NCBI GenBank assembly: GCA_963790445.1
Contig: CAWBON010000016.1
Coordinates: 37,501 to 101,500 of the forward strand
Origin: an uncultured Alphaproteobacteria bacterium
GTDB taxonomy: Bacteria > Pseudomonadota > Alphaproteobacteria > Acetobacterales > Acetobacteraceae
DNA length: 64,000 nucleotides
Direction: 5' to 3'
Shown here piece after piece: positions 1 to 64,000 of this stretch (positions within the stretch are counted from its first letter, which is position 1; the number at the start of each line of letters is the position of its first letter). The translations under genes were made by a program, and so were the position numbers. Under the pieces are notes generated by a model. That model ran no database searches. It had not been told where the DNA came from and saw nothing but the letters and a program-made list of their open reading frames with translations.

Positions 1-1557
1 CCAGCGAGACAAAACTGCGAAGCCTGATCAATACGGTGCTGGACACAGTTGTGGACGGTCTGATCACGATCGATCGAAAGGCACCATCCAATCGTACAAC
101 AAGGCCTGCATCAGCCTGTTCGGCTATGCGCCCGACGATGTGCTGGGCCACAACGTGCACATGCTGATGCCGGAACCGTATCACGAGCGAGATACGCACG
201 CGGCCGATCTGGAAACCGCGGTGCCGAAGATTATCGGCATTGGCCGGGAAGTAATGGGGCGTCGCAACGACGGCACGACGTTCCCGATGGAACTGGCGAT
301 TGGCGAATCAGTGGAAGGCGGCAATCACGCCTTTGTCGGCATCATCCGCGACCTGACTGAGCGGCGCGAGGCGGAGAAGCAACGCGACCAGTTGCGTCAG
401 GCGCAGAAGATGGAAGCGGTCGGCCAGCTCACCGGGGGCCTGGCGCATGATTTCAACAACCTTCTGGCGATCATCATCGGCAATCTTGATCTGCTGCGCG
501 AGCTTCGTCAGGACGATCCGGTAACCGACGAACTGGTGCGCGACGCTCTGGAATCTGCCTTGCGCGGCGCGGACCTGACGCGGCGTCTGCTGGCATTCGC
601 CCGGCGTCAGCCCTTGCAGCCGGAACGCGCCGACATCAACGAGCTGATCGGCAGCATCGTGAAACTGCTGACGCGGACATTGGGCGAGAACGTCGCCATC
701 GAACTGGCGTTGGCTCCCAACATCTGGCCTGTGCAGATCGACCGCGCGCAATTCGAGGCTGTGATCGCCAATCTTGCCACCAACGCACGCGATGCCATGC
801 CGCGCGGCGGAGCCCTGCTGATCGACACGCGCAACGGCTATCTCGATGACGCCTATGCCGCGGCGCATAGCGATGTGACTCCCGGCGATTACGTCGTGGT
901 CGAGGTCAGCGATTCCGGTTGCGGCATGCCGCCTGACATGGTCACGCGCATCTTCGAGCCGTTCTTCACCACAAAGGACAGGGCAAGGGCACTGGCCTGG
1001 GTCTGTCCATGGTGTTCGGCTTCATCAAGCAATCGGGCGGCCACATCACGGTGAACAGCGAACTCGGCAAGGGCACGAAGTTCCGGCTGTATTTGCCGCG
1101 GATCGCGTCGACGTCCGATGCAGCGGACGAGCGGTTGGATGAGCCCGTCACCCGTGGCGGCAACGAGACGATCCTGGTGGTAGAGGACAATCCTGGTCTG
1201 CGCCGGATTGTCGTCCGGCAACTAAGCGAGGCCGGATACCAGGTCCTGGAGGCCTCGGACGCCTCGTCGGCGATGGCTATTATCGAGACGCGCACGCCGA
1301 TCCATTTGCTGCTTACGGATATTGTCATGCCAGGTGAGATGGACGGCCGCGACCTGTTGCGCGCCGCCGTGGCCCGGCGGCCTTCGATCAGGACATTGTT
1401 GACGTCGGGGTTCCCTGACGCCCGCCTCGGCGGCCCCGCCTCGCAAGCACCGGGAAGTCGCCTCCTGAGCAAGCCATACCGCAAGGAAGAGTTGCGGCGA
1501 ACGGTGCGCGAAGTGCTGGACGATCCACCGCCGGGTGCTGTGTCCATCGCCAGATAG
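1..1557 (+). CDS. hybrid sensor histidine kinase/response regulator (PAS-HisKA-HATPase-REC), 5' partial, frameshifted
   Basis: PAS-like 'GTIQSYNKACISLFGY', H-box 'GGLAHDFNNLL', G-box continues in the next ORF ('MVFGFIKQSGGHITVNSELGKGTKFRLYLPR'), then receiver 'ILVVEDNPGLR...LLLTDIVMPGEMDG'. Frame breaks near 85 and 975, both at G-runs. Confidence 0.85.
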
Positions 1558-1615
1558 GCACCGCCCCACAGCCGTGATAATCGAGCGCCTCGCAGCGTGA
1601 CAGGAGGCGGATCTC

Positions 1616-2176
1616 ATGAGCGATGGCGGTACGGTGCGGATTCTCGGCATTGCCGGCAGTCTGCGACGCGGCTCGTTCAATGCAGCCACGCTGCGAACTG
1701 CGCAGGAGCTGGCGCCCGCCGGCATGACGATCGAGAGCTTCGATATCGCGCCAATTCCATTGTACAACGAGGACGTGCGCCAGCAGGGATTTCCCGCGCC
1801 GGTCGAGGATCTGCGCACGCGCATCAAGGCGGCTGACGGGTTGCTGATCGTGACGCCGGAATACAATTACTCGATCCCCGGCGTGCTGAAGAATGCGATC
1901 GACTGGGCGTCACGGCCCCCTGAACAGCCATTCGACGGCAAGCCGATCGGCCTGATGGGCGCCAGCGCTGGCGTGTTGGGTACCGGGCGCGCGCAGTATC
2001 ATCTGCGGCAGTGCTTCGTGTTCCTCAATGGCCTGGTGATGAACCGGCCGGAGGTGATGATCCCGGCGGCGCAGAACAAGTTCGACGCGAGCGGCAAGCT
2101 GACGGATCAGGCGACGCGCGATTTCATCACCGCGCATCTGACCGCGTTCAAGGCTTGGGTGTTGCGGATGAAGTGA
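1616..2176 (+). CDS. NAD(P)H-dependent FMN reductase family oxidoreductase
   Basis: Intact 186-aa ORF. 'ILGIAGSLRRGSFN...LLIVTPEYNYSIPGVLKNAIDWASRP' is typical of the NADPH-dependent FMN reductase (ChrR/YieF-like) family. Confidence 0.85.
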   Translation: MSDGGTVRILGIAGSLRRGSFNAATLRTAQELAPAGMTIESFDIAPIPLYNEDVRQQGFPAPVEDLRTRIKAADGLLIVTPEYNYSIPGVLKNAIDWASRPPEQPFDGKPIGLMGASAGVLGTGRAQYHLRQCFVFLNGLVMNRPEVMIPAAQNKFDASGKLTDQATRDFITAHLTAFKAWVLRMK

Positions 2177-2190
2177 CAGTAGGTGCGGAT

Positions 2191-2764
2191 CTAACGCGCG
2201 GCTTTGTGGTACTCGCGGTTCGGCATCATGTCGGTGGCCGAGGCCATGCGGTTCGATAGGTTGAAGAACGCAATGGTCTCGGAGAGATCGAAGATGTCCT
2301 GGCTGGACAGGCCGACGTCGCGCAGCGTGCTGCGATCCGCGTCATCGATCAGCCAGGGCGTTGTGGTGAGCTTCCACGTGTAGTCCAGCATCGCGCGCTG
2401 GCGCGGATCGAGCTTCGCGACGCGATAGTTCAAAGCCATCATCTCGCCGAGTTCCGCATCGCCCGACAGTGCGCGTACCGCGGCACCATGCGCGACCAGG
2501 CAATAGTAGCAGCGGTTGGCCGATGACACGACGACGGCGACCATCTCGCGTTCCAGTTTCGACAGCCCGGAGGCCGCGAGCATGATCTCGTTATACATCG
2601 CCATGAAGTTGCGCAGCCTGCGCGGGTTCAGGCTGTAGGCACTGAACACATTCGGCACGAAGCCAAGCTTGTCGACGCATTTCTGCCAGATGATTTTCAG
2701 GTCGCTCGTCCAGCGTGGCCGGATCGGGAACGCCCAGCTTGGAGATGTGGTCAGGCTGCGGCAT
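2191..2764 (-). CDS. carboxymuconolactone decarboxylase/AhpD-like peroxidase-related protein (frameshifted)
   Basis: 'SSANRCYYCLVAHGAAVR' CxxC motif typical of AhpD/CMD. The N-terminus 'MPQPDHISKLGVPDPATLDE' is in another frame, with the break near 2700. Confidence 0.75.
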
Positions 2765-2872
2765 GGCTGTTGGATCCTTTACAGGAACGGTCCGATTTAC
2801 ACCTGCCTTCCCTTGCGGGCTTGAGCCGCCAAGCGGATCAAGGTTGGGATGGCGGAGCAAATCGGGGCGACG

Positions 2873-3857
2873 TCATTCCAGCACTTCCTGGTTGATCACG
2901 TTGTCGCGGTTCGGCTGACCATCGAGCACGCTCAGGATGTTCTCGGCCGTCACCACCGCCATGCCGGCAACCGACTCCGTCGTGACTCCCGCCATGTGCG
3001 GCGACGTGATCACCTGTGTCGAGCTGCAACAGCGTGTTGTTGACCGGCGTCGGCTCCATGTCGAACACATCGAGACCCGCACCGGCGAGATGCCCGGACG
3101 TCAGCGCGCCATGCAATGCCGGTTCATCGATAATTCCGCCGCGCGCCGTGTTGACGATGAATGCGCCGCGCTTCATGCGAGCCAGGCGTGCGGCATTGAA
3201 CATGCCCCACGGTCTCCGGGATTCTTCGGGCAGTGCACCGACACGAAATCCGCGCGCGGCAATGCAGCATCCAGATCCGTCACCCGTTCGCAGCCCGCCG
3301 CGGTGATCTTCTCCGCCGGCACATACGGATCGTAGATCAGCACGTTCATGTCGAAGCCCTGGCAACGCCGCGCGGACCGCGTGCCGATGCGGCCGAAACC
3401 GACGATCAGCACAGTCTTGCCGGACAGCTCCATCGGCAGCCCGCTGTGACGGTCGGCCCAGGTGCCCTTGCGCACCATCGCATCCAGCGCCGGCGTCCGC
3501 TTCGCGAGCGCCATCATCAGATGGAACGCATGCTCGGCCACCGAGGTCGAATTGGCGCTGCCGGCGACCATCAGCGGCACGTGCCGCGCGGTCAGCGCCG
3601 GCACCTCCACCGCGTCGTAGCCCACGCCGATGCGCGCGACGACCTGCATCGCAGGCGACGCATCCATCTCGGTCTGCTTGTATGGCGTACCGGACAGCGC
3701 GATGCCGGCAGCGTCCGACAAGCATCGGCAGCAACTCCGCCTGCTTGATGCCGGCGGGATAGATCACCACCTCGATGTCGTCGCGGCGGCGCATCACATC
3801 GACGCCTTCCTTGCCCATCGTGTGCGGCAGCAGGACCTTCTTGCGGTTCGAAGCCAT
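2873..3857 (-). CDS. D-isomer-specific 2-hydroxyacid dehydrogenase family protein (frameshifted)
   Basis: Stitched from 3 frames: '[17 protein letters not shown]', '[17 protein letters not shown]' (NAD fold), '[17 protein letters not shown]...AGLDVF', '[13 protein letters not shown]'. Confidence 0.8.
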
Positions 3858-3871
3858 CGTGATGTGTGTCC

Positions 3872-4634
3872 TCAGAGTTTGCGTTGCAGGTTGGCGACGT
3901 AGGTGCGGTTATGCGTCGGCGCCAGCATCACCTCGCTCATCACCACATGCTTCGGCAGGCAGGCGATGTAGCGGATCAGGTCGCCGCAATCCTCCGACTG
4001 CACCATGCGCGCGCGCTCTTCCGCACCCACCGGATTGGGACGCTTGTCGAGGATCGGCGTCGCAACCTCGCCGGGCAGGAACACGGTGGAGCGGATGCCG
4101 TTGACGCATTCCTCCATGTTGATGGTGTGGCTCATCGCCACCACGCCATGCTTCGCCGCGCCATAGATCGGCCCCGAGAAGCCGCCAATGAAGCGGCCGG
4201 CCATCGAGGCGGTGTGGATCAGCACGCCATCCTTCTGCGCGCGCATGAACGGCAGCGCCACGGTGACGCAATACAGCGCCTGCGACAGATTGCCGTGCAC
4301 CATTTCGTCGATGCCCTCCGGCGTGAGTTTGTCCCAATGCCGATCGCGAATGTTGATGCCGGCGTTGTTCACCAGGATGTCGAGCCGGCCCAGCGTGTCC
4401 TTGATGAATTCGCCGATCTTCTGCACCTGCTTCGAATTCGTCAGATCGGCCGGCTGCACATACGCCGTGCCGCCTTGCTGATGGATGCGCGCTGCCACGC
4501 CCTCCAACGGTTCGCGGCGTCGTCCGGTAAGAACGGTGGTGGCGCCCTTCCTCGGCCAGGGCCAGCGCGGCGGCTTCTCCTATGCCGCTTCCCGCGCCGG
4601 TGATCCAGGCAATCTTACCCGCGAGCCTCGGCAT
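3872..4634 (-). CDS. SDR family oxidoreductase (frameshifted)
   Basis: N-terminus '[30 protein letters not shown]' (TGxxxGxG) in one frame, remainder ('LVNNAGI', 'YGAAKHGV') in ORF 3872-4507. Break near 4520. Confidence 0.8.
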
Positions 4635-4773
4635 GAATATTTCCTCCGTGTTGCGAACTTGCGTGGGCGCCATTGAACGTGTTTGCCTGTGGCGGGGCAA
4701 GGGAGGAGCGCCGCGATGGCAACGGTACCTGAGCGATGCCGGCGAAATAACAGTCGCCGCGACAAACGGGATT

Positions 4774-5796
4774 ATGGCTGTCGGCCGGGGACGCTGCGCA
4801 GCGCAACCGGTTGGACGCTGAAACCGGAGGGCATGTGCCAGGCCGAACTCTGCGTGCCATTGCCGGCAACCGCCGTGCAGCGGCGATCGCGTCGACGTGG
4901 CGGCGTTCTGGCAATTGCTCGATCGGCCGGTGGTGCGTGACACTGTCGGCGAAACCTGGGTGCTCGGCGCGGGCGCTGATGAACGCAACAACGCGCTCGG
5001 CCGGGTTGATCGCGCCGGATTTCACGCTGCCTGATCTTGCCGGCGTGCCGCACACGTCTGTCCGCTTTGCGCGGGAACAAGGTCTTCCTCAGTACCTGGG
5101 CCTCCTGGTGAGGCTGTCGCTTTGACTTGCCCGTGTGGCAGCAACTGTTCGACAGCCTGAAGTCCGAAAAATTCATGATCGTGGCAGTGGCGGAGGAAAG
5201 CCGCGGTGCGGAGCATGCGCGGCAGTGGATCGAGCAGGCTGACGCGAAGTACTGGTGCCTGATCGATGAGGATCATCGCGTCGCCGATCTGTACGGCATG
5301 GTCAACGTGCCGCAGGCGGTGTGGATCGATGAGACGGGGCGCATCGTGCGGCCGCCGGAAACCGCGGGCTCAACCGATCATTTTCGGCTGATGGACCGCA
5401 CCACGCGCACGCTCGCGCCCGAGCATCAGGCGGCCCGACAGGATGCGCGCACGGCGTATCTGGATGCGGTGCGCGAGTGGGTGCTGACCGGCCGGTATCG
5501 CGCTGCCGAGTGACGCGGCTCGCCGGATGTTGCCGCGCATCACGCCAGAGATCGCGCTCGCACAGGCGCATTTTCGCCTGGGCGTTTGGCTGCGCCGGCA
5601 TGGCAAGACCGGCGAGGGCGACGCGCATCTGGCGGAAGCCAGCCGGCTGCATCCGGACTCATGGAACATCTGGCGCCAGGCCGCCGATCTGGACGAGGTC
5701 GGCAAGGCAAGCGGCGAAGCGTTCTGGCTGCGCGTGCAGGCGCTGGGCGACCGGCCGTACTATCCGCCGCCAGAACTGCCGCATTCCGACACCTGA
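4774..5796 (+). CDS. TlpA/ResA-like thioredoxin-fold protein with in-frame TGA (selenocysteine candidate, motif WASW-U-GC); several frameshifts; start uncertain
   Basis: Stitched: 'GWTLKPEGMCQAELCVPLP' / 'DRVDVAAFWQLLDRPVVRDTVGETWVLGAGADERNNAL' / 'GLIAPDFTLPDLAGVPHT' / 'LSALRGNKVFLSTWASW[TGA 5109-5111]GCRFDLPVWQQLF...' / tail 'MLPRITPEIALAQAHFRLG...'. The TGA is in frame with ORF 5127-5513. Confidence 0.6.
5112..5157 (+). other. putative bacterial SECIS-like stem-loop immediately 3' of TGA 5109-5111
   Basis: GGCTGTCG (5112-5119) pairs perfectly with CGACAGCC (5150-5157). Inner helix TTGCC/GGCAG (5127-5131/5137-5141) has apical loop CGTGT at 5132-5136. Confidence 0.45.
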
Positions 5797-5814
5797 TCCC
5801 GGGAGCCAACATCA

Positions 5815-6627
5815 ATGGCAACCACCGATTCCGCGTTCGCCGGTTCGATTCCCGCGCTGTACGATCGGCACCTCGGGCCAGTCATGTTCGAGCCCTATGC
5901 AACGGACCTGGTTCGCCGACTGCCAAAGCTCGGCGATGGCGCGATCCTGGAAATTGCCGCCGGCACCGGCATTGTCACGCAGCAGCTGGCGGCCGCATTG
6001 CCGGCGGCGGTTCGCATCGTCGCCACCGATCTCAACCAGCCGATGCTGGACCATGCGGCGAGCAAGCCCGGCATGACGCGCGTGACGTTCCGCCAGGCCA
6101 ATGCGCTCGCATTGCCGTTCATGGCCGCGATGAGTTCGATGTCGTCGTGTGCCAGTTCGGCGTGATGTTCTTTCCCGACCGCGTAGCGGCCTACCGGGAG
6201 GCGCTCCGCGTGCTGAAGCCGGGCGGACAGTTCGTGTTGAACGTCTGGGATACGCTTCCGCTAAATCCGCTCGCTGAAGTTGCCAGCGATGCAGTGGCGG
6301 CCCGCTTCCCACGCGATCCACCGCAATTCCTCGTTCGCGTGCCTTACACATATAACGATGCCGCCGTGATACGTGCCGATCTGGCGGCGGCCGGATTTGC
6401 CAGCATCGCAATCGAGACGGTCGCCTTGACCGGCCGCGCCGCGTCGCATCGCGATCCCGCGATCGGCTTCTGCCAAGGTTCGCCAATGCGCAACGAGATC
6501 GAGGCGCGTGATCCCAACGGATTGCAGGCGGCCACCGATGCCGCAGCCGATGCGCTGGCCGCACGCTTTGGCACCGGCGCCATCGACGGCACCGATGCAG
6601 GCGAAAGTCATAACTGCATCGGCCTGA
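5815..6627 (+). CDS. class I SAM-dependent methyltransferase (frameshifted)
   Basis: '[15 protein letters not shown]' motif I, '[15 protein letters not shown]', '[12 protein letters not shown]'. Breaks near 6125 and 6590. The C-terminus '[10 protein letters not shown]' is recovered in a third frame. Confidence 0.8.
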
Positions 6628-6633
6628 CGTCGC

Positions 6634-7003
6634 CTATTTGCAGGGGAAGCGTTCGGCCAGGAAGTGCAGCAGTCCATCCACTGCTCCCTGCGTCCTATGC
6701 TCCGGCAATGCGCGCACCCAATTGACGAACTCGGCCAGCGTTGCGGTGCGGGTCGGCGCCGGGCTGGGGAAGCAGAACGGCTTCTTGTCGCCGGCGTGAC
6801 GCAGCTCGACGTCAACGGCGCCCTGCGCGAAGCCGTGGCAGTAGTTGATCTTGGCGTCGCCCTGCGGATCCTTCGGATTGGCGCCGCACAGATCGGCGAG
6901 ATCGCCCGCCGTGCGCACATGGATGTCCAGGGCGCGCTGCGCCTGTGCCGGCAGCGCGAAGCAGGATGGCAGCGAGGGCGACGATCGGGGCGACGGATTT
7001 CAT
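6634..7003 (-). CDS. exported Rap1a/Tai-like (immunity-protein-fold) protein (frameshifted)
   Basis: Signal peptide '[15 protein letters not shown]' in ORF 6812-7003. Body 'GDLADLCG...[12 protein letters not shown]...PFCFPSP...ERFPCK' has the Cys pattern I associate with Rap1a/Tai4-type domains. Assignment is from memory only. Confidence 0.5.
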
Positions 7004-7760
7004 GCATTCTCTCCTGGCGGCAAGGGTGTGCCGATTGAAGCCGACCCGGCGCCGTCGCGCCAGCGCTGCCAGCCGGCGGCGCGCAGCTCGCAGGCTGGGC
7101 AGGTGCCGCAGCCGTAGCCCCAGTCGTGGCGATGCGTGCGGTCGCCGAGATAGCAGCTATGGGTTTCGCGTCCGGATCAGTTCCACCAGCGCGTCGCCGC
7201 CGAGCGCGTGCGGCCAGCGCCCAGGTGGCGGCCTTGTCGCGCCACATCAGCGGCGTCTCCAGCACGAAGCGGCGCTGCATGCCGAGGTTGAGCGCGAGCT
7301 GCATCGCCTTGATCGTGTCGTCGCGGCAGTCGGGATAGCCGGAGTAGTCGGTCTCGCACATGCCCGCGACGATGCGACGCAGGCCGCGGCGATACGCCAG
7401 CGCGCCGGCGCAGGTGAAGAACAGCAGGTTTCGCCCGGGGACGAAGGTGTTGGGCAGGCCCTCCGCGGTCATCGCGATCGCGGTGTCGCTGGTCAGCGCG
7501 GTGGAACCCAGCGCGGCTAGGGTCGTCGGACAGATCGACCATGTGGTCGGGGCCGAGCCGGCCGGGCCACAGCGGCGGCCAACGCGTCGCGGACCGGCGC
7601 GCGGCACTCCAGCTCCACCGCGTGCCGCTGGCCGTAGGCAAAGCCGACGGTCTCGACATGCGGGTAGCGGTGCCAGCGCCCAGGCCAGGCACGTCGTGCT
7701 GTCCTGCCCGCCGGAGAACAGCACCAAGGCGTGGTCAGGATTTTCCGGCGTTGTCGGCAT
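7000..7760 (-). CDS. queC: 7-cyano-7-deazaguanine synthase QueC (multiple frameshifts)
   Basis: '[19 protein letters not shown]' PP-loop, '[17 protein letters not shown]', '[12 protein letters not shown]', '[21 protein letters not shown]', C-terminal Zn motif '[13 protein letters not shown]'. Pieces lie in 3 frames. Confidence 0.85.
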
Positions 7761-7815
7761 GGGCGTTCGGGGTTTTGGTTTGGTCCAAGGCAGGTCATAC
7801 GATCCGGCACGATGG

Positions 7816-8052
7816 CTAGAAAGCCATCAGCTCGATGCGCGGCAGGAAATCCTGCGAGCGGTTCCAGTCGGGTTTCGCGTGCTTTTCCATGAGGCCTGTA
7901 ACGAGCAGACATCTGGTTGCCCCGTCGTCCACCAGCGCAATGCTACCGAACAGGGTCACGCTGCGATAGGCCAAGTGGTCATGCTCCAGAAGCCTCCAGC
8001 AGATGCGACAGGGACATCGCCAGGTCGGTCCGGCGCGCGATGGGCACGTCAT
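7816..8052 (-). CDS. hypothetical small protein (tail resembles the C-terminus of PNPOx-like FMN-binding proteins); start/frame uncertain
   Basis: Tail '[36 protein letters not shown]' looks protein-like. The N-terminal part of this frame is Cys/Arg/Trp-rich and probably out of frame. Confidence 0.25.
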
Positions 8053-8212
8053 CACAATTTCCTTGCGATCACCGAGGACGGATGCTGCGCGACGGAGTGG
8101 TCTGTCCGGAAGCCTGAACTCCCGGTATGTCGGCAGACCATTCGGGCACAGTCGGGCAGACCTGCGGCCGCATGCACTCGCAACGCCGCCCCGCACACCA
8201 TATGCTCCCGCC

Positions 8213-9038
8213 ATGGACCTCGATTTCACCGAAGACGAAATCCGCCGGTACTCCCGCCACATTCTGCTGCAGGACGTCGGCGGCATCGGCCAGGCAAAGC
8301 TCAAGGCCGCGCGGGTGCTGGTGATCGGCGCCGGCGGGCTGGGCTCGCCGCTGGCGCTGTATCTGGCGGCCGCCGGGGTCGGCACGATCGGCATCGTCGA
8401 CCATGACCACGTGGAACTGTCGAACCTGCAACGCCAGATCGCCCACACCACCGACCGGATCGGCGCTCCGAAGGCAGACTCCGCGGCACAGGCAGCCCAC
8501 GCGATCAACCCGGCGGTGCGGATCGAGCCGCTCAGCGTGCGCCTCGACGCCGACAACGCAGCCGAGTTGATTGCCCGCTATGACGTCATCTGCGACGGCA
8601 CCGACAATTTCGCCACGCGCTTCCTGGTGGCCGATGCGTGCGTGCTGGGCCGGCGCACCTTGGTGTCCGCCGCCGTGCTGCGCTTCGAAGGGCAGCTTTC
8701 GGTGTTCAAGCCACACGTTGCACGGGGGCGGCCCGTGCTACCGGTGCCTGTATCCCGAACCGCCGCCGCCGGGCGCGGTGCCGACATGCAGCGAGGCCGG
8801 CGTGCTGGGCGCGGTCACCGGCGTCATGGGCACCCTCCAGGCGACCGAAGTGCTGAAGGAGATCCTCCGCATCGGCGAGAGCCTGTCCGGCAAGCTGCTG
8901 ATCTGGGACGCACTGGCGACACGTTTCCGTACCGTGCGGCTGCGCCAGGACCCGCATTGCGCGCTGTGCAGTCCGGAGGCGACGATCAAGGACCTGTCGC
9001 AGCACCGCGATGCCGCGGTCCCGGCCTGTGCCAGCTGA
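8213..9038 (+). CDS. moeB: HesA/MoeB/ThiF family adenylyltransferase (frameshifted)
   Basis: 'RYSRHILLQDVGGIGQAKL...VLVIGAGGLGSP', 'LQRQI', two CxxC pairs ('CYRCLYP', 'CALC'). Break near 8715 between ORFs 8003-9232 and 8571-9038. Confidence 0.85.
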
Positions 9039-9408
9039 ACCGCTTGGCATCCTGCTGCTGTCCGGTGCGCATGACCGCGCGCATTACGCGTTCGTGGTTG
9101 CGTCCGGCGCGGCGGCGCTTGGCCGTCAGGTGGTTCTCTTCGCCACCAATGCCGGCTGCCATGCATTGCTGGCGGACTGGGCAGGTCTCACGGATGCCGG
9201 CCGCGACGCCCGCGCGCGCGCAGCCGGCGTAGCGGGACTGGACGAGCTGCGCGAGGCGACGCGCGAGATGGGCGCGCGGCTGATCGCGTGCGAGGCCGGA
9301 CTGCGGGTCGAAGGACTGGACGCGGCGGGTCTTATGCCGGGTGTTGAGGTGGCCGGCATCGCGACGTTCCTCGAGGCTGTCGGCAACGGGCAGATCGTTT
9401 CCATATAA
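9010..9408 (+). CDS. DsrE/DsrF-like family protein
   Basis: 132-aa ORF. 'ILLLSGAHDRAHYAFVVASGAAALGRQVVLFATNAG...LIACEAGL...IATFLEAV' matches the DsrE-like pattern. The real start is probably downstream of 9010. Confidence 0.7.
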   Translation: MPRSRPVPAEPLGILLLSGAHDRAHYAFVVASGAAALGRQVVLFATNAGCHALLADWAGLTDAGRDARARAAGVAGLDELREATREMGARLIACEAGLRVEGLDAAGLMPGVEVAGIATFLEAVGNGQIVSI

Positions 9409-9752
9409 CTCGGGCGCGCCAACCAAGTCGGGCCAATGCGATCAGGGGTATCGCAAGTCGGACAGGGAGTTTCATCAACTGCACACAGAGTTTCACGGAG
9501 AATGTTCAGGCCTGCGCGCAACGCGCTTCGACCAGCCAGTTGCACCATGCGCCATGCAGACATCGTCTCTGGAAAACCTGTGTGCGACTTGCTTGCGATG
9601 CCACCCTCCCCGTTGATCCAACTGCATTGGCGCGCACAACGCCGAAGTCCATCAACCGCCAGCCTTGCCTGACCGGATTGGCGGGGCCTACGCTGCCAGG
9701 CAATGGTGCCATGAGCGCCTTGAACGGCTTCTCCCCCTGACGCGCGTCAGGG

Positions 9753-10718
9753 ATGGCAGTTGCAAGAGGAGGCTTCGCTATGTCTGGTGGCAGTCCCGGC
9801 ACCTCGTCAACACGGATCGAACAACTGGCGCCCGAGTTGGAGAAGATCGTCGCCGTCTCGGAGCCGATCCATCACTTGGCCGACGGGTTCGGCGGCTCGC
9901 ACGGCCCGGCTGAAGGACCGGTCTGGTGGCAGGAAGGCGGCTACCTGCTGTTCAGCGACATCCACAACAACAAGCGCATGAAATATGTGCCTGGCGTGGG
10001 CGTCTCGCTGTTCCAGGAACCGACGAACCGGGCCAATGGGCTGACCCGGGACCTTCAGGGCAGGCTGCTCGCCTGTGAGCACGACAGCAGGCGCGTCACG
10101 CGGCAGGAGCTCGATGGCAGCATCACGGTGATCGCCAACAGCTTTCAGGGGCGGCAGCTCAACCGGCCCAATGATGTGGTGGTGAAGTCCGACGGCTGCA
10201 TCTACTTCACCGACCCGTGGACCAGTCCCGCGCCGCCCCAGCAATGGGACCTGACGTTCTCCGGCGTTTACCGCGTGACGCCCGATCTCGGCACGATGAC
10301 GCTGCTGATCGGCGACTTCGTGGTGCCCAACGGACTGGCGTTCTCACCCGATGAACAGGTGCTCTACATCAACGACTCGCGCCGCGGTCACATCAGGGCG
10401 TTCGACCTGATGCCGAACGGGACGCTCGCGAAGCAGACCGACCGCGTGTTTGCCGACCTGCGCGGCATTGAGCCCGGTGTGCCCGACGGCATGAAGGTGG
10501 ATTCGGCAGGCAATGTGTACTGCGGCGGCGCCGGCGGGATCTGGATCATGGATGCCAAGGGCAAGAAGCTAGGACGCATCGTGCATGGCGCTTCTGCCAC
10601 CACCAACGTCGGTTTCGGTGGCGATGACTGGAAGACACTGTACTTCACCAGCCGGAATCACCTGGGCGCGGTCGGCGTGAAGATACCCGGCATTCCGGTG
10701 CCGGCTGCAAAGAGGTAG
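9753..10718 (+). CDS. SMP-30/gluconolactonase/LRE family protein
   Basis: Intact 321-aa ORF. 'EGPVWW...LLFSDI', 'NRPNDVVVKSDGCIYFTDP', 'PNGLAFSPDE', 'PDGMKVDSAGNVY' beta-propeller repeats. Confidence 0.85.
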   Translation: MAVARGGFAMSGGSPGTSSTRIEQLAPELEKIVAVSEPIHHLADGFGGSHGPAEGPVWWQEGGYLLFSDIHNNKRMKYVPGVGVSLFQEPTNRANGLTRDLQGRLLACEHDSRRVTRQELDGSITVIANSFQGRQLNRPNDVVVKSDGCIYFTDPWTSPAPPQQWDLTFSGVYRVTPDLGTMTLLIGDFVVPNGLAFSPDEQVLYINDSRRGHIRAFDLMPNGTLAKQTDRVFADLRGIEPGVPDGMKVDSAGNVYCGGAGGIWIMDAKGKKLGRIVHGASATTNVGFGGDDWKTLYFTSRNHLGAVGVKIPGIPVPAAKR

Positions 10719-10895
10719 CAGTCGTTCTCGCCTCGCTGGACCGTCTGCATTGCAACCAGACGAGCGATTCTCAGCGGCATGACGGCGTGGCCGCTGCGGC
10801 CTTCCAGCAATTGACAGGCGAGCCGACGCTGGCGAGTTTCGGCCAAGCCCATCGTTATCATTCGTAAGGCTCCCCGTTCGATCGCATAACTCGCG

Positions 10896-11840
10896 TCAAT
10901 GGTACCGACGCAGAATCAGGCTCATCGGCCAGTCACGATTGTGCTCCTCCACCAGCACGCTCACCGTCGTCCGTTCCTCCCACGCTTCGCGCACCAGCAC
11001 CTCGATGGCGTGCTCGCGTCCGCGGAACCGATGCTCGTGCCCCGCTTCGGTCAGGATCACAAACCCGCAGAAGTCGCCGAAGCGATCGTAGTGTATGGCC
11101 ACCACTTTTCCGGTGTACTCGTGTTCCTTGACCGGCGGGAACGGCGGTGGCGGCTCGTGATGCACTGGGTGTTTGCCGGGCACGTTGCCGACCTGCGATG
11201 GTGGGATTGCGCCGGGGTCCTGTCCGAGGCTCAGCACGAGGCCCTCCGTCAACATAAGATACCGCTGAAGCACGGGCAGCCAGCGGTTGTTTGGCGGAGT
11301 GACTCCGATGCGCCATTTCAACCACGCCAGCAGCCGCTCCTGCGGATAGAGCAGCTCCTGTCCGGGCGTCACGGTGACGGTATATTGGAATGCACCCAGG
11401 ACCTGACGCCAGGAGAATGTCGTCCCCTTCCCGATGCTCTCGGCGACACGGGTCGCAACTTCGATAACCGGTGGCGGCGGTTCGGATCGAACCGTGGCGC
11501 TCACCAGCGTGAGCTGGCGCACGGCGATCGAGTAGGCGTCACGCTGTTTGACCGCCGGCGGCAGATCCACCGCCAGCAACCCTGCATATCGTCCCAGACC
11601 TTGCGGGATCGGAACCAGCGTCACGTCCCCGACGGGACACTGGATCGTGTGTACATCGATCGCGCTCAGGAGGTGCTTTACGTACATTTTGTCTGCCAGC
11701 GCGATGATCTCGGCTGCGGCGACGGCGGGCAGATAAATGGTGCCGATACCGCCCCGGGGTGTTTTGCCCCAGGTGATCATCAGTTCGTCCGCAGGCTGCG
11801 TGGCAGCCGACGCCTTGATCTCGAACGGGTGCGCGATCAT
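10896..11840 (-). CDS. hypothetical protein, downstream partner of the large orphan protein
   Basis: Intact 314-aa ORF. Its ATG overlaps the upstream stop (ATGA at 11837-11840). C-terminal module 'VVAIHYDRFGDFCGFVILTEAGHEHRFRGREHAIEVLVREAWEERTTVSVLV'. No family recognised. Confidence 0.7.
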   Translation of the reverse strand: MIAHPFEIKASAATQPADELMITWGKTPRGGIGTIYLPAVAAAEIIALADKMYVKHLLSAIDVHTIQCPVGDVTLVPIPQGLGRYAGLLAVDLPPAVKQRDAYSIAVRQLTLVSATVRSEPPPPVIEVATRVAESIGKGTTFSWRQVLGAFQYTVTVTPGQELLYPQERLLAWLKWRIGVTPPNNRWLPVLQRYLMLTEGLVLSLGQDPGAIPPSQVGNVPGKHPVHHEPPPPFPPVKEHEYTGKVVAIHYDRFGDFCGFVILTEAGHEHRFRGREHAIEVLVREAWEERTTVSVLVEEHNRDWPMSLILRRYH

Positions 11841-14004
11841 GGCTGAACCCCTAGCCAGGCGATGTTTCGTTGCGCGAGCTTGTCGGTCGTGGCCGTGGTC
11901 GCGCCGTTCGGTATGGGCGTATCATCGAAACGGATCTCTGCGATCAGGCACTGGTGCGGAGCGGCAGCCACCACGCCGTTGAGCGACTCGGTCCCGCTCC
12001 ATGGCCCATCCCATTGCGACTGCAGGAACGGCGGCGTCGGGATCAGGAACGGCGTCGTCTGGTTCACATCGAGCCAACAACCGAAATACGTATCGACTTC
12101 CGTGCCGGGCACGGTCGTGATCATCACCGCGTTCGGCGGGTCCGTTTGCGTCTTCATGTCGGCGGGCGATGTCAGATTGACCCGGTCGGTCGCAAAACAG
12201 GGCACTGTGATGTACTCGGAGCCGAAACCAAGGAAGCCCTCTTGAACACCCAGCAAGGCGATCTTGTGTCCGGGTGTGCCGTTCGGTACCCCATCGATAA
12301 GTACCCGCGCCTGTGCCGACGTCGGTAAAGTTCGAGACTGTGCTCGCGGCACTGAACAGGCGAAAGAAAACCCGGACGGGGCCGACCGTGGTGGTGATGC
12401 CGGACTTGAGCCTGACGCGCGCCACAGCGAAGTTGAAGGCAGGGACAAACGATTCGTCGTTCGGAAAGAACACGATCGCCGACCCTTCCTCGTCCTGCGT
12501 CAGTGCGTTGTCGAACGTGTCGCCATTGGTGATCTGGCTGGGATTGTTGAGATTGTTAAGGACCTGACGGATGTAGGGGATGGCGCCACTGGCGTCCGTC
12601 GGGTTTGGTACGCTGAACATCTGGTGCGGCTGATCGGACGCGACGGTGAAAATCCGCAGGTCGAAACTGAGCCACGTCGGATAGGATGTCGGATTTGCCG
12701 GGTTCAGGTTGAACAGATACGGATCCTCGCCTTTCGCCAGTTCGATATTCGCCTGGCAGCTCACCGGCACAGCGGTCGTCGTAATGTTGTTGTTCGAGTC
12801 GATACCGGTCGGGACTTGCACCGTCAGGTTGGCAGTCAACGTCACGATCGCGACCTGATGCGCGTTGAGCGCGTTCAAGGCGTTCTGGTTGGGAAAGGAA
12901 ATGGTGAACGGGTACAGGAATGTCTGGAAGTTCAGGTTGAGCGTATCATCGATCGCCAGCACCGGCGGTGGGCCGAACGTATTCACCACAGGCAGATTGC
13001 CCGAGATCGTCGCGACCTGGGTGGCCGTCAGGCCGGGATTTAAAGCCGGGTTAAACGTGGCGGCGACCGTTGGCAGGGGACTGGGATTTGCGTTGGACAG
13101 ATTTGGCGGCGAGTTGAAACCCAGTGCGGAGTTGGGGAAACCGTTGACCGCCAGCCAGAACGCCGATCCCCATGTCGGGTTCTGCGTCACTTCGTCCTGC
13201 CCGAACGTGGACTTGTCGAAGTTGAACGACATGTTCATCGCGGTGACGTACATGCTCTGGCTCACTGTCGAGCCAGTAGCTGGCGTCACGTCGCCATACA
13301 CCACATTGGAAGTCTCGCCTGTGCCGGGCTGCGGGCCGCCGCAAGCCGTGCTCGCGTCCTGTAAAGCAAGCGTACCCGGGGACACCGAGTAGGTCAGGGT
13401 GCCCGCGCCTGACGTGAACGTACACGGCGCAAGGCCACCGGGTCCGACAATGTCGAGTTGGAAGCCATAGATCGGATACGTGGCGCCCGTCGGGAATGTA
13501 AACGACGTGTTGGAAACATTGCCGCTGGGATCCGTGACGCTGAATGCCGCGCTGGTGACATTGCCGCTGGTATCAGTCGTAAGCTGAATTTGCATGACCG
13601 AGCCAGCCAGAATTTGGTTCGACGGCGCAGGGCCGAACGACTGGACCTGAAAGTCCTTGGATAGTACCCGGCAGCCATGGCGTCGTGTTCGGAGGATTTG
13701 GTGTGTACCCTGGCGGCCAAAGTTGGCCGGGTGCATAACTCGTCGCCCCGACTGCCCAGTACTGGATCTCCCAGCCAAGCTGGTTGTTCAGCGGCCCACC
13801 AACATAAATTATATACTGAAACCAATTGATGGACTGGTTCTGGCTCGTCGATCCCGGTTGAGGATACGAATTCAACTGCACCGAGAATCCGGTGTTCCCC
13901 ACAGTCACCATATCTTCCGTGACATTCAGGGTTACACTCAGGTTCTGCAGGTTCTGACAACTGTCAACGAGAATCGCGTTGTTGCTGCTGCTCAGGAAAC
14001 TCAT
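11837..14004 (-). CDS. large (~722 aa) Asn/Thr/Pro-rich hypothetical protein (2 frameshifts)
   Basis: Stitched from ORFs 13573-14004, 11922-13778 and 11837-12448 (breaks near 13670 and 12285). No signal peptide. C-terminus 'HQCLIAEIRFDDTPIPNGATTATTDKLAQRNIAW'. No family recognised. Confidence 0.7.
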
Positions 14005-14193
14005 GGTTGATCGTCCCCCCTACGCAATGCAGTCGTGACATGTGCACGGGACTGACTTCGTCGGGCCTGCCAGTCCTCTGGCGACAGCGCAGATCTTCAA
14101 CGCGGCGCAGATGATGGCTCCACCACATCCGCGGACGTTGCCTTGGGCGAGCGTGAGTTGAATTCTACGTCTCTAACGTTGCCTTTTCAACAT

Positions 14194-14217
14194 ACAATTG
14201 CATGAAACAATTGCATG
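14194..14217. repeat. tandem direct repeat ACAATTGCATG-AA-ACAATTGCATG upstream of the orphan cassette
   Basis: Exact 11-nt repeat at 14194-14204 and 14207-14217, about 190 nt upstream of the 14004 start codon. Adjacent 8-bp-stem hairpin CGAGCGAG-TTGG-CTCGCTCG at 14226-14245. Confidence 0.6.
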
Positions 14218-14362
14218 TCCGGCTGCGAGCGAGTTGGCTCGCTCGACACCACGCGAATGAATGGTCCTGGCTCTGTGGAATTGTCGAGCGGCGGGTTTCG
14301 AGCAGCACGCTTTGTCCGCTTTCCCATGCTGTCCTGACGTTAGTCCAGCGAACTGCCGCCAA

Positions 14363-15957
14363 TCACCCTACCCGCCGCCCCTGCCCCACCCAGTACCGCT
14401 CCCGCAACATCCGACGCAGCACCTTGCCGGTCGCGTTGCGCGGCAGCGACTCCACGAAATCCACCGACTTCGGCACCTTGAACCCGCCGATCCGTTCGCG
14501 CGCCCACGCGATCACCGATGCCTCGTTCGCCACCGCGCCACGCTTCGGCACGATGATCGCCTTCACCGCTTCCCCCATCGCTCATCCGGCACACCGATCA
14601 CCGCCACCTCGGCCACATCCGGATGGCCATCGATCGCATTCTCCACCTCGGCCGGATAGACGTTCTCGCCGCCTGACACGATCATGTCCTTCACTCGGTC
14701 GTGGATGAACAGATCGCCGTCGCCATCCAGCCAGCCGGCATCGCCGGTGCGGTACCAGCCATCCGCATCGATCGCGGCCGAGGTCGCCGCTGGCTGTCGC
14801 CAATAGCCGCGCATCACGCCGGCGCCGCGCACCGCGACCTCGCCCACCTGGCCCTGCGCCACGTCGTCCCCCGAGGCATCCAGCACACGCAATTCCACCC
14901 CCGGCACGGGCTTGCCGCAGGACAGCAGCTTGCCCGGCAGATGCGCGTCGGGCGGCAGGCTGGTCACCACGCCGGTCGCCTCGGTCATGCCGTAGACCTG
15001 ACTGAACGCGCAGGGGAACCGCGCCATCGCGCGCCGCAGCAGGTCCTCCGAGATCGGCGACGCGCCGTAGAAGATCTGCTCCAGCGCCGAGAAATCGGCA
15101 TCCGCCGCGTCCGGCGCCGCCAGGATCATCTGGATCACCGTCGGTGTCAGGAACGCATAGGCGACCCGCTGCTCGGCGATGACCCGCGCCAGCTCCGCCG
15201 GAACGATCTCGCGCACCATCACCGCACGGCAACCTTGCGAGACCGCGAGCAGCCCGACGATGGCGCCGGCAACATGGAACACCGGCAACGCCAGCAGCGC
15301 GGACTTGCCCGCCTGCCACCGTCCGTAGCTGAGTTCCCGGCCGACCCGGCATTGCGCCAGACAGTTGGCATGGCTCAGCGGCACGCCCTTCGGCAGCCCG
15401 GTGGTACCCGACGTGTAAAGCTGGGTCACGTCGTCGTCGGCATCGGCCGCCAAGCACGGGTCCTCTGCCGGGCACGCGCCGATCCAGGTGTCGAAACCCC
15501 GGGTGTCGAAGCGCCGGGTGTCGAAGCCAGAGTGCACCGCATGTCCTGGCTCGAACTGCACCAGCGTGCGCAGGTCCGGGCACTCGCCCCCGATGCTCTC
15601 GACCACGCCGGCGAACTCCTGCCCGAACACCAGAACGCCGGCGCCACTGTCGCGCAGGATTGCCGCAATCTCCACCGCCGCAAGGCGCGTGTTCACCGGC
15701 ACAATGCACGCGCGTGCCTTCAGCGCACCGAACCACAGCACTGGGAAGGCATCGGTGTTCTTGCACAGCGTCGCGACGCGTTCACCCGGCCGCGTGCCGG
15801 TGGCAAGCAATGCCTGCGCACACCGACTGGACTGCATATCGAGCTCGCCGAAGCCGGTGTCCCGTCCCTCGAACCAGAACGCGGCCGCGTCGGGACGCAG
15901 ACGCGCCTGAACGCGAACGAAATCGGTCACTGTGGTGACGTCATCGGCCCGGGACAT
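14363..15957 (-). CDS. AMP-dependent synthetase/ligase (acyl-CoA synthetase family; frameshift near the 3' end)
   Basis: 'LYTSGTTGLPKGV' AMP-binding motif, 'YGMTEATG', 'GWYRTGDAG', 'KDMIVSGGENVYP'. C-terminus 'FKVPKSVDFVESLPRNATGKVLRR' lies in ORF 14363-14578. Confidence 0.85.
15487..15528 (-). repeat. in-frame 15-nt tandem repeat (about 2.8 copies) inside the acyl-CoA ligase gene
   Basis: + strand GGTGTCGAAACCCCG / GGTGTCGAAGCGCCG / GGTGTCGAAGCC. Encodes 'GFDTRRFDTRGFDTW' on the minus strand. Confidence 0.8.
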
Positions 15958-16240
15958 GGTTCCCTCCGCACCGGCGTTCACGCGGCTTGGTTGGTCGTAG
16001 TCTAGGCGACGTCGGTCCTTCGGTGCCACAATTACGACCAGTGGGCGAAGCCGACGGTTTCTTGGCGCCCTTTGCTTTGAATCCCTTGCGAAACCCAATC
16101 GGCCCAACTCCCGATGCGATCGCCCAGGATCCGTAGCCAACGTACGTTCCCTCAACCGATCGCGTCGCCTTCATCCAATTCCCGGCGATTGCCGCGCTGC
16201 GTGCTTGACCCGGCTCGCCGAGACTTGGCAACCATGATCC

Positions 16241-17023
16241 ATGTCCATTCCGACATCGGTGCCACTGTTTCGCCTGCTGCTGTGCGGGATGCTTGTCGCG
16301 TCGTCCGCGGCCTTGGGCCAAACGATCCCCACCCCGCCAACCGGCACACTGCAATTGCCCCCGAAGCGGGCGACCACGCCCGCCAGGCCGCCGACCCCAA
16401 TCAAGACGGCGCCGCGCGAACCGGTGCATCGAGTCGAGCCGAAGTCACCACCAGTGGTGCGGCCACATGGCGCGCCACATGCACTGAAGCCACCACCGGC
16501 AAAGCCGACCACTGCCGTTCCCGCCGTCGCTCCGCCGAAGCCACCGGTTCCGGTCGAGCCACCAAAGCAACCCGAAGCCGAGAACAAGGGTTCCACCACC
16601 GGCCTGCCATTGCCGCGCTTCGTCGCATTGCGCACCGATGACGTGAACCTGCGCGCCGGGCCGGGCACGCGCTATCCGATCGAGTGGGTTTACAAGCGTC
16701 GGGAACTGCCAGTGGAGATCCTGCGCGAGTTCGAGGTCTGGCGCCTGGTGCAGGACGCGGACGGCATTAAGGGTTGGGTGCATCAGGCGACCATCACCGG
16801 CCGGCGCAGCTTCATCATCACCGGCGGCGACGCCACACTGCGGCACGAGGCGCAGGACAGTGCTGCGCCCGTGGCGATCCTGAAAGTCGGCGTCGTCGGG
16901 CATCTGCGTTCCTGCCAGGCGAACTCCGACTGGTGCCAGGTACAGGTCGATGACTACCGCGGCTTCCTCAAGCGCAGCCAGTTCTGGGGCACGCTGCCGG
17001 ACGAAGCAGTCGCTAACAACTAA
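16241..17023 (+). CDS. exported SH3b-domain protein with Pro-rich linker
   Basis: Signal peptide 'MSIPTSVPLFRLLLCGMLVASSAALG', Pro-rich spacer, then 'VNLRAGPGTRYPIEWVYKRRELPVEI...DGIKGWVH' and a second SH3-like half. Confidence 0.8.
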   Translation: MSIPTSVPLFRLLLCGMLVASSAALGQTIPTPPTGTLQLPPKRATTPARPPTPIKTAPREPVHRVEPKSPPVVRPHGAPHALKPPPAKPTTAVPAVAPPKPPVPVEPPKQPEAENKGSTTGLPLPRFVALRTDDVNLRAGPGTRYPIEWVYKRRELPVEILREFEVWRLVQDADGIKGWVHQATITGRRSFIITGGDATLRHEAQDSAAPVAILKVGVVGHLRSCQANSDWCQVQVDDYRGFLKRSQFWGTLPDEAVANN

Positions 17024-17174
17024 ATCGCCTGTCGGACGGACAAGCCGAGCGATTCCGGCGGATGTGTCCAATACCGGCGGAATGCGCTGCGCCGTTCCGC
17101 CGGGGCGGCGGTCCCGCGGACAGGCAAAGCTTCCGGCTTCCCAGCAGGTGCCTCGGTGCACTATCGTACGGCGC

Positions 17175-17483
17175 ATGGATAAGGACGTGCCGCGCGCCCA
17201 CCACGACATGGGAGGCGTTTCGAAATACCTGTGCGAGGCGGTGGATGTCGAGCCGCACGCGCTGACCGACTTCGACAAGGAGGTCGACGCGCTTGCTGCG
17301 GTGCTGAGGATGAAGCGCATGTTCACGGTGGACGAGATGCGCCGTGGCATCGAGGCGATTCCCGAGGCCGAGTACCACCGCCTTAGCTACTACCGCCGCT
17401 GGATCCGCTCGATCACCGACAATCTGCTGAAGCAGGGCGTGATCACCGAAGCGGAACTTCGCGCCGCGCTGGACCGCGTGTGA
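17175..17483 (+). CDS. nitrile hydratase beta-subunit N-terminal-half homologue (separate gene)
   Basis: 'HHDMGGV' and 'TVDEMRRGIEAIPEAEYHRLSYYRRWIRSITDNLLKQGVITEAEL' match the N-terminal half of NHase beta. The stop overlaps the next start (GTGTGATG). Confidence 0.75.
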   Translation: MDKDVPRAHHDMGGVSKYLCEAVDVEPHALTDFDKEVDALAAVLRMKRMFTVDEMRRGIEAIPEAEYHRLSYYRRWIRSITDNLLKQGVITEAELRAALDRV

Positions 17484-17767
17484 TGCCGGATTTCGCGGCC
17501 GGTGCGCGCGTGCGTGTCAGGAACGATTGGCCGGAGACGCATGGCCCGGTGCATATCCGCACGCCGCACTATCTGCGTGGCTTGCAGGGCACGGTGGTGC
17601 GGCAACTCGGCGTGTACCCCAACCCGGAGGACCTCGCGTTCGCGCGCCCGGCGGCCAGCCATCCATTGTATCACGTGGCATTCGACCAGCCCGCGGTGTG
17701 GCAGGAAGGCCAGGCGGGCGACGAACTGTTGGTTGAGATCTACCAACATTGGCTGGAACCGGCATGA
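17480..17767 (+). CDS. nitrile hydratase beta-subunit C-terminal (SH3-like) half homologue (separate gene)
   Basis: 'GARVRVRNDWPETHGPVHIRTPHYLRGLQGTVVRQLGVYPNPEDLAF...LYHVAFD...LLVEIYQHWLEP' matches the C-terminal half of NHase beta. ATGA overlap with the alpha gene. Confidence 0.75.
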   Translation: MMPDFAAGARVRVRNDWPETHGPVHIRTPHYLRGLQGTVVRQLGVYPNPEDLAFARPAASHPLYHVAFDQPAVWQEGQAGDELLVEIYQHWLEPA

Positions 17768-18351
17768 ACATCCTGGAAGCCGACAGCGAGAAGCTGCTGA
17801 CCGCGGTGCGCGATCTGCTCGCGGCGAAAGGCGTGGTCTCCAATGCGGAAATCTCTGAGCGGATCGCAATCACCGATGCCGCCAATCCCGGCCAGGGTGC
17901 GCGCATGGTGGCGAAGGCATGGACCGATTCGGCGTACCGCGCACTGATGCTGGCGGACGGCGCCAAGGCAGCCGAGGAACTAGGCATTCCGATGCGCGGC
18001 GCGCCGCCGCTCGGCGTGCTGGAGAATACTGCCGAGGTGCACAACCTGGTGGTTTGCACGCTGTGCAGTTGCTATCCGCGCGCGGTACTGGGCTACCCGC
18101 CGTTCTGGTTCAAATCCGCCGCCTATCGCGCGCGCGGGGTGCGTGACCCGCGCGGATTGCTGACCGAATGGGGCACGGTTCTGCCTGCCGGCGTGAAGAT
18201 CCGCGTCGTTGATTCCACCGCCGATTATCGCTGGATGGTGCTGCCTGCGCGTCCCGCGGGCACGGAAGGTTGGAGTGAGGCACAGCTCGCGGCGATCGTG
18301 CGCGAAGGCGACATGATCGGCGTCACAATCCCGGTGCTGCCAGCACATTGA
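17764..18351 (+). CDS. nitrile hydratase alpha-subunit family protein (Co-type VCTLCSC motif)
   Basis: 'HNLVVCTLCSCYPRAVLGYPPFWFKSAAYRAR'. CTLCSC is the metal-binding claw, and Thr at position 2 is the cobalt-type signature. Confidence 0.85.
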   Translation: MNILEADSEKLLTAVRDLLAAKGVVSNAEISERIAITDAANPGQGARMVAKAWTDSAYRALMLADGAKAAEELGIPMRGAPPLGVLENTAEVHNLVVCTLCSCYPRAVLGYPPFWFKSAAYRARGVRDPRGLLTEWGTVLPAGVKIRVVDSTADYRWMVLPARPAGTEGWSEAQLAAIVREGDMIGVTIPVLPAH

Positions 18352-19303
18352 CCGACCGGCTCGGGGAGTATCGCTCCACCAGATAAAGCGGCCGGTGTTT
18401 GGTTTCGTTGAAGACGCGGCCGAGATATTCGCCGATGATGCCGAGTGTGACGAGTTGCGTGCCGCCGAGGAACAGGATCACCGCCATCAGGCTGGGATAG
18501 CCGGCGACCGGATTGCCGAACATCAGCGTGCGCAGGATCAACTGCGCGCCGAACAGCACCGCGAAGATGGCGACGACGAGGCCGAGATAAGTCGCCAGCT
18601 TCAACGGGCCGACACTGAAGCTGGTGATGCCCTCGATCGCGAAGTTCCATAGCTTCCATAGCGACCACTTGGTGGCGCCGGCGCCGCGTGGCTCGCGGTC
18701 GTAGAGGATCGCGGTACTGGGAAATCCGACCCAGGCAAACAGGCCTTTCATGAAGCGATGGTGCTCGCGCAACTGCTGCACGGCATCCACCACGCGACGG
18801 CTCATCAGGCGGAAATCGCCGACATTCGGTGGCAGCGGCACTTCGCCGACGTTGCGCATGATGCGGTAGAATGCCGCGGCGGTGCGTTTCTTCAGCCACG
18901 TGTCGCCCTGGCGCAGGCGACGCTGGGCGTAGACCATATCGTGGCCGGCACGCCACGCAGCAACCAGCCGGGGAATCACCTCCGGCGGGTCTTGCAGGTC
19001 GGCGTCGATCACGATGACCGCATCGCCGCATGCGTGATCGAGGCCGGCCGTGGTGGCGATTTCCTTGCCGAAATTGCGCGACAGGTTGACCAGCGCGATG
19101 TGGCTATCGGCAAGCCGCAATGCTTCGACGACGCGCAGGGTGGTGTCGCGACTGCCGTCGTTGACGTAGATGACTTCCCACGGCGCATCCAGCGTCGCCA
19201 TGGCCGCGGCCAGGCGCCGGTGCATGTCGCCGATGATCTCGGCTTCGTTGAACATCGGCACGACGACCGAGAACACCGGCCGCGTTTGCGACTGCGTGTC
19301 CAT
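18323..19303 (-). CDS. family 2 glycosyltransferase (GtrB/polyprenyl-phosphate glycosyltransferase-like)
   Basis: Intact 326 aa. 'FSVVVPMFNE', 'VIYVNDGSRD', 'VIVIDADLQDPPE', two C-terminal TM helices. Confidence 0.85.
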   Translation of the reverse strand: MDTQSQTRPVFSVVVPMFNEAEIIGDMHRRLAAAMATLDAPWEVIYVNDGSRDTTLRVVEALRLADSHIALVNLSRNFGKEIATTAGLDHACGDAVIVIDADLQDPPEVIPRLVAAWRAGHDMVYAQRRLRQGDTWLKKRTAAAFYRIMRNVGEVPLPPNVGDFRLMSRRVVDAVQQLREHHRFMKGLFAWVGFPSTAILYDREPRGAGATKWSLWKLWNFAIEGITSFSVGPLKLATYLGLVVAIFAVLFGAQLILRTLMFGNPVAGYPSLMAVILFLGGTQLVTLGIIGEYLGRVFNETKHRPLYLVERYSPSRSVNVLAAPGL

Positions 19304-19758
19304 TCAGACTGCGATGATATGACGCCATTGGGTGAATGCGGGCTTAACGCCGGGTCCGCCGGTCAATGTGGGTTCCACACCGGCCGGCGGCGAATCATCC
19401 CTGGATGAAACCGGTGTACGCAACCTCTTGCAGTCATGGCGGCCTGCCGCCGTGAAGGCGCGGGTACGCAAGAGTATCGCGATGGCGATCTGGCGGTGTT
19501 CGGGGGACCGCATCCTCCGGGCGATTACGACGGGCGTGACGCTATCGTGCGGTCATTCCAGCATGCCGAATGACACGCTACCGTCGCGGCTGTTCTGCGC
19601 CGGGGCATGCGCCGGCACAGAACCAGAACGGAATGGACAGATCACCCGCTACCAAAAACCGGCCAGATTGATTAGCTTGCAACACGCGGTCTGCGGTAGA
19701 CCACGCAATCGCCTATCGCTTCGTCTCCCGGGATGTTGGCGTGACGAAGCCGTGCGAT

Positions 19759-19832
19759 GCGGGTGTAGTTCAATGGTAGAACGGCAGCTTCCCAAGCTGC
19801 ATACGAGGGTTCGATTCCCTTCACCCGCTCCA
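19759..19832 (+). tRNA. tRNA-Gly (anticodon CCC)
   Basis: 74 nt: GCGGGTG acceptor stem pairs with CACCCGC, anticodon arm GCAGC-TTCCCAA-GCTGC (anticodon CCC), T-loop GGTTCGATTCC, encoded 3' CCA. Confidence 0.9.
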
Positions 19833-20270
19833 GCCTACATCGGCGGAGCGACACCATCCCTGCAGACGGGATGTCCCCTGAACAGTTCCGGTCACGGTGC
19901 CGTTGGTCATCATGCTGCCCGGCTCGAGGTCCCACGGATAATGCCCCTCGCCAGTCCCGCGCATGGCATCGGGGAACACCAGCACTTCGATCGCCTGCTG
20001 CTCGCCGTTGGCCCCGTTCCTGGTGGCGATGCCGACATAGCTGCCGCCCTTGATATCGGCGAGTTCGATTTTTTTCACCGCGGCGACGGTCGGTGGGTCG
20101 TGCAGCAGGATGGCGACCGTCGGTCCTTCACGCGTGGCGACGGTCGTGGTCTCGCCCTCGACGGAGGCAATGGTGCCGCGAACCCGAATGGGCGGCGCGG
20201 TTGTTTGGGCGACGGCAGCAACGGCGAACAATGCGGCGGCCAATGCCGCGGGCAATGCGCGTTTAAACAT
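19821..20270 (-). CDS. hypothetical exported protein
   Basis: 'MFKRALPAALAAALFAVAAVAQ' signal peptide followed by a beta-rich body. The 3' end overlaps the tRNA by 12 nt, so the C-terminus may be out of frame. Confidence 0.5.
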   Translation of the reverse strand: MFKRALPAALAAALFAVAAVAQTTAPPIRVRGTIASVEGETTTVATREGPTVAILLHDPPTVAAVKKIELADIKGGSYVGIATRNGANGEQQAIEVLVFPDAMRGTGEGHYPWDLEPGSMMTNGTVTGTVQGTSRLQGWCRSADVGWSG

Positions 20271-20373
20271 GTGTTTTTTCCCCAATGTCTGCTTCGGCCG
20301 GCACGTTTATGGGGACGATCCGGATATCGGTAAGGGGTGCGGCGGTCTATCGTGTGCGGGGAGGAATCGTCAC

Positions 20374-20745
20374 ATGCCGAATGCAACATCCGAGGTGGTG
20401 ATCTACCACAACCCGGCCTGCGCGACGTCACGCAAGGTGCTGGGCATGATCCGTGAGGCGGGCGTACAGCCTCGCGTGATCGAATACCTGAAGACGCCAC
20501 CCAACCGGGCAGAGCTACTCGATCTGTTGCAACGCATGGGGATCACAGCCCGTGAACTGCTGCGCCGGCGGGGCACGCCTTACGATGAACTGAACCTGGA
20601 CGATCCCGGCAAAACCGACGAGGCACTGATCGAGGCCATCGTGGCGCATCCTATCCTGATGGAGCGGCCGGTGGTGGCCGGCCTGCGCGGCGTGCGGCTG
20701 TGCCGGCCGGCGGACCGCGTGGCGGAGGTGTTGCCCGCGCGCTGA
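20374..20745 (+). CDS. arsC: ArsC/Spx-family arsenate reductase (glutaredoxin-type)
   Basis: 'VVIYHNPACATSRKVL...IEYLKTPP...LLRRRGTPYDEL...HPILMERPVV' is the typical ArsC pattern with the catalytic Cys in NPAC. Confidence 0.8.
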   Translation: MPNATSEVVIYHNPACATSRKVLGMIREAGVQPRVIEYLKTPPNRAELLDLLQRMGITARELLRRRGTPYDELNLDDPGKTDEALIEAIVAHPILMERPVVAGLRGVRLCRPADRVAEVLPAR

Positions 20746-20749
20746 ACGG

Positions 20750-21838
20750 ATGGGACCCCTGCTCACGATCGGCATACTGCGCCGCCGGGCCATCCAGGGT
20801 TCGTTGCTACCGCAGACGACGCTGGGACGCGCACTGACCGCATCCGGCTTCGTGCAGGCCGATCCGATCCGTGCTCCCGCCCGCGCGCAGGACCTGATCC
20901 TGCGGCACCGGGTCGCCGGTTACCGGATGGGCGATCTGGAACGGCGCTTCGCGCGTCTCGGGCTGGAGGAGGACTTCCTCTACGCCTATGGGTTCATGCC
21001 GCGGGACACGGTGCGCCTGCTGCATCCGCGCCATGATCCGGACAGCGACGATGGCCGCCACCGGCCGACCGGGCTGGCAGCCGAGGTGCTTGCCTTTGTG
21101 CGGGACCGCGGCATTACGCATCCCGCGGATCTTGAGGCCCGCTTCGGCAGCGAGCGCGCACTGAATGGCTGGGGCGGCTTCTCCAAAGCGACGACACGCG
21201 CCTTGCAGGGTCTGCACTATCACGGGCTGCTGCGGGTTGCCCGCCGACGCGACGGCATCCGCATTTACGAAGCCACGTCGCCGCATCCCGAACCATTGGC
21301 GCCGGCCGAACGCAGCCGGCGGCTGGTGCTGTTGGTGTTGCGGATCCTCGCGCCCATGCCGGAAACGAGCGTGGCTGCCACCTTCGGCCTCCTGAACCGT
21401 GGCGCGCCGGGGCTTGGCGCCTGGCGGGCAACAATGCAGGCCATGCTGAAGTCGGGCGAAGTGGAATGCGAGGTGGTTGAGGGCGTGCGGTATCTCTGGC
21501 CGGCCGGCCATTCAGCCGCGCCGCGCCGCGCGGGCCCGCGGGAGGTCCGCTTCCTGGCGCCATTCGATCCGATCGTGTGGGATCGTCGCCGGTTCGAGCA
21601 TTTGTGGGGCTGGGCGTACCGCTTCGAGGCTTACACGCGGCCGGAGAAACGGCAGTACGGCTACTATGCGCTGCCGCTGCTCTGGGGCGACGACGTCATC
21701 GGCTGGGCCAACGTCTCGGCTCCCGCTGGCAAGTTGGACATCGACGCCGGTTTTGTGGGTGCACGACCCAAGGACGCTGCTTTCCGTCTCGCCTTCGACG
21801 CCGAGACTGCCCGCGTGGAAGAGTTCCTGAGACCGTAA
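20750..21838 (+). CDS. winged-helix DNA-binding / YcaQ (AlkZ-like) crosslink-repair glycosylase family protein
   Basis: Intact 362 aa. 'GFVQADPIRAPARAQDLILRHRV', 'RFEAYTRPEKRQYGYYALPLLWGDDVIGWANV' are characteristic of the DUF1006/YcaQ family. Confidence 0.8.
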   Translation: MGPLLTIGILRRRAIQGSLLPQTTLGRALTASGFVQADPIRAPARAQDLILRHRVAGYRMGDLERRFARLGLEEDFLYAYGFMPRDTVRLLHPRHDPDSDDGRHRPTGLAAEVLAFVRDRGITHPADLEARFGSERALNGWGGFSKATTRALQGLHYHGLLRVARRRDGIRIYEATSPHPEPLAPAERSRRLVLLVLRILAPMPETSVAATFGLLNRGAPGLGAWRATMQAMLKSGEVECEVVEGVRYLWPAGHSAAPRRAGPREVRFLAPFDPIVWDRRRFEHLWGWAYRFEAYTRPEKRQYGYYALPLLWGDDVIGWANVSAPAGKLDIDAGFVGARPKDAAFRLAFDAETARVEEFLRP

Positions 21839-21966
21839 CGAGTCGGCATTCTTTACACGTTGCAGTTTTCCGCTCTGCATCGCCTGCCCAAACCCCTGGT
21901 TTCGCTATATTTTGATCAATGGCATAACCATTGCAACAAGGTGGATCAAATCGTTTGAGGTGTCTC

Positions 21967-22593
21967 ATGAATAGATACAATCTGGCCATCTTTGCAGTGG
22001 TGGCCCTGGTATGCGGCGCGGCAAGCGAGGCTAAGGCCACGCCCAATCTTATCGTCAATGGCGACTTTACGACGCCGGACGTCGGGTCCGGCTATACGTT
22101 TTTCTCCAGCATTCCCGGCTGGACGGTGAACCAGGACGCTATCGAGGTCGACTATACCCCGATACTGGGGATGGCCTGCTACACTGCCAACTGCCAGAGC
22201 GCGGAGGTGGACGCGAACACCTTCGACACGATTTCGCAGACCATAAGCGGACTGCACCCCGGCTCCCAGTACACTCTGAGCTGGGGCTATGGCGACCGGC
22301 CAGGTTCGGGCCCGCAGCAACTCGATGTATCGCTGGGCGGCAGCCCGGTAACGTCCGATTTCGGCACGGGCACCACTGGTCTCTGGACCCTCAATTCCTT
22401 CGTCATCACAGCCACTGCCACCTCCGAGGTGCTTAGCTTTGCAGCGGTCGACACCAGTGGAATTGGCGGCGCGCCAAGTGTGGGCAATGAAGTGGACAGC
22501 GTCAGCCTCGTCGGCGTCCCCGAGCCTGCATCGATGGTGCTGCTGGGTTCCGGCATGCTGGGTCTAGGCCTGTTCCGCCGTCGGCACCGCTGA
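21967..22593 (+). CDS. DUF642-like (choice-of-anchor) protein with PEP-CTERM sorting signal
   Basis: Signal peptide, 'NLIVNGDFTTPDVG...IPGWTV', C-terminus 'VPEPASMVLLGSGMLGLGLFRRRHR' (PEP motif, TM helix, Arg cluster). Confidence 0.8.
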   Translation: MNRYNLAIFAVVALVCGAASEAKATPNLIVNGDFTTPDVGSGYTFFSSIPGWTVNQDAIEVDYTPILGMACYTANCQSAEVDANTFDTISQTISGLHPGSQYTLSWGYGDRPGSGPQQLDVSLGGSPVTSDFGTGTTGLWTLNSFVITATATSEVLSFAAVDTSGIGGAPSVGNEVDSVSLVGVPEPASMVLLGSGMLGLGLFRRRHR

Positions 22594-22702
22594 TCCCGCC
22601 AGCCTGCTTTGATCGACCAGCGGCGCCGGTGGGCGCCGCTGGTGTTTTGGGCGAGCCATTCCGGCTGTAGGCTCCTGAGCGACAAGCAGGGAGAAGCGTG
22701 GC

Positions 22703-23644
22703 ATGGCCGCAAAGATTGGCTACCTGTTGCCGACGCGCGAGCAGGCGATGGAAGGGCGGCCCGAGGCTGCCCCATTGCTCGCCTTGGCGGAGCGGGCGGA
22801 GGCGCTGGGCTACGCATCGGTGTGGGTCGGCGATTCGCTGCTGGCGCGGCCGCGCCATGAACCGCTGACGTTGCTCGCCGGCGTGGCGGGTCGGGTGCCT
22901 CGTGTGGAACTCGGCACCGCCGTGCTGCTGCCGGCGCTGCGCAATCCGGTGCTGCTCGCGCACCAGGTGGCGACACTCGACCAGGTGTCGGAGGGCCGGC
23001 TGATCCTGGGCGTCGGGTTCGCGTCCGACCGGCCGAATGTTCAGGCGGAGTTCGCATCGGCTGGCGTGCCGTTCGACAAGCGCCTCGGCCGGATGATGGA
23101 AGGTCTGCGGCTGTGCCAGGCATTGTGGACCGGGCAGCCGGTGGACTGGGACGGGCGATGGCAGGTGACGCAAGGCGTGCTGGCACCAACCCCGTATCGG
23201 CCTGGCGGACCGCCGCTATGGATCGGCGGCAATCTGCCGGCGAGCCTGGAGCGGGCGGGCAAGTATTTCGACGGCTGGTTTCCCAATGTGCCCGATCCGG
23301 CAACCTATGCGCGGCAATGGGCGGAGATCCGTGCGGTTGCTGCCGCGTCCGGCCGCGATCCTGCCGCGCTGACCGGCGCGGTGTACCTGACGCTGGCGTT
23401 GCACGAGAGCGCGGAGCAGGCCGAGACGCGGATGAACGCATTTCTGGAGCAATACTATGGCCAGCCCGCCGATGTGCTGCGGCGCCGACAGATCTGCTAC
23501 GCCGGTCCGGCGGGCGGCGTGGCCGAGTGGCTCGACGGTTATGCGAAGGCTGGTGCGAGCCACCTGGTGTTGCGTTTCGCCGGTGACCACGAGCGACATC
23601 TGGAGGTTCTGGCCAAGGCTTGCGGATTGAAGGGCGCACCGTAG
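22703..23644 (+). CDS. LLM-class (luciferase-like) flavin-dependent oxidoreductase
   Basis: Intact 313 aa. 'AERAEALGYASVWVGDSLLARPRHEPLTLLA...GTAVLLPALRNPVLLAHQVATLDQVSEGRLILGVG'. Confidence 0.8.
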   Translation: MAAKIGYLLPTREQAMEGRPEAAPLLALAERAEALGYASVWVGDSLLARPRHEPLTLLAGVAGRVPRVELGTAVLLPALRNPVLLAHQVATLDQVSEGRLILGVGFASDRPNVQAEFASAGVPFDKRLGRMMEGLRLCQALWTGQPVDWDGRWQVTQGVLAPTPYRPGGPPLWIGGNLPASLERAGKYFDGWFPNVPDPATYARQWAEIRAVAAASGRDPAALTGAVYLTLALHESAEQAETRMNAFLEQYYGQPADVLRRRQICYAGPAGGVAEWLDGYAKAGASHLVLRFAGDHERHLEVLAKACGLKGAP

Positions 23645-23674
23645 CTTGCCGGCGATGTGTATCGGGAACCGGCG

Positions 23675-24742
23675 TCAAATGCGCACGTCGGCAATCGGCG
23701 CTGCGATCTGCTCGAACGTGCATTGCCTGGGCGCCTTGTCGTCGCGCCAACGCAGCAGCTTCGTGCCGTGGCGAAAGCGATCGCCGGTGACGTGGTCGAA
23801 GCGAACCTCCACCACGAGCTCCGGTCGTAGTGGTTCCCATTCACTGCTGCGTTCCGTGCTCCACCGGCTGGGCCCACCGGGCGCCTTGCCGGTGAAACCC
23901 GGCTTCCCGCGCAGAGCCTCCAGCCTGCGTGTCAGGCGGGGCCGCTCTGCATCGGTGATCGTGGAAGTAAACCCCACGTGATCGAGTTTCCCGGCATCGT
24001 CATACAGTCCCAGCAGCAGGGAGCCGACTTCGCGACTGTCGCTCCGGTAGCGAAAGCCACCGACGACACAGTCCGCGGTTTGCAGCCGCTTGACCTTGAT
24101 CATCGTCCGCTCGCCCGGCGTGTACGGATCCGCCAGGCGCTTCGCGATCACACCATCGGTTGCGCCATGTCCGGCATCGATCAGCCATTTCTCGGCCCGC
24201 TTCCGATCGCGCGTCGCGGGTGAAATCAGCAGCTTCTTCGCCACCGTTACCCGAGCAATGAACGCTTCAAGTTCCGCACGCCGCCGCTCGAGCGGTTGGT
24301 CCACCAGACTCGCGCCATCGGTTCCGACGAGCATGTCGAACACGATCAGCCGGGCGGGCGTTGCCGCTGCGAGTTTCCTGATGCGGCTCTCGGCAGGATG
24401 CAGTCGCATCTGAAGTGCATCGAATGCCAGATGCCCTTCCAGCTCGACGACGAGTTCGCCATCGATCACGAACCGCGGCTCGGGCACGTCGCGCAACAGC
24501 GCCACGACTTCAGGAAAATACCGTCCCAGCGGCTTGCCCGATTTGGCGCGGAGCTCAACGTTTGTGCCGGACTTGAAGGCGAGACAACGAAATCCGTCCC
24601 ACTTTGGCTCGTACTGCCAGGCAGCGTCGGCGGCAGGAATTGTCGCGACTGCGCGCGATTCCATTGGTGGGGTGTCCAATGGCAGATCGAAGGGCGGCCG
24701 ATCGACGGGCGGGCGATCGAGAAGCGGGCGATCGCGAGGCAT
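23675..24742 (-). CDS. ATP-dependent DNA ligase (LigD ligase-domain type, stand-alone)
   Basis: Motif I 'YEPKWDGFRCLAF', 'IDGELVV', 'DGVIAKR', OB-fold tail 'EVRFDHVTGDRFRHGTKLLRWRDDK'. Confidence 0.85.
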   Translation of the reverse strand: MPRDRPLLDRPPVDRPPFDLPLDTPPMESRAVATIPAADAAWQYEPKWDGFRCLAFKSGTNVELRAKSGKPLGRYFPEVVALLRDVPEPRFVIDGELVVELEGHLAFDALQMRLHPAESRIRKLAAATPARLIVFDMLVGTDGASLVDQPLERRRAELEAFIARVTVAKKLLISPATRDRKRAEKWLIDAGHGATDGVIAKRLADPYTPGERTMIKVKRLQTADCVVGGFRYRSDSREVGSLLLGLYDDAGKLDHVGFTSTITDAERPRLTRRLEALRGKPGFTGKAPGGPSRWSTERSSEWEPLRPELVVEVRFDHVTGDRFRHGTKLLRWRDDKAPRQCTFEQIAAPIADVRI

Positions 24743-24748
24743 CCCTGC

Positions 24749-25537
24749 TTAGCCCGCTTTGCGGCGCGCGGTTTCCTTCCGGGCGACCGGCCTTTTGGTG
24801 ACAGCGGGCATCGGCTTGCTGAGCCCGGGCTTGCGCTTCTTGCGCTCCTCGGCGGCATCCCCCCTGTTGCTGTTCCACACCGCGTCCGCCTTGGTCGCCG
24901 CGGTTCCAGCTTCCATGAACGGCTTCGGCGCGCGTCCCTTGCCGGCGGCGATCGAAGTCATGCTACGGCCCGACGCAACCGACCGATCATCGGCGAGGAT
25001 GGCCTCGCCATCGCCCTCGCGCGCGTATTCATCGCGGTGCTTGATCAGCAGCCAGTTGGTGCGTTTGCCACCCAACCTGTCGTGCTTCATGCGCACCAGC
25101 ACCCAACCACCGTGTAGGCGCTTGCCGTCCAGTATGAACTTGAAGTCGCCATCGGCCAGCGCGTCCTGCGGCGACATCTCGCCGGCGGGTTCCCAGTATC
25201 CGCGGTCCCAAAGCTGCACTGTGCCGCCGCCATACTGACCCTTCGGGATGGTTCCCTCGAAGTCGCCATAGTCGAGCGGGTGATCCTCCACCTCGACCGC
25301 CAGCCGCTTGTCATGCGGATCGAGCGACGGACCCCGCGTCACCGCCCAGGACTTGAACACGCCGTCGAGTTCCAGCCGCAGGTCGTAGTGCAGACGCGTG
25401 GCCGCATGCTTCTGGATGACGAAGCGCCGGCGTTCGGCGGGGGCGGCTTTGGGTTCGCCACTCGGCTCCGGGGTTTTGGTGAAGTCGCGCTTCGCCCGGT
25501 ATTTTGCGAGTTTGTCAGGGGTGTTGATGGAAGTCAT
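24749..25537 (-). CDS. LigD 3'-phosphoesterase (PE) domain protein, stand-alone
   Basis: 'RFVIQKHAATRLHYDLRLELDGVFKSWAVTRGPSLDP...EVEDHPLDYGDFEGTIPKGQYGGG'. Confidence 0.85.
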   Translation of the reverse strand: MTSINTPDKLAKYRAKRDFTKTPEPSGEPKAAPAERRRFVIQKHAATRLHYDLRLELDGVFKSWAVTRGPSLDPHDKRLAVEVEDHPLDYGDFEGTIPKGQYGGGTVQLWDRGYWEPAGEMSPQDALADGDFKFILDGKRLHGGWVLVRMKHDRLGGKRTNWLLIKHRDEYAREGDGEAILADDRSVASGRSMTSIAAGKGRAPKPFMEAGTAATKADAVWNSNRGDAAEERKKRKPGLSKPMPAVTKRPVARKETARRKAG

Positions 25538-25823
25538 CGGGTGGCCTCTTGCGCTCGATCCGAGCGGTTAAGTGGGCACTGATAACGTTGCGAACCACAG
25601 TGGGGTTCGACGGTCCTGCCGCGCTTCTTGCCGGCGGGGCACGATGAGACGGGCAGATCGATGGTCGCGGCGCTGCGCGGCTATATATGCGGGTGGAGGC
25701 GCAGGGCGTTGCAATCCATGGTGAGCGAGGAGCGGAGCGGGGTGGCTGTGCCATGCAGTCAGCCGGCATCGCGGGGCCAGCCAAGTCCTGGTCCCGTGTG
25801 CAACGGTTCGGCCGGCGGTGGAT

Positions 25824-26477
25824 TCAGGGTGGGCGGGGGCTGCGCCATCCCGGGGGCGGCGTGCGCACAAGCGGCCAAGACTCGGATGACGTGGTGGGTC
25901 TGTCCACGGGAGACAGCCGCCGGAGTATTATTTTGTCGAGGGTGGCCACGCTGCCGCCGTTTTTGATTATGGCCCACTCCAATTCCAGCCATAGCGGATG
26001 CCTCCACTGGATGCCGAGGTCCCGGCAGATATCGGCGATAACGGCGCCGATGGGCCGACGGCGGATTTCCGCAGCAATCCACTCCGGCGTGGGAAGGTTG
26101 ACGAGATTGGGATGTTCGCTGGGCGGCGGTGCGGCCGGCGCGGCGCGCGGGGCGCGGGGGGTGCGGGGCGAGGACGTGCCCCGCGGCCGGGGTTCGGCGT
26201 CTAGGCGGCCGGCGCTGCGGATCAGTCTCGCTTCGAGGGCCTGGGCGCGGAGCAGGCCGCCCGTGATGTGGGCGATGATCAGCGCAATGTCGGCGGTGCC
26301 GAAGTTGGCTGCATAGCCGATGACGCGGCCGGTGGCGGCGTGCTGGTGGAAGGTGGCGGCGAGTTCCTTGGCGTAGTCGATGAGCTTGCGGACGAGGTCG
26401 AGCAGGTGGGCGGAGCGGCTTGGCTGGCCCGGGTCGGGGGGTTGGGCGGGGGGTTGGTTGGTGGTGGCGGCAGGCAT
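25824..26477 (-). CDS. hypothetical protein
   Basis: 217-aa ORF with a Pro/Ala-rich centre. Conserved-looking ends ('LLDLVRKLIDYAKELAATF', 'PIGAVIADICRDLGI'). No family recognised. Confidence 0.45.
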   Translation of the reverse strand: MPAATTNQPPAQPPDPGQPSRSAHLLDLVRKLIDYAKELAATFHQHAATGRVIGYAANFGTADIALIIAHITGGLLRAQALEARLIRSAGRLDAEPRPRGTSSPRTPRAPRAAPAAPPPSEHPNLVNLPTPEWIAAEIRRRPIGAVIADICRDLGIQWRHPLWLELEWAIIKNGGSVATLDKIILRRLSPVDRPTTSSESWPLVRTPPPGWRSPRPP

Positions 26478-26578
26478 GAACGAAGCAAGAACACAGGATT
26501 GGGGTTGGTGTCAAGGAATATTTTCATAATGAGTTGATTGGCGGTAGCTCGGCGCCAACTGCTGCCGCTGCGGATCGG

Positions 26579-26902
26579 TCAACGTCCTGCGGATGGAAGG
26601 GAAGGCGCACCGCCCTGGCCTGCTCTGCAATCCCTGATATTTTGGCTGGTGGCGGAGCGGGGCTGGGCCCCCGTCGCCAAATCGATGAGGGTCGCCCGAC
26701 CGTGTAGAACCACCTCCTGCGCGGAACGTGAGGGGCTGTCACGATGGTTTGGGTGTTCAATAGCGGACACTCGCAGATCCAGGTCGAAATCGCTATGTCC
26801 GAGTATCTCTTGTTGCAGATCAGCACTTGGACACAGGTCGCGGCGTTCCTCCTTACGGTTATCGACCAATCTTTCAGGCACGCCGTAGTCCAACAATGAC
26901 AC
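26579..26902 (-). CDS. hypothetical ORF in low-G+C islet 1
   Basis: 107-aa ORF with a GTG start and no recognisable motif. Coding status uncertain. Confidence 0.25.
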   Translation of the reverse strand: MSLLDYGVPERLVDNRKEERRDLCPSADLQQEILGHSDFDLDLRVSAIEHPNHRDSPSRSAQEVVLHGRATLIDLATGAQPRSATSQNIRDCRAGQGGAPSLPSAGR

Positions 26903-27453
26903 AAGGCACAGCGAACGGCCGATCTTTTTTCCGTCTGATGAGGGAAAATGGAGCTATGATTTCGGCGGGTATCATCCTGATCATTTGGGGAGCCTACTAT
27001 ACCTATGTGGCTCGGCCCTCTGAGATGGCAAATGGCACACCTACCACAACTACTCCTGGCCCGTGCAACACGCACATCGATGGTGTGGCATTAGCGGCTA
27101 CGCTGCGCGGTTACCTGAACAACGGGAAAGCCAACCAGCCGCGCGAGGTGAGTATTGTGGTGGAGACAGGCAACCTTACCTGCAAGTATGCCAAGGACCT
27201 GCGGACGGCTTTTGTGGACGCTGGATGGAATCCCCTCCCACTAAAAGAGATAGATCGCGAACACTTTCAGGGCGATGCGGTGTGGTTCCAAGCTCCGGCG
27301 AATGACATTCTAGCACTGCAATTGTTTCAATATTTAGAGCCATCGCAGCCCATATATTTTGTAACTCCCCAACCGGCCAACGGAGGGCGGGGCTGGGTGT
27401 TCTGGATCAAGGACACTTGGCCCTCGTGGGTGCCTCGCGCGGGTGGAAGCTAA
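26827..27453 (+). CDS. hypothetical membrane-anchored protein (islet 1)
   Basis: Likely start at 'MRENGAMISAGIILIIWGAYYTYVA' (one TM helix), followed by a globular region of about 150 aa. No family recognised. Confidence 0.45.
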   Translation: MDTGRGVPPYGYRPIFQARRSPTMTQGTANGRSFFRLMRENGAMISAGIILIIWGAYYTYVARPSEMANGTPTTTTPGPCNTHIDGVALAATLRGYLNNGKANQPREVSIVVETGNLTCKYAKDLRTAFVDAGWNPLPLKEIDREHFQGDAVWFQAPANDILALQLFQYLEPSQPIYFVTPQPANGGRGWVFWIKDTWPSWVPRAGGS

Positions 27454-27613
27454 CGTTGGGGCGTCGGTTTCTTAGGCTCCTGCTGCGGGCTTCGTCGGAA
27501 GGAGAGCCCCGCTTCTGGACGTGTGAAGTCTTCGGCTTGGGAGTCGTTAGCATCCGCTGGGCCACTTCTCGCGCTCGGCGCTCTGCTTCTTCTTTGGTGA
27601 GTTCCTTTTCCAT
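27407..27613 (-). CDS. hypothetical small basic protein (islet 1)
   Basis: 68-aa ORF 'MEKELTKEEAERRAREVAQRML...'. Converges on and overlaps the previous ORF by about 47 nt. Confidence 0.3.
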   Translation of the reverse strand: MEKELTKEEAERRAREVAQRMLTTPKPKTSHVQKRGSPSDEARSRSLRNRRPNVSFHPREAPTRAKCP

Positions 27614-27718
27614 GGCGTCAGCCTAGCAAATCAGGCGACGGGCGGAAATCAGAAACTCGCGCCAGTCATTTCGTTACCGTGGGGTTGCGACACCAACCAG
27701 GGAGCGGCAACATCAGCC

Positions 27719-28317
27719 ATGATCTATCTCACTTCCCTTCCGTGGAAAGAAATAAGTCAACATAATGCTGCGAGCACGATGCCAAAGCCGTCTGACCAAC
27801 AGATCAGCGATTTCTATGTTAGGCTCGGCCTCGTCATCGCCGCTTGGCAGTTCGTTGAAGCTGCTCTTGTGTATGCCTATGGAAAAGCCATAGGCGCGAC
27901 AAATCCGACCCCGCTCACTGCGTCGTTCCATGTGCCAACTAACATAAGCGTGCGCCTAGGCATGACGGATGAAGCTGTTAAGCGGTCAGGTATAGATGCT
28001 GCCCTGCTAAGCGAATGGGAGAAGCTTTCCGCGCAAGTGTCGCAGAAGATGAAAAGGCGTAATAAGTTGGCCCATTCCATCGTGATCTTCGACCCTCACA
28101 AGAAACCGGATAGACAACTCTTTCTTTCTCCTAACGTGGATGACCCCACAAGATTTGATCCTCTCTTTTCCCAGGATCAATTATCACGCAACCAGAACTA
28201 GACGATATGCTCAAGGTTTTTGAGGAGCTTCACCAGCGTCTGACTGAGTTCCATCAGAGGCTTCCTCCCTTGCCAGCCAAGCCGCAGTCAGCATCTCCTT
28301 TATCACCAACATCATAG
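27719..28317 (+). CDS. hypothetical protein with Rx4H (HEPN-like) motif (one frameshift near 28195)
   Basis: 'QKMKRRNKLAHSIVIFD' contains R-N-K-L-A-H (Rx4H). N-terminal helix 'FYVRLGLVIAAWQFVEAALVYAYG'. Tail 'ELDDMLKVFEELHQRLTEFHQRL' is in the next frame. The likely real start is MPKPSDQ at 27779. Confidence 0.45.
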
Positions 28318-28467
28318 GATCGCCCGACCAGTACCTACTTGCCCCAACTCTTCCAAGACTTGTGCCGCAGCATCAACCATTGCGGCGCTCACGATCGGAG
28401 TCGGCGAGGGTTGAAAATCCGCCAGGTCATCACGCGCCAGAGGTGCATAGATCAGGAGCCGCGGCAC
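28312..28467 (-). pseudogene. truncated ParE/RelE-family toxin remnant (N-terminal ~51 codons only)
   Basis: GTG-start 'VPRLLIYAPLARDDLADFQPSPTPIVSAAMVDAAAQVLEELGQVGTGRAIL*', 12 nt downstream of the RHH antitoxin. Full-length ParE toxins are about 95-100 aa. It ends at the islet boundary. Confidence 0.5.
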
Positions 28468-28479
28468 GTGGCCGCCGGA

Positions 28480-28698
28480 TCAGCGGCGACGGGTCGGGGG
28501 TGGCAGCAGTTCGTTATCGGTGTCGAGGCTGTTGAGCCAGGCGTCAACATCGGCCGCATCAACATAGAAGCCAGCGTCGAGTTGCGCGCGGGCCTCGGCG
28601 ATCATCCTCGCCTCCCAGGCGAGTCGTCGCTGCTTTTCGGCGTCGGTTTCGATGGCTTCGTTACGGGTGCGGGGGACGTCGTCCATACGCGTCAACAT
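28480..28698 (-). CDS. CopG/RHH-type antitoxin-like protein
   Basis: 'MLTRMDDVPRTRNEAIETDAEKQRRLAWEARMIAEARAQLDAGFYVDAADVDAWLNSLDTD' resembles the C-terminal pattern of ParD/CopG antitoxins paired with ParE. Confidence 0.55.
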   Translation of the reverse strand: MLTRMDDVPRTRNEAIETDAEKQRRLAWEARMIAEARAQLDAGFYVDAADVDAWLNSLDTDNELLPPPTRRR

Positions 28699-28908
28699 AG
28701 CGTCGGCGGTCCCCGTCTGCCAGTGCGACGCGGACGTGCGTCGGAGCATGCGGCAGTCAGGACGATTGCGCTTGACGTTGTCATGCACATGCAAAGCCTG
28801 TCCCCGCGAAAGCGTGCGGCGGGCATATTGGCGAGCAACGCCGGATTGGCGGCCCCTGGATCTCGCGCTTCGCGAGACTGACGAATAGAGGAGCCGCCGT
28901 TGGTAAGG

Positions 28909-29839
28909 CTACCGCGTCGGGCGCGGCGGCGTCACCGTGTAATCGTAGAAACCGCGGTTGGTCTTGCGGCCCAGCCAGCCGGCCTCGACGTATTTCACCA
29001 GCAACGGGCATGGGCGGTATTTGGAATCGGAAAGCCCCTCGTACAGCACCTGCATGATCGACAGGCAGGTATCCAGCCCGATGAAATCCGCCAGCTCCAG
29101 CGGGCCCATCGGATGGTTGGCGCCCAGCTTCATCGAAATGTCGATGCCGGAGACTGAGCCCACGCCCTCATACAGCGCGTAAACCGCCTCGTTGATCATC
29201 GGCACCAGGATGCGGTTGACGATGAATGCGGGAAAGTCCTCCGCCACCGCCGGCGTCTTCCCCAGCTTCTCGGCGAGCGCGCGAACCACCTGGAAGGTCG
29301 CCTCATCGGTGGCGATGCCGCGGATGATCTCCACCAGCTTCATCACCGGCACCGGATTCATGAAGTGCATGCCGATGAATTTTTCCGGCCGGTCGGTCGC
29401 CGCGCCCAGCCGGGTGATGGAAATGGACGAGGTATTGGAGGCCAGCATGGCAGACGGCTTCAGGTGCGGCGTCAGCAGCCTGAAGATCGCGTGCTTCACC
29501 TCTTCCTTCTCGGTCGCCGCCTCGATCACCAGGTCGGCGTCACCGAGTGCTGCGTAGTCCGTCGTGGTTCGGATACGCGCCAGCGCGTCGTCGCGATCCT
29601 CATCGCTGATCAGCTTGCGGTTGACCTGCCGATCCATATTGCGGGTGATGGTGCCCATCGCGCGCTCCAGCGCGGCGGCCTTCACATCCAGCATGATGAC
29701 GGGCAGGCCTGCCAGCGCGCTGACATGGGCGATGCCGTTGCCCATCTGGCCGGCGCCGATCACGCCGAGGCTGGCAATCTCCGGCGGCTCCGCCAGCAGT
29801 TCGCTGCTGGCGGGCCCCAGGCTTGACCTCTACGTTCAT
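28909..29839 (-). CDS. hbd: 3-hydroxybutyryl-CoA dehydrogenase (frameshift near 29815)
   Basis: 'VIGAGQMGNGIAHV', 'NTSSISIT', 'GMHFMNPVPVMKLVEII', 'FIVNRILVPMINEA'. An ATG immediately follows the etfA stop, but the first ~8 codons are in another frame. Confidence 0.85.
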
Positions 29840-30775
29840 TCAGGAGCGCTCCAGTTCCGCCGCCAGTTCGGGCAGCGCGGTGAACAGATCAGCGACCAGG
29901 CCATAATCGGCGACCTGGAAGATGGGCGCTTCCTCATCCTTGTTGATCGCCACGATCACCTTGCTGTCCTTCATGCCGGCCAGATGCTGGATGGCACCAG
30001 AAATTCCGACAGCAATGTAAAGCTCCGGGGCGACGATCTTTCCGGTCTGCCCGACCTGGTAGTCGTTGGGCACGAAGCCGGCATCCACCGCGGCGCGTGA
30101 TGCACCCACCGCGGCGCCGAGTTTATCGGCAATTGGTTCAAGAAGTTTGAAGTTGTCGCCGGCCTGCATGCCGCGACCGCCGGAAATCACCACCCGCGCG
30201 GCCGTGAGTTCGGGGCGCACGCTCTTCGTCAGCTCGGCCGAGATGAATTTCGAAACGGCAGGCAGATCGGGAATCGACACCGGCTCGATCGGCGCGGAGC
30301 CACCGTCGGCCGCGACCGGATCGAAACTCGCGGCGCGCACCGTGATCACCTTTTTCGCGTCGGAAGACTTCACCGTGGCCATGCCGTTGCCGGCATAGAT
30401 CGGCCGGATAAAGGTATCGGCATCGACCACATCGGCAATGTCGCTGATCGGCTGGGCATCCAGCAACGCCGCAACGCGCGGCATGACGTTCTTGCCCACC
30501 GCCGTGGTCGCGGCCAGCAGGTGCGAATAGGCCGGCGCCAGCGCGATCAGCAATGCCGCCGTGGGTTCGGCCATCAGATGATCCAGTGCCGGCGAATCGG
30601 CGGTCAGCACCTTCGCCACACCCGGCAGCTTCGCGGCGGCCGCGGCGGCGGCATCGAGCCCGCTGCCAGCGACCAGAGCGTGCACCTCGCCCAGCTTCTG
30701 CGCAGCGGCAACCGCACTGCGGGACGGCTGCTTGATCCCCGCGTCGTCGTATTCCAACAATACAAGGCTGGTCAT
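29840..30775 (-). CDS. etfA: electron transfer flavoprotein subunit alpha
   Basis: Intact 311 aa. 'VISGGRGM...[42 protein letters not shown]'. Confidence 0.9.
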
Positions 30776-30795
30776 GGCAGGAGACTCGTCATCGG

Positions 30796-31545
30796 TCAGA
30801 TCACTTTCGCTTCGGTACGCAGCTTCGCCACCAGTTCGGCCACCGATCCCACCTTGACGCCGGCCTTGCGCTTCGGCGGTTCGGCGACCTTCAGCGTGGT
30901 CAGCCGCGGCGCCGGATCGACGCCCAGATCAGCCGGCTTCATGACGTCGATCGGCTTCTTCCGAGCCTTCATGATGTTCGGCAGCGAGGCGTAGCGCGGC
31001 TCGTTCAGCCGCAGGTCGGTGGTCACAATGGCGGGCAAGGTCAGCGCGACCGTTTCCAGACCGCCGTCGACCTCGCGCGTCACGGTGATGCTGTCGCCCT
31101 CGATCACCACCTTGGAGGCGAAGGTGCCCTGCGGCCAGCCCAGCAGCGCCGCGAGCATCTGGCCGGTGGCGCTCATGTCGTCGTCGATCGCCTGCTTGCC
31201 CAGGATGATCAGCCTCGGTTGCTCCTTGTCGGCGATCGCCTTCAGCATCTTGGCAACCGCCAGCGGCTGCAACTCGGCGTCGGTTTCCACCAGGATGCCG
31301 CGATCGGCGCCCATGGCGAGCGCGGTGCGGATCGTCTCGGCGCATTGCGCCACGCCCAGGGAGACCGCGACGATCTCCGTGGCCACGCCCTTTTCCTTCA
31401 GGCGCACCGCTTCCTCGATGGCGATCTCGTCGAACGGGTTCATCGACATCTTCACCCCGGCGGTCTCGATGCCGGAGCCGTCCGCCTTCACGCGGACCTT
31501 CACATTGTAGTCGACCACCCGCTTGACCGGGACCAGGATTTTCAT
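30796..31545 (-). CDS. etfB: electron transfer flavoprotein subunit beta
   Basis: '[20 protein letters not shown]...[17 protein letters not shown]...[12 protein letters not shown]'. 249 aa counted from the internal ATG of ORF 30796-31938. Confidence 0.9.
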
Positions 31546-31670
31546 GAGGAGAACCGTGCCGCTTCCAGGAATTTCGCGTGCGTCAGCTAAGGTGGGGCAC
31601 CCGCCTGTTCGCACCTGCAATAGAGCGGGCGGACCATATGCAGGGGCCGGTAGCCTGTCAAACCTTCCGA

Positions 31671-31865
31671 TCAGGACCGCAGCAGGCTCATCAGCAAGGC
31701 AAACAGCAGCAGCGCCGCACCCTGGAGGATCACCCGCCATCGCATCAACTGGTTGGAGCGCTGAGGGTTGCCGCCGCCGCGCACCAGGCCGATCAGTCCG
31801 GCGAGAAGCACGCCCAACGTGGCGAACATCAGCAGCGCGACCATGATGGTAAGAAAGGTCTTCAT
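31671..31865 (-). CDS. twin-transmembrane-helix small protein (HIG1-like)
   Basis: 64 aa: '[31 protein letters not shown]...[19 protein letters not shown]', two TM helices. Confidence 0.65.
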
Positions 31866-32010
31866 TGCAACCACATATGACGACTGGGCAACCACGTATG
31901 ACGTGGTTGCTTCTACACCGGTCCCGCCTGGATTGCACCCAGCCCGAGACCTGCCGTCACCATGCCACTTTATTGACCGACCCTCGGCGCTTTGTGTTCG
32001 GAGCCTGCTG

Positions 32011-34495
32011 ATGCCGCGCCTGCTGTTCATCCTCTGCCTGATCGCGTTGGGGTTGGCCGCCCCGGCTGCCGGGCAGCAGTCCGCCCCGGCGACGTCTGCC
32101 GCCCCGGCCTCGGCGATCAGCCCGGCGCAGGCGCGGCAGGCGCTGGATGTCCTTAATGATCCGCAGAAACGTGCCCAGTTCACCGCGACCCTGGAGGCGA
32201 TCGTTAAGGCCCAGCCGGCGCCGGAAGCCGCAAAGAAATCCGCACCCGGGGGGACCACACCGAGCCCGGCTTCGGCTGCAACGCCCGCGCCGGTTTCCGC
32301 CGCCAAAACGCCGTCACCGTTCGCACCGAACGGGCTCGGCGCGGAAGTCGTGGTCCGGGCCTCCGACTTCCTGAACCACGTGTCCAACGAGGCGCTTGCC
32401 GCCCTTCGGGCCGTGCGCAGCGTTCCCCTGCTGTGGGCCTGGCTTTATGTCATGGCAACCAACCCGATGGGACAGGGTATCCTGCTGGATACCGCGTGGC
32501 GCCTGGCACTGGTGCTGGCCATCGGCATCGCCGTCGAGTGGGCACTCGGGCATGCTGTCCGGCGTCCCATCCTCGCCCTGGCGCGACGGGCTCCGAACGG
32601 CGGCCCGATGCCGAACGAAGACGGCGAGGCTCGCGCCGAGCTGGGTGAGACGGAACCGCCGCACCGTCGGCGTCGCACGGCGCTGCTGTTGCTTCGGCGA
32701 ATACCGTTGGTGATCGGCCGGCTCGTGCTGGAACTCCTGCCGGTGCTGGGCTTCGTGCTGATCGGCCACACGATGGCTCTGACCCCTCTCGGCGGCGACG
32801 AGCTTCCACGCCTTGTGCTGCTCGCGGTGATCGATGCGTATGCGCTGTGCGCCGCCATCCTGTGCATCGGGCGCATGCTGTTCTCCCCCGACGAACCGCG
32901 ACTGCGCCTGCTGCGTATCTCGGATGACCAGGCGGCCTACGCGACGCACTGGACCCGTCGGATCGTGGTGGTCGCCGTGTTCGGCTATGCGATCGCAGAG
33001 GTCGGACTGCTGCTGGGCTTGTCGGATGCGGCGCACGACGCGCTGTTGAAGGCGACCGGCCTGATCGACCACGTGTTGCTGGCGATCGTCGTTCTGCAAT
33101 GCCGACGCACGGTGCGACACTGGCTGCGCGCACCACCAGGCTCGGTCGGGTTCTTTGCCGCCGCGCGCAACTGGCTGGCGCGAGTCTGGCACTGGATCGC
33201 GATTTTCGTTACTCGTCGCGCTCTGGCTGGTGTGGGCAGTGGAAATCCCGCACGGCTATTCTCAGGCACTGCGCTATCTTGCCAGCACCATCGTCGTGCT
33301 GGTTGCAGCGCGTCTGGTGCAGATCGTCCTACTCGGCGCGCTCGATCGCATGCTGCGGGTGAAACCGGACACTGCGTCGCGCTACCCGGGGATCGAGACG
33401 CGGCTGGCGATCTATTACCCTGTGGTGGTCAGTGCGACACGCGCGCTGATCTTTCTCGTCAGCGCCATCATCCTGCTGCAGCTCTGGGGACTTGGCGCGC
33501 TCGACTGGCTGGTCGACGACACCGCTCGGCCAGCGCGTGCTGTCCACGTTCGTCACGCTGGCGGTGACGCTGCTGCTCGCGCTAACGGTGTGGGAGGCGG
33601 TCAACGCCGCGATCGAGCGCCATCTGGCGAGGCTGACGCGCGAGGCGCAGGTCGCGCGCTCGGCACGGCTGCGCACGCTGCTGCCGCTGCTGCGCAGCGC
33701 GCTGCTGATCACCATCCTGATCGTCGTCGGCATGATGGTGCTGAGCGAGATCGGCGTGAACATCGGCCCGCTGCTGGCCGGTGCCGGCATCGTCGGCGTG
33801 GCGATCGGCTTCGGCTCGCAGAAGCTGGTGCAGGATCTGATCACCGGCATCTTCCTGCTGCTGGAGAACGCGATGCAGGTCGGTGACGCGGTCACGGTGT
33901 CGGGCCTGTCGGGCACCGTGGAAAACCTGTCGGTGCGCACGATCCGCCTGCGCGCCGGCGACGGCTCGGTGCATGTCATTCCGTTCAGCGCGGTGACCAC
34001 GGTGACAAATGTCGAACCGCGGCCTTGGCAACGCATCGGTCGGTTGTCAATGTTGCGTATCACGAGGATACCGACCGGGTGAGCGACGTGTTGAAGGAGA
34101 TCGCCGTCGGCATGCGCCAGGAGGACGACTTCTCGGCAAAGATACTGAGCGACCTGCAGCTTTGGGGCGTCGACAAGGTGGATGGCGCCAGCGTGACCAT
34201 TGCCGGTCAAGTGGTCTGCACCGATTCCGGCCGTTGGAGCGTGCAGCGCGAGTTCAACCGCCGCATGAAAAAGCGGTTCGAGGAACTGGACATCGAAATC
34301 TACAACCCGACCATGCGCACGGTCACGACCTCACCGGGGTCGGATGAGCCAATGCCCGCAGAAGAGGGCCGACCGCAGGAGGCGGGCAGGCCGCAGGAGG
34401 CGGGCAGGCCGCAGGAGGCGGAAGGATCGCTGGAGGCAAACAGGAATGACAAGACCGGACCAACTGAGCCATCTCGCGGACCGGATCGCGGCTGA
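32011..34495 (+). CDS. large MscS-family mechanosensitive channel (about 3 frameshifts)
   Basis: Signal peptide, periplasmic region, multiple TM helices and an MscS core 'GAGIVGVAIGFGSQKLVQDLITGIFLLLENAMQVGDAVTVSGLSGTVENLSVRTIRLR'. Breaks near 33190, 33520 and 34010. Confidence 0.85.
34367..34420 (+). repeat. 18-nt x3 in-frame tandem repeat (GRPQEA)3 in the MscS C-terminal tail
   Basis: GGCCGACCGCAGGAGGCG / GGCAGGCCGCAGGAGGCG / GGCAGGCCGCAGGAGGCG. Confidence 0.85.
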
Positions 34496-35180
34496 GGGAT
34501 TTGCTTTCGTGCACGGCGCCGATACGCGCGCGGAGTTTGCGCGGCACGGATCGCTTGCGGACTGGCCAGCGTTTGCCGCGAGTTGGGACGACCTCGGCGT
34601 GGACACCTACATGGCGGACGGCGGGCGTTACCGAAAGCGCCGCCACGCCACCTTCCGTGCGGTGATCGGCGAGCCGGTTCAACGCGCGGAGCATCAGCCG
34701 CATTACCAGAGCCGGGATTACAATCCGTTGAATGGCGGTGTCGCACGCTGGTTCGATCCGGTGCTGCCGGACGTTGCCGCCGGCGCCAGCATGACGGCGA
34801 TCCTGGCGACGTGTCGCACGCTGTTCGAGCGCCTGTTGCCGGCGCGGGCATGGCATGTCGAGGTGCATCAGTTTCGCATCGAGGCGCGCAGCGGGGTCGA
34901 AGGCCGGCCGACGCCTGAGGGAATGCATCGCGATGGTGTCGATCATGTGCTGGTGCTGTTGATCGGACGGCGCAACATCCAGAGCGGTGTCACATCGATC
35001 CATGATGCGAGCGGTCGCAATCTCGGCAGCTTTACACTCGCCGAGCCGTTCGACGCCGCGTGGGTGGACGATCACCGCGTCATGCACGGCGTAACACCGG
35101 TGGAACCGATCGACCCGGCGCAACCGGGTTTCCGTGACGTGCTGGTTGTCACGTTCCGCAGGGAGGATAGTGCGACGTAG
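34446..35180 (+). CDS. 2OG-Fe dioxygenase family protein (PF10014-like)
   Basis: 'HQFRIEARSGVEGRPTPEGMHRDGVDHVLVLLIGRRNIQSGVTSI...HRVMHGVTPV'. Overlaps the MscS 3' end by about 50 nt. Confidence 0.75.
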   Translation: MTRPDQLSHLADRIAAEGFAFVHGADTRAEFARHGSLADWPAFAASWDDLGVDTYMADGGRYRKRRHATFRAVIGEPVQRAEHQPHYQSRDYNPLNGGVARWFDPVLPDVAAGASMTAILATCRTLFERLLPARAWHVEVHQFRIEARSGVEGRPTPEGMHRDGVDHVLVLLIGRRNIQSGVTSIHDASGRNLGSFTLAEPFDAAWVDDHRVMHGVTPVEPIDPAQPGFRDVLVVTFRREDSAT

Positions 35181-35667
35181 CGTTCTGCCGCGTCTTTTTG
35201 GGGGCGTTCTTGGGACTGCAGCAAAAAATGCTAGCCGCGGAAGCCTGAAGTGGAAGACCTGAAGCGGTAGCCCTGCCGGGAGCGAGGGCGCGTCCGCGAC
35301 CCTGTCTCCGGTGCAGGATGCCGGCGGCGTGCGAGTGTGAGTCGCACCCGCCGCCTGCCCCACCAATTCGCCAGCGAATGCGTGTCCGCATTCTCTGATC
35401 CTCCGATGGCTCCCCGCCCGATTGCGATATTAGATAGCAAAGGCCACTTGGCCGTTGCCGCGCTCCTAGCCACCGAATCCGGTTACGCGATCACTCGGAC
35501 ATACGCCATGGATATCCGAGCAATCGGCGCCGCTTGACGTTGCAGCGCCGGGATGGTGCAAGTCTGGAGGATGGCTGAAAATTAGGCGAATCCCGCAGGT
35601 GCCGTTTTAATGCGGCACAAGCACGGATAACTGACTGAAGAGCGCGGGCTATAGCTGTTTGCGCAAC

Positions 35668-36297
35668 TCACTTATATGCACACGTTGTACGATACTGAAC
35701 AAACAGTCTATCGCTAACCTCGATCACAGTCTGCTTTTTGAGCGCGGCATCAAGCCGTGTTTGTGCGACTACCTGCTCGATCTGGCCTTGCCCAAAAATG
35801 CCCTTTGGCCCTCTGCCTGCGGGCTCTCCACGTCAGAACGCGACTTGAAAGCTACTCCGTAGACGATGAAGGCTTGCAAGAGGTCGTTTTTATACCGCTC
35901 TGTTTCCCACGCAGATTTCGAGAAGATATCGACGGTCCGCTGATCAAACTTACCAAAGCCAGCGTGCAGTTGGTTCACATTGCCGATTGTCTCGCTCCAT
36001 ACTGTTGGGAACAAAGCCGACGTTTGTGGTAAACTCGACCGCAAATCGACAGGTTGAGCGGTCATCGACGCGACCTGGCTCTTTAAATATGCCAGCATCT
36101 CAAGGAAGTGACTATCCGTGCGAGCAATGCCGCGCTCGGACTTCTGCTCTTGTTTAAGTCGCTCCGCTTTTTGTTGCTCAATCTGCTCCTGGTTCGCTGT
36201 GTTCATAGACTTGAGTTGGTCCAACGCTTCGTCGATTTTGCCTATTAAAAATCTTGGGTCGATCCTGGCTGCCGAAAATCCTGTTCAAAACGTCCAC
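35668..36297 (-). CDS. hypothetical coiled-coil protein (islet 2; two compensating frameshifts at T5 runs)
   Basis: Core ORF 35769-36224 ('NQEQIEQQKAERLKQEQK...'). The N-terminal piece from GTG 36297 and the C-terminal piece 'KGIFGQGQIEQVVAQTRLDAALKK...CAYK*' are in a different frame. Confidence 0.45.
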
Positions 36298-36309
36298 AAT
36301 CTGCTTGGT

Positions 36310-36495
36310 CTAAGCGGCAGAAATCCCTGAGCATGTTATTGTGAGATTTCCCTCGACCTGTCCGGTGACGGGATTGCAAATTCCGGATGTCTGCACGTCG
36401 CTTTGGTTGATCTGCTGCGCGACGACTTCAGCAACCGGCAACGCAATGAAACAGGCAACAAGCATAACCCGCGCTGTGATAGTTGAGGTATTCAT
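36310..36495 (-). CDS. small exported peptide, paralogue 2 (NPVTG motif)
   Basis: 'MNTSTITARVMLVACFIALPVAEVVAQQINQSDVQTSGICNPVTGQVEGNLTITCSGISAA': signal peptide plus a mature part of about 35 aa with 2 Cys. Confidence 0.5.
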   Translation of the reverse strand: MNTSTITARVMLVACFIALPVAEVVAQQINQSDVQTSGICNPVTGQVEGNLTITCSGISAA

Positions 36496-36511
36496 TGGCG
36501 ACCTCGTCAAA

Positions 36512-36727
36512 TTACTTCTTATCGACGGATACCGAGCCATTGACGATCCCGGTTACCGGATTGCGCGATCCGGAGGTGCTGATGCCTGTTTGTGAAACTG
36601 ACTGCGTATGCGGCTCTGCCGACGAGAAGACGCCGTAAATTGCGCATATCGCGACGATGGCCCCGGCTATTCCGGAGACGGCCATCCAGATCTTAGTATA
36701 ACTTATTCGCCTCCTCCTCAGGGTCAA
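36512..36727 (-). CDS. small exported/membrane-anchored peptide, paralogue 1 (NPVTG motif)
   Basis: '...MAVSGIAGAIVAICAIYGVFSSAEPHTQSVSQTGISTSGSRNPVTGIVNGSVSVDKK'. The start is either TTG 36727 or ATG 36685. Confidence 0.45.
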   Translation of the reverse strand: MTLRRRRISYTKIWMAVSGIAGAIVAICAIYGVFSSAEPHTQSVSQTGISTSGSRNPVTGIVNGSVSVDKK

Positions 36728-37367
36728 TTCATGGCACCATTAGGACTTGATTTGTTATACGATATCAAGATGACTGTTTCGCGCATCCCTCCGACCTTCA
36801 GAAAGCCCACAAGGCCACGCGCATGGTCGACATGCGCCTGCCACCCATGGACACGGATCCGACACAATCCTGCTCCTGCCTCGCGACAGAGGTTCCCCCC
36901 GCCGCAGAAATCTCGACGCAGCGTTGTCATCCACCCCTAGGAGCGGTTTTCGCAGGTCGTCGACATCCCCAGCAACCACATCTGGTATGGAGCGTGGGGT
37001 GCTCCAACCACGCTGTACTTCCATGCAGATCGAGCGCGCGGCGTCTCGCGATTGATCTGCTTGAGAAAGCGGAACCATCCGACATACGTGTGGCTTGTCT
37101 CGGTGCCGGCGATCAGGTTGACGGTCAATTGATTGCTCTCGGTCGCTTGCCGACCCATCGCCGTTGCAGTTGCGCGCAGGATGCTGGATTCCATCCCCGC
37201 CCGATTGCCGTCAGCGATCGCAGTTTGCCGAGCAAAAGGCTGATATCTGGTTGACGTCACGCCAGCGTGACGGACATTGGACCAACGATTCCGGTGTCAA
37301 GGCCTTTGCTGCGTCGCAGCAAATCCCCTTATCGATGAGTCTGGAACGACAGGAGTGTTGACCCATC

Positions 37368-38339
37368 ATGAAGTGGTCGCGCGAACTGAAAATTGCTCGC
37401 CGGAGTGTGCGGACGGCCATCAAAGCCGCTTCCGCCATCGCCAAGGCGCAGGCGAGGCTGCCTGATACACTCAGGTTGGCTCCCTGGTCGACGCCAGCAC
37501 CGTTGGGCGGTGTCAGCGGGCCAGTCAAGATAGCCGAATTCGGCAGCAATCCTGGCCGCTTATCGATGTTCGTGCATATTCCCGCCAAACCGCCAATCCC
37601 CGGGGCGCCGCTTGTCGTGCTGCTGCACGGTTGCGGCCAGACCGCCGCTGCGTTCAGCCGCGACACCGGATGGGTTGCGCTGGCTGATCAGATCGGCGTT
37701 CCACTCGTGCTGCCCGAGCAATCGGGCGACAACAATCAAGGACGATGTTTCAACTGGTTCCGTCCGACGCATGTTGGCCGCGAGCTGGGTGAAGCACTGT
37801 CGATCCGGCAAATGGTCGCGACAGCAGTCGAGCGCTTCGGTTCCGATCCAGCCCGGGTCTACATTGCCGGACTGTCCGCGGGCGGTGCGATGGCGGCCGC
37901 CATGCTGGCAGCATACCCGGACGTGTTTGCTGCCGGCGCCGTCGTCGCCGGTCTGCCGGTCGGCGCGGCAACCAGTACAACCGAGGCATTGGCGCGCATG
38001 GCAGAGGCTGGTCCGCAACGCTCGCCCGCGGGCTGGGCCGAGCAGGTGAGGCATGCGGCGCCGACCGGCTATCTCGGTCCCTGGCCGCGGCTGTCGATCT
38101 GGCATGGCAGCGCTGACCGCGTGGTGGATCCGGCCAATGCGCGCCTGCTGGCGGAGCAGTGGTCAGCGGTACATGGGCTCGAACGCGGCGCGATCGGTGG
38201 CGAAGGAGTCGATCGCGAGATCTGGGGTCCGCCTGAGCGGCCGATCGTCGAGCTTTGTCTATTGCCGGGTCTGGCGCACGTCTGGCCGGCCAGCGCGACG
38301 AGCCACATCGCCAGCTTCTGGCAACTGCAGCAGGGTTGA
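37368..38339 (+). CDS. PHB/PHA depolymerase family esterase
   Basis: Intact 323 aa. 'PLVVLLHGCGQTAAAFS...NQGRCFNWF...VYIAGLSAGGAMAAAM' (GxSxG lipase box). Confidence 0.85.
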   Translation: MKWSRELKIARRSVRTAIKAASAIAKAQARLPDTLRLAPWSTPAPLGGVSGPVKIAEFGSNPGRLSMFVHIPAKPPIPGAPLVVLLHGCGQTAAAFSRDTGWVALADQIGVPLVLPEQSGDNNQGRCFNWFRPTHVGRELGEALSIRQMVATAVERFGSDPARVYIAGLSAGGAMAAAMLAAYPDVFAAGAVVAGLPVGAATSTTEALARMAEAGPQRSPAGWAEQVRHAAPTGYLGPWPRLSIWHGSADRVVDPANARLLAEQWSAVHGLERGAIGGEGVDREIWGPPERPIVELCLLPGLAHVWPASATSHIASFWQLQQG

Positions 38340-38419
38340 CGCACCGCGCGACAGATTAACCGCATGGCAACCCCTTCGCGATCACCATGACCGTGGTGCC
38401 GCAACCAAAGGTGTCCTGC

Positions 38420-38925
38420 ATGGCAAGCGATCCGATCACGAGAGATGTCATCATCGCAGACAACGACCACATTATCCGCAGCATCCTGCGTACCGTGCTG
38501 GAGATTCAGAAATTCAACGTCCTGCAGGCCATCGATGGTATCGAGGCGGTTGATTACGCCACACGCACGACAGCGCGCCTGGTGATCCTGGACTACAAGA
38601 TGCCCAAGTTGGACGGTTTCGCAACCTGCGCGGAAATTCGCTGTCTGCCTGCCTATCCGAAGTGCCGATCATCATCCTGACGGGATTCAATGACGACGAC
38701 ACCCGGGCCGCGGCGCAGCATGCCGGCGCGACAATGTTTCTGACCAAGCCGTTCAAGCCGATGGATCTGTTGCACGCCATTGCCGCTGTCTTGGGACTGC
38801 CCCAAACCGATAGGGTGCAGCAACTGCCGCGGGCGAACGTGCTGAATTTGTCTGGAAACGCCGGCAGGAACCGACGCCACTCGACAGCGAGCAACCCGAA
38901 TTGTCCGAAGGTCGCCGGATCCTGA
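38420..38925 (+). CDS. CheY-like response regulator, receiver only (frameshifted)
   Basis: 'VIIADNDHIIRSIL...LVILDYKMPKLDG' then 'PIIILTGFNDDDTRAAAQHAGATMFLTKPF' in the next frame. Break near 38655. Confidence 0.75.
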
Positions 38926-38952
38926 ACATCTGCCGCCGCTGCACGGTCTGAT

Positions 38953-41437
38953 TCAGGCGGGTATCGCGGCCTTCCAGCACTTTCTTCGCCGTAGTTCCGC
39001 CAGCGCGATTTCTGCCTCGCGCCTGATATCCGCGACCATGCGTACCGCTTCGATGGGGCGTGCCGCTTCGGTGGGGCGCGCCGCTCGGTGGGATTGGCCG
39101 AGATCGCCTTCTGAAATCGCAAAGCGATCGCCGAAAGCGCCGAAAAGCCAAGGTCCCGGCACTGCCGACCAATTCATGCACAATTCGGCAAGTGATTCCG
39201 ATGCCGCGAAAGGCTGCGGCTCATCTAGCATCCGCAGCAGCGCCTCGATCCGCATGCCAGACAATCGAGCAGTTCATGCAAGGCATCCGATCCCATGCAG
39301 GATGCAAGGCTCGCCATGCAGTCTGCATCGATCGCCGGTAATTCCGCGGATGATGCGCCGGTCGGCGCGCGGCGGCTCGCGCGACGACCGCAAGAAGCTC
39401 CGCCTGGGTGAAGGGCTTCGCCAGATGCTCCGACATGCCGGCACGACGACATTCCTCGGCAGTGCAGATCGAGCGCATTCGCCGTCACCGCCACGATCGG
39501 GACCTGCGCGCGCGACCCATCGAGTGCCCTGATGCGCCGCGTCGCCTCCAGGCCATCCATCCCGGCATGCGCATGTCCATCAGCACAACGTCGAAGTCCC
39601 GCGTCGCGGCAAGTGGACGGCCTCGATACCATCATGCGCCTCGGTCGCCGTGTGTCCTGCCTTGCGCAGGAAGGCTGCGGCGACCTCGCGATTCACCACG
39701 AAATCGTCCACGATCAGCACATGCATGACCGGGTTTCGCGGAGTGCTTCGGCGCCGGCAACGACGTCGAACTCGTCCGCGACCCCGCCGGGCAGCGTCAG
39801 CCAGAACACACTGCCACCGCCTGCGTTGTCGCGGTGCCCCATGTCCCCGCCCATGCGTCGGGCCAGGCGGTGCGAGATCGCCAGGCCAAGGCCGGTGCCT
39901 TCGATATTTGTGCGCTCTGCCCGAAGCGTTCGAATTCCTTGAACAAACGGTGGCGCTGCTCCCTCGGGTATGCCGATGCCGGTGTCGGCGACTTCGAACG
40001 TAAGATGTCGTCGCGTCACCTGCGACACGCAATTCGACACCGCCCCTGCGGCGTATATTTCACCGCGTTGCTCAGCAGGTTCACCAAAATCTGACGAAGC
40101 TGGATACCGTCCGTCACGAATTGCGTCGGAGCGCCGGATGCCAGCGCGATCCGCGTATCTCGAACCTCCGCGCCCTCGCGCCGGGTGCAACAATCGCAAG
40201 ACAATCATGGATCGACGCGCCGCACATCGAACTGCCGCATGTGCAGCGTCGGCCCAGTGCCTCTGTCCGCGCATAGTCCAGCACGACATTGACCACGTCG
40301 CGCATGTGCCTGCCGGCGCGGATGATCTCCGCCGACCTGGCCTGACTGGGCGTGGCTGAGGGTGCCTTCGCTGGGACAATTGCTCCGCGTAGCCGAGTAC
40401 GCCGTGCAGCGGCGTGCGCAGCTCATGGCTCAACGTCGTGAGAAAGCGTGACTTCTCCCGGCTTTCGTGTTCGGCTGTTTGGCGCCGGCGCCCTTCCCGC
40501 CATCGCCCGCGCAACAACAATCCGGCCGCGACGACGATCGCAACACAGGCTGACAAAAGCCACCACAGACATCGGACCGGCATAGGCATTCGCGGTCGCC
40601 GCGTGCCCACGCTGACCACCAGCGGCAAACTGCCGACACGACGGAATACGAACCGGCGCTCGACGGAATCGATCGGGTCGACCGCCGTGATCGGCGTCGA
40701 TCCGTTGCGCATGAACGTGTAGAACGGCGCGGCGCGATCCAGCGTGCGGCCGATATTGTTTAGGTCGAACGGCAACCGCATAAGGACGACGCCATCGTCA
40801 CGCAGCAGAGTAACCGAGTCGTGCGATGCCGGCTCGGGATGGTCGAGCAGGCTACGAAAATATGCCAGACGCACGCCCATAACGACGACACCGGCAAACA
40901 TGCCGTCACTGTCCGTCATGCGGCGACCGACCGGGAAACCGGCAAGATCTTCGCGCTCGGTCGAAACGGCCGGCCGATCAAAAATCGATGCAAGGACAGA
41001 TTTTGCTGCTCCTTGAAGTAATCCCGGTCTTTCCAATGACTGTGGTTGCATCGGCATACCGGCCACGAAACCGCCGTTCTCATCCAGCACATTGATGAAG
41101 GCGAAATACGGATCACTTTGCGCGCGCTTGAACAGCGGCGCGTTGCGCGACTGCACACCCAGGGTCTGATCCTCCGCGGACTGATGCCTGCCGATCACCG
41201 CCTTCAAGGTGAGATCGACCTGCTCCAGGGTGTGCGCAACATCTTGTCGCCGCGCATCGGCCAGCTGCGATGCCGCCGCATCGGCCTGCTGTCGCGATGA
41301 CCGATGTGCGGCCCACACGACGCCGCCGGCCATCAGACCCGCCAGCAGTATCAGGACGTACGGGAGCAGCGCCCCCTCGGTGCGCAGCCAGGCCCACAGC
41401 CAGCCATCCCGCGCGACGGCAATTGCAGAGGATTCAT
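38953..41437 (-). pseudogene. hybrid sensor histidine kinase (sensor-TM-HisKA-HATPase-REC-HPt), very heavily frameshifted
   Basis: 'FLTTLSHELRTPLHGVLGYAEQL', 'QILVNLLSNAVKYTPQG', 'FEVADTGIGIP', 'GTGLGLAISHRLA', REC 'HVLIVDDFVVNREV...LMDMRMPGMDGLEATRRIR...AKPF', HPt 'HELVGSAGTLAF'. Pieces are scattered over all 3 frames, with at least 10 breaks. Confidence 0.75.
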
Positions 41438-41615
41438 GCCTTGCTGTCTCTTCGGCTGGGCCATTGTAGGCAGCAAATCCCTAGCCAATCGTTGACGCGG
41501 GATTTGCCGCAGCCGGCCAGCCAATCGCCCGCCCACGCCAGGGACGCAGACGCCAGGATACCCAGGCCAGGACGCAGACGCTTGAACCAGCAAAACTGAT
41601 GCTGCATACTGGATT

Positions 41616-41936
41616 GTGATGTCCTGTGCAGCAGTCAGGCATGTTCTGGAAATGATCACGGCCGCACAGATGCGGGCGGCGCGCGCCATGCTCGGAATCG
41701 ACCAGCGGGCGCTGGCTGAACGCTCCGGCCTGTCCCTGCCGACCATCCAGCGCATGGAGGCGAGCGACGGCGTGGTGCGCGGCAATGTCGATTCGCTGAT
41801 GAAGCTGGTCGATGCGCTGCAGGCGGCAGGGATCGAGTTGATCGCCGACAATGCCGTCAGTGGCCAGGGCGGCCGAGGAGTGCGGCTGAGCAAACCCGCT
41901 CCGACACCGCGCCGTGCCGGGTCGGGCCGCGCATGA
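41616..41936 (+). CDS. XRE-family helix-turn-helix transcriptional regulator
   Basis: 'ITAAQMRAARAMLGIDQRALAERSGLSLPTIQRMEASDG'. The stop overlaps the hyfB-like start (ATGA at 41933-41936). Confidence 0.75.
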   Translation: MMSCAAVRHVLEMITAAQMRAARAMLGIDQRALAERSGLSLPTIQRMEASDGVVRGNVDSLMKLVDALQAAGIELIADNAVSGQGGRGVRLSKPAPTPRRAGSGRA

Positions 41937-43933
41937 TCTCGCTCGTTCTGGTCTGCATCCTGCTGCTGCTCGGTCTCGGTATCGCCGGCGCACGCCTCGC
42001 GCACACGCCATCGGGAAACAACATCGTCTATGGCGGCAGCCTCGGCGTCTCATGCATATCGCTGCTGATCGCGCTGCTATCCCTTGCCGCAACACCATCG
42101 ACCATAACACTACCACTCGGCCTGCCATGGATCGGCGCGCATTTCCGCCTCGACTCTCTCGCCGCGTTCTTCCTTTTCGTTGTCGGCCTCGGTAGCGCCG
42201 GCGCAAGCCTCTACGCTCTCGGCTACGGCGCACACGAACCCGAACCGCAACGCGTCTTGCCATTCTATCCGATATTCCTCGCCGGTCTGAACATCGTCGT
42301 CCTGGCCGACGATGCCTTCAGCTTCCTGTTCGCATGGGAACTGATGTCGCTCGCCTCCTGGGCACTCGTGATGTCGCACGATCGCGAGCCCGGCAACGCG
42401 CACGCCGGCTTGGTTTACATCATCATGGCGAGCTTCTCCGGCCTCGCCCTGCTGCTGTGCTTCGGCCTGCTCGCGGGACCAACCGGCAGCTACGACTTCG
42501 CCGCGATGCGCGCCGTGCATCCGACACCCGGTCTCGCTGCCATCGCATTGGTGCTCGCATTGATCGGGGCCGGATCGAAGGCCGGCGTGGTACCGTTGCA
42601 CGCTTGGCTGCCGCTCGCGCATCCCGCCGCGCCAAGCCACGTCTCCGCACTCATGAGCGGCGTGATGACCAAGGTCGCCGTCTACGGCTTCATCCGCATC
42701 GCCTTCGACCTGATAGGCGCACCTACTGCGTGGTCCGGCATCCTCGTGCTGGCGGTCGGCGGCATCACCGCGGTGATGGGCGTGCTGTACGCGCTGATGG
42801 AGCACGACCTGAAGCGCCTGCTCGCCTACCACACCGTCGAAAACATCGGCATCATCTTCATCGGCCTCGGCCTGGCAATCGCATTCGGCGCCAACGGACT
42901 TGCGGCCGCCGCCGCACTCGGACTGACCGCCGCGCTGTTCCACGTGTTCAACCATTCGGTGTTCAAGAGCCTGCTGTTCTTCGGCACCGGCGCCGTGCTC
43001 ACCGCGACAGGCGAGCGCGACATGGATCATCTCGGCGGCCTGATCCATCGCATGCCGAAAACCGCATTTGCATTTCTTGTAGGCTGCGTCGCGATCTCCG
43101 CGCTGCCGCCACTGAACGGCTTCGTGTCCGAGTGGCTGACCTTCCAGGCGATCCTGCTTCACCCCAACCTGCCGCAATGGGGCCTGAAGATCGCCATCCC
43201 CGCGGATGGCGCGCTGCTAGCACTGTCCGCCGCGCTTGCCGCCGCCTGCTTCGTCAAGGCGTACGGCGTAACCTTTCTCGGTCGGCCACGCACACGCGCA
43301 GCGATAGATGCGCACGAGGTCGACCGCTGCTCGCTTGCCGCCATGTACGCGTTCGCCGCGCTCTGCCTGCTGGCAGGCATCTTCCCCGGCGTAGTGATCG
43401 ACCTGCTAGTGCCAGTGGTGCACACGCTGACCGGCGCACGAATGCCGACACAACTCGGCGTTGCGTGGCTGTCCATCGTGCCGGTTGCCAGTGCACGCAG
43501 TTCGTACAACGGGCTTCTGGTACTGCTCTTCATCGCTGCATCGGCCTCGCTGGCGGTGCTGGTCATTCACCGCTTTGCCTCACGCGCAATGCGGCGTGCA
43601 CCGGCATGGGATTGCGGCTTCCCGGATGCGCGCCCGGAAACGCAGTATACCGGCGGCAGCTTCGCCCAGCCGATCCGCCGGGTTTACGGCGCGGTCGTGT
43701 TCCGCACGCACGAGACAGTGACAATGCCGCCGCCGGGCGATATCGCGCCCGCGCGCATCGAGAAGCACTTCAGCGACGTGATCTGGGATGTGTTCTACGC
43801 ACCGATCGCCGGCGCAATCTGGCGCGCGTCCGAGATACTGAACCACCTGCAATTCCTCACCATACGACGCTATCTGGGCTTCGTCTTCGCCGCACTGATA
43901 ATCCTGCTGTTCGCGTTGGCGCTATGGCAGTGA
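41933..43933 (+). CDS. hyfB: hydrogenase-4 component B-like antiporter subunit (NuoL/HyfB family)
   Basis: Intact 666 aa, polytopic. 'FLFAWELMSLASWALV', 'GSKAGVVPLHAWLPLAHPAAPSHVSALMSGVMTKVAVYG'. Confidence 0.85.
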   Translation: MISLVLVCILLLLGLGIAGARLAHTPSGNNIVYGGSLGVSCISLLIALLSLAATPSTITLPLGLPWIGAHFRLDSLAAFFLFVVGLGSAGASLYALGYGAHEPEPQRVLPFYPIFLAGLNIVVLADDAFSFLFAWELMSLASWALVMSHDREPGNAHAGLVYIIMASFSGLALLLCFGLLAGPTGSYDFAAMRAVHPTPGLAAIALVLALIGAGSKAGVVPLHAWLPLAHPAAPSHVSALMSGVMTKVAVYGFIRIAFDLIGAPTAWSGILVLAVGGITAVMGVLYALMEHDLKRLLAYHTVENIGIIFIGLGLAIAFGANGLAAAAALGLTAALFHVFNHSVFKSLLFFGTGAVLTATGERDMDHLGGLIHRMPKTAFAFLVGCVAISALPPLNGFVSEWLTFQAILLHPNLPQWGLKIAIPADGALLALSAALAAACFVKAYGVTFLGRPRTRAAIDAHEVDRCSLAAMYAFAALCLLAGIFPGVVIDLLVPVVHTLTGARMPTQLGVAWLSIVPVASARSSYNGLLVLLFIAASASLAVLVIHRFASRAMRRAPAWDCGFPDARPETQYTGGSFAQPIRRVYGAVVFRTHETVTMPPPGDIAPARIEKHFSDVIWDVFYAPIAGAIWRASEILNHLQFLTIRRYLGFVFAALIILLFALALWQ

Positions 43934-44862
43934 TCCAGGGTCTTCTCGTGCAGGGCGCGCAGATGGCGCTGGTGCTACTGCTCGCGCCGCTGCTGACCGG
44001 CCTGGTGCGCAAGGTGAAGGCGCGCCTGCAACGTCGCCGCGGTGCATCGCTGATCCAGCCCTATCGCGACCTCAAGCGCCTGCTCGGCAAGGAAGTGGTG
44101 CTTGCGGAAAACGCATCGTGGCTATTCCGCACTGCACCTTATGTGATCTTCGCGGTCACCTGGGTGGCCGCCGCACTGGTGCCAACCTTCGCCACCGGCT
44201 TGCTGTTCAACTGGTCCGGCGACCTGATCGCCATCACCGCCCTGCTCGGCAGCGCGCGCTTCGCCCAGGCACTCGCCGCAATGGACATCGGCACCAGCTT
44301 CGGTGGCATCGGTGCCTCACGTGAGGTGATGATCGCCTCGCTCGCCGAACCCGCCATGCTGATGATCGCACTGACTGTCGCGCTGGTCGCCGGCTCCACG
44401 CAACTCTCCACCATCGCGGACTACATGGCCTTCTCCGCCGTCGGCCTCCGCGTATCGCTGGCACTCGGCTTGGTCGCGCTGATCATCGTCGCGCTGGCCG
44501 AGAACGCGCGTATTCCGGTCGACAACCCCGCCACGCACCTGGAACTCACCATGGTGCACGAGGCGATGGTGCTGGAATACTCCGGCCGGCATCTGGCGAT
44601 GATCGAACTCGCCGCGGCGCTGAAGCTGCTGCTGTACATTTCAGTCATCGCCTGCATCTTCTGCCCCGTCGGACTCGCCCATGGCTATGCAATCGGCTTC
44701 GTCCTGTACCTGGTCAAGCTCGCCGCAGCCGGCGTGCTGCTCGGGGTTTTCGAGATGTCGATCGCCAAGATGCGCGTGTTCCGCGTGCCCAACTTCCTCG
44801 GCGCCGCGCTGATGCTGGGTCTGCTCGGCGTGCTGCTGCTGTTCGTATCGGAAGGCATGTGA
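43924..44862 (+). CDS. hyfC: NuoH/HyfC(HycD)-like membrane subunit
   Basis: 'LLAPLLTGLVRKVKARLQRRRGASLIQPYRDLKRLLGKE', 'LAENARIPVDNPATHLELTMVHEAMVLEYSG'. Confidence 0.85.
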   Translation: MAVIQGLLVQGAQMALVLLLAPLLTGLVRKVKARLQRRRGASLIQPYRDLKRLLGKEVVLAENASWLFRTAPYVIFAVTWVAAALVPTFATGLLFNWSGDLIAITALLGSARFAQALAAMDIGTSFGGIGASREVMIASLAEPAMLMIALTVALVAGSTQLSTIADYMAFSAVGLRVSLALGLVALIIVALAENARIPVDNPATHLELTMVHEAMVLEYSGRHLAMIELAAALKLLLYISVIACIFCPVGLAHGYAIGFVLYLVKLAAAGVLLGVFEMSIAKMRVFRVPNFLGAALMLGLLGVLLLFVSEGM

Positions 44863-45524
44863 TGCACGGCTACGCCTTCGACATCGCGCACATGCTTGCC
44901 GGCGGGCTGGTGCTGCTCAGCTTCACCATGCTGTATCAGGACCGGCTGTATCCACTGATCAACATGCTGGCGCTGCAGGCGCTCGTTCTGGCGCTGTCGG
45001 TAGCCTGGCAGGCGCATATCCAGCATGCGCCGCACCTCTACATCACCGCCGCCATCGCCCTCGGCTTCAAGGCTATCGCCGTCCCCTGGGCGCTGCGCCG
45101 CATGGTGTTCCGCCTGGGCATTCACCGCGAGATAGCGACAGTCGTTAGCATCGGCCTCACCATGCTCGCCGCCATCGCGTTGGTCGCGCTGTCGATGATG
45201 GTGATGCTGCCCGTCACCGCGCACGCCGACCCGATCGCGCGTGAGGACGTCGCACTGGCCCTGTCGGTCGTACTCATCGGACTGCTGATCATGGTGACGC
45301 GACGCAACGCCGTGGGCCAGGTGGTGGGTTTCCTGTCGCTGGAAAACGGCGTGAACCTCGCAGCCACCGGCGCCCAGGGCATGCCGATGGTGGTCGAAAT
45401 CAGCGTCGCATTCTCCATCCTGATCGCATTTATCGTGATCGGCATATTCCTGTTCCGCATCCGCGAACGCTTCGACACGGTGGACCTCGAAGCACTCGAC
45501 GCGTTCCGCGGTGAGAAGCGATGA
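44859..45524 (+). CDS. hyfE: HyfE-like (NuoK-related) membrane subunit
   Basis: Intact 221 aa, hydrophobic. 'GQVVGFLSLENGVNLAA'. Confidence 0.8.
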   Translation: MMHGYAFDIAHMLAGGLVLLSFTMLYQDRLYPLINMLALQALVLALSVAWQAHIQHAPHLYITAAIALGFKAIAVPWALRRMVFRLGIHREIATVVSIGLTMLAAIALVALSMMVMLPVTAHADPIAREDVALALSVVLIGLLIMVTRRNAVGQVVGFLSLENGVNLAATGAQGMPMVVEISVAFSILIAFIVIGIFLFRIRERFDTVDLEALDAFRGEKR

Positions 45525-46952
45525 CCGAATATGCCATCCTCCTTGTCCCCCTGCTCGCCGCCGCGATACTCGCAGCAATCCCCAACTACCGCCTGTCCGC
45601 GCGCATCAACGTCGCCGCCAGCCTGCTAGCCTTCCTCTGCGCCCTGTTGCTACTGGTCCATCGCCCCGCAACCGGACAGTTCCTCCTGATCGACGACCTG
45701 AACGTGGTGTTCATCCTGCTCAACACCTTCGTCGGCTTCACCACCAGCGCATTCAGCGCCAGCTACATCGCCCACGAACTCGAAACCGGCCGCCTCACAC
45801 CAGGCTACCTGCGTTTCTACCACGTCATGTACCAGCTCATGCTGTTCGGCATGAACCTCGCCCTGGTCGCCAACAACATCGGCCTGATGTGGGTCGCGGT
45901 CGAACTGGCGACACTCACGACTGTCGTGATGGTCGGCATCTACCGCACGCACGAAGCCATCGAGGCCGCCTGGAAATACTTCATCCTCGGCAGCGTCGGC
46001 ATCGCGCTCGCGCTGTTCGGCACCATCCTGGTTTACACCGCCGCCCGCCCGGTGGTCGGCGAAGGCCTCGACGCAATGGTGTGGACCGTACTGATCACCC
46101 GGGCGCACGACTTCGATCCAGCCCTGCTCAACATCGCCTTCGTATTCCTGCTTCTCGGCTACGGCACCAAGGTCGGCCTCGCCCCGATGCACGCGTGGCT
46201 GCCCGACGCGCACGCCGAAGGCCCGACACCGATCTCCGCAGTGCTATCGGGCCTGCTGCTGAATGTCGCTCTCTACGCCCTGCTGCGCTTCAAGATGCTG
46301 CTGGCAGCCAATCCCGGTGCCATCGCCCCCGGCCCTCTGATGATCGCACTCGGCTTGATCTCGCTGATCTTCGCGGCGTTCATGCTGTACCGTCGCCGCG
46401 ACATCAAACGCATGTTCGCCTACTCCTCGATCGAGCACATGGGCATCACCGTGTTCGCCTTCGGCATGGCCGGACCACTCGGCAACTTCGCCGGCCTGTT
46501 GCAGATGACCATGCACAGCCTGACCAAATCGGCGATCTTCTTCTCCGTGGGTCATATCGCGCAGGTGAAGGGCACCCAACGCATCGCCGACATGGGCGGC
46601 CTCACCGTTACGCATCCCGTACTCGGCTGGGGTCTGATTGCCGGTGTCGCTGCCATCGCAGGCCTGCCGCCGTTCGGTGTGTTCACCAGCGAGTTCCTGG
46701 TGATCAGTTCTACCTTCACGCGCCAACCCATCCTGGCAATCCTGTTCGTGTTCGGATTGCTGGTCTCGTTCGGCGCACTGTTCCTGCGCATCGGGTTCAG
46801 TCGCGTTCGGCGAACCACGCGGTCCCACCGGACCTGTGACCGCCTCGTACGTCCCAATGTTTGCCCACCTGACGCTGGTGTTGATCGCCGGCATCTACCT
46901 GCCAGGTCCGTTGGTCACCTGGTTCCAGCACGTCGCGGCATTGCTCGGATGA
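45521..46952 (+). CDS. hyfF: HyfF-like (NuoM/N family) antiporter subunit (frameshift near 46795)
   Basis: 'MWVAVELATLTTV', 'GTKVGLAPMHAWLPDAHAEGPTPISAVLSG'. C-terminus 'VPMFAHLTLVLIAGIYLPGPLVTWFQHVAALLG*' is in another frame. Confidence 0.85.
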
Positions 46953-48353
46953 CCGTCGTGGATACCGCGCAGTGGCAGCGGATCGGCCGGGCTCTCGCCG
47001 CTGGCGACAGCACGCTGTTTGGCCTGTGGGGCGAACCGACCCAGGTGCACATCGCGGTACTGGACCGCGACGCAACAACCATCGCGGTGCATAGTCTTGC
47101 TTGCCCCGACAACAGCTTTCCCTCGATCGGAGCAATCCACGCACCGGCGATCCGTCTGGAACGCGCTACGCGCGACCTGTACGGTCTGGAACCGATCGGT
47201 CTGCCCGACACACGCCCCTGGCTGGACCACGGCCCAAACCCAACTGCCTATCCATTCCTGCCGGTTGAAGGCGACAGCCTGCACCAGATTCCCGTCGGGC
47301 CCGGTCCACGCCGGCATCATCGAGCCGGGACATTTCCGGTTCACCGCCGACGGCGAAACCGTGGTACGGCTGGAACAGCGTCTCGGCTACACGCACAAGG
47401 GCATCGAGCAGCTGATGCACGGCGCGACGATCGAGCAGGCGTCTCGTCTCGCCGGCCGCACCTCGGGCGACAGCACGGTCGCCTACGCGCTTGCCTTCGC
47501 ACGCGCCGTCGAGGCGGCTCTTGGCATAAACGCGCCACGCCGTGCCGCATGGTTGCGCGGCCTGATGGCGGAACTCGAACGCATCGCCAACCACCTCGGC
47601 GATTTCGGCGCAATCTGCAACGATGCGTCATTCAGCATCATGTTGGCCCACTGCGGCATGCTGCGCGAGCTTGTGCTGCGCTGCGCCGCCGCCTGCTTCG
47701 GCCACCGCCTGATGATGGACCGCATCGTGCCCGGCGGCGTCGCGGTCGACCTGACACCCGAAGGCATGTCGCTGACCCGTTCGCTCATCGCTGATGTGCG
47801 ATCACGCTTTGCACCGTTGATTGAACTGTACGACGCCACAGCCTCGCTACAGGACCGCACAGTGGGCACCGGCATCCTGACCGCCGAACTGGCGCGACGC
47901 TTCGGTGCCGGCGGCCATGTCGGTCGCGCCTCCGGCCGTCACTTCGATGCGCGACGTTCGATCGGTTACCCGCCATACGATCAACTTCACTTCAACGTGC
48001 CGGTGCTGCACGAAGGCGACGTGAACGCGCGTGCCTGGATACGCGTCAAGGAGATTGAACAGAGCCTGTCCATGATCCAACAAATCCTGGACCACTTGCC
48101 GGCAGGTGACGTATGCACTGCAATCGAACCAGTCGGCCCGCGCGAGGGGATGGCACTCATCGAAGCCTTCCGAGGCGATGTGCTGATATGGCTCCGCATC
48201 GACGATGCCGGTCGCATCGACCGCTGCCACCTGCGCGATGCTTCATGGTTCCAGTGGCCACTGCTGGAAGCCGCGATCGAGGGCAACATCGTCGCCGACT
48301 TTCCGCTGTGCAACAAGTCGTTCAACTGCTCCTATTCCGGACACGACCTATGA
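46949..48353 (+). CDS. hyfG: NuoC-NuoD/HycE(HyfG)-like 'large subunit' lacking most [NiFe] cysteine ligands (frameshift near 47295)
   Basis: 'GPVHAGIIEPGHFRF', 'LEQRLGYTHKGIE'. The N-terminal ligand motif reads 'RTSGDSTVAY' (expected RxCGxCxxxH). The C-terminal motif reads 'FNCSYSGHD' (expected DPCxxCxxR). Confidence 0.85.
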
Positions 48354-48417
48354 TGCTCGACTGCGGGCTTCACCAGGCTTGTGCCAGCCGCGACGTTAGG
48401 GAAATGGCCGGTCGACA

Positions 48418-48924
48418 ATGCTGAAGACGTTCCTGCAAGGCCTGCGTCCGCCGGTTACCGAACCGGCACCGGCGCTCGATGATCCGGAACTCGCCGCGCT
48501 GAGCGCGAAGCTCGATCGTGCGGCGCAGCGCCGGCTTGGCCACAGCCTGTCGATCCGCGAAGTGGACGCCGGCTCATGCAACGGCTGCGAACTGGAAATC
48601 CACGCCCTTAATAACGCGTTCTACGATCTGGAACGCTTCGGCCTGCGCTTCGTCGCATCACCGCGGCATGCCGACGTGCTGATGGTGACCGGCCCGGTGA
48701 CGAAGCACATGCGCCAGGCGCTGGAACGCACCTGGCGTGCCACACCGGATCCGAAATGGGTGGTGGCGGTGGGCGATTGCGCCGCCGGCATCGGCGTGTT
48801 CGCCGGCAGCCCGGCGTGCGTCGGCGCGGTGTCCGAAGTGGTGCCGGTGGACATCGTCATTCGTGGCTGTCCGCCGACGCCGACCCAATTGCTTCAGGGC
48901 CTGCTGTCGCTGCTCACGACATAG
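48418..48924 (+). CDS. hyfI: NuoB/HycG(HyfI)-like small subunit with [4Fe-4S] ligands
   Basis: 'DAGSCNGCELE', 'SPRHADVLMVTGPVT', 'VVAVGDCA', 'IRGCPPTP': all four cluster Cys positions are present. Confidence 0.85.
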   Translation: MLKTFLQGLRPPVTEPAPALDDPELAALSAKLDRAAQRRLGHSLSIREVDAGSCNGCELEIHALNNAFYDLERFGLRFVASPRHADVLMVTGPVTKHMRQALERTWRATPDPKWVVAVGDCAAGIGVFAGSPACVGAVSEVVPVDIVIRGCPPTPTQLLQGLLSLLTT

Positions 48925-49189
48925 ATCGGCAGTAGCCGGCCATTTGAATTCGCCCGGCGACCCAATCCGCAATTTCGCTGCTGACAAAAGCAAAAGTCCG
49001 GTGATGCCTGCACGGACACGGGACGGTTCGATGCAAGCGCATTCATCCAGTCTGCCCAGGTATCGTCAGCAACGTCTTGGTGTGGCCAGAGTGGCCAAAG
49101 CAATCGTGTGCATGGCAGGCAGCTGCGCCTTGCTGGCATTGCAAGGAGCACAGCGATGCGGCAACCTCAATCGAAATGCCCACGCGTCC

Positions 49190-49250
49190 GAGTTTGCTAC
49201 GCTTCGCTCGCAATGAGAAAACGCAATGACAAACCGCAATGACAAAAAAA
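49190..49250. repeat. REP-like element fragment plus 13-nt-period triple repeat CGCAATGA(G/C)AAA(A/C)
   Basis: 'GCTACGCTTCGCTCGCAATGAG' resembles the common Bradyrhizobiaceae '...GCTTCGCTCGCAATGAC' repeat. CGCAATGA recurs at 49209, 49222 and 49235, followed by an A7 run. Confidence 0.6.
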
Positions 49251-49551
49251 GTTGGGTCGGCCAGAGTGTTTCACTTGTTCACCCCATCTTCCTGCCAGAG
49301 TGGCCGGCTGGGCACGATTGTACCAGTCCGTCATGAGTAACCGGTGGGGCGGCAGTCCCGGCAGGCAGCCATCTCTCTGTCACACAATGCCGCGCGCTCA
49401 CGGTATCTTGGGAACTACGTACATCTCCGCATGTGACGGACTCGACGCGATGTGCCATAATCTCCAAGACGTTTTCGTTGTCACGCGGTTGTAATCTGAC
49501 GCACTACGCGATTGCCATTAACCGGAGCCAGAGTCGTTCGAACCAGCCTTT

Positions 49552-50118
49552 ATGAAATGGCAGATGATTCGGGAGGCGCGTGCAGCCATGTTAGGTAAGA
49601 GGCCAATTCTCGGAGGTTTGCTGGCGGTTGCCATCGCTTATGCCGCCTACCCTTACGTGACGCTGTACCGGCTGGGTCAGGCGATTCGACAGGGTGACGC
49701 GCCCGCACTGCAGTCGATGGTCGATTGGAGCTCGGTGCGCGAAGGGATCAAGGAAGACATCTGCGATCTGGTGGTCGATGAGCCTTCGCAGATCAAGACC
49801 GGTGGGCAACTGCCGCCGTTCGGTGCGAGCTTCGTGCGCGGTATCGCGGCCAATGCAGTCGATGAAAGAGTAACACCGGAGGCGTTGCTGGCTGTGACAG
49901 CACAACAGCAAATGGCCGTTCAGCCGGTTTCGCATGGCGCAGCGGTCCAGGTGAGCTGGGCCTTCTTCACTGGTCCGGGATCATTCATGGTGGATTTGCG
50001 CGCGCCGGGACAAGGCTCGCCCATCCGCCTTCGCTTGGAACTGCGCTCCGGCACCTGGCAGGTAACCCGCGTCTGGCTGCCAGCGGAGCTGTTGGGCAAA
50101 GCCAACACTCGGACGTGA
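49552..50118 (+). CDS. DUF2939 domain-containing protein
   Basis: N-terminal TM helix then 'YPYVTLYRLGQAIRQGDAPALQSMVDWSSVREGIKEDI', as I remember the DUF2939 family. Confidence 0.65.
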   Translation: MKWQMIREARAAMLGKRPILGGLLAVAIAYAAYPYVTLYRLGQAIRQGDAPALQSMVDWSSVREGIKEDICDLVVDEPSQIKTGGQLPPFGASFVRGIAANAVDERVTPEALLAVTAQQQMAVQPVSHGAAVQVSWAFFTGPGSFMVDLRAPGQGSPIRLRLELRSGTWQVTRVWLPAELLGKANTRT

Positions 50119-50367
50119 TGGGACAGGCTTTGCGCGTCCCCGCGCCGTCTGATACGGGCGCGCGCACTGTCACCGCAGCGGCGCCCGATCTGCCTGGGGT
50201 CCGAGCATCGATCTGAAGTGCGGCGCGGGAAGACTTTTTTCATCGCGCGGTCGTGTTCGATGCCTGCGTCTGTCGAGGTCCGGATCTGGCGCCGATTGCT
50301 TAAGCGCTCCGGCTACGCCGCTGGTTGGCTCTTGCCCCTTCCGCCTCGCCCGTTACGATAGCGCCCC

Positions 50368-51105
50368 ATGCCCCCCGACCCGCCGCCCCCCGTGGACCTG
50401 CTCCTGGTCCACAGTTCCGACCTGCACGTCGATGACGAGCGAAATGCCACCAAACACAGCGCCGGGGCCGCGGGCCTCGCGGCCGTGCTCGCTGTCGCAC
50501 GCGCGGCGAGCGCCGATGTCGTGCTGCTCGCCGGCGACACCTTCGACAACAATCGCGTCGCTGCCGTCGTGCTCGACCGCACCGCACAATTGTTGGCCGA
50601 TGCCGGCCGGCCGGTGGTGATCCTGCCGGGCAACCACGACCCCGCATTGCCGAACAGCGTCTTTATCCGTGGTGGCCTCAACGCCATTCCCAACGTCACG
50701 GTACTCGGCATCACGCATGAAGAGGCAGTGGGCTTCCCGCTGCACGACCTGGAGATCTGGGGCCACGCGCATCGCGACTACGAGAACATGGTCCCCCTGC
50801 GCGGCCCGCGCGCACGCTCCACGCGCTGGCAGATCGCCATGGCGCACGGCCACTACGAGCCGCCGGAGACACTTGGCACGCCGCTGCGGCCATCCTGGCT
50901 GTTCAGCGACGATGCCATCGCCGCGACCGAAGCGGACTACCTGGCGCTGGGTCACTGGGATCGTCCGGTGCGCGTTGGCAACGGTGTCGTGCCGGCGTAC
51001 TACTCAGGCTCGCCCGATCTAGCGCAAACGGTTAACCTGATCCGGCTGACCGCGGCCGGCCGGGTCGTCGTCACGCGTGAACCGCTGCGCTGGGACGACG
51101 GCTAG
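50368..51105 (+). CDS. metallophosphoesterase family protein
   Basis: 'LLVHSSDLHVDD', 'VVLLAGDTFD', 'VILPGNHD', 'WGHAHRD' calcineurin-like motifs. Confidence 0.8.
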   Translation: MPPDPPPPVDLLLVHSSDLHVDDERNATKHSAGAAGLAAVLAVARAASADVVLLAGDTFDNNRVAAVVLDRTAQLLADAGRPVVILPGNHDPALPNSVFIRGGLNAIPNVTVLGITHEEAVGFPLHDLEIWGHAHRDYENMVPLRGPRARSTRWQIAMAHGHYEPPETLGTPLRPSWLFSDDAIAATEADYLALGHWDRPVRVGNGVVPAYYSGSPDLAQTVNLIRLTAAGRVVVTREPLRWDDG

Positions 51106-51185
51106 GTCGGCCCCGTCGTCAGTTCCGCGACAGGACGGGCCGGGGCGACGGGACGGTATGGCTGGCCTGGGCCCCGCTTATCGCC

Positions 51186-51217
51186 GGGATAACAACACAC
51201 GCGGGGATAACAACACA
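51186..51217. promoter_or_regulatory. direct repeat GGGATAACAACACA x2 (18-nt period) immediately upstream of the enoyl-CoA hydratase RBS
   Basis: Copies at 51186-51199 and 51204-51217, followed by GAGGAAACAGCG-ATG (51233). Possible operator; function not established. Confidence 0.35.
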
Positions 51218-51232
51218 GTAGAGGAAACAGCG

Positions 51233-52021
51233 ATGCCCCTGCTCTGCGAAAAGCGTGGCGCCGTCGCCATTCTGATGTTGAGCCGACCTGAAGCGCGCAA
51301 CGCCTGGTGCGAGGAATTCCAGACCGGCCTGCCACAGCACCTGACGGAACTGGAGAATGACCGCGACATCCGCTGCGTCATTCTGACCGGCGACGACCGC
51401 GGCGGCGCGTTCAGCGCGGGAGCCGACCTGAAGAACCCGCGCACCCACACGATGGACTCGGTTGCCGATTTCATCGAGGCGTTGCCTAGCCGGCGGCGCA
51501 CGCATCCGATCCCGATGCTGACCGATTTCGCCAAGCCGATCATTGCCGCGGTGAATGGCTACGCCGTCGGCATCGGCTGCATCGTCACCTATTGCTGCGA
51601 CATGATCGTCGCCTCCGATCGCGCCGAATGGCGCCTGCCGCAGAGCGGCCTGGGGATTATCCCCGCGCAAGGCGGCGCGGTGCGACTGGCGCGCTGGGTC
51701 GGCAAGGGACTCGCGATGCGCGCGGCATTCGGATTTCCGCTGACGGCCGAGGAAGCGTATCGCATCGGTTTGGCGCAGTGGCTGGTGCCGCATGATGAAT
51801 TGATGGCGCGCGCGATGGATGTCGCGGAACACATCGCATCGCTGCCGCCGCTGGCGACGCGGCTGGTGAAGGAGTCGCTGAATCGCGGGATGGATGTGCC
51901 ACTGTCGGATGCCGTGCTGGGCGATCTGTATCGCTTCGCCACGCTGGAGCTGACGGAGGATAAGCAGGAGGCGCACCAGGCCTGGCGCGAACGTCGCAAG
52001 CCGCGCTTCAAGGGACGATGA
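51233..52021 (+). CDS. enoyl-CoA hydratase/isomerase family protein
   Basis: 'VAILMLSRPEARNAW', 'VILTGDDRGGAFSAGADLK', 'KPIIAAVNGYAVGIG' crotonase fold. Confidence 0.85.
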   Translation: MPLLCEKRGAVAILMLSRPEARNAWCEEFQTGLPQHLTELENDRDIRCVILTGDDRGGAFSAGADLKNPRTHTMDSVADFIEALPSRRRTHPIPMLTDFAKPIIAAVNGYAVGIGCIVTYCCDMIVASDRAEWRLPQSGLGIIPAQGGAVRLARWVGKGLAMRAAFGFPLTAEEAYRIGLAQWLVPHDELMARAMDVAEHIASLPPLATRLVKESLNRGMDVPLSDAVLGDLYRFATLELTEDKQEAHQAWRERRKPRFKGR

Positions 52022-52072
52022 GCGGCAAGGGACGATGAGCCGCGGTGATTGAAATGGAATAAGGGGTGGCCG

Positions 52073-53028
52073 ATGCCTCAGTCGATTCGCGCTGTCGTGG
52101 TCGATCCGTCGCATAATGACAAGCTTGCGCTGCGCGACGTGGAGTTGCCTGCGGCCGCGCCGCAACGAAGTCACCGTTCGCGTCACCGCGATTTCGCTGA
52201 ACCGCGGCGAGGTCAACCGTGCATTGTCGCAGTCCGCCGCCGGCGCCCGCCCGGGCTGGGATTTCGCCGGTGTGATCGAGGCGGCTGCGCCGGACGGCAG
52301 CGGTCCATCGATGGGAACGCGCGTGGTCGGCATTCTGCCGACTGGTGCCTGGGCCAACCGCGTGCGTGCGCCGAGTGATTGGGTTGCGGCACTGCCGGAG
52401 GCGGTGACCGATGCGCAGGCCGCGACGCTGCCGGTTGCCGGACTGACCGCGCTGCACGCATTGCGCCAGGGCGGCCTGTTGCTCGGCCGCAAGGTGTTGG
52501 TGGACGGCACGACCGGCGGTGTCGGCCATCTCGCGGTCCAGCTTGCCGCCTTGTCGGGCGCCACGGTGTATGGCCATGTGCGGCGGCCTGAACAGAAAGC
52601 GATGATCGCCGATTGGTGCGGTGATCGCATCATCGTCTCGGCCGATCTGCGCGCGGCCGCGTTGCCGGGCCGTATCACCTGATCGTCGATCTCAGTTGGC
52701 GGATCGGCGCTGTCGGCGGCACTGACGATGCTGCAACGGAACGGCACCTGCGTGCATTTCGGCGTCTCGGAATCACCGACGACGACGTTCGAGAGCGGCG
52801 CTTTCTTCAGGCAGGGCGGTGTGAAGCTGTATGGCCTTATCCTGTTCCACGAATTGCGGTGGATGGAGCCGGCGTCGGAGGGCCTGGGGGTGCTCGCGCA
52901 ATTGGTGGCGCAGGCGCGCGCTGCGCCCGCATATCGAGATCGAGGCGCCTTGGACCGACATCGCGACCATTGCCCGCCGATTGCTCGCCCGCGAGTTCGT
53001 CGGCAAGGCTGTGCTGCATGTGACGTGA
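52073..53028 (+). CDS. zinc-binding alcohol dehydrogenase/quinone oxidoreductase family protein (about 3 frameshifts)
   Basis: 'IRAVVVDPSHNDKLALRDVELP', 'EVTVRVTAISLNRGE', 'VLVDGTTGGVGHLAVQLAALSGATV', tail 'GKAVLHVT*'. Confidence 0.75.
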
Positions 53029-53040
53029 CGGAGGGTTCCC

Positions 53041-53406
53041 GTGGGGTACAAATCGATCAACTTCAGGCACAAGTTCGGATTGTTCGACGAGCAATGGCGG
53101 CCGAAGGTCGTTGCGGAAATGAACGACTATCAGTTCAAGGTTGTGAAGCTGCAAGGTGACTTCGTCTGGCATGACCACAAGGACACGGACGAGACGTTCA
53201 TCGTGATCGAAGGCGATCTGCGGATCGATTTCCGCGATGGTGCGGTGCAGATCTCCGCGGGCGAGATGTTCGTCGTGCCAAAAGGCGTGGAGCACAAGCC
53301 TTGCGCGGACAGGGAGGTGAAGCTGCTGCTCATCGAACCACGCGGCGTGCTGAACACCGGGCACGCGGACGGTGAACGGACAGCCGAGAACGATGTATGG
53401 GTATGA
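53041..53406 (+). CDS. cupin domain-containing protein
   Basis: Intact 121 aa. 'FVWHDHKDTDETFIVIEGDLRIDF...MFVVPKGVEHKP' cupin motifs. Confidence 0.8.
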   Translation: MGYKSINFRHKFGLFDEQWRPKVVAEMNDYQFKVVKLQGDFVWHDHKDTDETFIVIEGDLRIDFRDGAVQISAGEMFVVPKGVEHKPCADREVKLLLIEPRGVLNTGHADGERTAENDVWV

Positions 53407-53433
53407 AGGGATGGATCGGCAGGGTGCTCGGTG

Positions 53434-54360
53434 TCAGGCTCGCCGAAGCACGATCGCAGCCGCGCCAAGCATCAGTATCATCCCCGCCACATCGCCGATG
53501 TCCAGCTTCTCGCTGAACAGCGTGGTGCCGATCACCACCGCGACGACCGGCGAGACGAACGCGTAGGTGCCGGTGTGGCTGGCACCCCAGTCGCGCACCA
53601 GCAGGAAGTAGATAACCGTGGACAGTATCGAACCGGGCAGCAGCAGATAGAGCCAGGCCAGCGCGGCATGCCATCCCCATGGATGGATCAGCGCCGCGCG
53701 CGCGCCAGGTTCGAAGATGATCGAGGCGACCAGCAAAAGCGCGCCGCCGATCAGGTTCGTCATGGCCGCCATCTGCGCCGGTGCCAACGAAGTCATCAGC
53801 GGCCGCGCCATCACCGAGCCAGCCGAGTAGCACAGGGTGCCGATGATCACGCCCGAGGCGCCGAGCAGTTCGCGCACATCGAGCGTGCCGGAGAATGCCG
53901 CCGGGCCGAACAGCACGATGATCCCAGCCACACCGATTGCGATCGCCACAAGTTGGCGCCACGACGAGCGCTCCTGTCCGAAGGCCACCGCGAAACTCAG
54001 CAGCGCGATCGGGGTCAGTGCGCACGACAGCACGGCAGCGAGGCCCGCCGTGACGTAGCGCAATCCGTACAGCTGGATCACCTGGTTCAGCGACACCATC
54101 AGGACGGCCACCACGAACAGCCGTCCGGTCAGCCGCATCGGGATCTGCAGACGTTGGCCACGTGTCCAGCGCCACAGCAGCAGCATCAGCCCGGCAACGG
54201 TCCAGCGCGTGCCCGCGAACACACCTGGCGGCACGGCTGCGATGCCGACCTTCATGGCGAGCCATGTGGTGCCCCAGACGAAGCACAGCACCGCGAAGAG
54301 CGCGCGTTGACGTGCGGCCAGCGACCAGGCCCGGCGGGCGGTCAGTGCGATCGTTGACAT
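53434..54360 (-). CDS. DMT-family (EamA) transporter
   Basis: 308 aa from the internal ATG of ORF 53434-54552. About 10 TM helices, 'FVWGTTWLAMKVG'. Confidence 0.8.
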   Translation of the reverse strand: MSTIALTARRAWSLAARQRALFAVLCFVWGTTWLAMKVGIAAVPPGVFAGTRWTVAGLMLLLWRWTRGQRLQIPMRLTGRLFVVAVLMVSLNQVIQLYGLRYVTAGLAAVLSCALTPIALLSFAVAFGQERSSWRQLVAIAIGVAGIIVLFGPAAFSGTLDVRELLGASGVIIGTLCYSAGSVMARPLMTSLAPAQMAAMTNLIGGALLLVASIIFEPGARAALIHPWGWHAALAWLYLLLPGSILSTVIYFLLVRDWGASHTGTYAFVSPVVAVVIGTTLFSEKLDIGDVAGMILMLGAAAIVLRRA

Positions 54361-55736
54361 TACGCGACTTGCCGGCGCCCTTCGGTGAACCGGCTGAAAC
54401 GGAACGGTGCCGGGATCGACGATCGGCGTGTCGCCCGCGACCAGGTCGGCCGCGAGCCGTCCCGCGCCGGGACCGATGCCGAAACCATGGCCGGAGAAAC
54501 CGGTGGCGAGGAAGAAGCCCGGCACGCCGGCCACTTCGCCGATCACCGGCACCGCATCAGGCGTTACGTCGATCAGGCCGCCCCAACTCTCCGGCTACCT
54601 GCATGCGGGCGAACGCAGGGAAGGCGCGTGACAGCGCGGTCCGCGCTTCGTCCAACGTGGCTTGCTTCGGCGCCGGATCCAGCACGCGCACGGCTTCGAA
54701 CGGTGTCGTCTCGTCCAGCGACCATTTCCGGCGCGTGCCCCATTCCTCCAGGAAGCGACGGCCAAGGCGCAACCTGATCTCGCCGTAGTTCTGCCGCAGC
54801 GTCGGGAGGTATTGCAGCAGCAGGCGAAATAAATCCGGCGTGATGTCGGCGATGTTGGCGTTGCGCCGAGCGATGGTGTAGCCGCCGTCAAGCCGCTTGC
54901 GGAAGGCGAATACCGAACCGCTGGTGGTAACGTCCGGTGCACCGGCTAAGTGGGGCAGTGCGGAACACCGAGCCCAACACCCGAAGCTGCGGCAAATCGA
55001 TGCCGGCATTGCCGCAGAACAGCCGGGACCATGCACCGCCGGCGAGCACCACCGTGTCGCATGCGATCCGGCCTTTCTCGGTGACGACGCCGGAAACCCG
55101 ACCGCCTTGCGTTTCGATGCCGCGCACTGCGCATTCCGTCAGTATCGTTGCACCCACCGCACGCGCCGCCTGCGCGATCGCCGGTGCTGCCTGCGACGGT
55201 TCGGCGCGGCCATCGGTCGGGGTATGCATTGCGCCCACGAACATGCCCGATGCGCCTGGCACAACCGTATCGATCGCCGCGCCGCGCAGCATCCGCGCAT
55301 CCACCTGATACTGCCGCGCTTCGGTCAGCCATTGCTCCTGCCTGGCGATCTCCTGTTCGGTTTCGCACAGATAGGCGATGCCTGCCTGGCGGAATCCGGT
55401 CTCATGGCCGATACGCTGATTCATGCCACGCCACAGCCGCAGGCTTTCGATCGCCAGCGGAATCTCGCGCGTGTCGCGCCCCATGGTGCGGCACCAGCCC
55501 CAGTTTCGGCTGGACTGCTCCGCGCCGATGCGACCCTTCTCGCACAGCACGACGGAGTGGCCCTTTTCGGCTAAGAACAGCGCAGTGCAGGTGCCGATGA
55601 TGCCGCCGCCAATCACCACCACGCCGGCGCGGGTGGGCAGCGCAGGGTCGGATTGCACGCTATCGACGGGTGGCGACATTGGATCGGTGGCCAGTGGTGA
55701 ACGGGTAGCATAAGCTGGGTATGCAATACTGACCAT
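54360..55736 (-). CDS. FAD-dependent oxidoreductase (DAO family; about 3 frameshifts)
   Basis: 'VVVIGGGIIGTCTALFLAEKGHSVVLCEKG' dinucleotide fold, 'GFFLATGFSGHGFGIGPGAG', tail 'FRFSRFTEGRRQVA*'. An alternative start is at 55679. Confidence 0.8.
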
Positions 55737-55766
55737 TGAACCCTGATCATCGGAGCGTTGCGCACA

Positions 55767-57835
55767 ATGGCCTGGCGGGTCGGCGTCGATTCCGGCGGCA
55801 CCTTCACCGATGTCTGCCTGTTCGACGAGGACAGCGGCCGGGTGGAGGTGTGGAAGGTTGCGTCCACGCCGGACGATCCGTCGCGTGGCATCACCCAGGG
55901 CGTTGCGGAAGGCGCGGAGCATGTCGGCGCGTCGGCCGGCGCGGTCAGTTATTTCGGCCATGGCACGACCGTGGCGACCAACGCGCTGATCCAGCATCGC
56001 GGCGTAAAGACCGGCCTGATCACCACCGAAGGCTTTCGCGACCTGCTGGAGATCGGCCGGCAGAAGCGCCCCGACCTGTACGACCTGCAGGCCGACAAGC
56101 CGCCGGTGCTGGTGTCGCGCGACCTGCGCCTGGAAGTGCCGGAGCGCATGCGCCACGACGGCACGCGTCGAGACGCCGCTGGACGAGGCGGCATTCCGTG
56201 CGGCGGTGCGGCAGCTGCGCGATGCCGGCGTGCAGGCGGTCGCCGTGTGCTTCCTGTACGGCTTCGTCCGCACCGAGCACGAGGAAACGGCGCGTCGCAT
56301 CCTCGCCGAGGAATTCCCCGAGGCCTTCGCCTGCGTATCGCATCAGGTGGCGCCGGAATTCCGCGAGTTCGAGCGCATGTCCACCGCGGTGGTGAACGCC
56401 TATCTCGGCCCGGTGATGCAAGGCTACATTCGCCGCCTCGGCGATCGGCTGGCGGACCTCGGCATGTCCGCCACGCCGCATCTGACGCAGTCGAACGGCG
56501 GCGTGATCGGCTTCGAACAGGCGGCGCGGTTGCCGGTGCGCACCGTGCTGTCGGGGCCATCGACCGGCGTCGTCGGCGCGCAGGAAGTCGGCAGGCTGGC
56601 CGGTTTTGCCGACCTGATCACCTTCGACATGGGCGGCACCTCCACCGACGTCGCGCTGCTGCAAGACGGCCAATGCCGGTTGGCCAGCGAGGCGGTGGTG
56701 CACGGCTATCCGATCAAGGCGCCGATGCTCGACATCCATACCGTCGGCGCCGGCGGCGGCTCGATCGCGTTCGTCGATTCCGGTGGGCTGCTGAAAGTCG
56801 GTCCGCGCAGTGCCGGCGCGGATCCGGGGCCGGTGTGCTACGCGCGCGGCAATGCCGAGCCCACCGTGACCGATGCCAACGTGGTGTTGCAGACACTCAA
56901 TCCGACGCATCTGCTGGGCGGCCGCATGGCGGTGCGGCAGGACCTGGCGCGGGCAGCGATCGAGCGGCTGGCGGCATCGTTGCGCATGGACGCGATGGCG
57001 ACGGCGCAGGGCATCATCTCGGTCGTCACCGCCAACATGGCGCGCGCGATCCGCGTGATCAGCGTGCAGCGCGGCCATGATCCGCGCGACTACACGCTGG
57101 TGGCGTTCGGCGGCGCCGGCCCACTGCATGCCGCGCGACTGGCGAAGGAGCTGGAGATCGGCCGCATCCTGGTGCCGCGCAATCCTGGCATCCTGTGCGC
57201 CATGGGCCTGCTGCTGACCGACCTGCGCGCCGATTTCGCCACCACGCGGCTGCACACTCTGTCCACTGCCGCGTTGCCCGACGTGGCCGACGCGTTCCGC
57301 ACGTTGCGGGCGCAGGCGGAGGCGTGGTTCGCGCGAGGAAGGCATCGCCCCGGCCGCGCGGCGAATCACGCGAACGGTGGACATGCGCTATGCCGGGCAG
57401 AACTACGAGCTGCCGGTGCCGCTGCCGGAGGGCGAGATCGGCCCGGCGACGCTGGATGCGTTGGCCGAAGGTTTCGCCGCCGCGCATCAACGGATGTACG
57501 GCTTCGTCGCCGAGGACGACCCGGTGCAGCTGGTCACCTTCCGCATCGAGGCGGCCGGCGTGGTGCCGAAAGCGTCGTTCCAGCCGCAGCCCGACGCCGG
57601 ACCCGATGCATCGGGCGCCATCGTAGCGCGCCGCGATGTCTGGCTGCCGGAGGCGGGCGGCTTCGTGTCCTGCCCGGTCTACGACCGCGACAAGCTGCGA
57701 TCCGGCAATCGCATCGCCGGCCCGGCGATCGTCGAGCAGATGGATGCGACGACGGTGGTGCTGCCCGGTATGGTCGCGCGGGTCGAGCCGTACCTGAACC
57801 TGATTCTGGAGCGGATGAACGATGAACGGCATGAT
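55767..57835 (+). CDS. hyuA: hydantoinase/oxoprolinase family protein, A subunit (about 2 frameshifts; 3' end uncertain)
   Basis: 'VGVDSGGTFTDV', 'ITFDMGGTSTDVAL', 'IHTVGAGGGSIA', 'LVAFGGAGPLHA'. Confidence 0.85.
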
Positions 57836-57838
57836 CAC

Positions 57839-57865
57839 CTCCCCCTCCCCTTGCGGGAGGGGGAG
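57839..57865. repeat. perfect 11-bp-stem G/C hairpin (REP-like) at the hyuA/hyuB junction
   Basis: CTCCCCCTCCC-CTTGC-GGGAGGGGGAG. The ORF track reads through it as '...HLPLPLREGE...'. Confidence 0.8.
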
Positions 57866-57928
57866 ACTGCCGCGACGGCACGCTTCGCCCGCGACGCTGG
57901 ACGACCTCCGAGTGGGCGACGCCGCACC

Positions 57929-59563
57929 GTGCCACACGCCATCGCCGTCGATCCGATCACCGTCGAGGTGATCGGCAGCGCCCTGTCCTCGATCACCGAG
58001 GAAATGGGCGAGGCGCTGATCCGCGCCTCCTACTCCACCAACATCAAGGAACGCCGCGACTGCTCCACCGCGCTGTTCGACATCCAGCGGCAACACGCTG
58101 TGCCAGGCCGAGCACATCCCGATGCATCTCGGCAGCTTCATCGGCCTGATCCCGCACATCATGAAGCGCCACCCGATGGAGCAGATGCGTCCGGGCGACG
58201 TATTCTGCGGCAACGACGCCTACGAAGGCGGCGGCACGCATCTGCCCGACATCGTGCTGGCCGAACCGATCTTCGTTGATGGCAGCATCATCGCCTGGGC
58301 GGTGAACCTGGCGCATCACGCCGATTTCGCCGATCGCGGCCATGCGCACATCTACCAGGAAGGACTGCGCATCCCGCCGATCCGGCTGTATCGCGCGGGC
58401 GAGCTGCAGCGCGACGTGCAGGAGCTGATCCTGCTGAACTGCCAGGTGCCGCGCGAGCGCCTGTCCGATCTGCGCGCGCAGATGGCGGCCAACCGCCTCG
58501 GCGTGCAGCGCATGCAGGCGCTGTGCGCGAAATACGGCCGCGAGACCGTGCTCGCCGCGGGCGACGCATTGCAGGACTATGCCGAGCGCAAGATGCGCGC
58601 CGGCATCGCCGCAATTCCCGACGGCACCTATCGCTTCGCCGATCGCTACGACTGTCCCGAGATCGACGGCGAACTGGCCGTGTCGTGCGAGATCACCGTC
58701 ACCGGCGACGAGATGCATCTGCATTTCGACGCGCCGCCGCAGGTGCGCGCCGGCCTGAACATGACCTACACCGCGCTGCTCTCCACCGTGTATTACGCGG
58801 TGAAGACGGTGGTCGATCCGACCATCCTGCCGAACGCCGGCCTCGCGCGCCCGCTGCACGTCACGGCGCCCGAAGGCACCGTGGTCAACTGCGTGCATCC
58901 CGCCGCAGTGAACGGCCGGCTGGGCCTGTGCCAGCGCGTCGTCGACCTGATCCATGGCGCGCTGGCCGCAGCCGTGCCGGAGCGGGTGATCGCTGCGTGC
59001 AACGGCGCCTGCTTCTCGATCACTTTCGCCGGCCACCAGCCGCGCGACAATGCAATCTGGGTATATCTCGAAACCATCGGCGGCGGCTCCGGCGCGCGCG
59101 CGACAAAGGATGGACTGGACGGCGTGCACGTCCATATGACCAACACCTCGAATCTGCCGGTGGAGGCGCTGGAGATCGAATACCCGCTGACCCTGTTGCG
59201 CTATGAGCTGGTGGATGGTTCGGGCGGTCCTGGGAAGCAGCGCGGCGGCATGGGGCTGCGCCGCGTCTATCGCGCCGAGGCGGATTGCCGTGTTCGGGTC
59301 GATGGGTCGCGTCTGTCTGTCGCCGCCATGGGGATCTGTTCGGCGGCCTGCCGGGTGGCAAGGCCGCCGTGGTACTGAATGGCGGCGCGGTGCCATTCGA
59401 TCATGGGTCGGGCGCGTTGCGGCCGGGCGAGATCATCGAAGTCGTCACCGCCGGTTCCGGCGGATACGGACCGCCGGAGCAGCGCGATCGGAATGCAGTC
59501 GAGCGCGATCTCGCGGAAGGCCGGCTTGATGCAGCGACGGCGCGCGAGGTGTATGGACTTTAG
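57929..59563 (+). CDS. hyuB: hydantoinase B/oxoprolinase family protein (2-3 frameshifts; start uncertain)
   Basis: 'DPITVEVIGSALSSITEEMGEALIRASYSTNIKERRDCSTALFD', 'GDVFCGNDAYEGGGTHLPD', 'MTNTSNLPVEALEIEYPL'. GTG 57929 is in frame. Confidence 0.85.
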
Positions 59564-59652
59564 AACTGCATGCGTTCGAGCCAGCGTGCGACGCGTGTCG
59601 ATGGCTCGCGAACCTGATGTCTGTCAGAATCGATGTCATGGAGTGCCTGATC

Positions 59653-61178
59653 ATGAACCTGACCCGCCGCTCACTGCTTACCGCCGGCGCGGCTTTGCCG
59701 TTCCTGCGTATCCCGGCGCGCGCCGCCACCACGCCGGGCCGATCTGGTATTCGGCCTGTCGTCCTATCCGCCCACCATGCTGCCCTGGGCCAACGCCGGC
59801 ACCGCCGCGGCCACCGCCAAGCTGATGTTCCATCGCGGCCTGCTCGGCTATGGCCCCGACGGCACGCTGCGCGGCGAACTCGCCGAAAAATGGGAACATG
59901 CCGAGGACGGCGCCTGGGTGTTCCATCTGCGCGACGCGGTATTCCAGAACGGCGCGCCGGTCACCTCGGCCGATGTCGCCTGGACGATCGAACAGGTGGC
60001 CGGCGAGAAATCCACCGCCTATCTGCGTGCGGAGATGCAGCGCCTTGCCAGGGTGGAAACGCCCGACGCCAAGACAGTGCGCCTGGTCACCAAGGAACCG
60101 ATCGCCACGCTGCCGTTCCTGGTGGCAAGCTACTTCCTGCCGATCCTCGCGAAGGATTCGACCAAGGACAACCCGCTCGGGCGTCGGCGCCGGACCGTTC
60201 GTGCTTACCAACGAGGAACGCGGCGTCGCGCTCGATTTCAAGGCATTCGACAAATTCTACCGTCCTGGCCTGCCGAAACTGAAGACGCTGCGCATGGTCG
60301 CCTACGCCGATGAGAACCTGCGCGTGGCCGCGCTTGCAGGCCGGCGACGTCGATCTGATCGAATACGTGCCGTGGCAGTCGATGCCAAGCATCGAGGCTG
60401 ATCCGAAGCTGGCGCTGCAATCCACGCCCGGGCCGTTCATGTATCTGACGTTCAACGGCAAGCGTGAAGCCGTTCGACGATGCGCGGGTGCGCGCAGGCG
60501 GTCGCGCACGCGATCCGCCGCGAGGATATCATCAAGGCGGCATTCTTCGGCCGCGGCGCGCCGATCGAAGGACTGCCGCTGACCGAAGGCACCGAATTCT
60601 ACGACGCGAAGCTGGCGCATGGCTGGCCGTATGATCCGGCGAAGGCGAAGTCGCTGCTGGCGGCGGCCGGTGTTGGCAGCGGCTTCTCGTGCAAGCTGCT
60701 GTCCACCGCGCAGTACGGCATGCACAAGGACACCGCCACCCTGGTGCAGCAGCATCTGGCCGAGATCGGCATCCAGGCCGAGCTCGTGTTGCCGGACTGG
60801 GCAACGCGCGTCACGCTCGGCAATCGCGGTCAGTACGAGATGGCGGTGATGGGCAGTGCGTCGGAATACAACGACCCGGACGGACTGACATCGTTTCTTG
60901 CCGGCAATCTTGCGGCGTCCTATGTTCGCAGCTACGGACTGGATATTCCGAAGATCGACGAGCTGCTGGCGGCGGGCCGCGCGGAATTCGACAATGCCAG
61001 GCGGCATGCCATCTACACCGAGCTGCAGCAGGTGTTCCTGGAACAGGCGCCGATCGTTGGCCTGTGCTTCCGCGCCCAGGGCTATGCGATGAAGCGGCAG
61101 GTCACAGGTTTCCATAACATGCCCGGCGCGCTGACCTTCTATTCCGGCACCACGCTGGAGGAGACGAGTACCGGTTGA
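59653..61178 (+). CDS. ABC transporter substrate-binding protein, family 5 (peptide/nickel type; at least 4 frameshifts)
   Basis: Tat-like 'MNLTRRSLLTAGAALPFL', 'FHLRDAVFQNGAPVTSADV', 'GAGPFVL', 'YNDPDG', intact C-terminal ORF 60480-61178. Confidence 0.8.
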
Positions 61179-61278
61179 GCGCGCGAGGCGTCGATCTCCC
61201 CGCCATGACGACAAGGATAATACCAGCCGACCAGAAGTATGTTCGGCTATTGTCATGGCATGACATTGGGATTGAACC

Positions 61279-62229
61279 ATGCCCTGGCTGATACGCCGCA
61301 TTGGCGTCGCCATCATTCTGGTCTGGGTCGTCGCAAGCATCGTGTTCCTGGCGATCCGACTGGTGCCTGGGGATCCGGCCGAACTGCTGCTGTCGCAGGG
61401 CGGCGTCGCGCCCGATCCCGCCACGGTGGCAGAGCTGCACGAGCAGCTTGGCCTCGATCGGCCCGTCCTGACGCAGTACATCGACAACTTCCGCCATCTG
61501 TTGAGCGGCGATCTCGGCCGGTCGCTGGAGGACGGCAGTTCGGTCGCCGATGAAATTGGCCAACGACTACCGCGCACGCTCGAGCTGATCGGGGTCGCCG
61601 CGCTTTTGGCCGTGCTGCTCGGCATCCCCGGCGGACTGCTCGCGGCTATCGGACGCGGGGGGCTGCTCGACCGGATCGGCAGCTACCTGTCGGCGCTCGC
61701 GCTTTCCGTGCCGGTATTCGTCGTCGGTACGCTGCTGGTGCTGCTGTTTGCACAAACCCTGCGTTGGGTGCCGGCCGGCGGCTACGTGCCGCTTGCGCAG
61801 GATCCACTGGAGCATCTCACGTTGTTGGCGATGCCGGCGTTCACCATCGCCCTCGGCCTCGCCGCAACGGTGTTCCGAATGACTCGCGCCTCGGTGCTCG
61901 ACGTGTCGCAGCGCGACTTCGTGCGCACCGCGCGCGCGAAGGGTGTGGAACCGTATCGGGTCATGTTCCACCACGTGCTGCGCAATGCGCTGATGCCCGT
62001 CGTGACGGTGCTGGCACTGCATCTCGGCACCTTGCTCGGCGGCACTGTGCTGGTGGAATACGTGTTCAATTATCCCGGCCTCTCCGGCCTGCTGGTGGAG
62101 GCTGTCAACGCGCGCGACTATCCCATGGTGGAAGGCGTCGTGCTGGTAATCTCGGTGCTGTTCGTGGCGCTGAACCTCGCGGTCGATCTGCTCTATGCCG
62201 CGCTTGACCCCCGCGTGCGCACCACATGA
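61279..62229 (+). CDS. ABC transporter permease (DppB/OppB-like)
   Basis: Intact 316 aa. 'RLVPGDPAELL', 'DFVRTARAKGV' EAA loop. Confidence 0.85.
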   Translation: MPWLIRRIGVAIILVWVVASIVFLAIRLVPGDPAELLLSQGGVAPDPATVAELHEQLGLDRPVLTQYIDNFRHLLSGDLGRSLEDGSSVADEIGQRLPRTLELIGVAALLAVLLGIPGGLLAAIGRGGLLDRIGSYLSALALSVPVFVVGTLLVLLFAQTLRWVPAGGYVPLAQDPLEHLTLLAMPAFTIALGLAATVFRMTRASVLDVSQRDFVRTARAKGVEPYRVMFHHVLRNALMPVVTVLALHLGTLLGGTVLVEYVFNYPGLSGLLVEAVNARDYPMVEGVVLVISVLFVALNLAVDLLYAALDPRVRTT

Positions 62230-64000
62230 CGCGAGTCCGCCTCGGCCCCGTCATCACAGTCGCCGCCATTGCACTGGTCGCCCTGCTGGTGCCGGTGCTG
62301 CCGTTGGCTGACCCGCTGCACATCGACGTCGCCGCACCATCTGTTCCCGCCTTCGATGGGTCATCTGCTCGGGCAGGATGAATACGGCCGCGACGTGCTG
62401 TCGCGTCTGTTGTGGGGCGCGCGCACCTCGCTGGTGGTTGCTGGTTCATCCACGTTGCTCGCCTGCATCGTCGGCACCGTCCTTGGCCTGGTGGGCGGCT
62501 TCTTCCGTGGCGTGGCGGAATTTCTCGCCGTGCGCAGCATGGACATCGTGCTGTGCTTTCCGCCGCTGCTGCTCGCTCTGTTGATCGTGACGCTGCTCGG
62601 ACCTGGCGCACGCACGCTGATCCCTGTGCTCGCTGTGCTGTATCTGCCGGGCTTCGTACGGGTGGTTTATGCCGGCGTCCTGTCGGTGCGTTCGCAGGAT
62701 TATGTGGAAGCAGTGCGTGCGCTCGGCGCCGGTCCGATCCGCATCATGCTGCGCACCATCCTGCCCAATGTCGCCGGTCCCGTTCTGGTGCAGTTCAGCC
62801 TGGCGGCAGCATCGGCAGTGGTGCTTGAAGTCGGGGCTGTCGTTCCTTGGACTGGGTGTCGTGCCGCCCGCCCCATCGTGGGGTCTGATGATCGGTGCCG
62901 CGCGCGCCACCATGGCGCAGGCACCGCTGCTGCTTCTGTGGCCGTGCGCTGCGTTAAGTCTGACGATTCTGGCGCTGAACGCGTTGTGCGATGCATTGCG
63001 CGACGCGGTTGATCCGCACACGCTTCCTGCCCGGGCACCAAGACGAGCGAAGCAACCCGCGCCTCCGGCGACACGCGCGCCAGGCGGTACCGCGGTGCTG
63101 GACGTGCGCAACCTGAGCGTCGAGATCGAAACGCCCGGCGGCACTATCCATCCGGTGCGTGACGTTTCGTTCGCCGTGCGTGCCGGCGAGACGGTTGCGA
63201 TCGTGGGAGAGAGCGGATCAGGAAAATCCCTGACCGGCCTTGCACTTCTCGGCCTGTTGCCGCCGGCCGCACATGTCAGCCAAGGCAGCGCGTGGCTGCA
63301 AGGCCACGATCTGCTGCGCCTCACCGACGCCAGGTTTCGCGGCGTGCGCGGCGGCGTTCTGTCGATGATATTTCAGGATCCGCTGTCCAGCCTCAACCCG
63401 GTGCATCGGATCGGAGCACAGATCGCCGAAGCGATGCATGCGCATTTCGCGCTGTCATCGCAGGAGGCAAGGGAAGAGACGATTGCGCTGCTCGACCGCG
63501 TCGGCATGCCGGACTCGAATCGGCGGGCCCGCGCGTTTCCGCATGAACTGTCCGGCGGCATGCGGCAACGTACCATGATTGCCATGGCGATTGCCAACGA
63601 CCCACGGCTGCTGATTGCCGACGAGCCCACGACGGCGCTGGATGTCACTATTCAGGCACAGGTGCTCGACCTGCTGGCCGCTCTGCGCCGCGAGCTTGGC
63701 ATGGGTCTGGTATTCATTACCCACAGCCTGCCGGTGGTGTCCGAAATCGCGGACCAGGTGCTGGTGATGTACGCCGGTGAAATCGTCGAGCAGGGACCGA
63801 TGCGCGAAATCTTTGCCGCGCCATTGCATCCCTATACCGCCGCACTGCTGCAAAGCGCGCCGCGGGAGGATGGCATTTTGCCGATCGGTATTCCCGGCAC
63901 CGTTCCGTTGCCGCACGCCATGCCACCCGGCTGTGCTTTCGCCCCGCGTTGCACGATGCGGCATCGACCACTGCAATGCGCAGCGTCCGTCGCTTGTCGA
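62226..64000 (+). CDS. fused ABC transporter permease (DppC-like)/ATP-binding protein, 3' partial (2 frameshifts)
   Basis: Permease 'GQDEYGRDVLSRLLWGAR...' continues without a stop through a linker 'PARAPRRAKQPAPPATRAP' into the ATPase: Walker A 'GESGSGKS', 'LSGGMRQR', 'LLIADEPTTALD'. Confidence 0.75.

Follow-up and report, generated by a model that had tools for sequence, protein, structure and literature searches.

A TlpA/ResA-like gene with an in-frame TGA at its redox motif probably encodes a UGC-motif selenoprotein with a SECIS hairpin

The window (the whole 64-kb stretch of DNA that was analysed) contains a thioredoxin-fold gene in which a TGA occupies the position of the first redox cysteine and is followed directly by a stem-loop. 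The question that this locus raises is whether the TGA is read as selenocysteine (Sec) or ends the gene. Judging from its sequence and those of its relatives, we conclude that the region 4716-5796 of the forward strand very probably encodes a UGC-motif TlpA/ResA-like (Prx-like) selenoprotein with a SECIS hairpin. The original prediction, a selenoprotein candidate with a SECIS-like hairpin, is thus supported by the conservation of the TGA, the existence of Cys homologues, the fit to the SECIS model and conservation at the RNA level.

The nearest relative, L010, is an Acetobacteraceae MAG from short reads, with 93.5% identity over the gene region and 95% over 3.6 kb. Its alignment with the window sets the limits of the gene at ATG 4716 and TGA 5794-5796 (Table 1); the start had earlier been placed at 4774, 58 nt too far downstream. 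Translation of the three forward frames of 4500-6000 reveals a single continuous frame, with LSALRGNKVFLSTWASW upstream of TGA 5109-5111 and GCRFDLPVWQQLF / GCRFDLPVWQQLFDSLK downstream, and bears out the claim that the TGA lies in frame within W-A-S-W-TGA-G-C. Because indels are absent between 5057 and 5496, the frame is truly continuous across the TGA and, as had been argued, an indel cannot have made it. The same gene terminates on TGA, which shows UGA to act as a normal stop in this organism and rules out a reassignment of the code. Recoding would be confined to codon 130 of the gene.

Table 1. Coordinates of the predicted selenoprotein gene, its putative SECIS hairpin and the window-specific insertions (positions within the window).
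Feature	Position	Strand	Remarks
Predicted selenoprotein gene, whole	4716-5796	+	357 codons once the seven window-specific 1-nt insertions are dropped
Shine-Dalgarno-like AGGGAGGAG	4700-4708	+	7 nt before ATG 4716; read off the sequence
Redox motif codons, W-A-S-W-U-G-C	5097-5117	+	translation; motif in 67/67 relatives
In-frame TGA, predicted to be read as selenocysteine	5109-5111	+	residue 130 of the repaired protein; TGA in 67/67 related loci
SECIS-like hairpin, whole	5111-5158	+	minimum-energy fold -21.3 kcal/mol
Lower stem, 5' arm AGGCUGUCG	5111-5119	+	pairs with 5150-5158
Apical stem, 5' arm UUGCC	5127-5131	+	pairs with 5137-5141
Apical loop CGUGU	5132-5136	+	loop positions 2 and 3 are G and U; 21-25 nt past the UGA
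Apical stem, 3' arm GGCAG	5137-5141	+	invariant in all relatives
Lower stem, 3' arm CGACAGCCU	5150-5158	+	pairs with 5111-5119
ORF of the ORF track, artefact	5127-5513	+	begins at an internal TTG past the TGA; ends at an insertion-made stop
True stop codon of the gene, TGA	5794-5796	+	read off the sequence
1-nt insertion, window-specific, frame-shifting	4728 (+/-2 nt)	+	absent from L010 and six other relatives
1-nt insertion, window-specific	4767 (+/-2 nt)	+	pairwise alignment to L010; not separately listed by the multiple alignment
1-nt insertion, window-specific	4800	+	pairwise and multiple alignment to relatives
1-nt insertion, window-specific	4881 (+/-2 nt)	+	pairwise and multiple alignment to relatives
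1-nt insertion, window-specific	4998	+	pairwise and multiple alignment to relatives
1-nt insertion, window-specific	5056 (+/-1 nt)	+	pairwise and multiple alignment to relatives
1-nt insertion, window-specific, makes the false stop 5511-5513	5497 (+/-2 nt)	+	pairwise and multiple alignment

Going by the AlphaFold2 model of a Cys orthologue (P0001), the protein is built from three domains: the N-terminal one has a conserved C-x4-C, the central one adopts the thioredoxin fold, and the C-terminal one is helical. No hydrophobic stretch was seen by eye at the N-terminus, MATVLSDAGEITVAATKGLWLSAGD, and the protein is probably cytoplasmic since it has no obvious signal peptide. Relatives keep the gene order CMD/AhpD-like, 2-hydroxyacid dehydrogenase, SDR and selenoprotein gene.

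Searching bacterial genomes, one for each species, identified 73 related loci, 67 of which cover the TGA site. Not one of the 67 departs from TGA at this exact codon, and in each of them the reading frame continues on either side. The carriers belong to Acetobacteraceae, other Alphaproteobacteria, Rhodopila, Desertibaculum, Quisquiliibacterium, Burkholderiales, Rokubacteria, Methylomirabilota and SAR324. The Ser codon of the motif is AGT only in two of them (L025 and L026) and TCN in the remaining relatives. The closest relatives in protein databases (81-93% identical) are only fragments of 211-225 aa that start just past the TGA, so that the splitting of the gene noticed in the ORF track recurs in the public gene calls of its relatives.

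Full-length homologues carry cysteine at this position. The motif WASWCGC, with Cys at the TGA column, is found in 22 orthologues of about 360 aa that are 63-76% identical to the window protein and named "peroxiredoxin", and metagenomes supplied about 100 more Cys forms. Across the alignment the column thus holds TGA in 67/67 loci and Cys in single-chain homologues, an alternation that, read from sequence, is a classic Sec/Cys pair. HMMER aligns WASWCG-C with WGTWCKPC of ResA, the TGA column falling on the first Cys of CxxC. Foldseek searches with the central domain return ResA, DsbE and TlpA as top matches (TM-score on target 0.70-0.78), and among solved structures ResA/TlpA are closest by phmmer (E down to 5e-12). 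Because HMMER and Foldseek place the domain with ResA, the TGA sits at the nucleophilic first Cys of a thioredoxin-fold active site. The proposal that the TGA stands in the column of the first redox Cys is therefore upheld both by the HMMER match and by the Cys of full-length homologues.

We then turn to the family to which the protein belongs. A rough frame-patched translation matches NCBIfam NF041054 (E = 1.4e-80), and also Pfam AhpC-TSA and Redoxin. With the frames repaired and U written as C, the 357-residue protein scores 289.3 bits against NF041054 (E = 4.7e-86, model positions 9-352 of 354), 11 bits under the curated cutoff of 300 bits, which counts against the selenoprotein reading. 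Eight TGA-carrying relatives, including Rhodopila globiformis, Desertibaculum subflavum and Quisquiliibacterium transsilvanicum, score 300.9-314.2, and cutoff-passing orthologues are up to 76-78% identical to the window protein when the C-terminal part is compared (Rhodopila 76%, Desertibaculum 73%). Orthology to passing members is clear from identity and synteny, which makes this a near miss and not a different family. The family name that had been suggested does exist: NF041054 is the 'ResA-like WAxxUGC motif-containing protein' (WAxxUGC_long).

The cutoffs of the curated ResA and TlpA NCBIfam models are not reached (65.5 against a cutoff of 170 and 43.2 against 230 respectively), and the Pfam domain PF00578 (AhpC/TSA) is present at 57.5 bits against a cutoff of 26. 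The peroxidatic motif of peroxiredoxins is P-x-x-x-T-x-x-C/U (PMC13188914); the window protein has F-L-S-T-W-A-S-W-U instead, with Thr five residues, not three, before U and Pro absent at -7. A survey of the GOS data lists "Prx-like (UGC-containing)" with pfam00578 and the motif UGC, comprising 46 Sec sequences and 855 Cys homologues and commoner in non-marine samples (Zhang and Gladyshev, 2008; PMC2398784). Judged by motif and domain assignment, NF041054, this 2008 listing and the family in PMC13188914 appear to be one family under three names.

The hairpin described downstream of the TGA corresponds to the minimum-energy structure returned by RNAfold (-21.3 kcal/mol). Its details are borne out: GGCTGTCG (5112-5119) and CGACAGCC (5150-5157) are exact reverse complements of each other, and the inner 5-bp helix and the CGTGT loop lie where they had been described, the loop 21-25 nt from the TGA. 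The published model of the bacterial SECIS has a loop of 3-9 nt with G among its first two positions, a stem of 4-16 bp, a UGA spacing of 16-37 nt and an energy of at most -7.5 kcal/mol (bSECISearch consensus quoted in PMC13188914). The window hairpin, with a loop of 5 nt (CGUGU, G at position 2), a stem of 5 bp, a spacing of 20-21 nt and -21.3 kcal/mol, lies inside these ranges, and the original statement about its spacing holds. No match to SECIS or any other RNA family in Rfam was obtained for the hairpin at the gathering threshold across the window, nor at E <= 10 for 5050-5250; this element evidently has no model in Rfam.

Folding energy is no argument for a SECIS here, because the stability of the hairpin gives z = -1.30 (18 of 200 dinucleotide shuffles of this 65% G+C sequence fold as well) and because the 54 nt from the codon onward have the same mean energy, -20.4, in Sec and Cys forms. 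The significance of the putative SECIS comes from its conservation across species, its stability being within chance for a G+C-rich sequence. The apical 5-bp stem pairs in 61/61 distinct TGA-form sequences, where the substitutions U.G to C-G and C-G to U.G both preserve pairing. The apical loop is CGUGU in 53 of these distinct sequences and GGUCU in 8, with the central GU invariant. Beneath the apical stem, the next pair is C-G in 16, U-A in 5 and U.G in 3, and is unpaired in the window's own clade. For the helix of the lower stem, 83% of cells in the relatives are paired; this helix is well kept only in the Acetobacteraceae-like group and is different elsewhere.

This conservation extends into the choice of codons and of amino acids. 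The Leu codon of the TGA forms is always NTG (TTG in 38, CTG in 23) and the Gln codon always CAG, whereas 60 Cys forms from metagenomes vary at this Leu codon (CTG 27, CTC 25, CTT 3, TTG 3, CTA 2). Coding alone therefore cannot explain the conservation of the stem. Likewise, L-[P/S]-V-W-Q is present in all TGA forms, even at 50% overall identity, and in only one of the 22 much closer Cys orthologues. In 17 of those 22, Ala, Val, Thr or Ile occupies the P/S position; the pair 34-42 is impossible in these 17, since a codon with G or A as first base mispairs with the invariant Trp codon. All five apical pairs are retained in only 12 of 77 Cys forms, and one of these (L200) still has the whole hairpin, as a "fossil", after its TGC. 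The peptide L-[P/S]-V-W-Q is thus fixed because the predicted SECIS stem sits in the coding sequence. The locus offers a clean case of RNA structure constraining protein, in which pairing with the Trp codon permits only Pro or Ser at one position.

As it stands, the copy in the window cannot be read to its end in one frame, because of its seven frameshifts; an in-frame 15-nt repeat-copy difference from L010 is also present at 4739/4740. The copy might accordingly be a true pseudogene, with real frameshifts and with the TGA and the hairpin as relics in the source genome. The density of the frameshifts speaks for decay, as seven 1-nt insertions fall within 1.08 kb and six of them within 331 nt, compared with about one per 390 nt in the flanks; this clustering exceeds the local rate and counts against technical noise. 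Natural bacterial gene decay, however, is biased towards deletions, while the indels private to the window are about 19 single-base insertions and 1 deletion (5.8 kb, from 2.2 to 8.0 kb, against up to seven relatives). Private indels of the same insertion-only kind are also found in the neighbouring 2-hydroxyacid dehydrogenase, SDR, methyltransferase and QueC genes. Once the insertions are removed, 35 synonymous and 10 nonsynonymous substitutions separate the gene from L010 (dN/dS 0.086), and no difference from L010 occurs in the 60 nt surrounding the TGA. Four independent long-read assemblies from a related population have the neighbour genes fragmented in one contig and intact in three. Because the insertion-only defect runs over every gene and purifying selection is strong, the insertions are better read as technical noise than as decay: all seven are, by comparison with the relatives, most probably sequence errors and not biology, making a pseudogene improbable.

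Two further readings do without selenocysteine. Searches of the 64-kb window with ARAGORN, with Rfam, with Pfam on about 18,000 residues of probable coding frames and with six-frame tblastn from E. coli SelA, SelB and SelD revealed none of selA, selB, selC and selD, and the only tRNA in the window is a tRNA-Gly. ARAGORN found no tRNA-Sec in the window or in the loci of 60 relatives; a selC lying within selB has been reported for Alphaproteobacteria (PMC8124441). A tblastn search with the E. coli queries over the window and 1.19 Mb of relatives' loci gave one weak match, to a GTPase domain (L181). That the Sec machinery was not found in the window or beside the gene in relatives (1.19 Mb of flanks) counts against the selenoprotein reading, and would suit a readthrough of UGA without selenocysteine, for example by near-cognate insertion of Cys or Trp, in a lineage without that machinery. 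Nothing would then maintain the conserved SelB-type hairpin, with its invariant G-U loop, across phyla. Moreover, Cys forms exist, simply with TGC or TGT, and curators list the family among the selenoproteins (NCBIfam; PMC2398784; PMC13188914). We consider readthrough of this kind very unlikely. We infer the competence of the host for selenocysteine from the conserved TGA and the hairpin. A TGA acting as a real stop, whether through nonsense mutation, base-call error or a boundary between two genes, would agree with gene callers, which report two products at this locus, one of about 126 aa and the other of about 217 aa. Yet the TGA is identical in 67/67 species-level genomes, purifying selection acts on both sides of it, the Cys homologues are single chains, and the downstream 'start' differs by gene caller (L, M or V in LPVWQ, MPVWQ, VWQQ, MWQQ). 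Two genes are ruled out since the split would cut inside the thioredoxin-fold active site, and a substitution error at the TGA since the surrounding 60 nt are identical to L010, leaving a real stop with hardly any credibility.

For the selenoprotein reading, we propose that SelB.GTP.Sec-tRNA(Sec) would bind the apical loop while the ribosome stands at UGA-130, so that selenocysteine would be inserted and translation past UGA-130 would run on to the real stop at 5794-5796. The partners of a selenenylsulfide redox pair would then be Sec130 and Cys132 (U-G-C), at the N-terminal end of helix alpha-1. Our best guess for the role of the protein is that of a thiol/selenol-disulfide reductase or a peroxide-reducing enzyme. 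The biochemistry of the family may even be new, with a cytoplasmic three-domain redox protein and possibly a selenium-dependent thiol/peroxide pathway of soil Acetobacteraceae, a suggestion that we hold as rather unlikely. It would bring together the C-x4-C domain, the short U-G-C fold, the helical domain and the synteny with AhpD-like (CMD), 2-hydroxyacid dehydrogenase and SDR genes. If it were true, the SECIS stem would also be dictating residues of the active-site helix, Pro or Ser only.

The UGC-motif selenoprotein family is already known and has been catalogued since 2008, and the locus adds no new kind of system. In the literature searched, we found for this family neither an experimental demonstration of selenium incorporation nor a substrate assignment; the term 'WAxxUGC' did not occur, and no paper was found on selenocysteine together with Acetobacteraceae and selD. 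The family was not found in the BSepDB text or in Peng et al. (2016) under the terms tried. The locus has a value for annotation, as in a soil Acetobacteraceae-like clade gene calling regularly cuts this gene at the Sec codon and leaves a "hypothetical protein" of 214-225 aa. Automatic pipelines will go on missing it because the repaired protein lies just under the NCBIfam cutoff. What remains of value is this annotation gap in the clade, the peptide constrained by the SECIS and the function of the three-domain protein.

Compared with known systems, the window protein has in common with NF041054 the motif W-A-S-W-U-G-C with TGA at U and the long architecture of about 355 aa. With ResA/TlpA/CcmG-type oxidoreductases (PDB 1st9, 4nmu, 1jfu) it shares the thioredoxin fold and the W-x-x-W-C context. 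Unlike in ResA/TlpA, its motif is U-G-C, one residue shorter than C-x-x-C and with Sec predicted in place of Cys, and the protein adds an N-terminal domain (about 110 aa, C-x4-C) and a C-terminal domain (about 130 aa, helical); the hydrophobic N-terminal anchor of the membrane-anchored ResA/TlpA is, by eye, absent. The Cys orthologues named 'peroxiredoxin' (P0001-P0024) have the same three-part architecture at 63-76% identity over the full length. They differ from the window protein in that TGC or TGT replaces TGA, and that L-[P/S]-V-W-Q and the hairpin are relaxed in most of them (LAPWQ and others). At the RNA level, E. coli SelB requires a bulged U, an equivalent of which was not identified in the window hairpin, and the hairpin has no sequence similarity to fdhF. 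Like the E. coli fdhF-type SECIS, it lies directly 3' of the UGA in the coding region.

Private single-base insertions, present in the window and absent from the relatives aligned (up to seven), occur at about one per 300 nt between positions 2200 and 8000, where nearly all genes are frameshifted and only one private deletion is found. These insertions look like technical noise of the sequence rather than natural decay. The 5′-terminal part of the selenoprotein gene has a cluster of six of them within 331 nt (4727-5057), far in excess of the approximately 0.85 expected from the local rate. The N-terminus of the selenoprotein also differs in length from that of the closest relative, a locus in a short-read Acetobacteraceae MAG (L010). 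Here, a 15-nt tandem duplication (GGGGAAATGACAGTC / GGCGAAATGACAGTC) at L010 2614-2628 encodes GEMTV twice, and its counterpart at window 4739/4740 is single copy. This copy difference is a natural in-frame length polymorphism.

An orthologue carrying cysteine at the redox position (L200; ENA ERZ27279682, k141_475589, approximately 1400-1460) has a TGC codon, yet it keeps a complete SECIS-like hairpin, CUGCC-GGUCU-GGCAG. The LPVWQ peptide is retained as well. L200 looks like a recent replacement of selenocysteine by cysteine with a fossil SECIS.

Three genes adjoin the selenoprotein gene in the window and also in related loci (L195-L197), and the AhpD-like gene among them is a possible functional partner of the selenoprotein. 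The product encoded at 6637-6999 (-) is homologous to the Rap1a type VI secretion immunity protein (Pfam PF18602, E = 2e-15).

Genes adjoining the selenoprotein gene and examples of private insertions
Feature	Window position	Strand
Carboxymuconolactone decarboxylase/AhpD-like gene, C-Y-Y-C motif	2194-2778	-
2-Hydroxyacid dehydrogenase gene	2838-3857	
SDR gene	3872-4635	
Private single-base insertions	2705, 3016, 3204, 3218, 3720, 4545, 6588, 6961, 7169, 7208, 7574, 7671	

Farther along the window, at 10899-13787 (-), are two long ORFs of 341 and 621 aa without Pfam match. The G+C content of this stretch is reduced (0.586 at 12-14 kb versus approximately 0.65 elsewhere), and its DNA may have been acquired. 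Genes for the beta and alpha subunits of nitrile hydratase are located at 16884-18348 (+). A gene for non-homologous end-joining repair, at 23678-25567 (-), encodes a LigD-type ATP-dependent DNA ligase, with the 3′-phosphoesterase domain in an adjoining ORF. The 64-kb window showed no formate dehydrogenase. The cluster at 41720-48921, frameshifted in the middle, comprises two Proton_antipo_M subunits, a NuoC/HycE-like stretch and an Oxidored_q6 small subunit, and is similar to a group-4 membrane-bound [NiFe] hydrogenase or formate hydrogenlyase.

Follow-up and report, generated by a model that had tools for sequence, protein, structure and literature searches.

We found that a 721-aa protein and its 314-aa partner, encoded by overlapping genes on the minus strand of the window (the whole 64,000-nucleotide stretch of DNA that was analysed), are the halves of one structural unit, and that they belong to a horizontally spreading family in which more than 12 types of N-terminal head are carried on one conserved core and partner.

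Sequence comparison traces the frame breaks to the assembly

A sequence-only reading of the window had proposed a single long minus-strand frame stitched from three ORFs (13573-14004, 11922-13778 and 11837-12448). The ORF list and stitching joined these into one 721-aa gene (14004-11837), whose stop codon overlaps the start codon of the 314-aa partner as had been described; in the ATGA at 11840-11837, the partner ATG (11840-11838) shares bases with the TGA of the large gene. The flanking genes, earlier called a gluconolactonase and an acyl-CoA ligase, were confirmed as an SGL gluconolactonase and an AMP-binding ligase. The locus has the following features.

14217-14207 and 14204-14194, minus strand: CATGCAATTGT in two exact copies 2 nt apart, with the palindrome CAATTG in each (read from the sequence)
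14162..14190, minus strand: sigma-70-like promoter candidate TTGAAA-17-TAGAAT, ~155 nt before the start codon
13239..14004, minus strand: head of the large protein, aa 1-255, a ConA-like beta-sandwich (AF2, Foldseek)
11837..13238, minus strand: core of the large protein, aa 256-721 (466 aa), beta-sandwich domains and one helical insert (AF2, alignment)
11839-11837, minus strand: TGA stop codon of the large gene (ORF reading)
10896..11840, minus strand: partner gene, 314 aa, an intact ORF identical to the public protein P0445
11417-11229, minus strand: strand and conserved helical hairpin of the partner, aa 142-204 (model)
10896..11126, minus strand: C-terminal domain of the partner, aa 239-314, with the motif GKVxxIxYDRFGDFxGF (DSSP, pLDDT)

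Two breaks had been placed near 13670 and 12285. When the large gene was aligned to P0001, an intact 721-aa protein that is 97% identical, and to the DNA of relative L001, each break resolved to an extra G at almost those positions, the first in CCGG[G]TAC at ~13667, inside the head, and the second in TACC[G]AAC at ~12284, inside the core. Contrary to the earlier view, such breaks are not specific to the cassette, since 1-nt indels were found in almost all window genes. Compared with L001, ~58 gap openings, mostly 1-nt insertions, were counted over 18.5 kb, and nearly every gene was affected, neighbours such as ThiF, QueC and dehydrogenases among them. The extra G's belong to the public assembly itself, because the truncated middle ORF of the window matches the public protein P0463 exactly. 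Relatives lack the extra bases and similar indels occur throughout the window; both frame breaks are sequencing or assembly errors, and the two genes form a functional operon that close relatives have intact. Programmed frameshifting was rejected on the same two grounds.

A decaying pseudogene, in which genuine frameshifts have inactivated the large gene of this strain, is very improbable. Although the frameshifts do exist in the public assembly, where P0463 carries them, the gap openings are scattered over nearly all genes across the 18.5 kb, the dN/dS of the cassette (0.06-0.12) resembles that of its neighbours with nonsynonymous change not in excess, and 17 of the 19 members of its 90% cluster, near-identical proteins that come from other samples, have the full 721 aa. 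The cassette and its flanks lie in the same synteny in L001, which is 94% identical to the window and has every gene intact.

The 11-mer upstream of the cassette, which had been described as an exact tandem repeat, is indeed present as two exact copies, but these are separated by 2 nt. The CATGCAATTGT pair sits directly upstream of the promoter-like -35, its second copy has 1 mismatch in L001, and it is a candidate regulator-binding site. The promoter candidate is weak, with 10/12 matches and 1 site found versus 1.2 expected in shuffles; its -10 reads TAGAAC in L001 where the window has TAGAAT. No RNA element was detected in the 5' region in an Rfam search.

Composition does not point to recent acquisition

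The Asn/Thr/Ser/Pro/Gly richness that had been noted by eye is evident in the residue percentages of the large protein (T 11.8%, P 9.0%, N 8.7%, S 7.9%, G 7.9%), in which K, R, E, D and H combined make up ~9%. The protein has no N-terminal hydrophobic segment, in agreement with the earlier finding that it lacks a signal peptide. The cassette had further been considered lower in G+C than its flanks and horizontally acquired. The first claim holds for overall G+C (large gene 0.59 and partner 0.633, versus 0.644 for the window), but not for GC3, which in the core (0.79) and partner (0.78) lies within the range of the neighbours (0.72-0.87). Because GC3 is low in the head only (0.69), the G+C dip is mostly an effect of amino-acid composition, and once GC3 and dS had been compared, low G+C was no longer accepted as proof of recent horizontal transfer. 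The second claim stands at the level of the family, whose spread is described below, but recent acquisition in this lineage is unsupported because the synteny in L001 is the same, the cassette has the same dS as its flanks and its GC3 is near native.

Core and partner are halves of one structural unit

Gene-neighbourhood analysis, which had been suggested as a check on whether the two genes co-occur, placed the partner after the core in 79 of 80 loci. The two are fused in frame in 66 of these 79, as they also are in the majority of the 150 best representatives, and synteny and fusion together prove the proposed translationally coupled, functionally linked pair. Single-chain relatives of ~1,000-1,400 aa (typically ~1,200) are the form found in most other bacteria. 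In the AF2 model of one of them, P0074 (pTM 0.73), core and partner have a pLDDT of 80-98, and the sole part of the core-partner unit with a pLDDT <50 is the junction loop at 668-677. This loop contains NPG or NPA in 152 of 176 single-chain members. The window gene is cut exactly at this disordered surface loop between core and partner, and its two products thus represent halves of one structural unit.

The in-frame fusions contradict the suggestion of a toxin with a cognate partner in the toxin/immunity sense. A toxin-immunity or toxin-antitoxin pair would require the 721-aa protein to be neutralised by the 314-aa one, and the close co-occurrence of the genes, with their 4-nt ATGA overlap, does recall bacteriocin/immunity and TA operons. 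We nevertheless regard this arrangement as extremely improbable, given that the two are so often one polypeptide, that AF2 packs core and partner into one body, and that conservation of the partner matches that of the core whatever the head type, whereas immunity proteins would co-vary with the toxin.

The AF2 model of the large protein is mostly beta, as its sequence had suggested. Across 58 sequences, down to ~33% identity, the core retains an invariant polar cluster comprising R544/R548, R607, Q619, D621, N624, E635, W643, D645, N647, Q648, H683-Q684-C685, E689, D693 and D707-KLAQRN713; the platform formed by core and partner has ~50 invariant residues, largely polar, down to 33% identity. 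Motif likenesses of AQRNIAW to the thioester-domain TQxAIW and of PHQC(L)(I/V) to the L,D-transpeptidase SHGC(I/V)R, as well as a sortase-like H/C/R set, were dropped because none was accompanied by an HMM or fold match.

From its N-terminus, the partner consists of a beta-sandwich (aa 1-115), a Pro-rich loop, the strand and helical hairpin, a Pro/His linker and the C-terminal domain. The last ~70 aa had been thought to be an autonomous domain, and the model accordingly has a separate domain of ~75 aa here, behind the low-confidence Pro/His linker, with a beta-beta-beta-alpha-beta-beta (OB-like) arrangement. Its DSSP strand/helix order fits the five-stranded OB topology (beta1-3, helix, beta4-5), and its only matches, in BFVD, are phage DNA-ligase OB domains (prob 0.98-0.99, E 0.02-0.05, 86-107 columns); Pfam contained no match to it. 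Searching with this domain alone recovered only short stand-alone fragments, which are probably frameshift products, and no additional architectures. A PIN identity for the partner was rejected, as the weak match (E 0.02) fell below the cut-off and the region was modelled as a beta-sandwich. The C-terminal domain gives way to 2-4 TM helices in some members, namely 5 of 57 genome loci, P0102, P0104 and 7 of 95 representatives. Positive residues lie ahead of the first TM helix in these TM-tailed variants, so the bulk of the protein is predicted to be cytoplasmic.

The modelled head resembles glutamic peptidases

AF2 modelled the head with a pLDDT mostly >90, although confidence is low in a long insert (aa 86-120). 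Foldseek searches of the PDB with this model matched 2ifr_A (E 2.2e-5, prob 1.00, TMt 0.42), 1s2b (E 2.8e-4), neprosin 7zvb (E 1.8e-3) and 4hfs; scytalidoglutamic peptidase, YncM and neprosin headed the list (all prob 1.0; TMt 0.42-0.53), lectins came next, and PL7 lyases of the same ConA-like fold also matched. The head thus has a fold in common with G1/G3 glutamic peptidases and ConA-like lectins, and as modelled it is closest to the glutamic peptidases.

Over 81 sequences, 14 of them with other C-terminal architectures, the invariant head residues are C16, Q43, N45, W61, Q63, C221, T228, E230, S232, Y236 and Q249, and Q43, Q63 and E230 sit on or next to strands in the AF2 model. A Gln-Glu catalytic dyad and pepstatin-insensitive activity at acidic pH define G1 (eqolisin) glutamic peptidases (PMC3009609). 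Q43/Q63 and E230 of the head, as a putative dyad, parallel Q53 (in ...AILQTG...) and E136 (in ...NAEFIIED...) of 1s2b. Unlike glutamic peptidases, the head has no signal peptide or propeptide, is 255 aa long versus ~206 aa in scytalidoglutamic peptidase, and shares no sequence or profile similarity with them; hhalign gave a probability of 0.15 against scytalidopepsin B, with the head and the 1s2b sequence left unaligned, and aa 1-255 had no Pfam match at E<=10. Other family members bear bona fide peptidase heads. Judged only by its modelled fold and invariant residues, the window head is a candidate acid peptidase.

A cross-phylum family carries exchangeable heads on one platform

The cassette had been called an orphan, yet 2,273 related clusters exist at 50% identity. 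Members occur in at least 251 species genomes from ~10 phyla, mostly soil MAGs, with soil oligotrophs as hosts, and have a variable N-terminal head, the conserved 466-aa core and the partner module. The head types include sedolisin (S53), M14, M35, protein-glutaminase, tyrosinase, LodA-like oxidase, galactose-oxidase-like, BNR/sialidase-like propeller and GH32 domains, and in two heads, the M14 of P0098 and the S53 of Ralstonia, the catalytic motifs appeared intact by eye. Head-specific small genes are present immediately upstream of BNR and M14 heads, while the window's clade has none. Paralogues with different heads were observed in single genomes (the L014 tandem pair; L076 and L077). The family spreads horizontally; identity between members from Actinomycetota, Acidobacteriota and Proteobacteria reaches 58-70% across phyla, plasmid-borne members were found in Ralstonia solanacearum, Bacillus cereus and Paraburkholderia, and plasmid copies adjoin IS21 or a recombinase trio.

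That the conserved parts belong to no recognisable family was borne out. Profile searches were run with both proteins, their sub-domains and distant members, and only heads matched; core and partner had no match in Pfam, NCBIfam, PADLOC or PHROGs, and sequence and profile searches of the PDB returned nothing for either. Foldseek comparison of the single-chain model to the PDB and BFVD gave only generic tandem Ig-like/adhesin-type sandwiches (TM <=0.22, rmsd >18 A). An MSCRAMM/Ig-like surface adhesin was discarded in view of these scores and the missing signal peptide, and a capsid or nanocompartment was unsupported, with capsid, shell, tail-fibre and toxin matches absent in the PDB and BFVD. 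Nothing about the family emerged from literature and accession searches. Of the ~95-140 members inspected, none begins with a convincing hydrophobic segment of signal-peptide type, one being borderline, and the neighbourhood search identified no general conserved accessory or secretion genes nearby, save the head-specific upstream genes.

Possible roles of the family

We tentatively favour, at somewhat less than even confidence, a leaderless polymorphic effector or exo-enzyme system in which the split proteins form an obligate heterodimer. The head would be the payload, a candidate acid peptidase here and other peptidases, protein-glutaminase, oxidases or sialidase-like propellers elsewhere. 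The core-partner platform would keep the head inactive and would target it or free it by a non-classical route, once the cell has lysed or at the membrane, with the 721-aa and 314-aa proteins acting together as the obligate heterodimer; we infer, and purely so, that single-chain relatives are probably cut at the conserved NPG loop to give the same two pieces. Consistent with this effector role, the heads belong to classes of hydrolases and oxidases that bacteria normally secrete, head and core are very poor in charged residues, as is typical of extracellular proteins, and the family has plasmid and mobile-element copies, several head-diverse paralogues per genome and head-specific upstream genes, with dedicated secretion or accessory genes not conserved in its neighbourhood. 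Against it, the platform has no homology to known trafficking, translocation or regulatory modules, and export is unproven because signal peptides are absent and the bulk of the TM-tailed variants is predicted to be cytoplasmic.

The family shares with polymorphic toxins the display of alternative enzyme domains on a conserved body, a propensity for horizontal transfer, plasmid carriage, multiple paralogues and small genes at the variable end. However, polymorphic toxins have a C-terminal toxin with the immunity gene downstream, whereas here it is the N-terminus that varies and the small gene lies upstream; their payloads are nucleases and deaminases rather than secreted-type hydrolases and oxidases; and the family has no RHS, LXG, PAAR, TPS, MAFB or other known trafficking domain, nor was a linked secretion system found. 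Botulinum neurotoxin and the large clostridial toxins are likewise leaderless, with an N-terminal enzymatic head on large non-enzymatic modules, and a nicking or processing loop between parts, as in these AB toxins, is plausible in the family given the conserved NPG loop. The family differs from AB toxins in showing no sequence or fold match to translocation or receptor-binding domains, in occurring in free-living soil bacteria of ~10 phyla and in having TM-anchored variants.

Bacillus plasmid copies between DSR2 and PifA-like genes also count against an effector role and fit instead an intracellular anti-phage or abortive-infection protein, in which core and partner would sense or regulate and the head or TM tail would be the effector. 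A defence-island location was seen on two related Bacillus plasmids. In B. cereus 2-6A, the genes around the family member are DSR2 (PADLOC 3e-124), a PifA-like one (3e-75) and those of a type I-C CRISPR locus, and in B. wiedmannii it is flanked on one side by a kinase/LanC protein (PD-T4-6/mad6-like) and on the other by a PifA-like gene. The absence of signal peptides throughout the inspected members and the cytoplasmic bulk that the positive-inside rule predicts for TM-tailed variants are in keeping with such a protein, and a variable effector on a conserved body, horizontal transfer, paralogues and plasmids are typical of defence genes; DSR2 and Avs-type proteins, too, are cytoplasmic and carry a variable N-terminal effector on a conserved body. 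We nonetheless consider a defence role unlikely. PADLOC-DB 2.0 HMMs matched none of P0001, P0121, P0082, P0098, P0104 and the B. cereus and Ralstonia members, and in a survey of ~65 diverse loci that sampled +/-1 neighbour, only ~8 of the 118 nearest neighbours had PADLOC matches at 1e-10, all generic. Housekeeping genes surround the family gene in the window, in L001 and in three other long contigs. Acid peptidases with prodomains, tyrosinase, galactose- and lysine-oxidases and sialidase-like propellers, all found as heads, are not known to serve as defence effectors, and an acidic or oxidising milieu is required by several of them; the family lacks nucleic-acid-sensing domains and, unlike DSR2 and Avs-type proteins, has no NTPase or SIR2/TIR/nuclease modules, and its neighbours are generally not defence genes.

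Quite unlikely, and somewhat more so than defence, is a non-toxic cytoplasmic or surface scaffold, in which the Ig-like sandwiches and OB-like domain would self-assemble or bind so as to tether or store metabolic or nutrient enzymes and lectins, with no antagonism involved. The generic Ig-like/adhesin sandwiches returned by Foldseek, the nutrient-type heads (GH32, sialidase-like, carboxypeptidase), the soil-oligotroph hosts and the housekeeping neighbours are compatible with a scaffold, but ~50 invariant, mostly polar residues would be unusual for a passive tether. Head-specific small upstream genes, the difficulty of a surface role without a signal peptide, and the absence of capsid or compartment-shell matches in the PDB and BFVD also argue against it.

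A broader form of the favoured effector interpretation is possible yet doubtful, namely that the family is an undescribed cross-phylum polymorphic effector system of soil bacteria, with swapped secreted-type enzymes on a two-part platform that is NPG processed or split and has self-contained latency and release or delivery. The swapped enzymes would comprise acid peptidases, metallopeptidases, a protein deamidase, oxidases that generate H2O2 or quinones, and sialidase-like propellers. Some small upstream genes would then be inhibitor-like, and activation might occur, for example, only after lysis or in a predator's acidic food vacuole.

For work on this genome, the practical warning is that broken ORFs in this assembly are noise, not pseudogenes. 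The split-gene form marks a natural subunit boundary that is useful for expression and structural work. The family holds ~770 strongly conserved residues with no curated family, matching structure or literature, in ~10 phyla and in tractable plasmid hosts, and its interchangeable, apparently catalytically competent heads of normally secreted classes hint at an unrecognised means by which bacteria may store, regulate or deploy enzymes that could do harm.

Frameshifts in the large gene are likely assembly errors

The sequence-only reading had stitched one long minus-strand frame from three ORFs, with breaks near 13670 and 12285, and had placed the stop of this frame over the start of an intact partner gene. 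All of this was borne out: the three ORFs, in successive frames, read through as a single protein when set against the metagenomic protein P0001 (721 aa, 97% identical), and base-by-base comparison with L001, a contig from a close relative, resolved each break into a single extra G.

Features of the two-gene cassette in the window
14004-11837, minus strand: large gene, 721 aa (head, aa 1-255; core, aa 256-721)
13573-14004, minus strand: first ORF of the large gene
~13667: first break, extra G (CCGG[G]TAC)
11922-13778, minus strand: middle ORF
~12284: second break, extra G (TACC[G]AAC)
11837-12448, minus strand: last ORF
11840-11837: ATGA overlap of large-gene stop and partner start
11840-10896, minus strand: partner gene, 314 aa, intact

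L001 is 94.4% identical to the window across 18.5 kb and matches it in gene order, all of the genes being intact there (AMP-binding ligase, 721-aa gene, 314-aa gene, SGL gluconolactonase, DsrE and ThiF). Relative to L001, the window has 58 gap openings between 945 and 19395 (its left third), the majority 1-nt insertions in the window, and nearly all genes are affected: 2-hydroxyacid dehydrogenase and QueC have four each, and ThiF, acyl-CoA ligase, SDR, CMD and a methyltransferase also carry indels (examples at 14568, 8723, 7532-7169, 5090-4729 and 3723-3016). The truncated middle ORF and the partner are identical to the public proteins P0463 and P0445, respectively, both from a 185,774-bp NCBI/ENA contig. 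Within the 90%-identity cluster, 17 of 19 members are intact at 721 aa. Against L001, dN/dS was 0.06 for the head and 0.12 for both core and partner (neighbours, 0.03-0.17), while the dS of the cassette resembled that of its flanks. Because indels affect nearly all genes, 17 of 19 cluster members are intact and dN/dS is neighbour-like, we conclude that the frameshifts are assembly noise and that the large gene is functional in this lineage. Broken ORFs across the window are likely errors of assembly, and the reading of the large gene as a pseudogene is very improbable. The operon is a genuine one, maintained by purifying selection.

A plus-strand ORF at 10899-11846 (315 aa), exactly antisense to the partner gene, was rejected as a gene and is a high-G+C shadow of the partner. 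The minus-strand AMP-binding ligase gene has a 30-bp in-frame insertion relative to L001 at ~15497-15526, a tandem repeat of a ~15-bp unit that encodes the peptide repeat FDTRRFDTRGFDT. Synteny with L001 ends (window 19395-19869) beside a plus-strand tRNA gene (19759-19829), where L001 has ~1.8 kb with NmrA-like and lipocalin-like genes and the window ~280 bp.

The cassette had also been described as lower in G+C than its flanks. This holds overall (large gene 0.59, partner 0.633, window 0.644), but the GC3 of core (0.79) and partner (0.78) lies within the range of the neighbours (0.72-0.87), and only the head is clearly low (0.69). The dip is therefore mostly an effect of amino-acid composition; the large protein has an abundance of T, P, N, S and G and only ~9% charged residues. 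The exact 11-mer repeat noted upstream is present in the 358-bp region as two exact copies of CATGCAATTGT, but with 2 nt between them, and the copies abut a promoter-like TTGAAA-17-TAGAAT at 14190-14162. Since both repeats and promoter-like site are slightly degraded in L001, we give them little weight. Rfam detected no RNA element in the 5' region of the large gene.

The cassette belongs to a large, mobile family

The description of the cassette as an orphan did not survive database searches. The large protein and the partner each have >150 homologues in a 90%-clustered database, and an exhaustive HMMER search of 1.84 billion representatives recovered 2,273 clusters at E<=1e-3, of which 861 reached E<=1e-30. 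When one genome per species was scanned, 251 genomes proved to hold relatives; 80 of these formed the sample for locus analysis. Host groups include Acidobacteriota, Actinomycetota, Alpha- and Betaproteobacteria, Chloroflexota, Gemmatimonadota, Bacteroidota, Planctomycetota, Bacillota and Dormibacterota, among others; apart from Caballeronia udeis and Duganella hordei, hosts are nearly all soil MAGs. Plasmids carry copies in several cultured species: Paraburkholderia sprentiae (beside a recombinase trio), Ralstonia solanacearum (beside IS21, under the annotation 'S53 family peptidase'), and Bacillus cereus and B. wiedmannii (under the annotation 'galactose oxidase early set domain-containing protein'). 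The phage genomes searched yielded no copy.

Since the window is putatively alphaproteobacterial and the nearest genome-resolved relatives of its protein are from Solirubrobacterales (70%) and Acidobacteriaceae (63-66%), the family clearly spreads horizontally. The earlier suggestion of a horizontally acquired module therefore stands for the family, given identities across taxa and the plasmid copies, but acquisition in the window's own lineage predates its split from L001.

On the P. sprentiae plasmid (L086, 11873-14809) the family member directly adjoins three tyrosine recombinases, and on the R. solanacearum plasmid (L084, 2149-3950) it directly adjoins the IS21 element.

The two genes encode halves of one modular protein

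A partner homologue lies directly 3' of the core in 79 of 80 loci and is in frame with it, with no intervening stop, in 66 of the 79, giving single proteins of ~1,000-1,400 aa; the proposal that the genes form a linked pair thus held. The best 150 representatives are mostly single chains, and split genes are restricted to the clade with the window's head type. Single chains from cultured species include WP_346825005 (R. solanacearum), WP_098349523 (B. cereus) and WP_154671791 (P. sprentiae). Split large genes terminate in ...IAWLGVQP* or ...IAWLDGPQ*, while single chains read ...QRNIAW-IDGPNPGxxxSRxMPHPFE... at the junction, where an NPG/NPA motif occurs in 152 of 176 members. In an AF2 model of the single-chain P0074 (pTM 0.73), core and partner have pLDDT values of 80-98, and the junction loop (668-677) is the only part below 50. 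Given the conserved motif and the low pLDDT of this loop alone, gene fission falls within a flexible, sequence-conserved loop. The operon encodes two halves of one modular protein, in which core and partner make up a conserved platform that is tightly integrated and the head is a swappable module; an immunity or toxin-antitoxin pair is very improbable. Together the two window proteins would make an obligate heterodimer, and in single chains processing may occur at the NPG loop, a putative cleavage site.

Heads resemble secreted enzymes and the platform matches no known family

The window head was modelled at high confidence, and its best Foldseek matches in the PDB were scytalidoglutamic peptidase (E 2e-5, prob 1.0), YncM and neprosin, followed by legume lectins, galectin and PL7 lyases, which have a ConA-like sandwich in common. 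The head shares this fold with G1 peptidases, with no sequence-level similarity to them found, and represents a new member, divergent in sequence, of a known fold class. Residues C16, Q43, N45, W61, Q63, C221, T228, E230, S232, Y236 and Q249 are invariant in 81 sequences, 14 of which couple this head to tachylectin-type or other propellers rather than to the core; this invariance across architectures makes a G1-like Gln/Glu dyad possible.

BNR or sialidase-like propellers are the commonest other heads in the genome set, and sedolisin with a pro-kumamolisin domain heads 13 of 40 diverse representatives. Further heads are M14 carboxypeptidase, M35 aspzincin, protein-glutaminase, tyrosinase, LodA-like lysine oxidase, galactose-oxidase-like kelch plus E-set, GH32-like domains and kelch/NanM; PLC-type phosphoesterase N-termini were also seen by eye. 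Catalytic motifs appeared intact by eye in the M14 and S53 examples read. A passive scaffold is an improbable account of the family, less likely than an effector or exo-enzyme role.

The core is built from beta-sandwiches and carries a single helical insert. About 50 of its residues are invariant down to 33% identity, many of them polar and concentrated in the last 200 residues (R607, Q619, D621, N624, E635, W643, D645, N647, Q648, H683-Q-C685, E689, D693 and D707-KLAQRN). The partner runs from an N-terminal sandwich through a Pro-rich loop and a long strand to a conserved helical hairpin (aa 160-204; invariant E167, R186, W187, R193, Y194, R201, G206 and G207), followed by a Pro/His linker and a beta-beta-beta-alpha-beta-beta domain. 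By topology this last domain is OB-like, and it shows weak matches to phage ligase OB domains. It gives way to 2-4 predicted TM helices, with basic residues ahead of them, in 5 of 57 genome loci (the C-terminal ~100 aa in L062, L070, L074, L081 and L083), in 7 of 95 representatives and in the proteins P0102 and P0104; B. cereus and B. wiedmannii have a Cys-rich helical tail in its place.

Consistent with the earlier failure to recognise a family, neither core nor partner had a credible match in Pfam, NCBIfam, PADLOC, PHROGs, PDB sequences or profiles, PDB Foldseek or BFVD, and literature and accession searches on the family found no match. Because platform and whole system match no known kind, the system is unclassifiable with current resources.

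Gene neighbourhoods and deployment

Clustering of 77 loci revealed no generally conserved neighbour. Head-specific small genes lie immediately upstream, often overlapping the start codon, although the window and its clade have none. A ~110-aa protein (WPSLEEQL...GSALE.LIR.NQDF..LRPEEA...WLRVYWRK.HP...GGYP) directly precedes 17-20 BNR-headed genes, and two further unrelated small families directly precede M14-headed genes. None of these proteins has a Pfam match; the M14-linked ones may be inhibitor- or pro-peptide-like partners specific to that head.

Small genes near family members, by locus
~110-aa gene, upstream of BNR heads: L014 4404-4727; L002 7673-8011; L090 9687-9998; L091 9670-10011; also L016, L019, L021-L023, L025, L030, L047, L051, L055, L060, L064, L066, L080
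M14-linked, one family: L070 4577-4849; L083 4918-5262
M14-linked, other family: L018 4484-4897; L089 9591-10004
Two-TM protein (PDWIE..SG.DPD), recurrent near several members: L065 4302-4634; L067 789-1028; L069 4402-4704; L064 8346-8705; L021 3976-4338

Some genomes hold several paralogues with different heads, in tandem in L014 (an acidobacterial MAG; core plus partner at 6001-8304 and 10898-13075) and as two copies, L076 and L077, in a single Gemmatimonadaceae MAG.

No convincing signal peptide-like N-terminal hydrophobic segment was seen in ~140 members inspected, with one borderline. This universal absence would suit a defence sensor-effector, as would the Bacillus islands. The family member on the B. 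cereus 2-6A plasmid (L085, 1650-15902) is flanked by a DSR2 homologue of full length, by a PifA-like P-loop protein and by a CRISPR-Cas locus of type I-C; on the B. wiedmannii plasmid (L088) its flanks hold a PifA-like gene, genes for T7SS EndoU toxins and a kinase/LanC protein. However, the lack of a general link to defence islands among nearest neighbours and the kinds of heads weaken the defence reading, which we consider unlikely. Only ~8 of 118 nearest neighbours across diverse genomes had PADLOC matches at 1e-10, to generic models, and neighbours in the window, L001 and three other long contigs are housekeeping genes.

On the strength of secreted-class payloads, an extracellular-like composition of head and core, small genes tied to the head, Cys pairs that are invariant, multiple paralogues and mobility, we tentatively favour a family of polymorphic effectors or exo-enzymes that would be deployed non-classically; this fits better than the alternatives. 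The head would then be the payload, from a normally secreted hydrolase or oxidase class. Against an effector or exo-enzyme role, export is only putative, and the TM-tailed variants predict that the bulk of the protein would be cytoplasmic. Cultured Ralstonia, Bacillus and Paraburkholderia offer a way to test the family.
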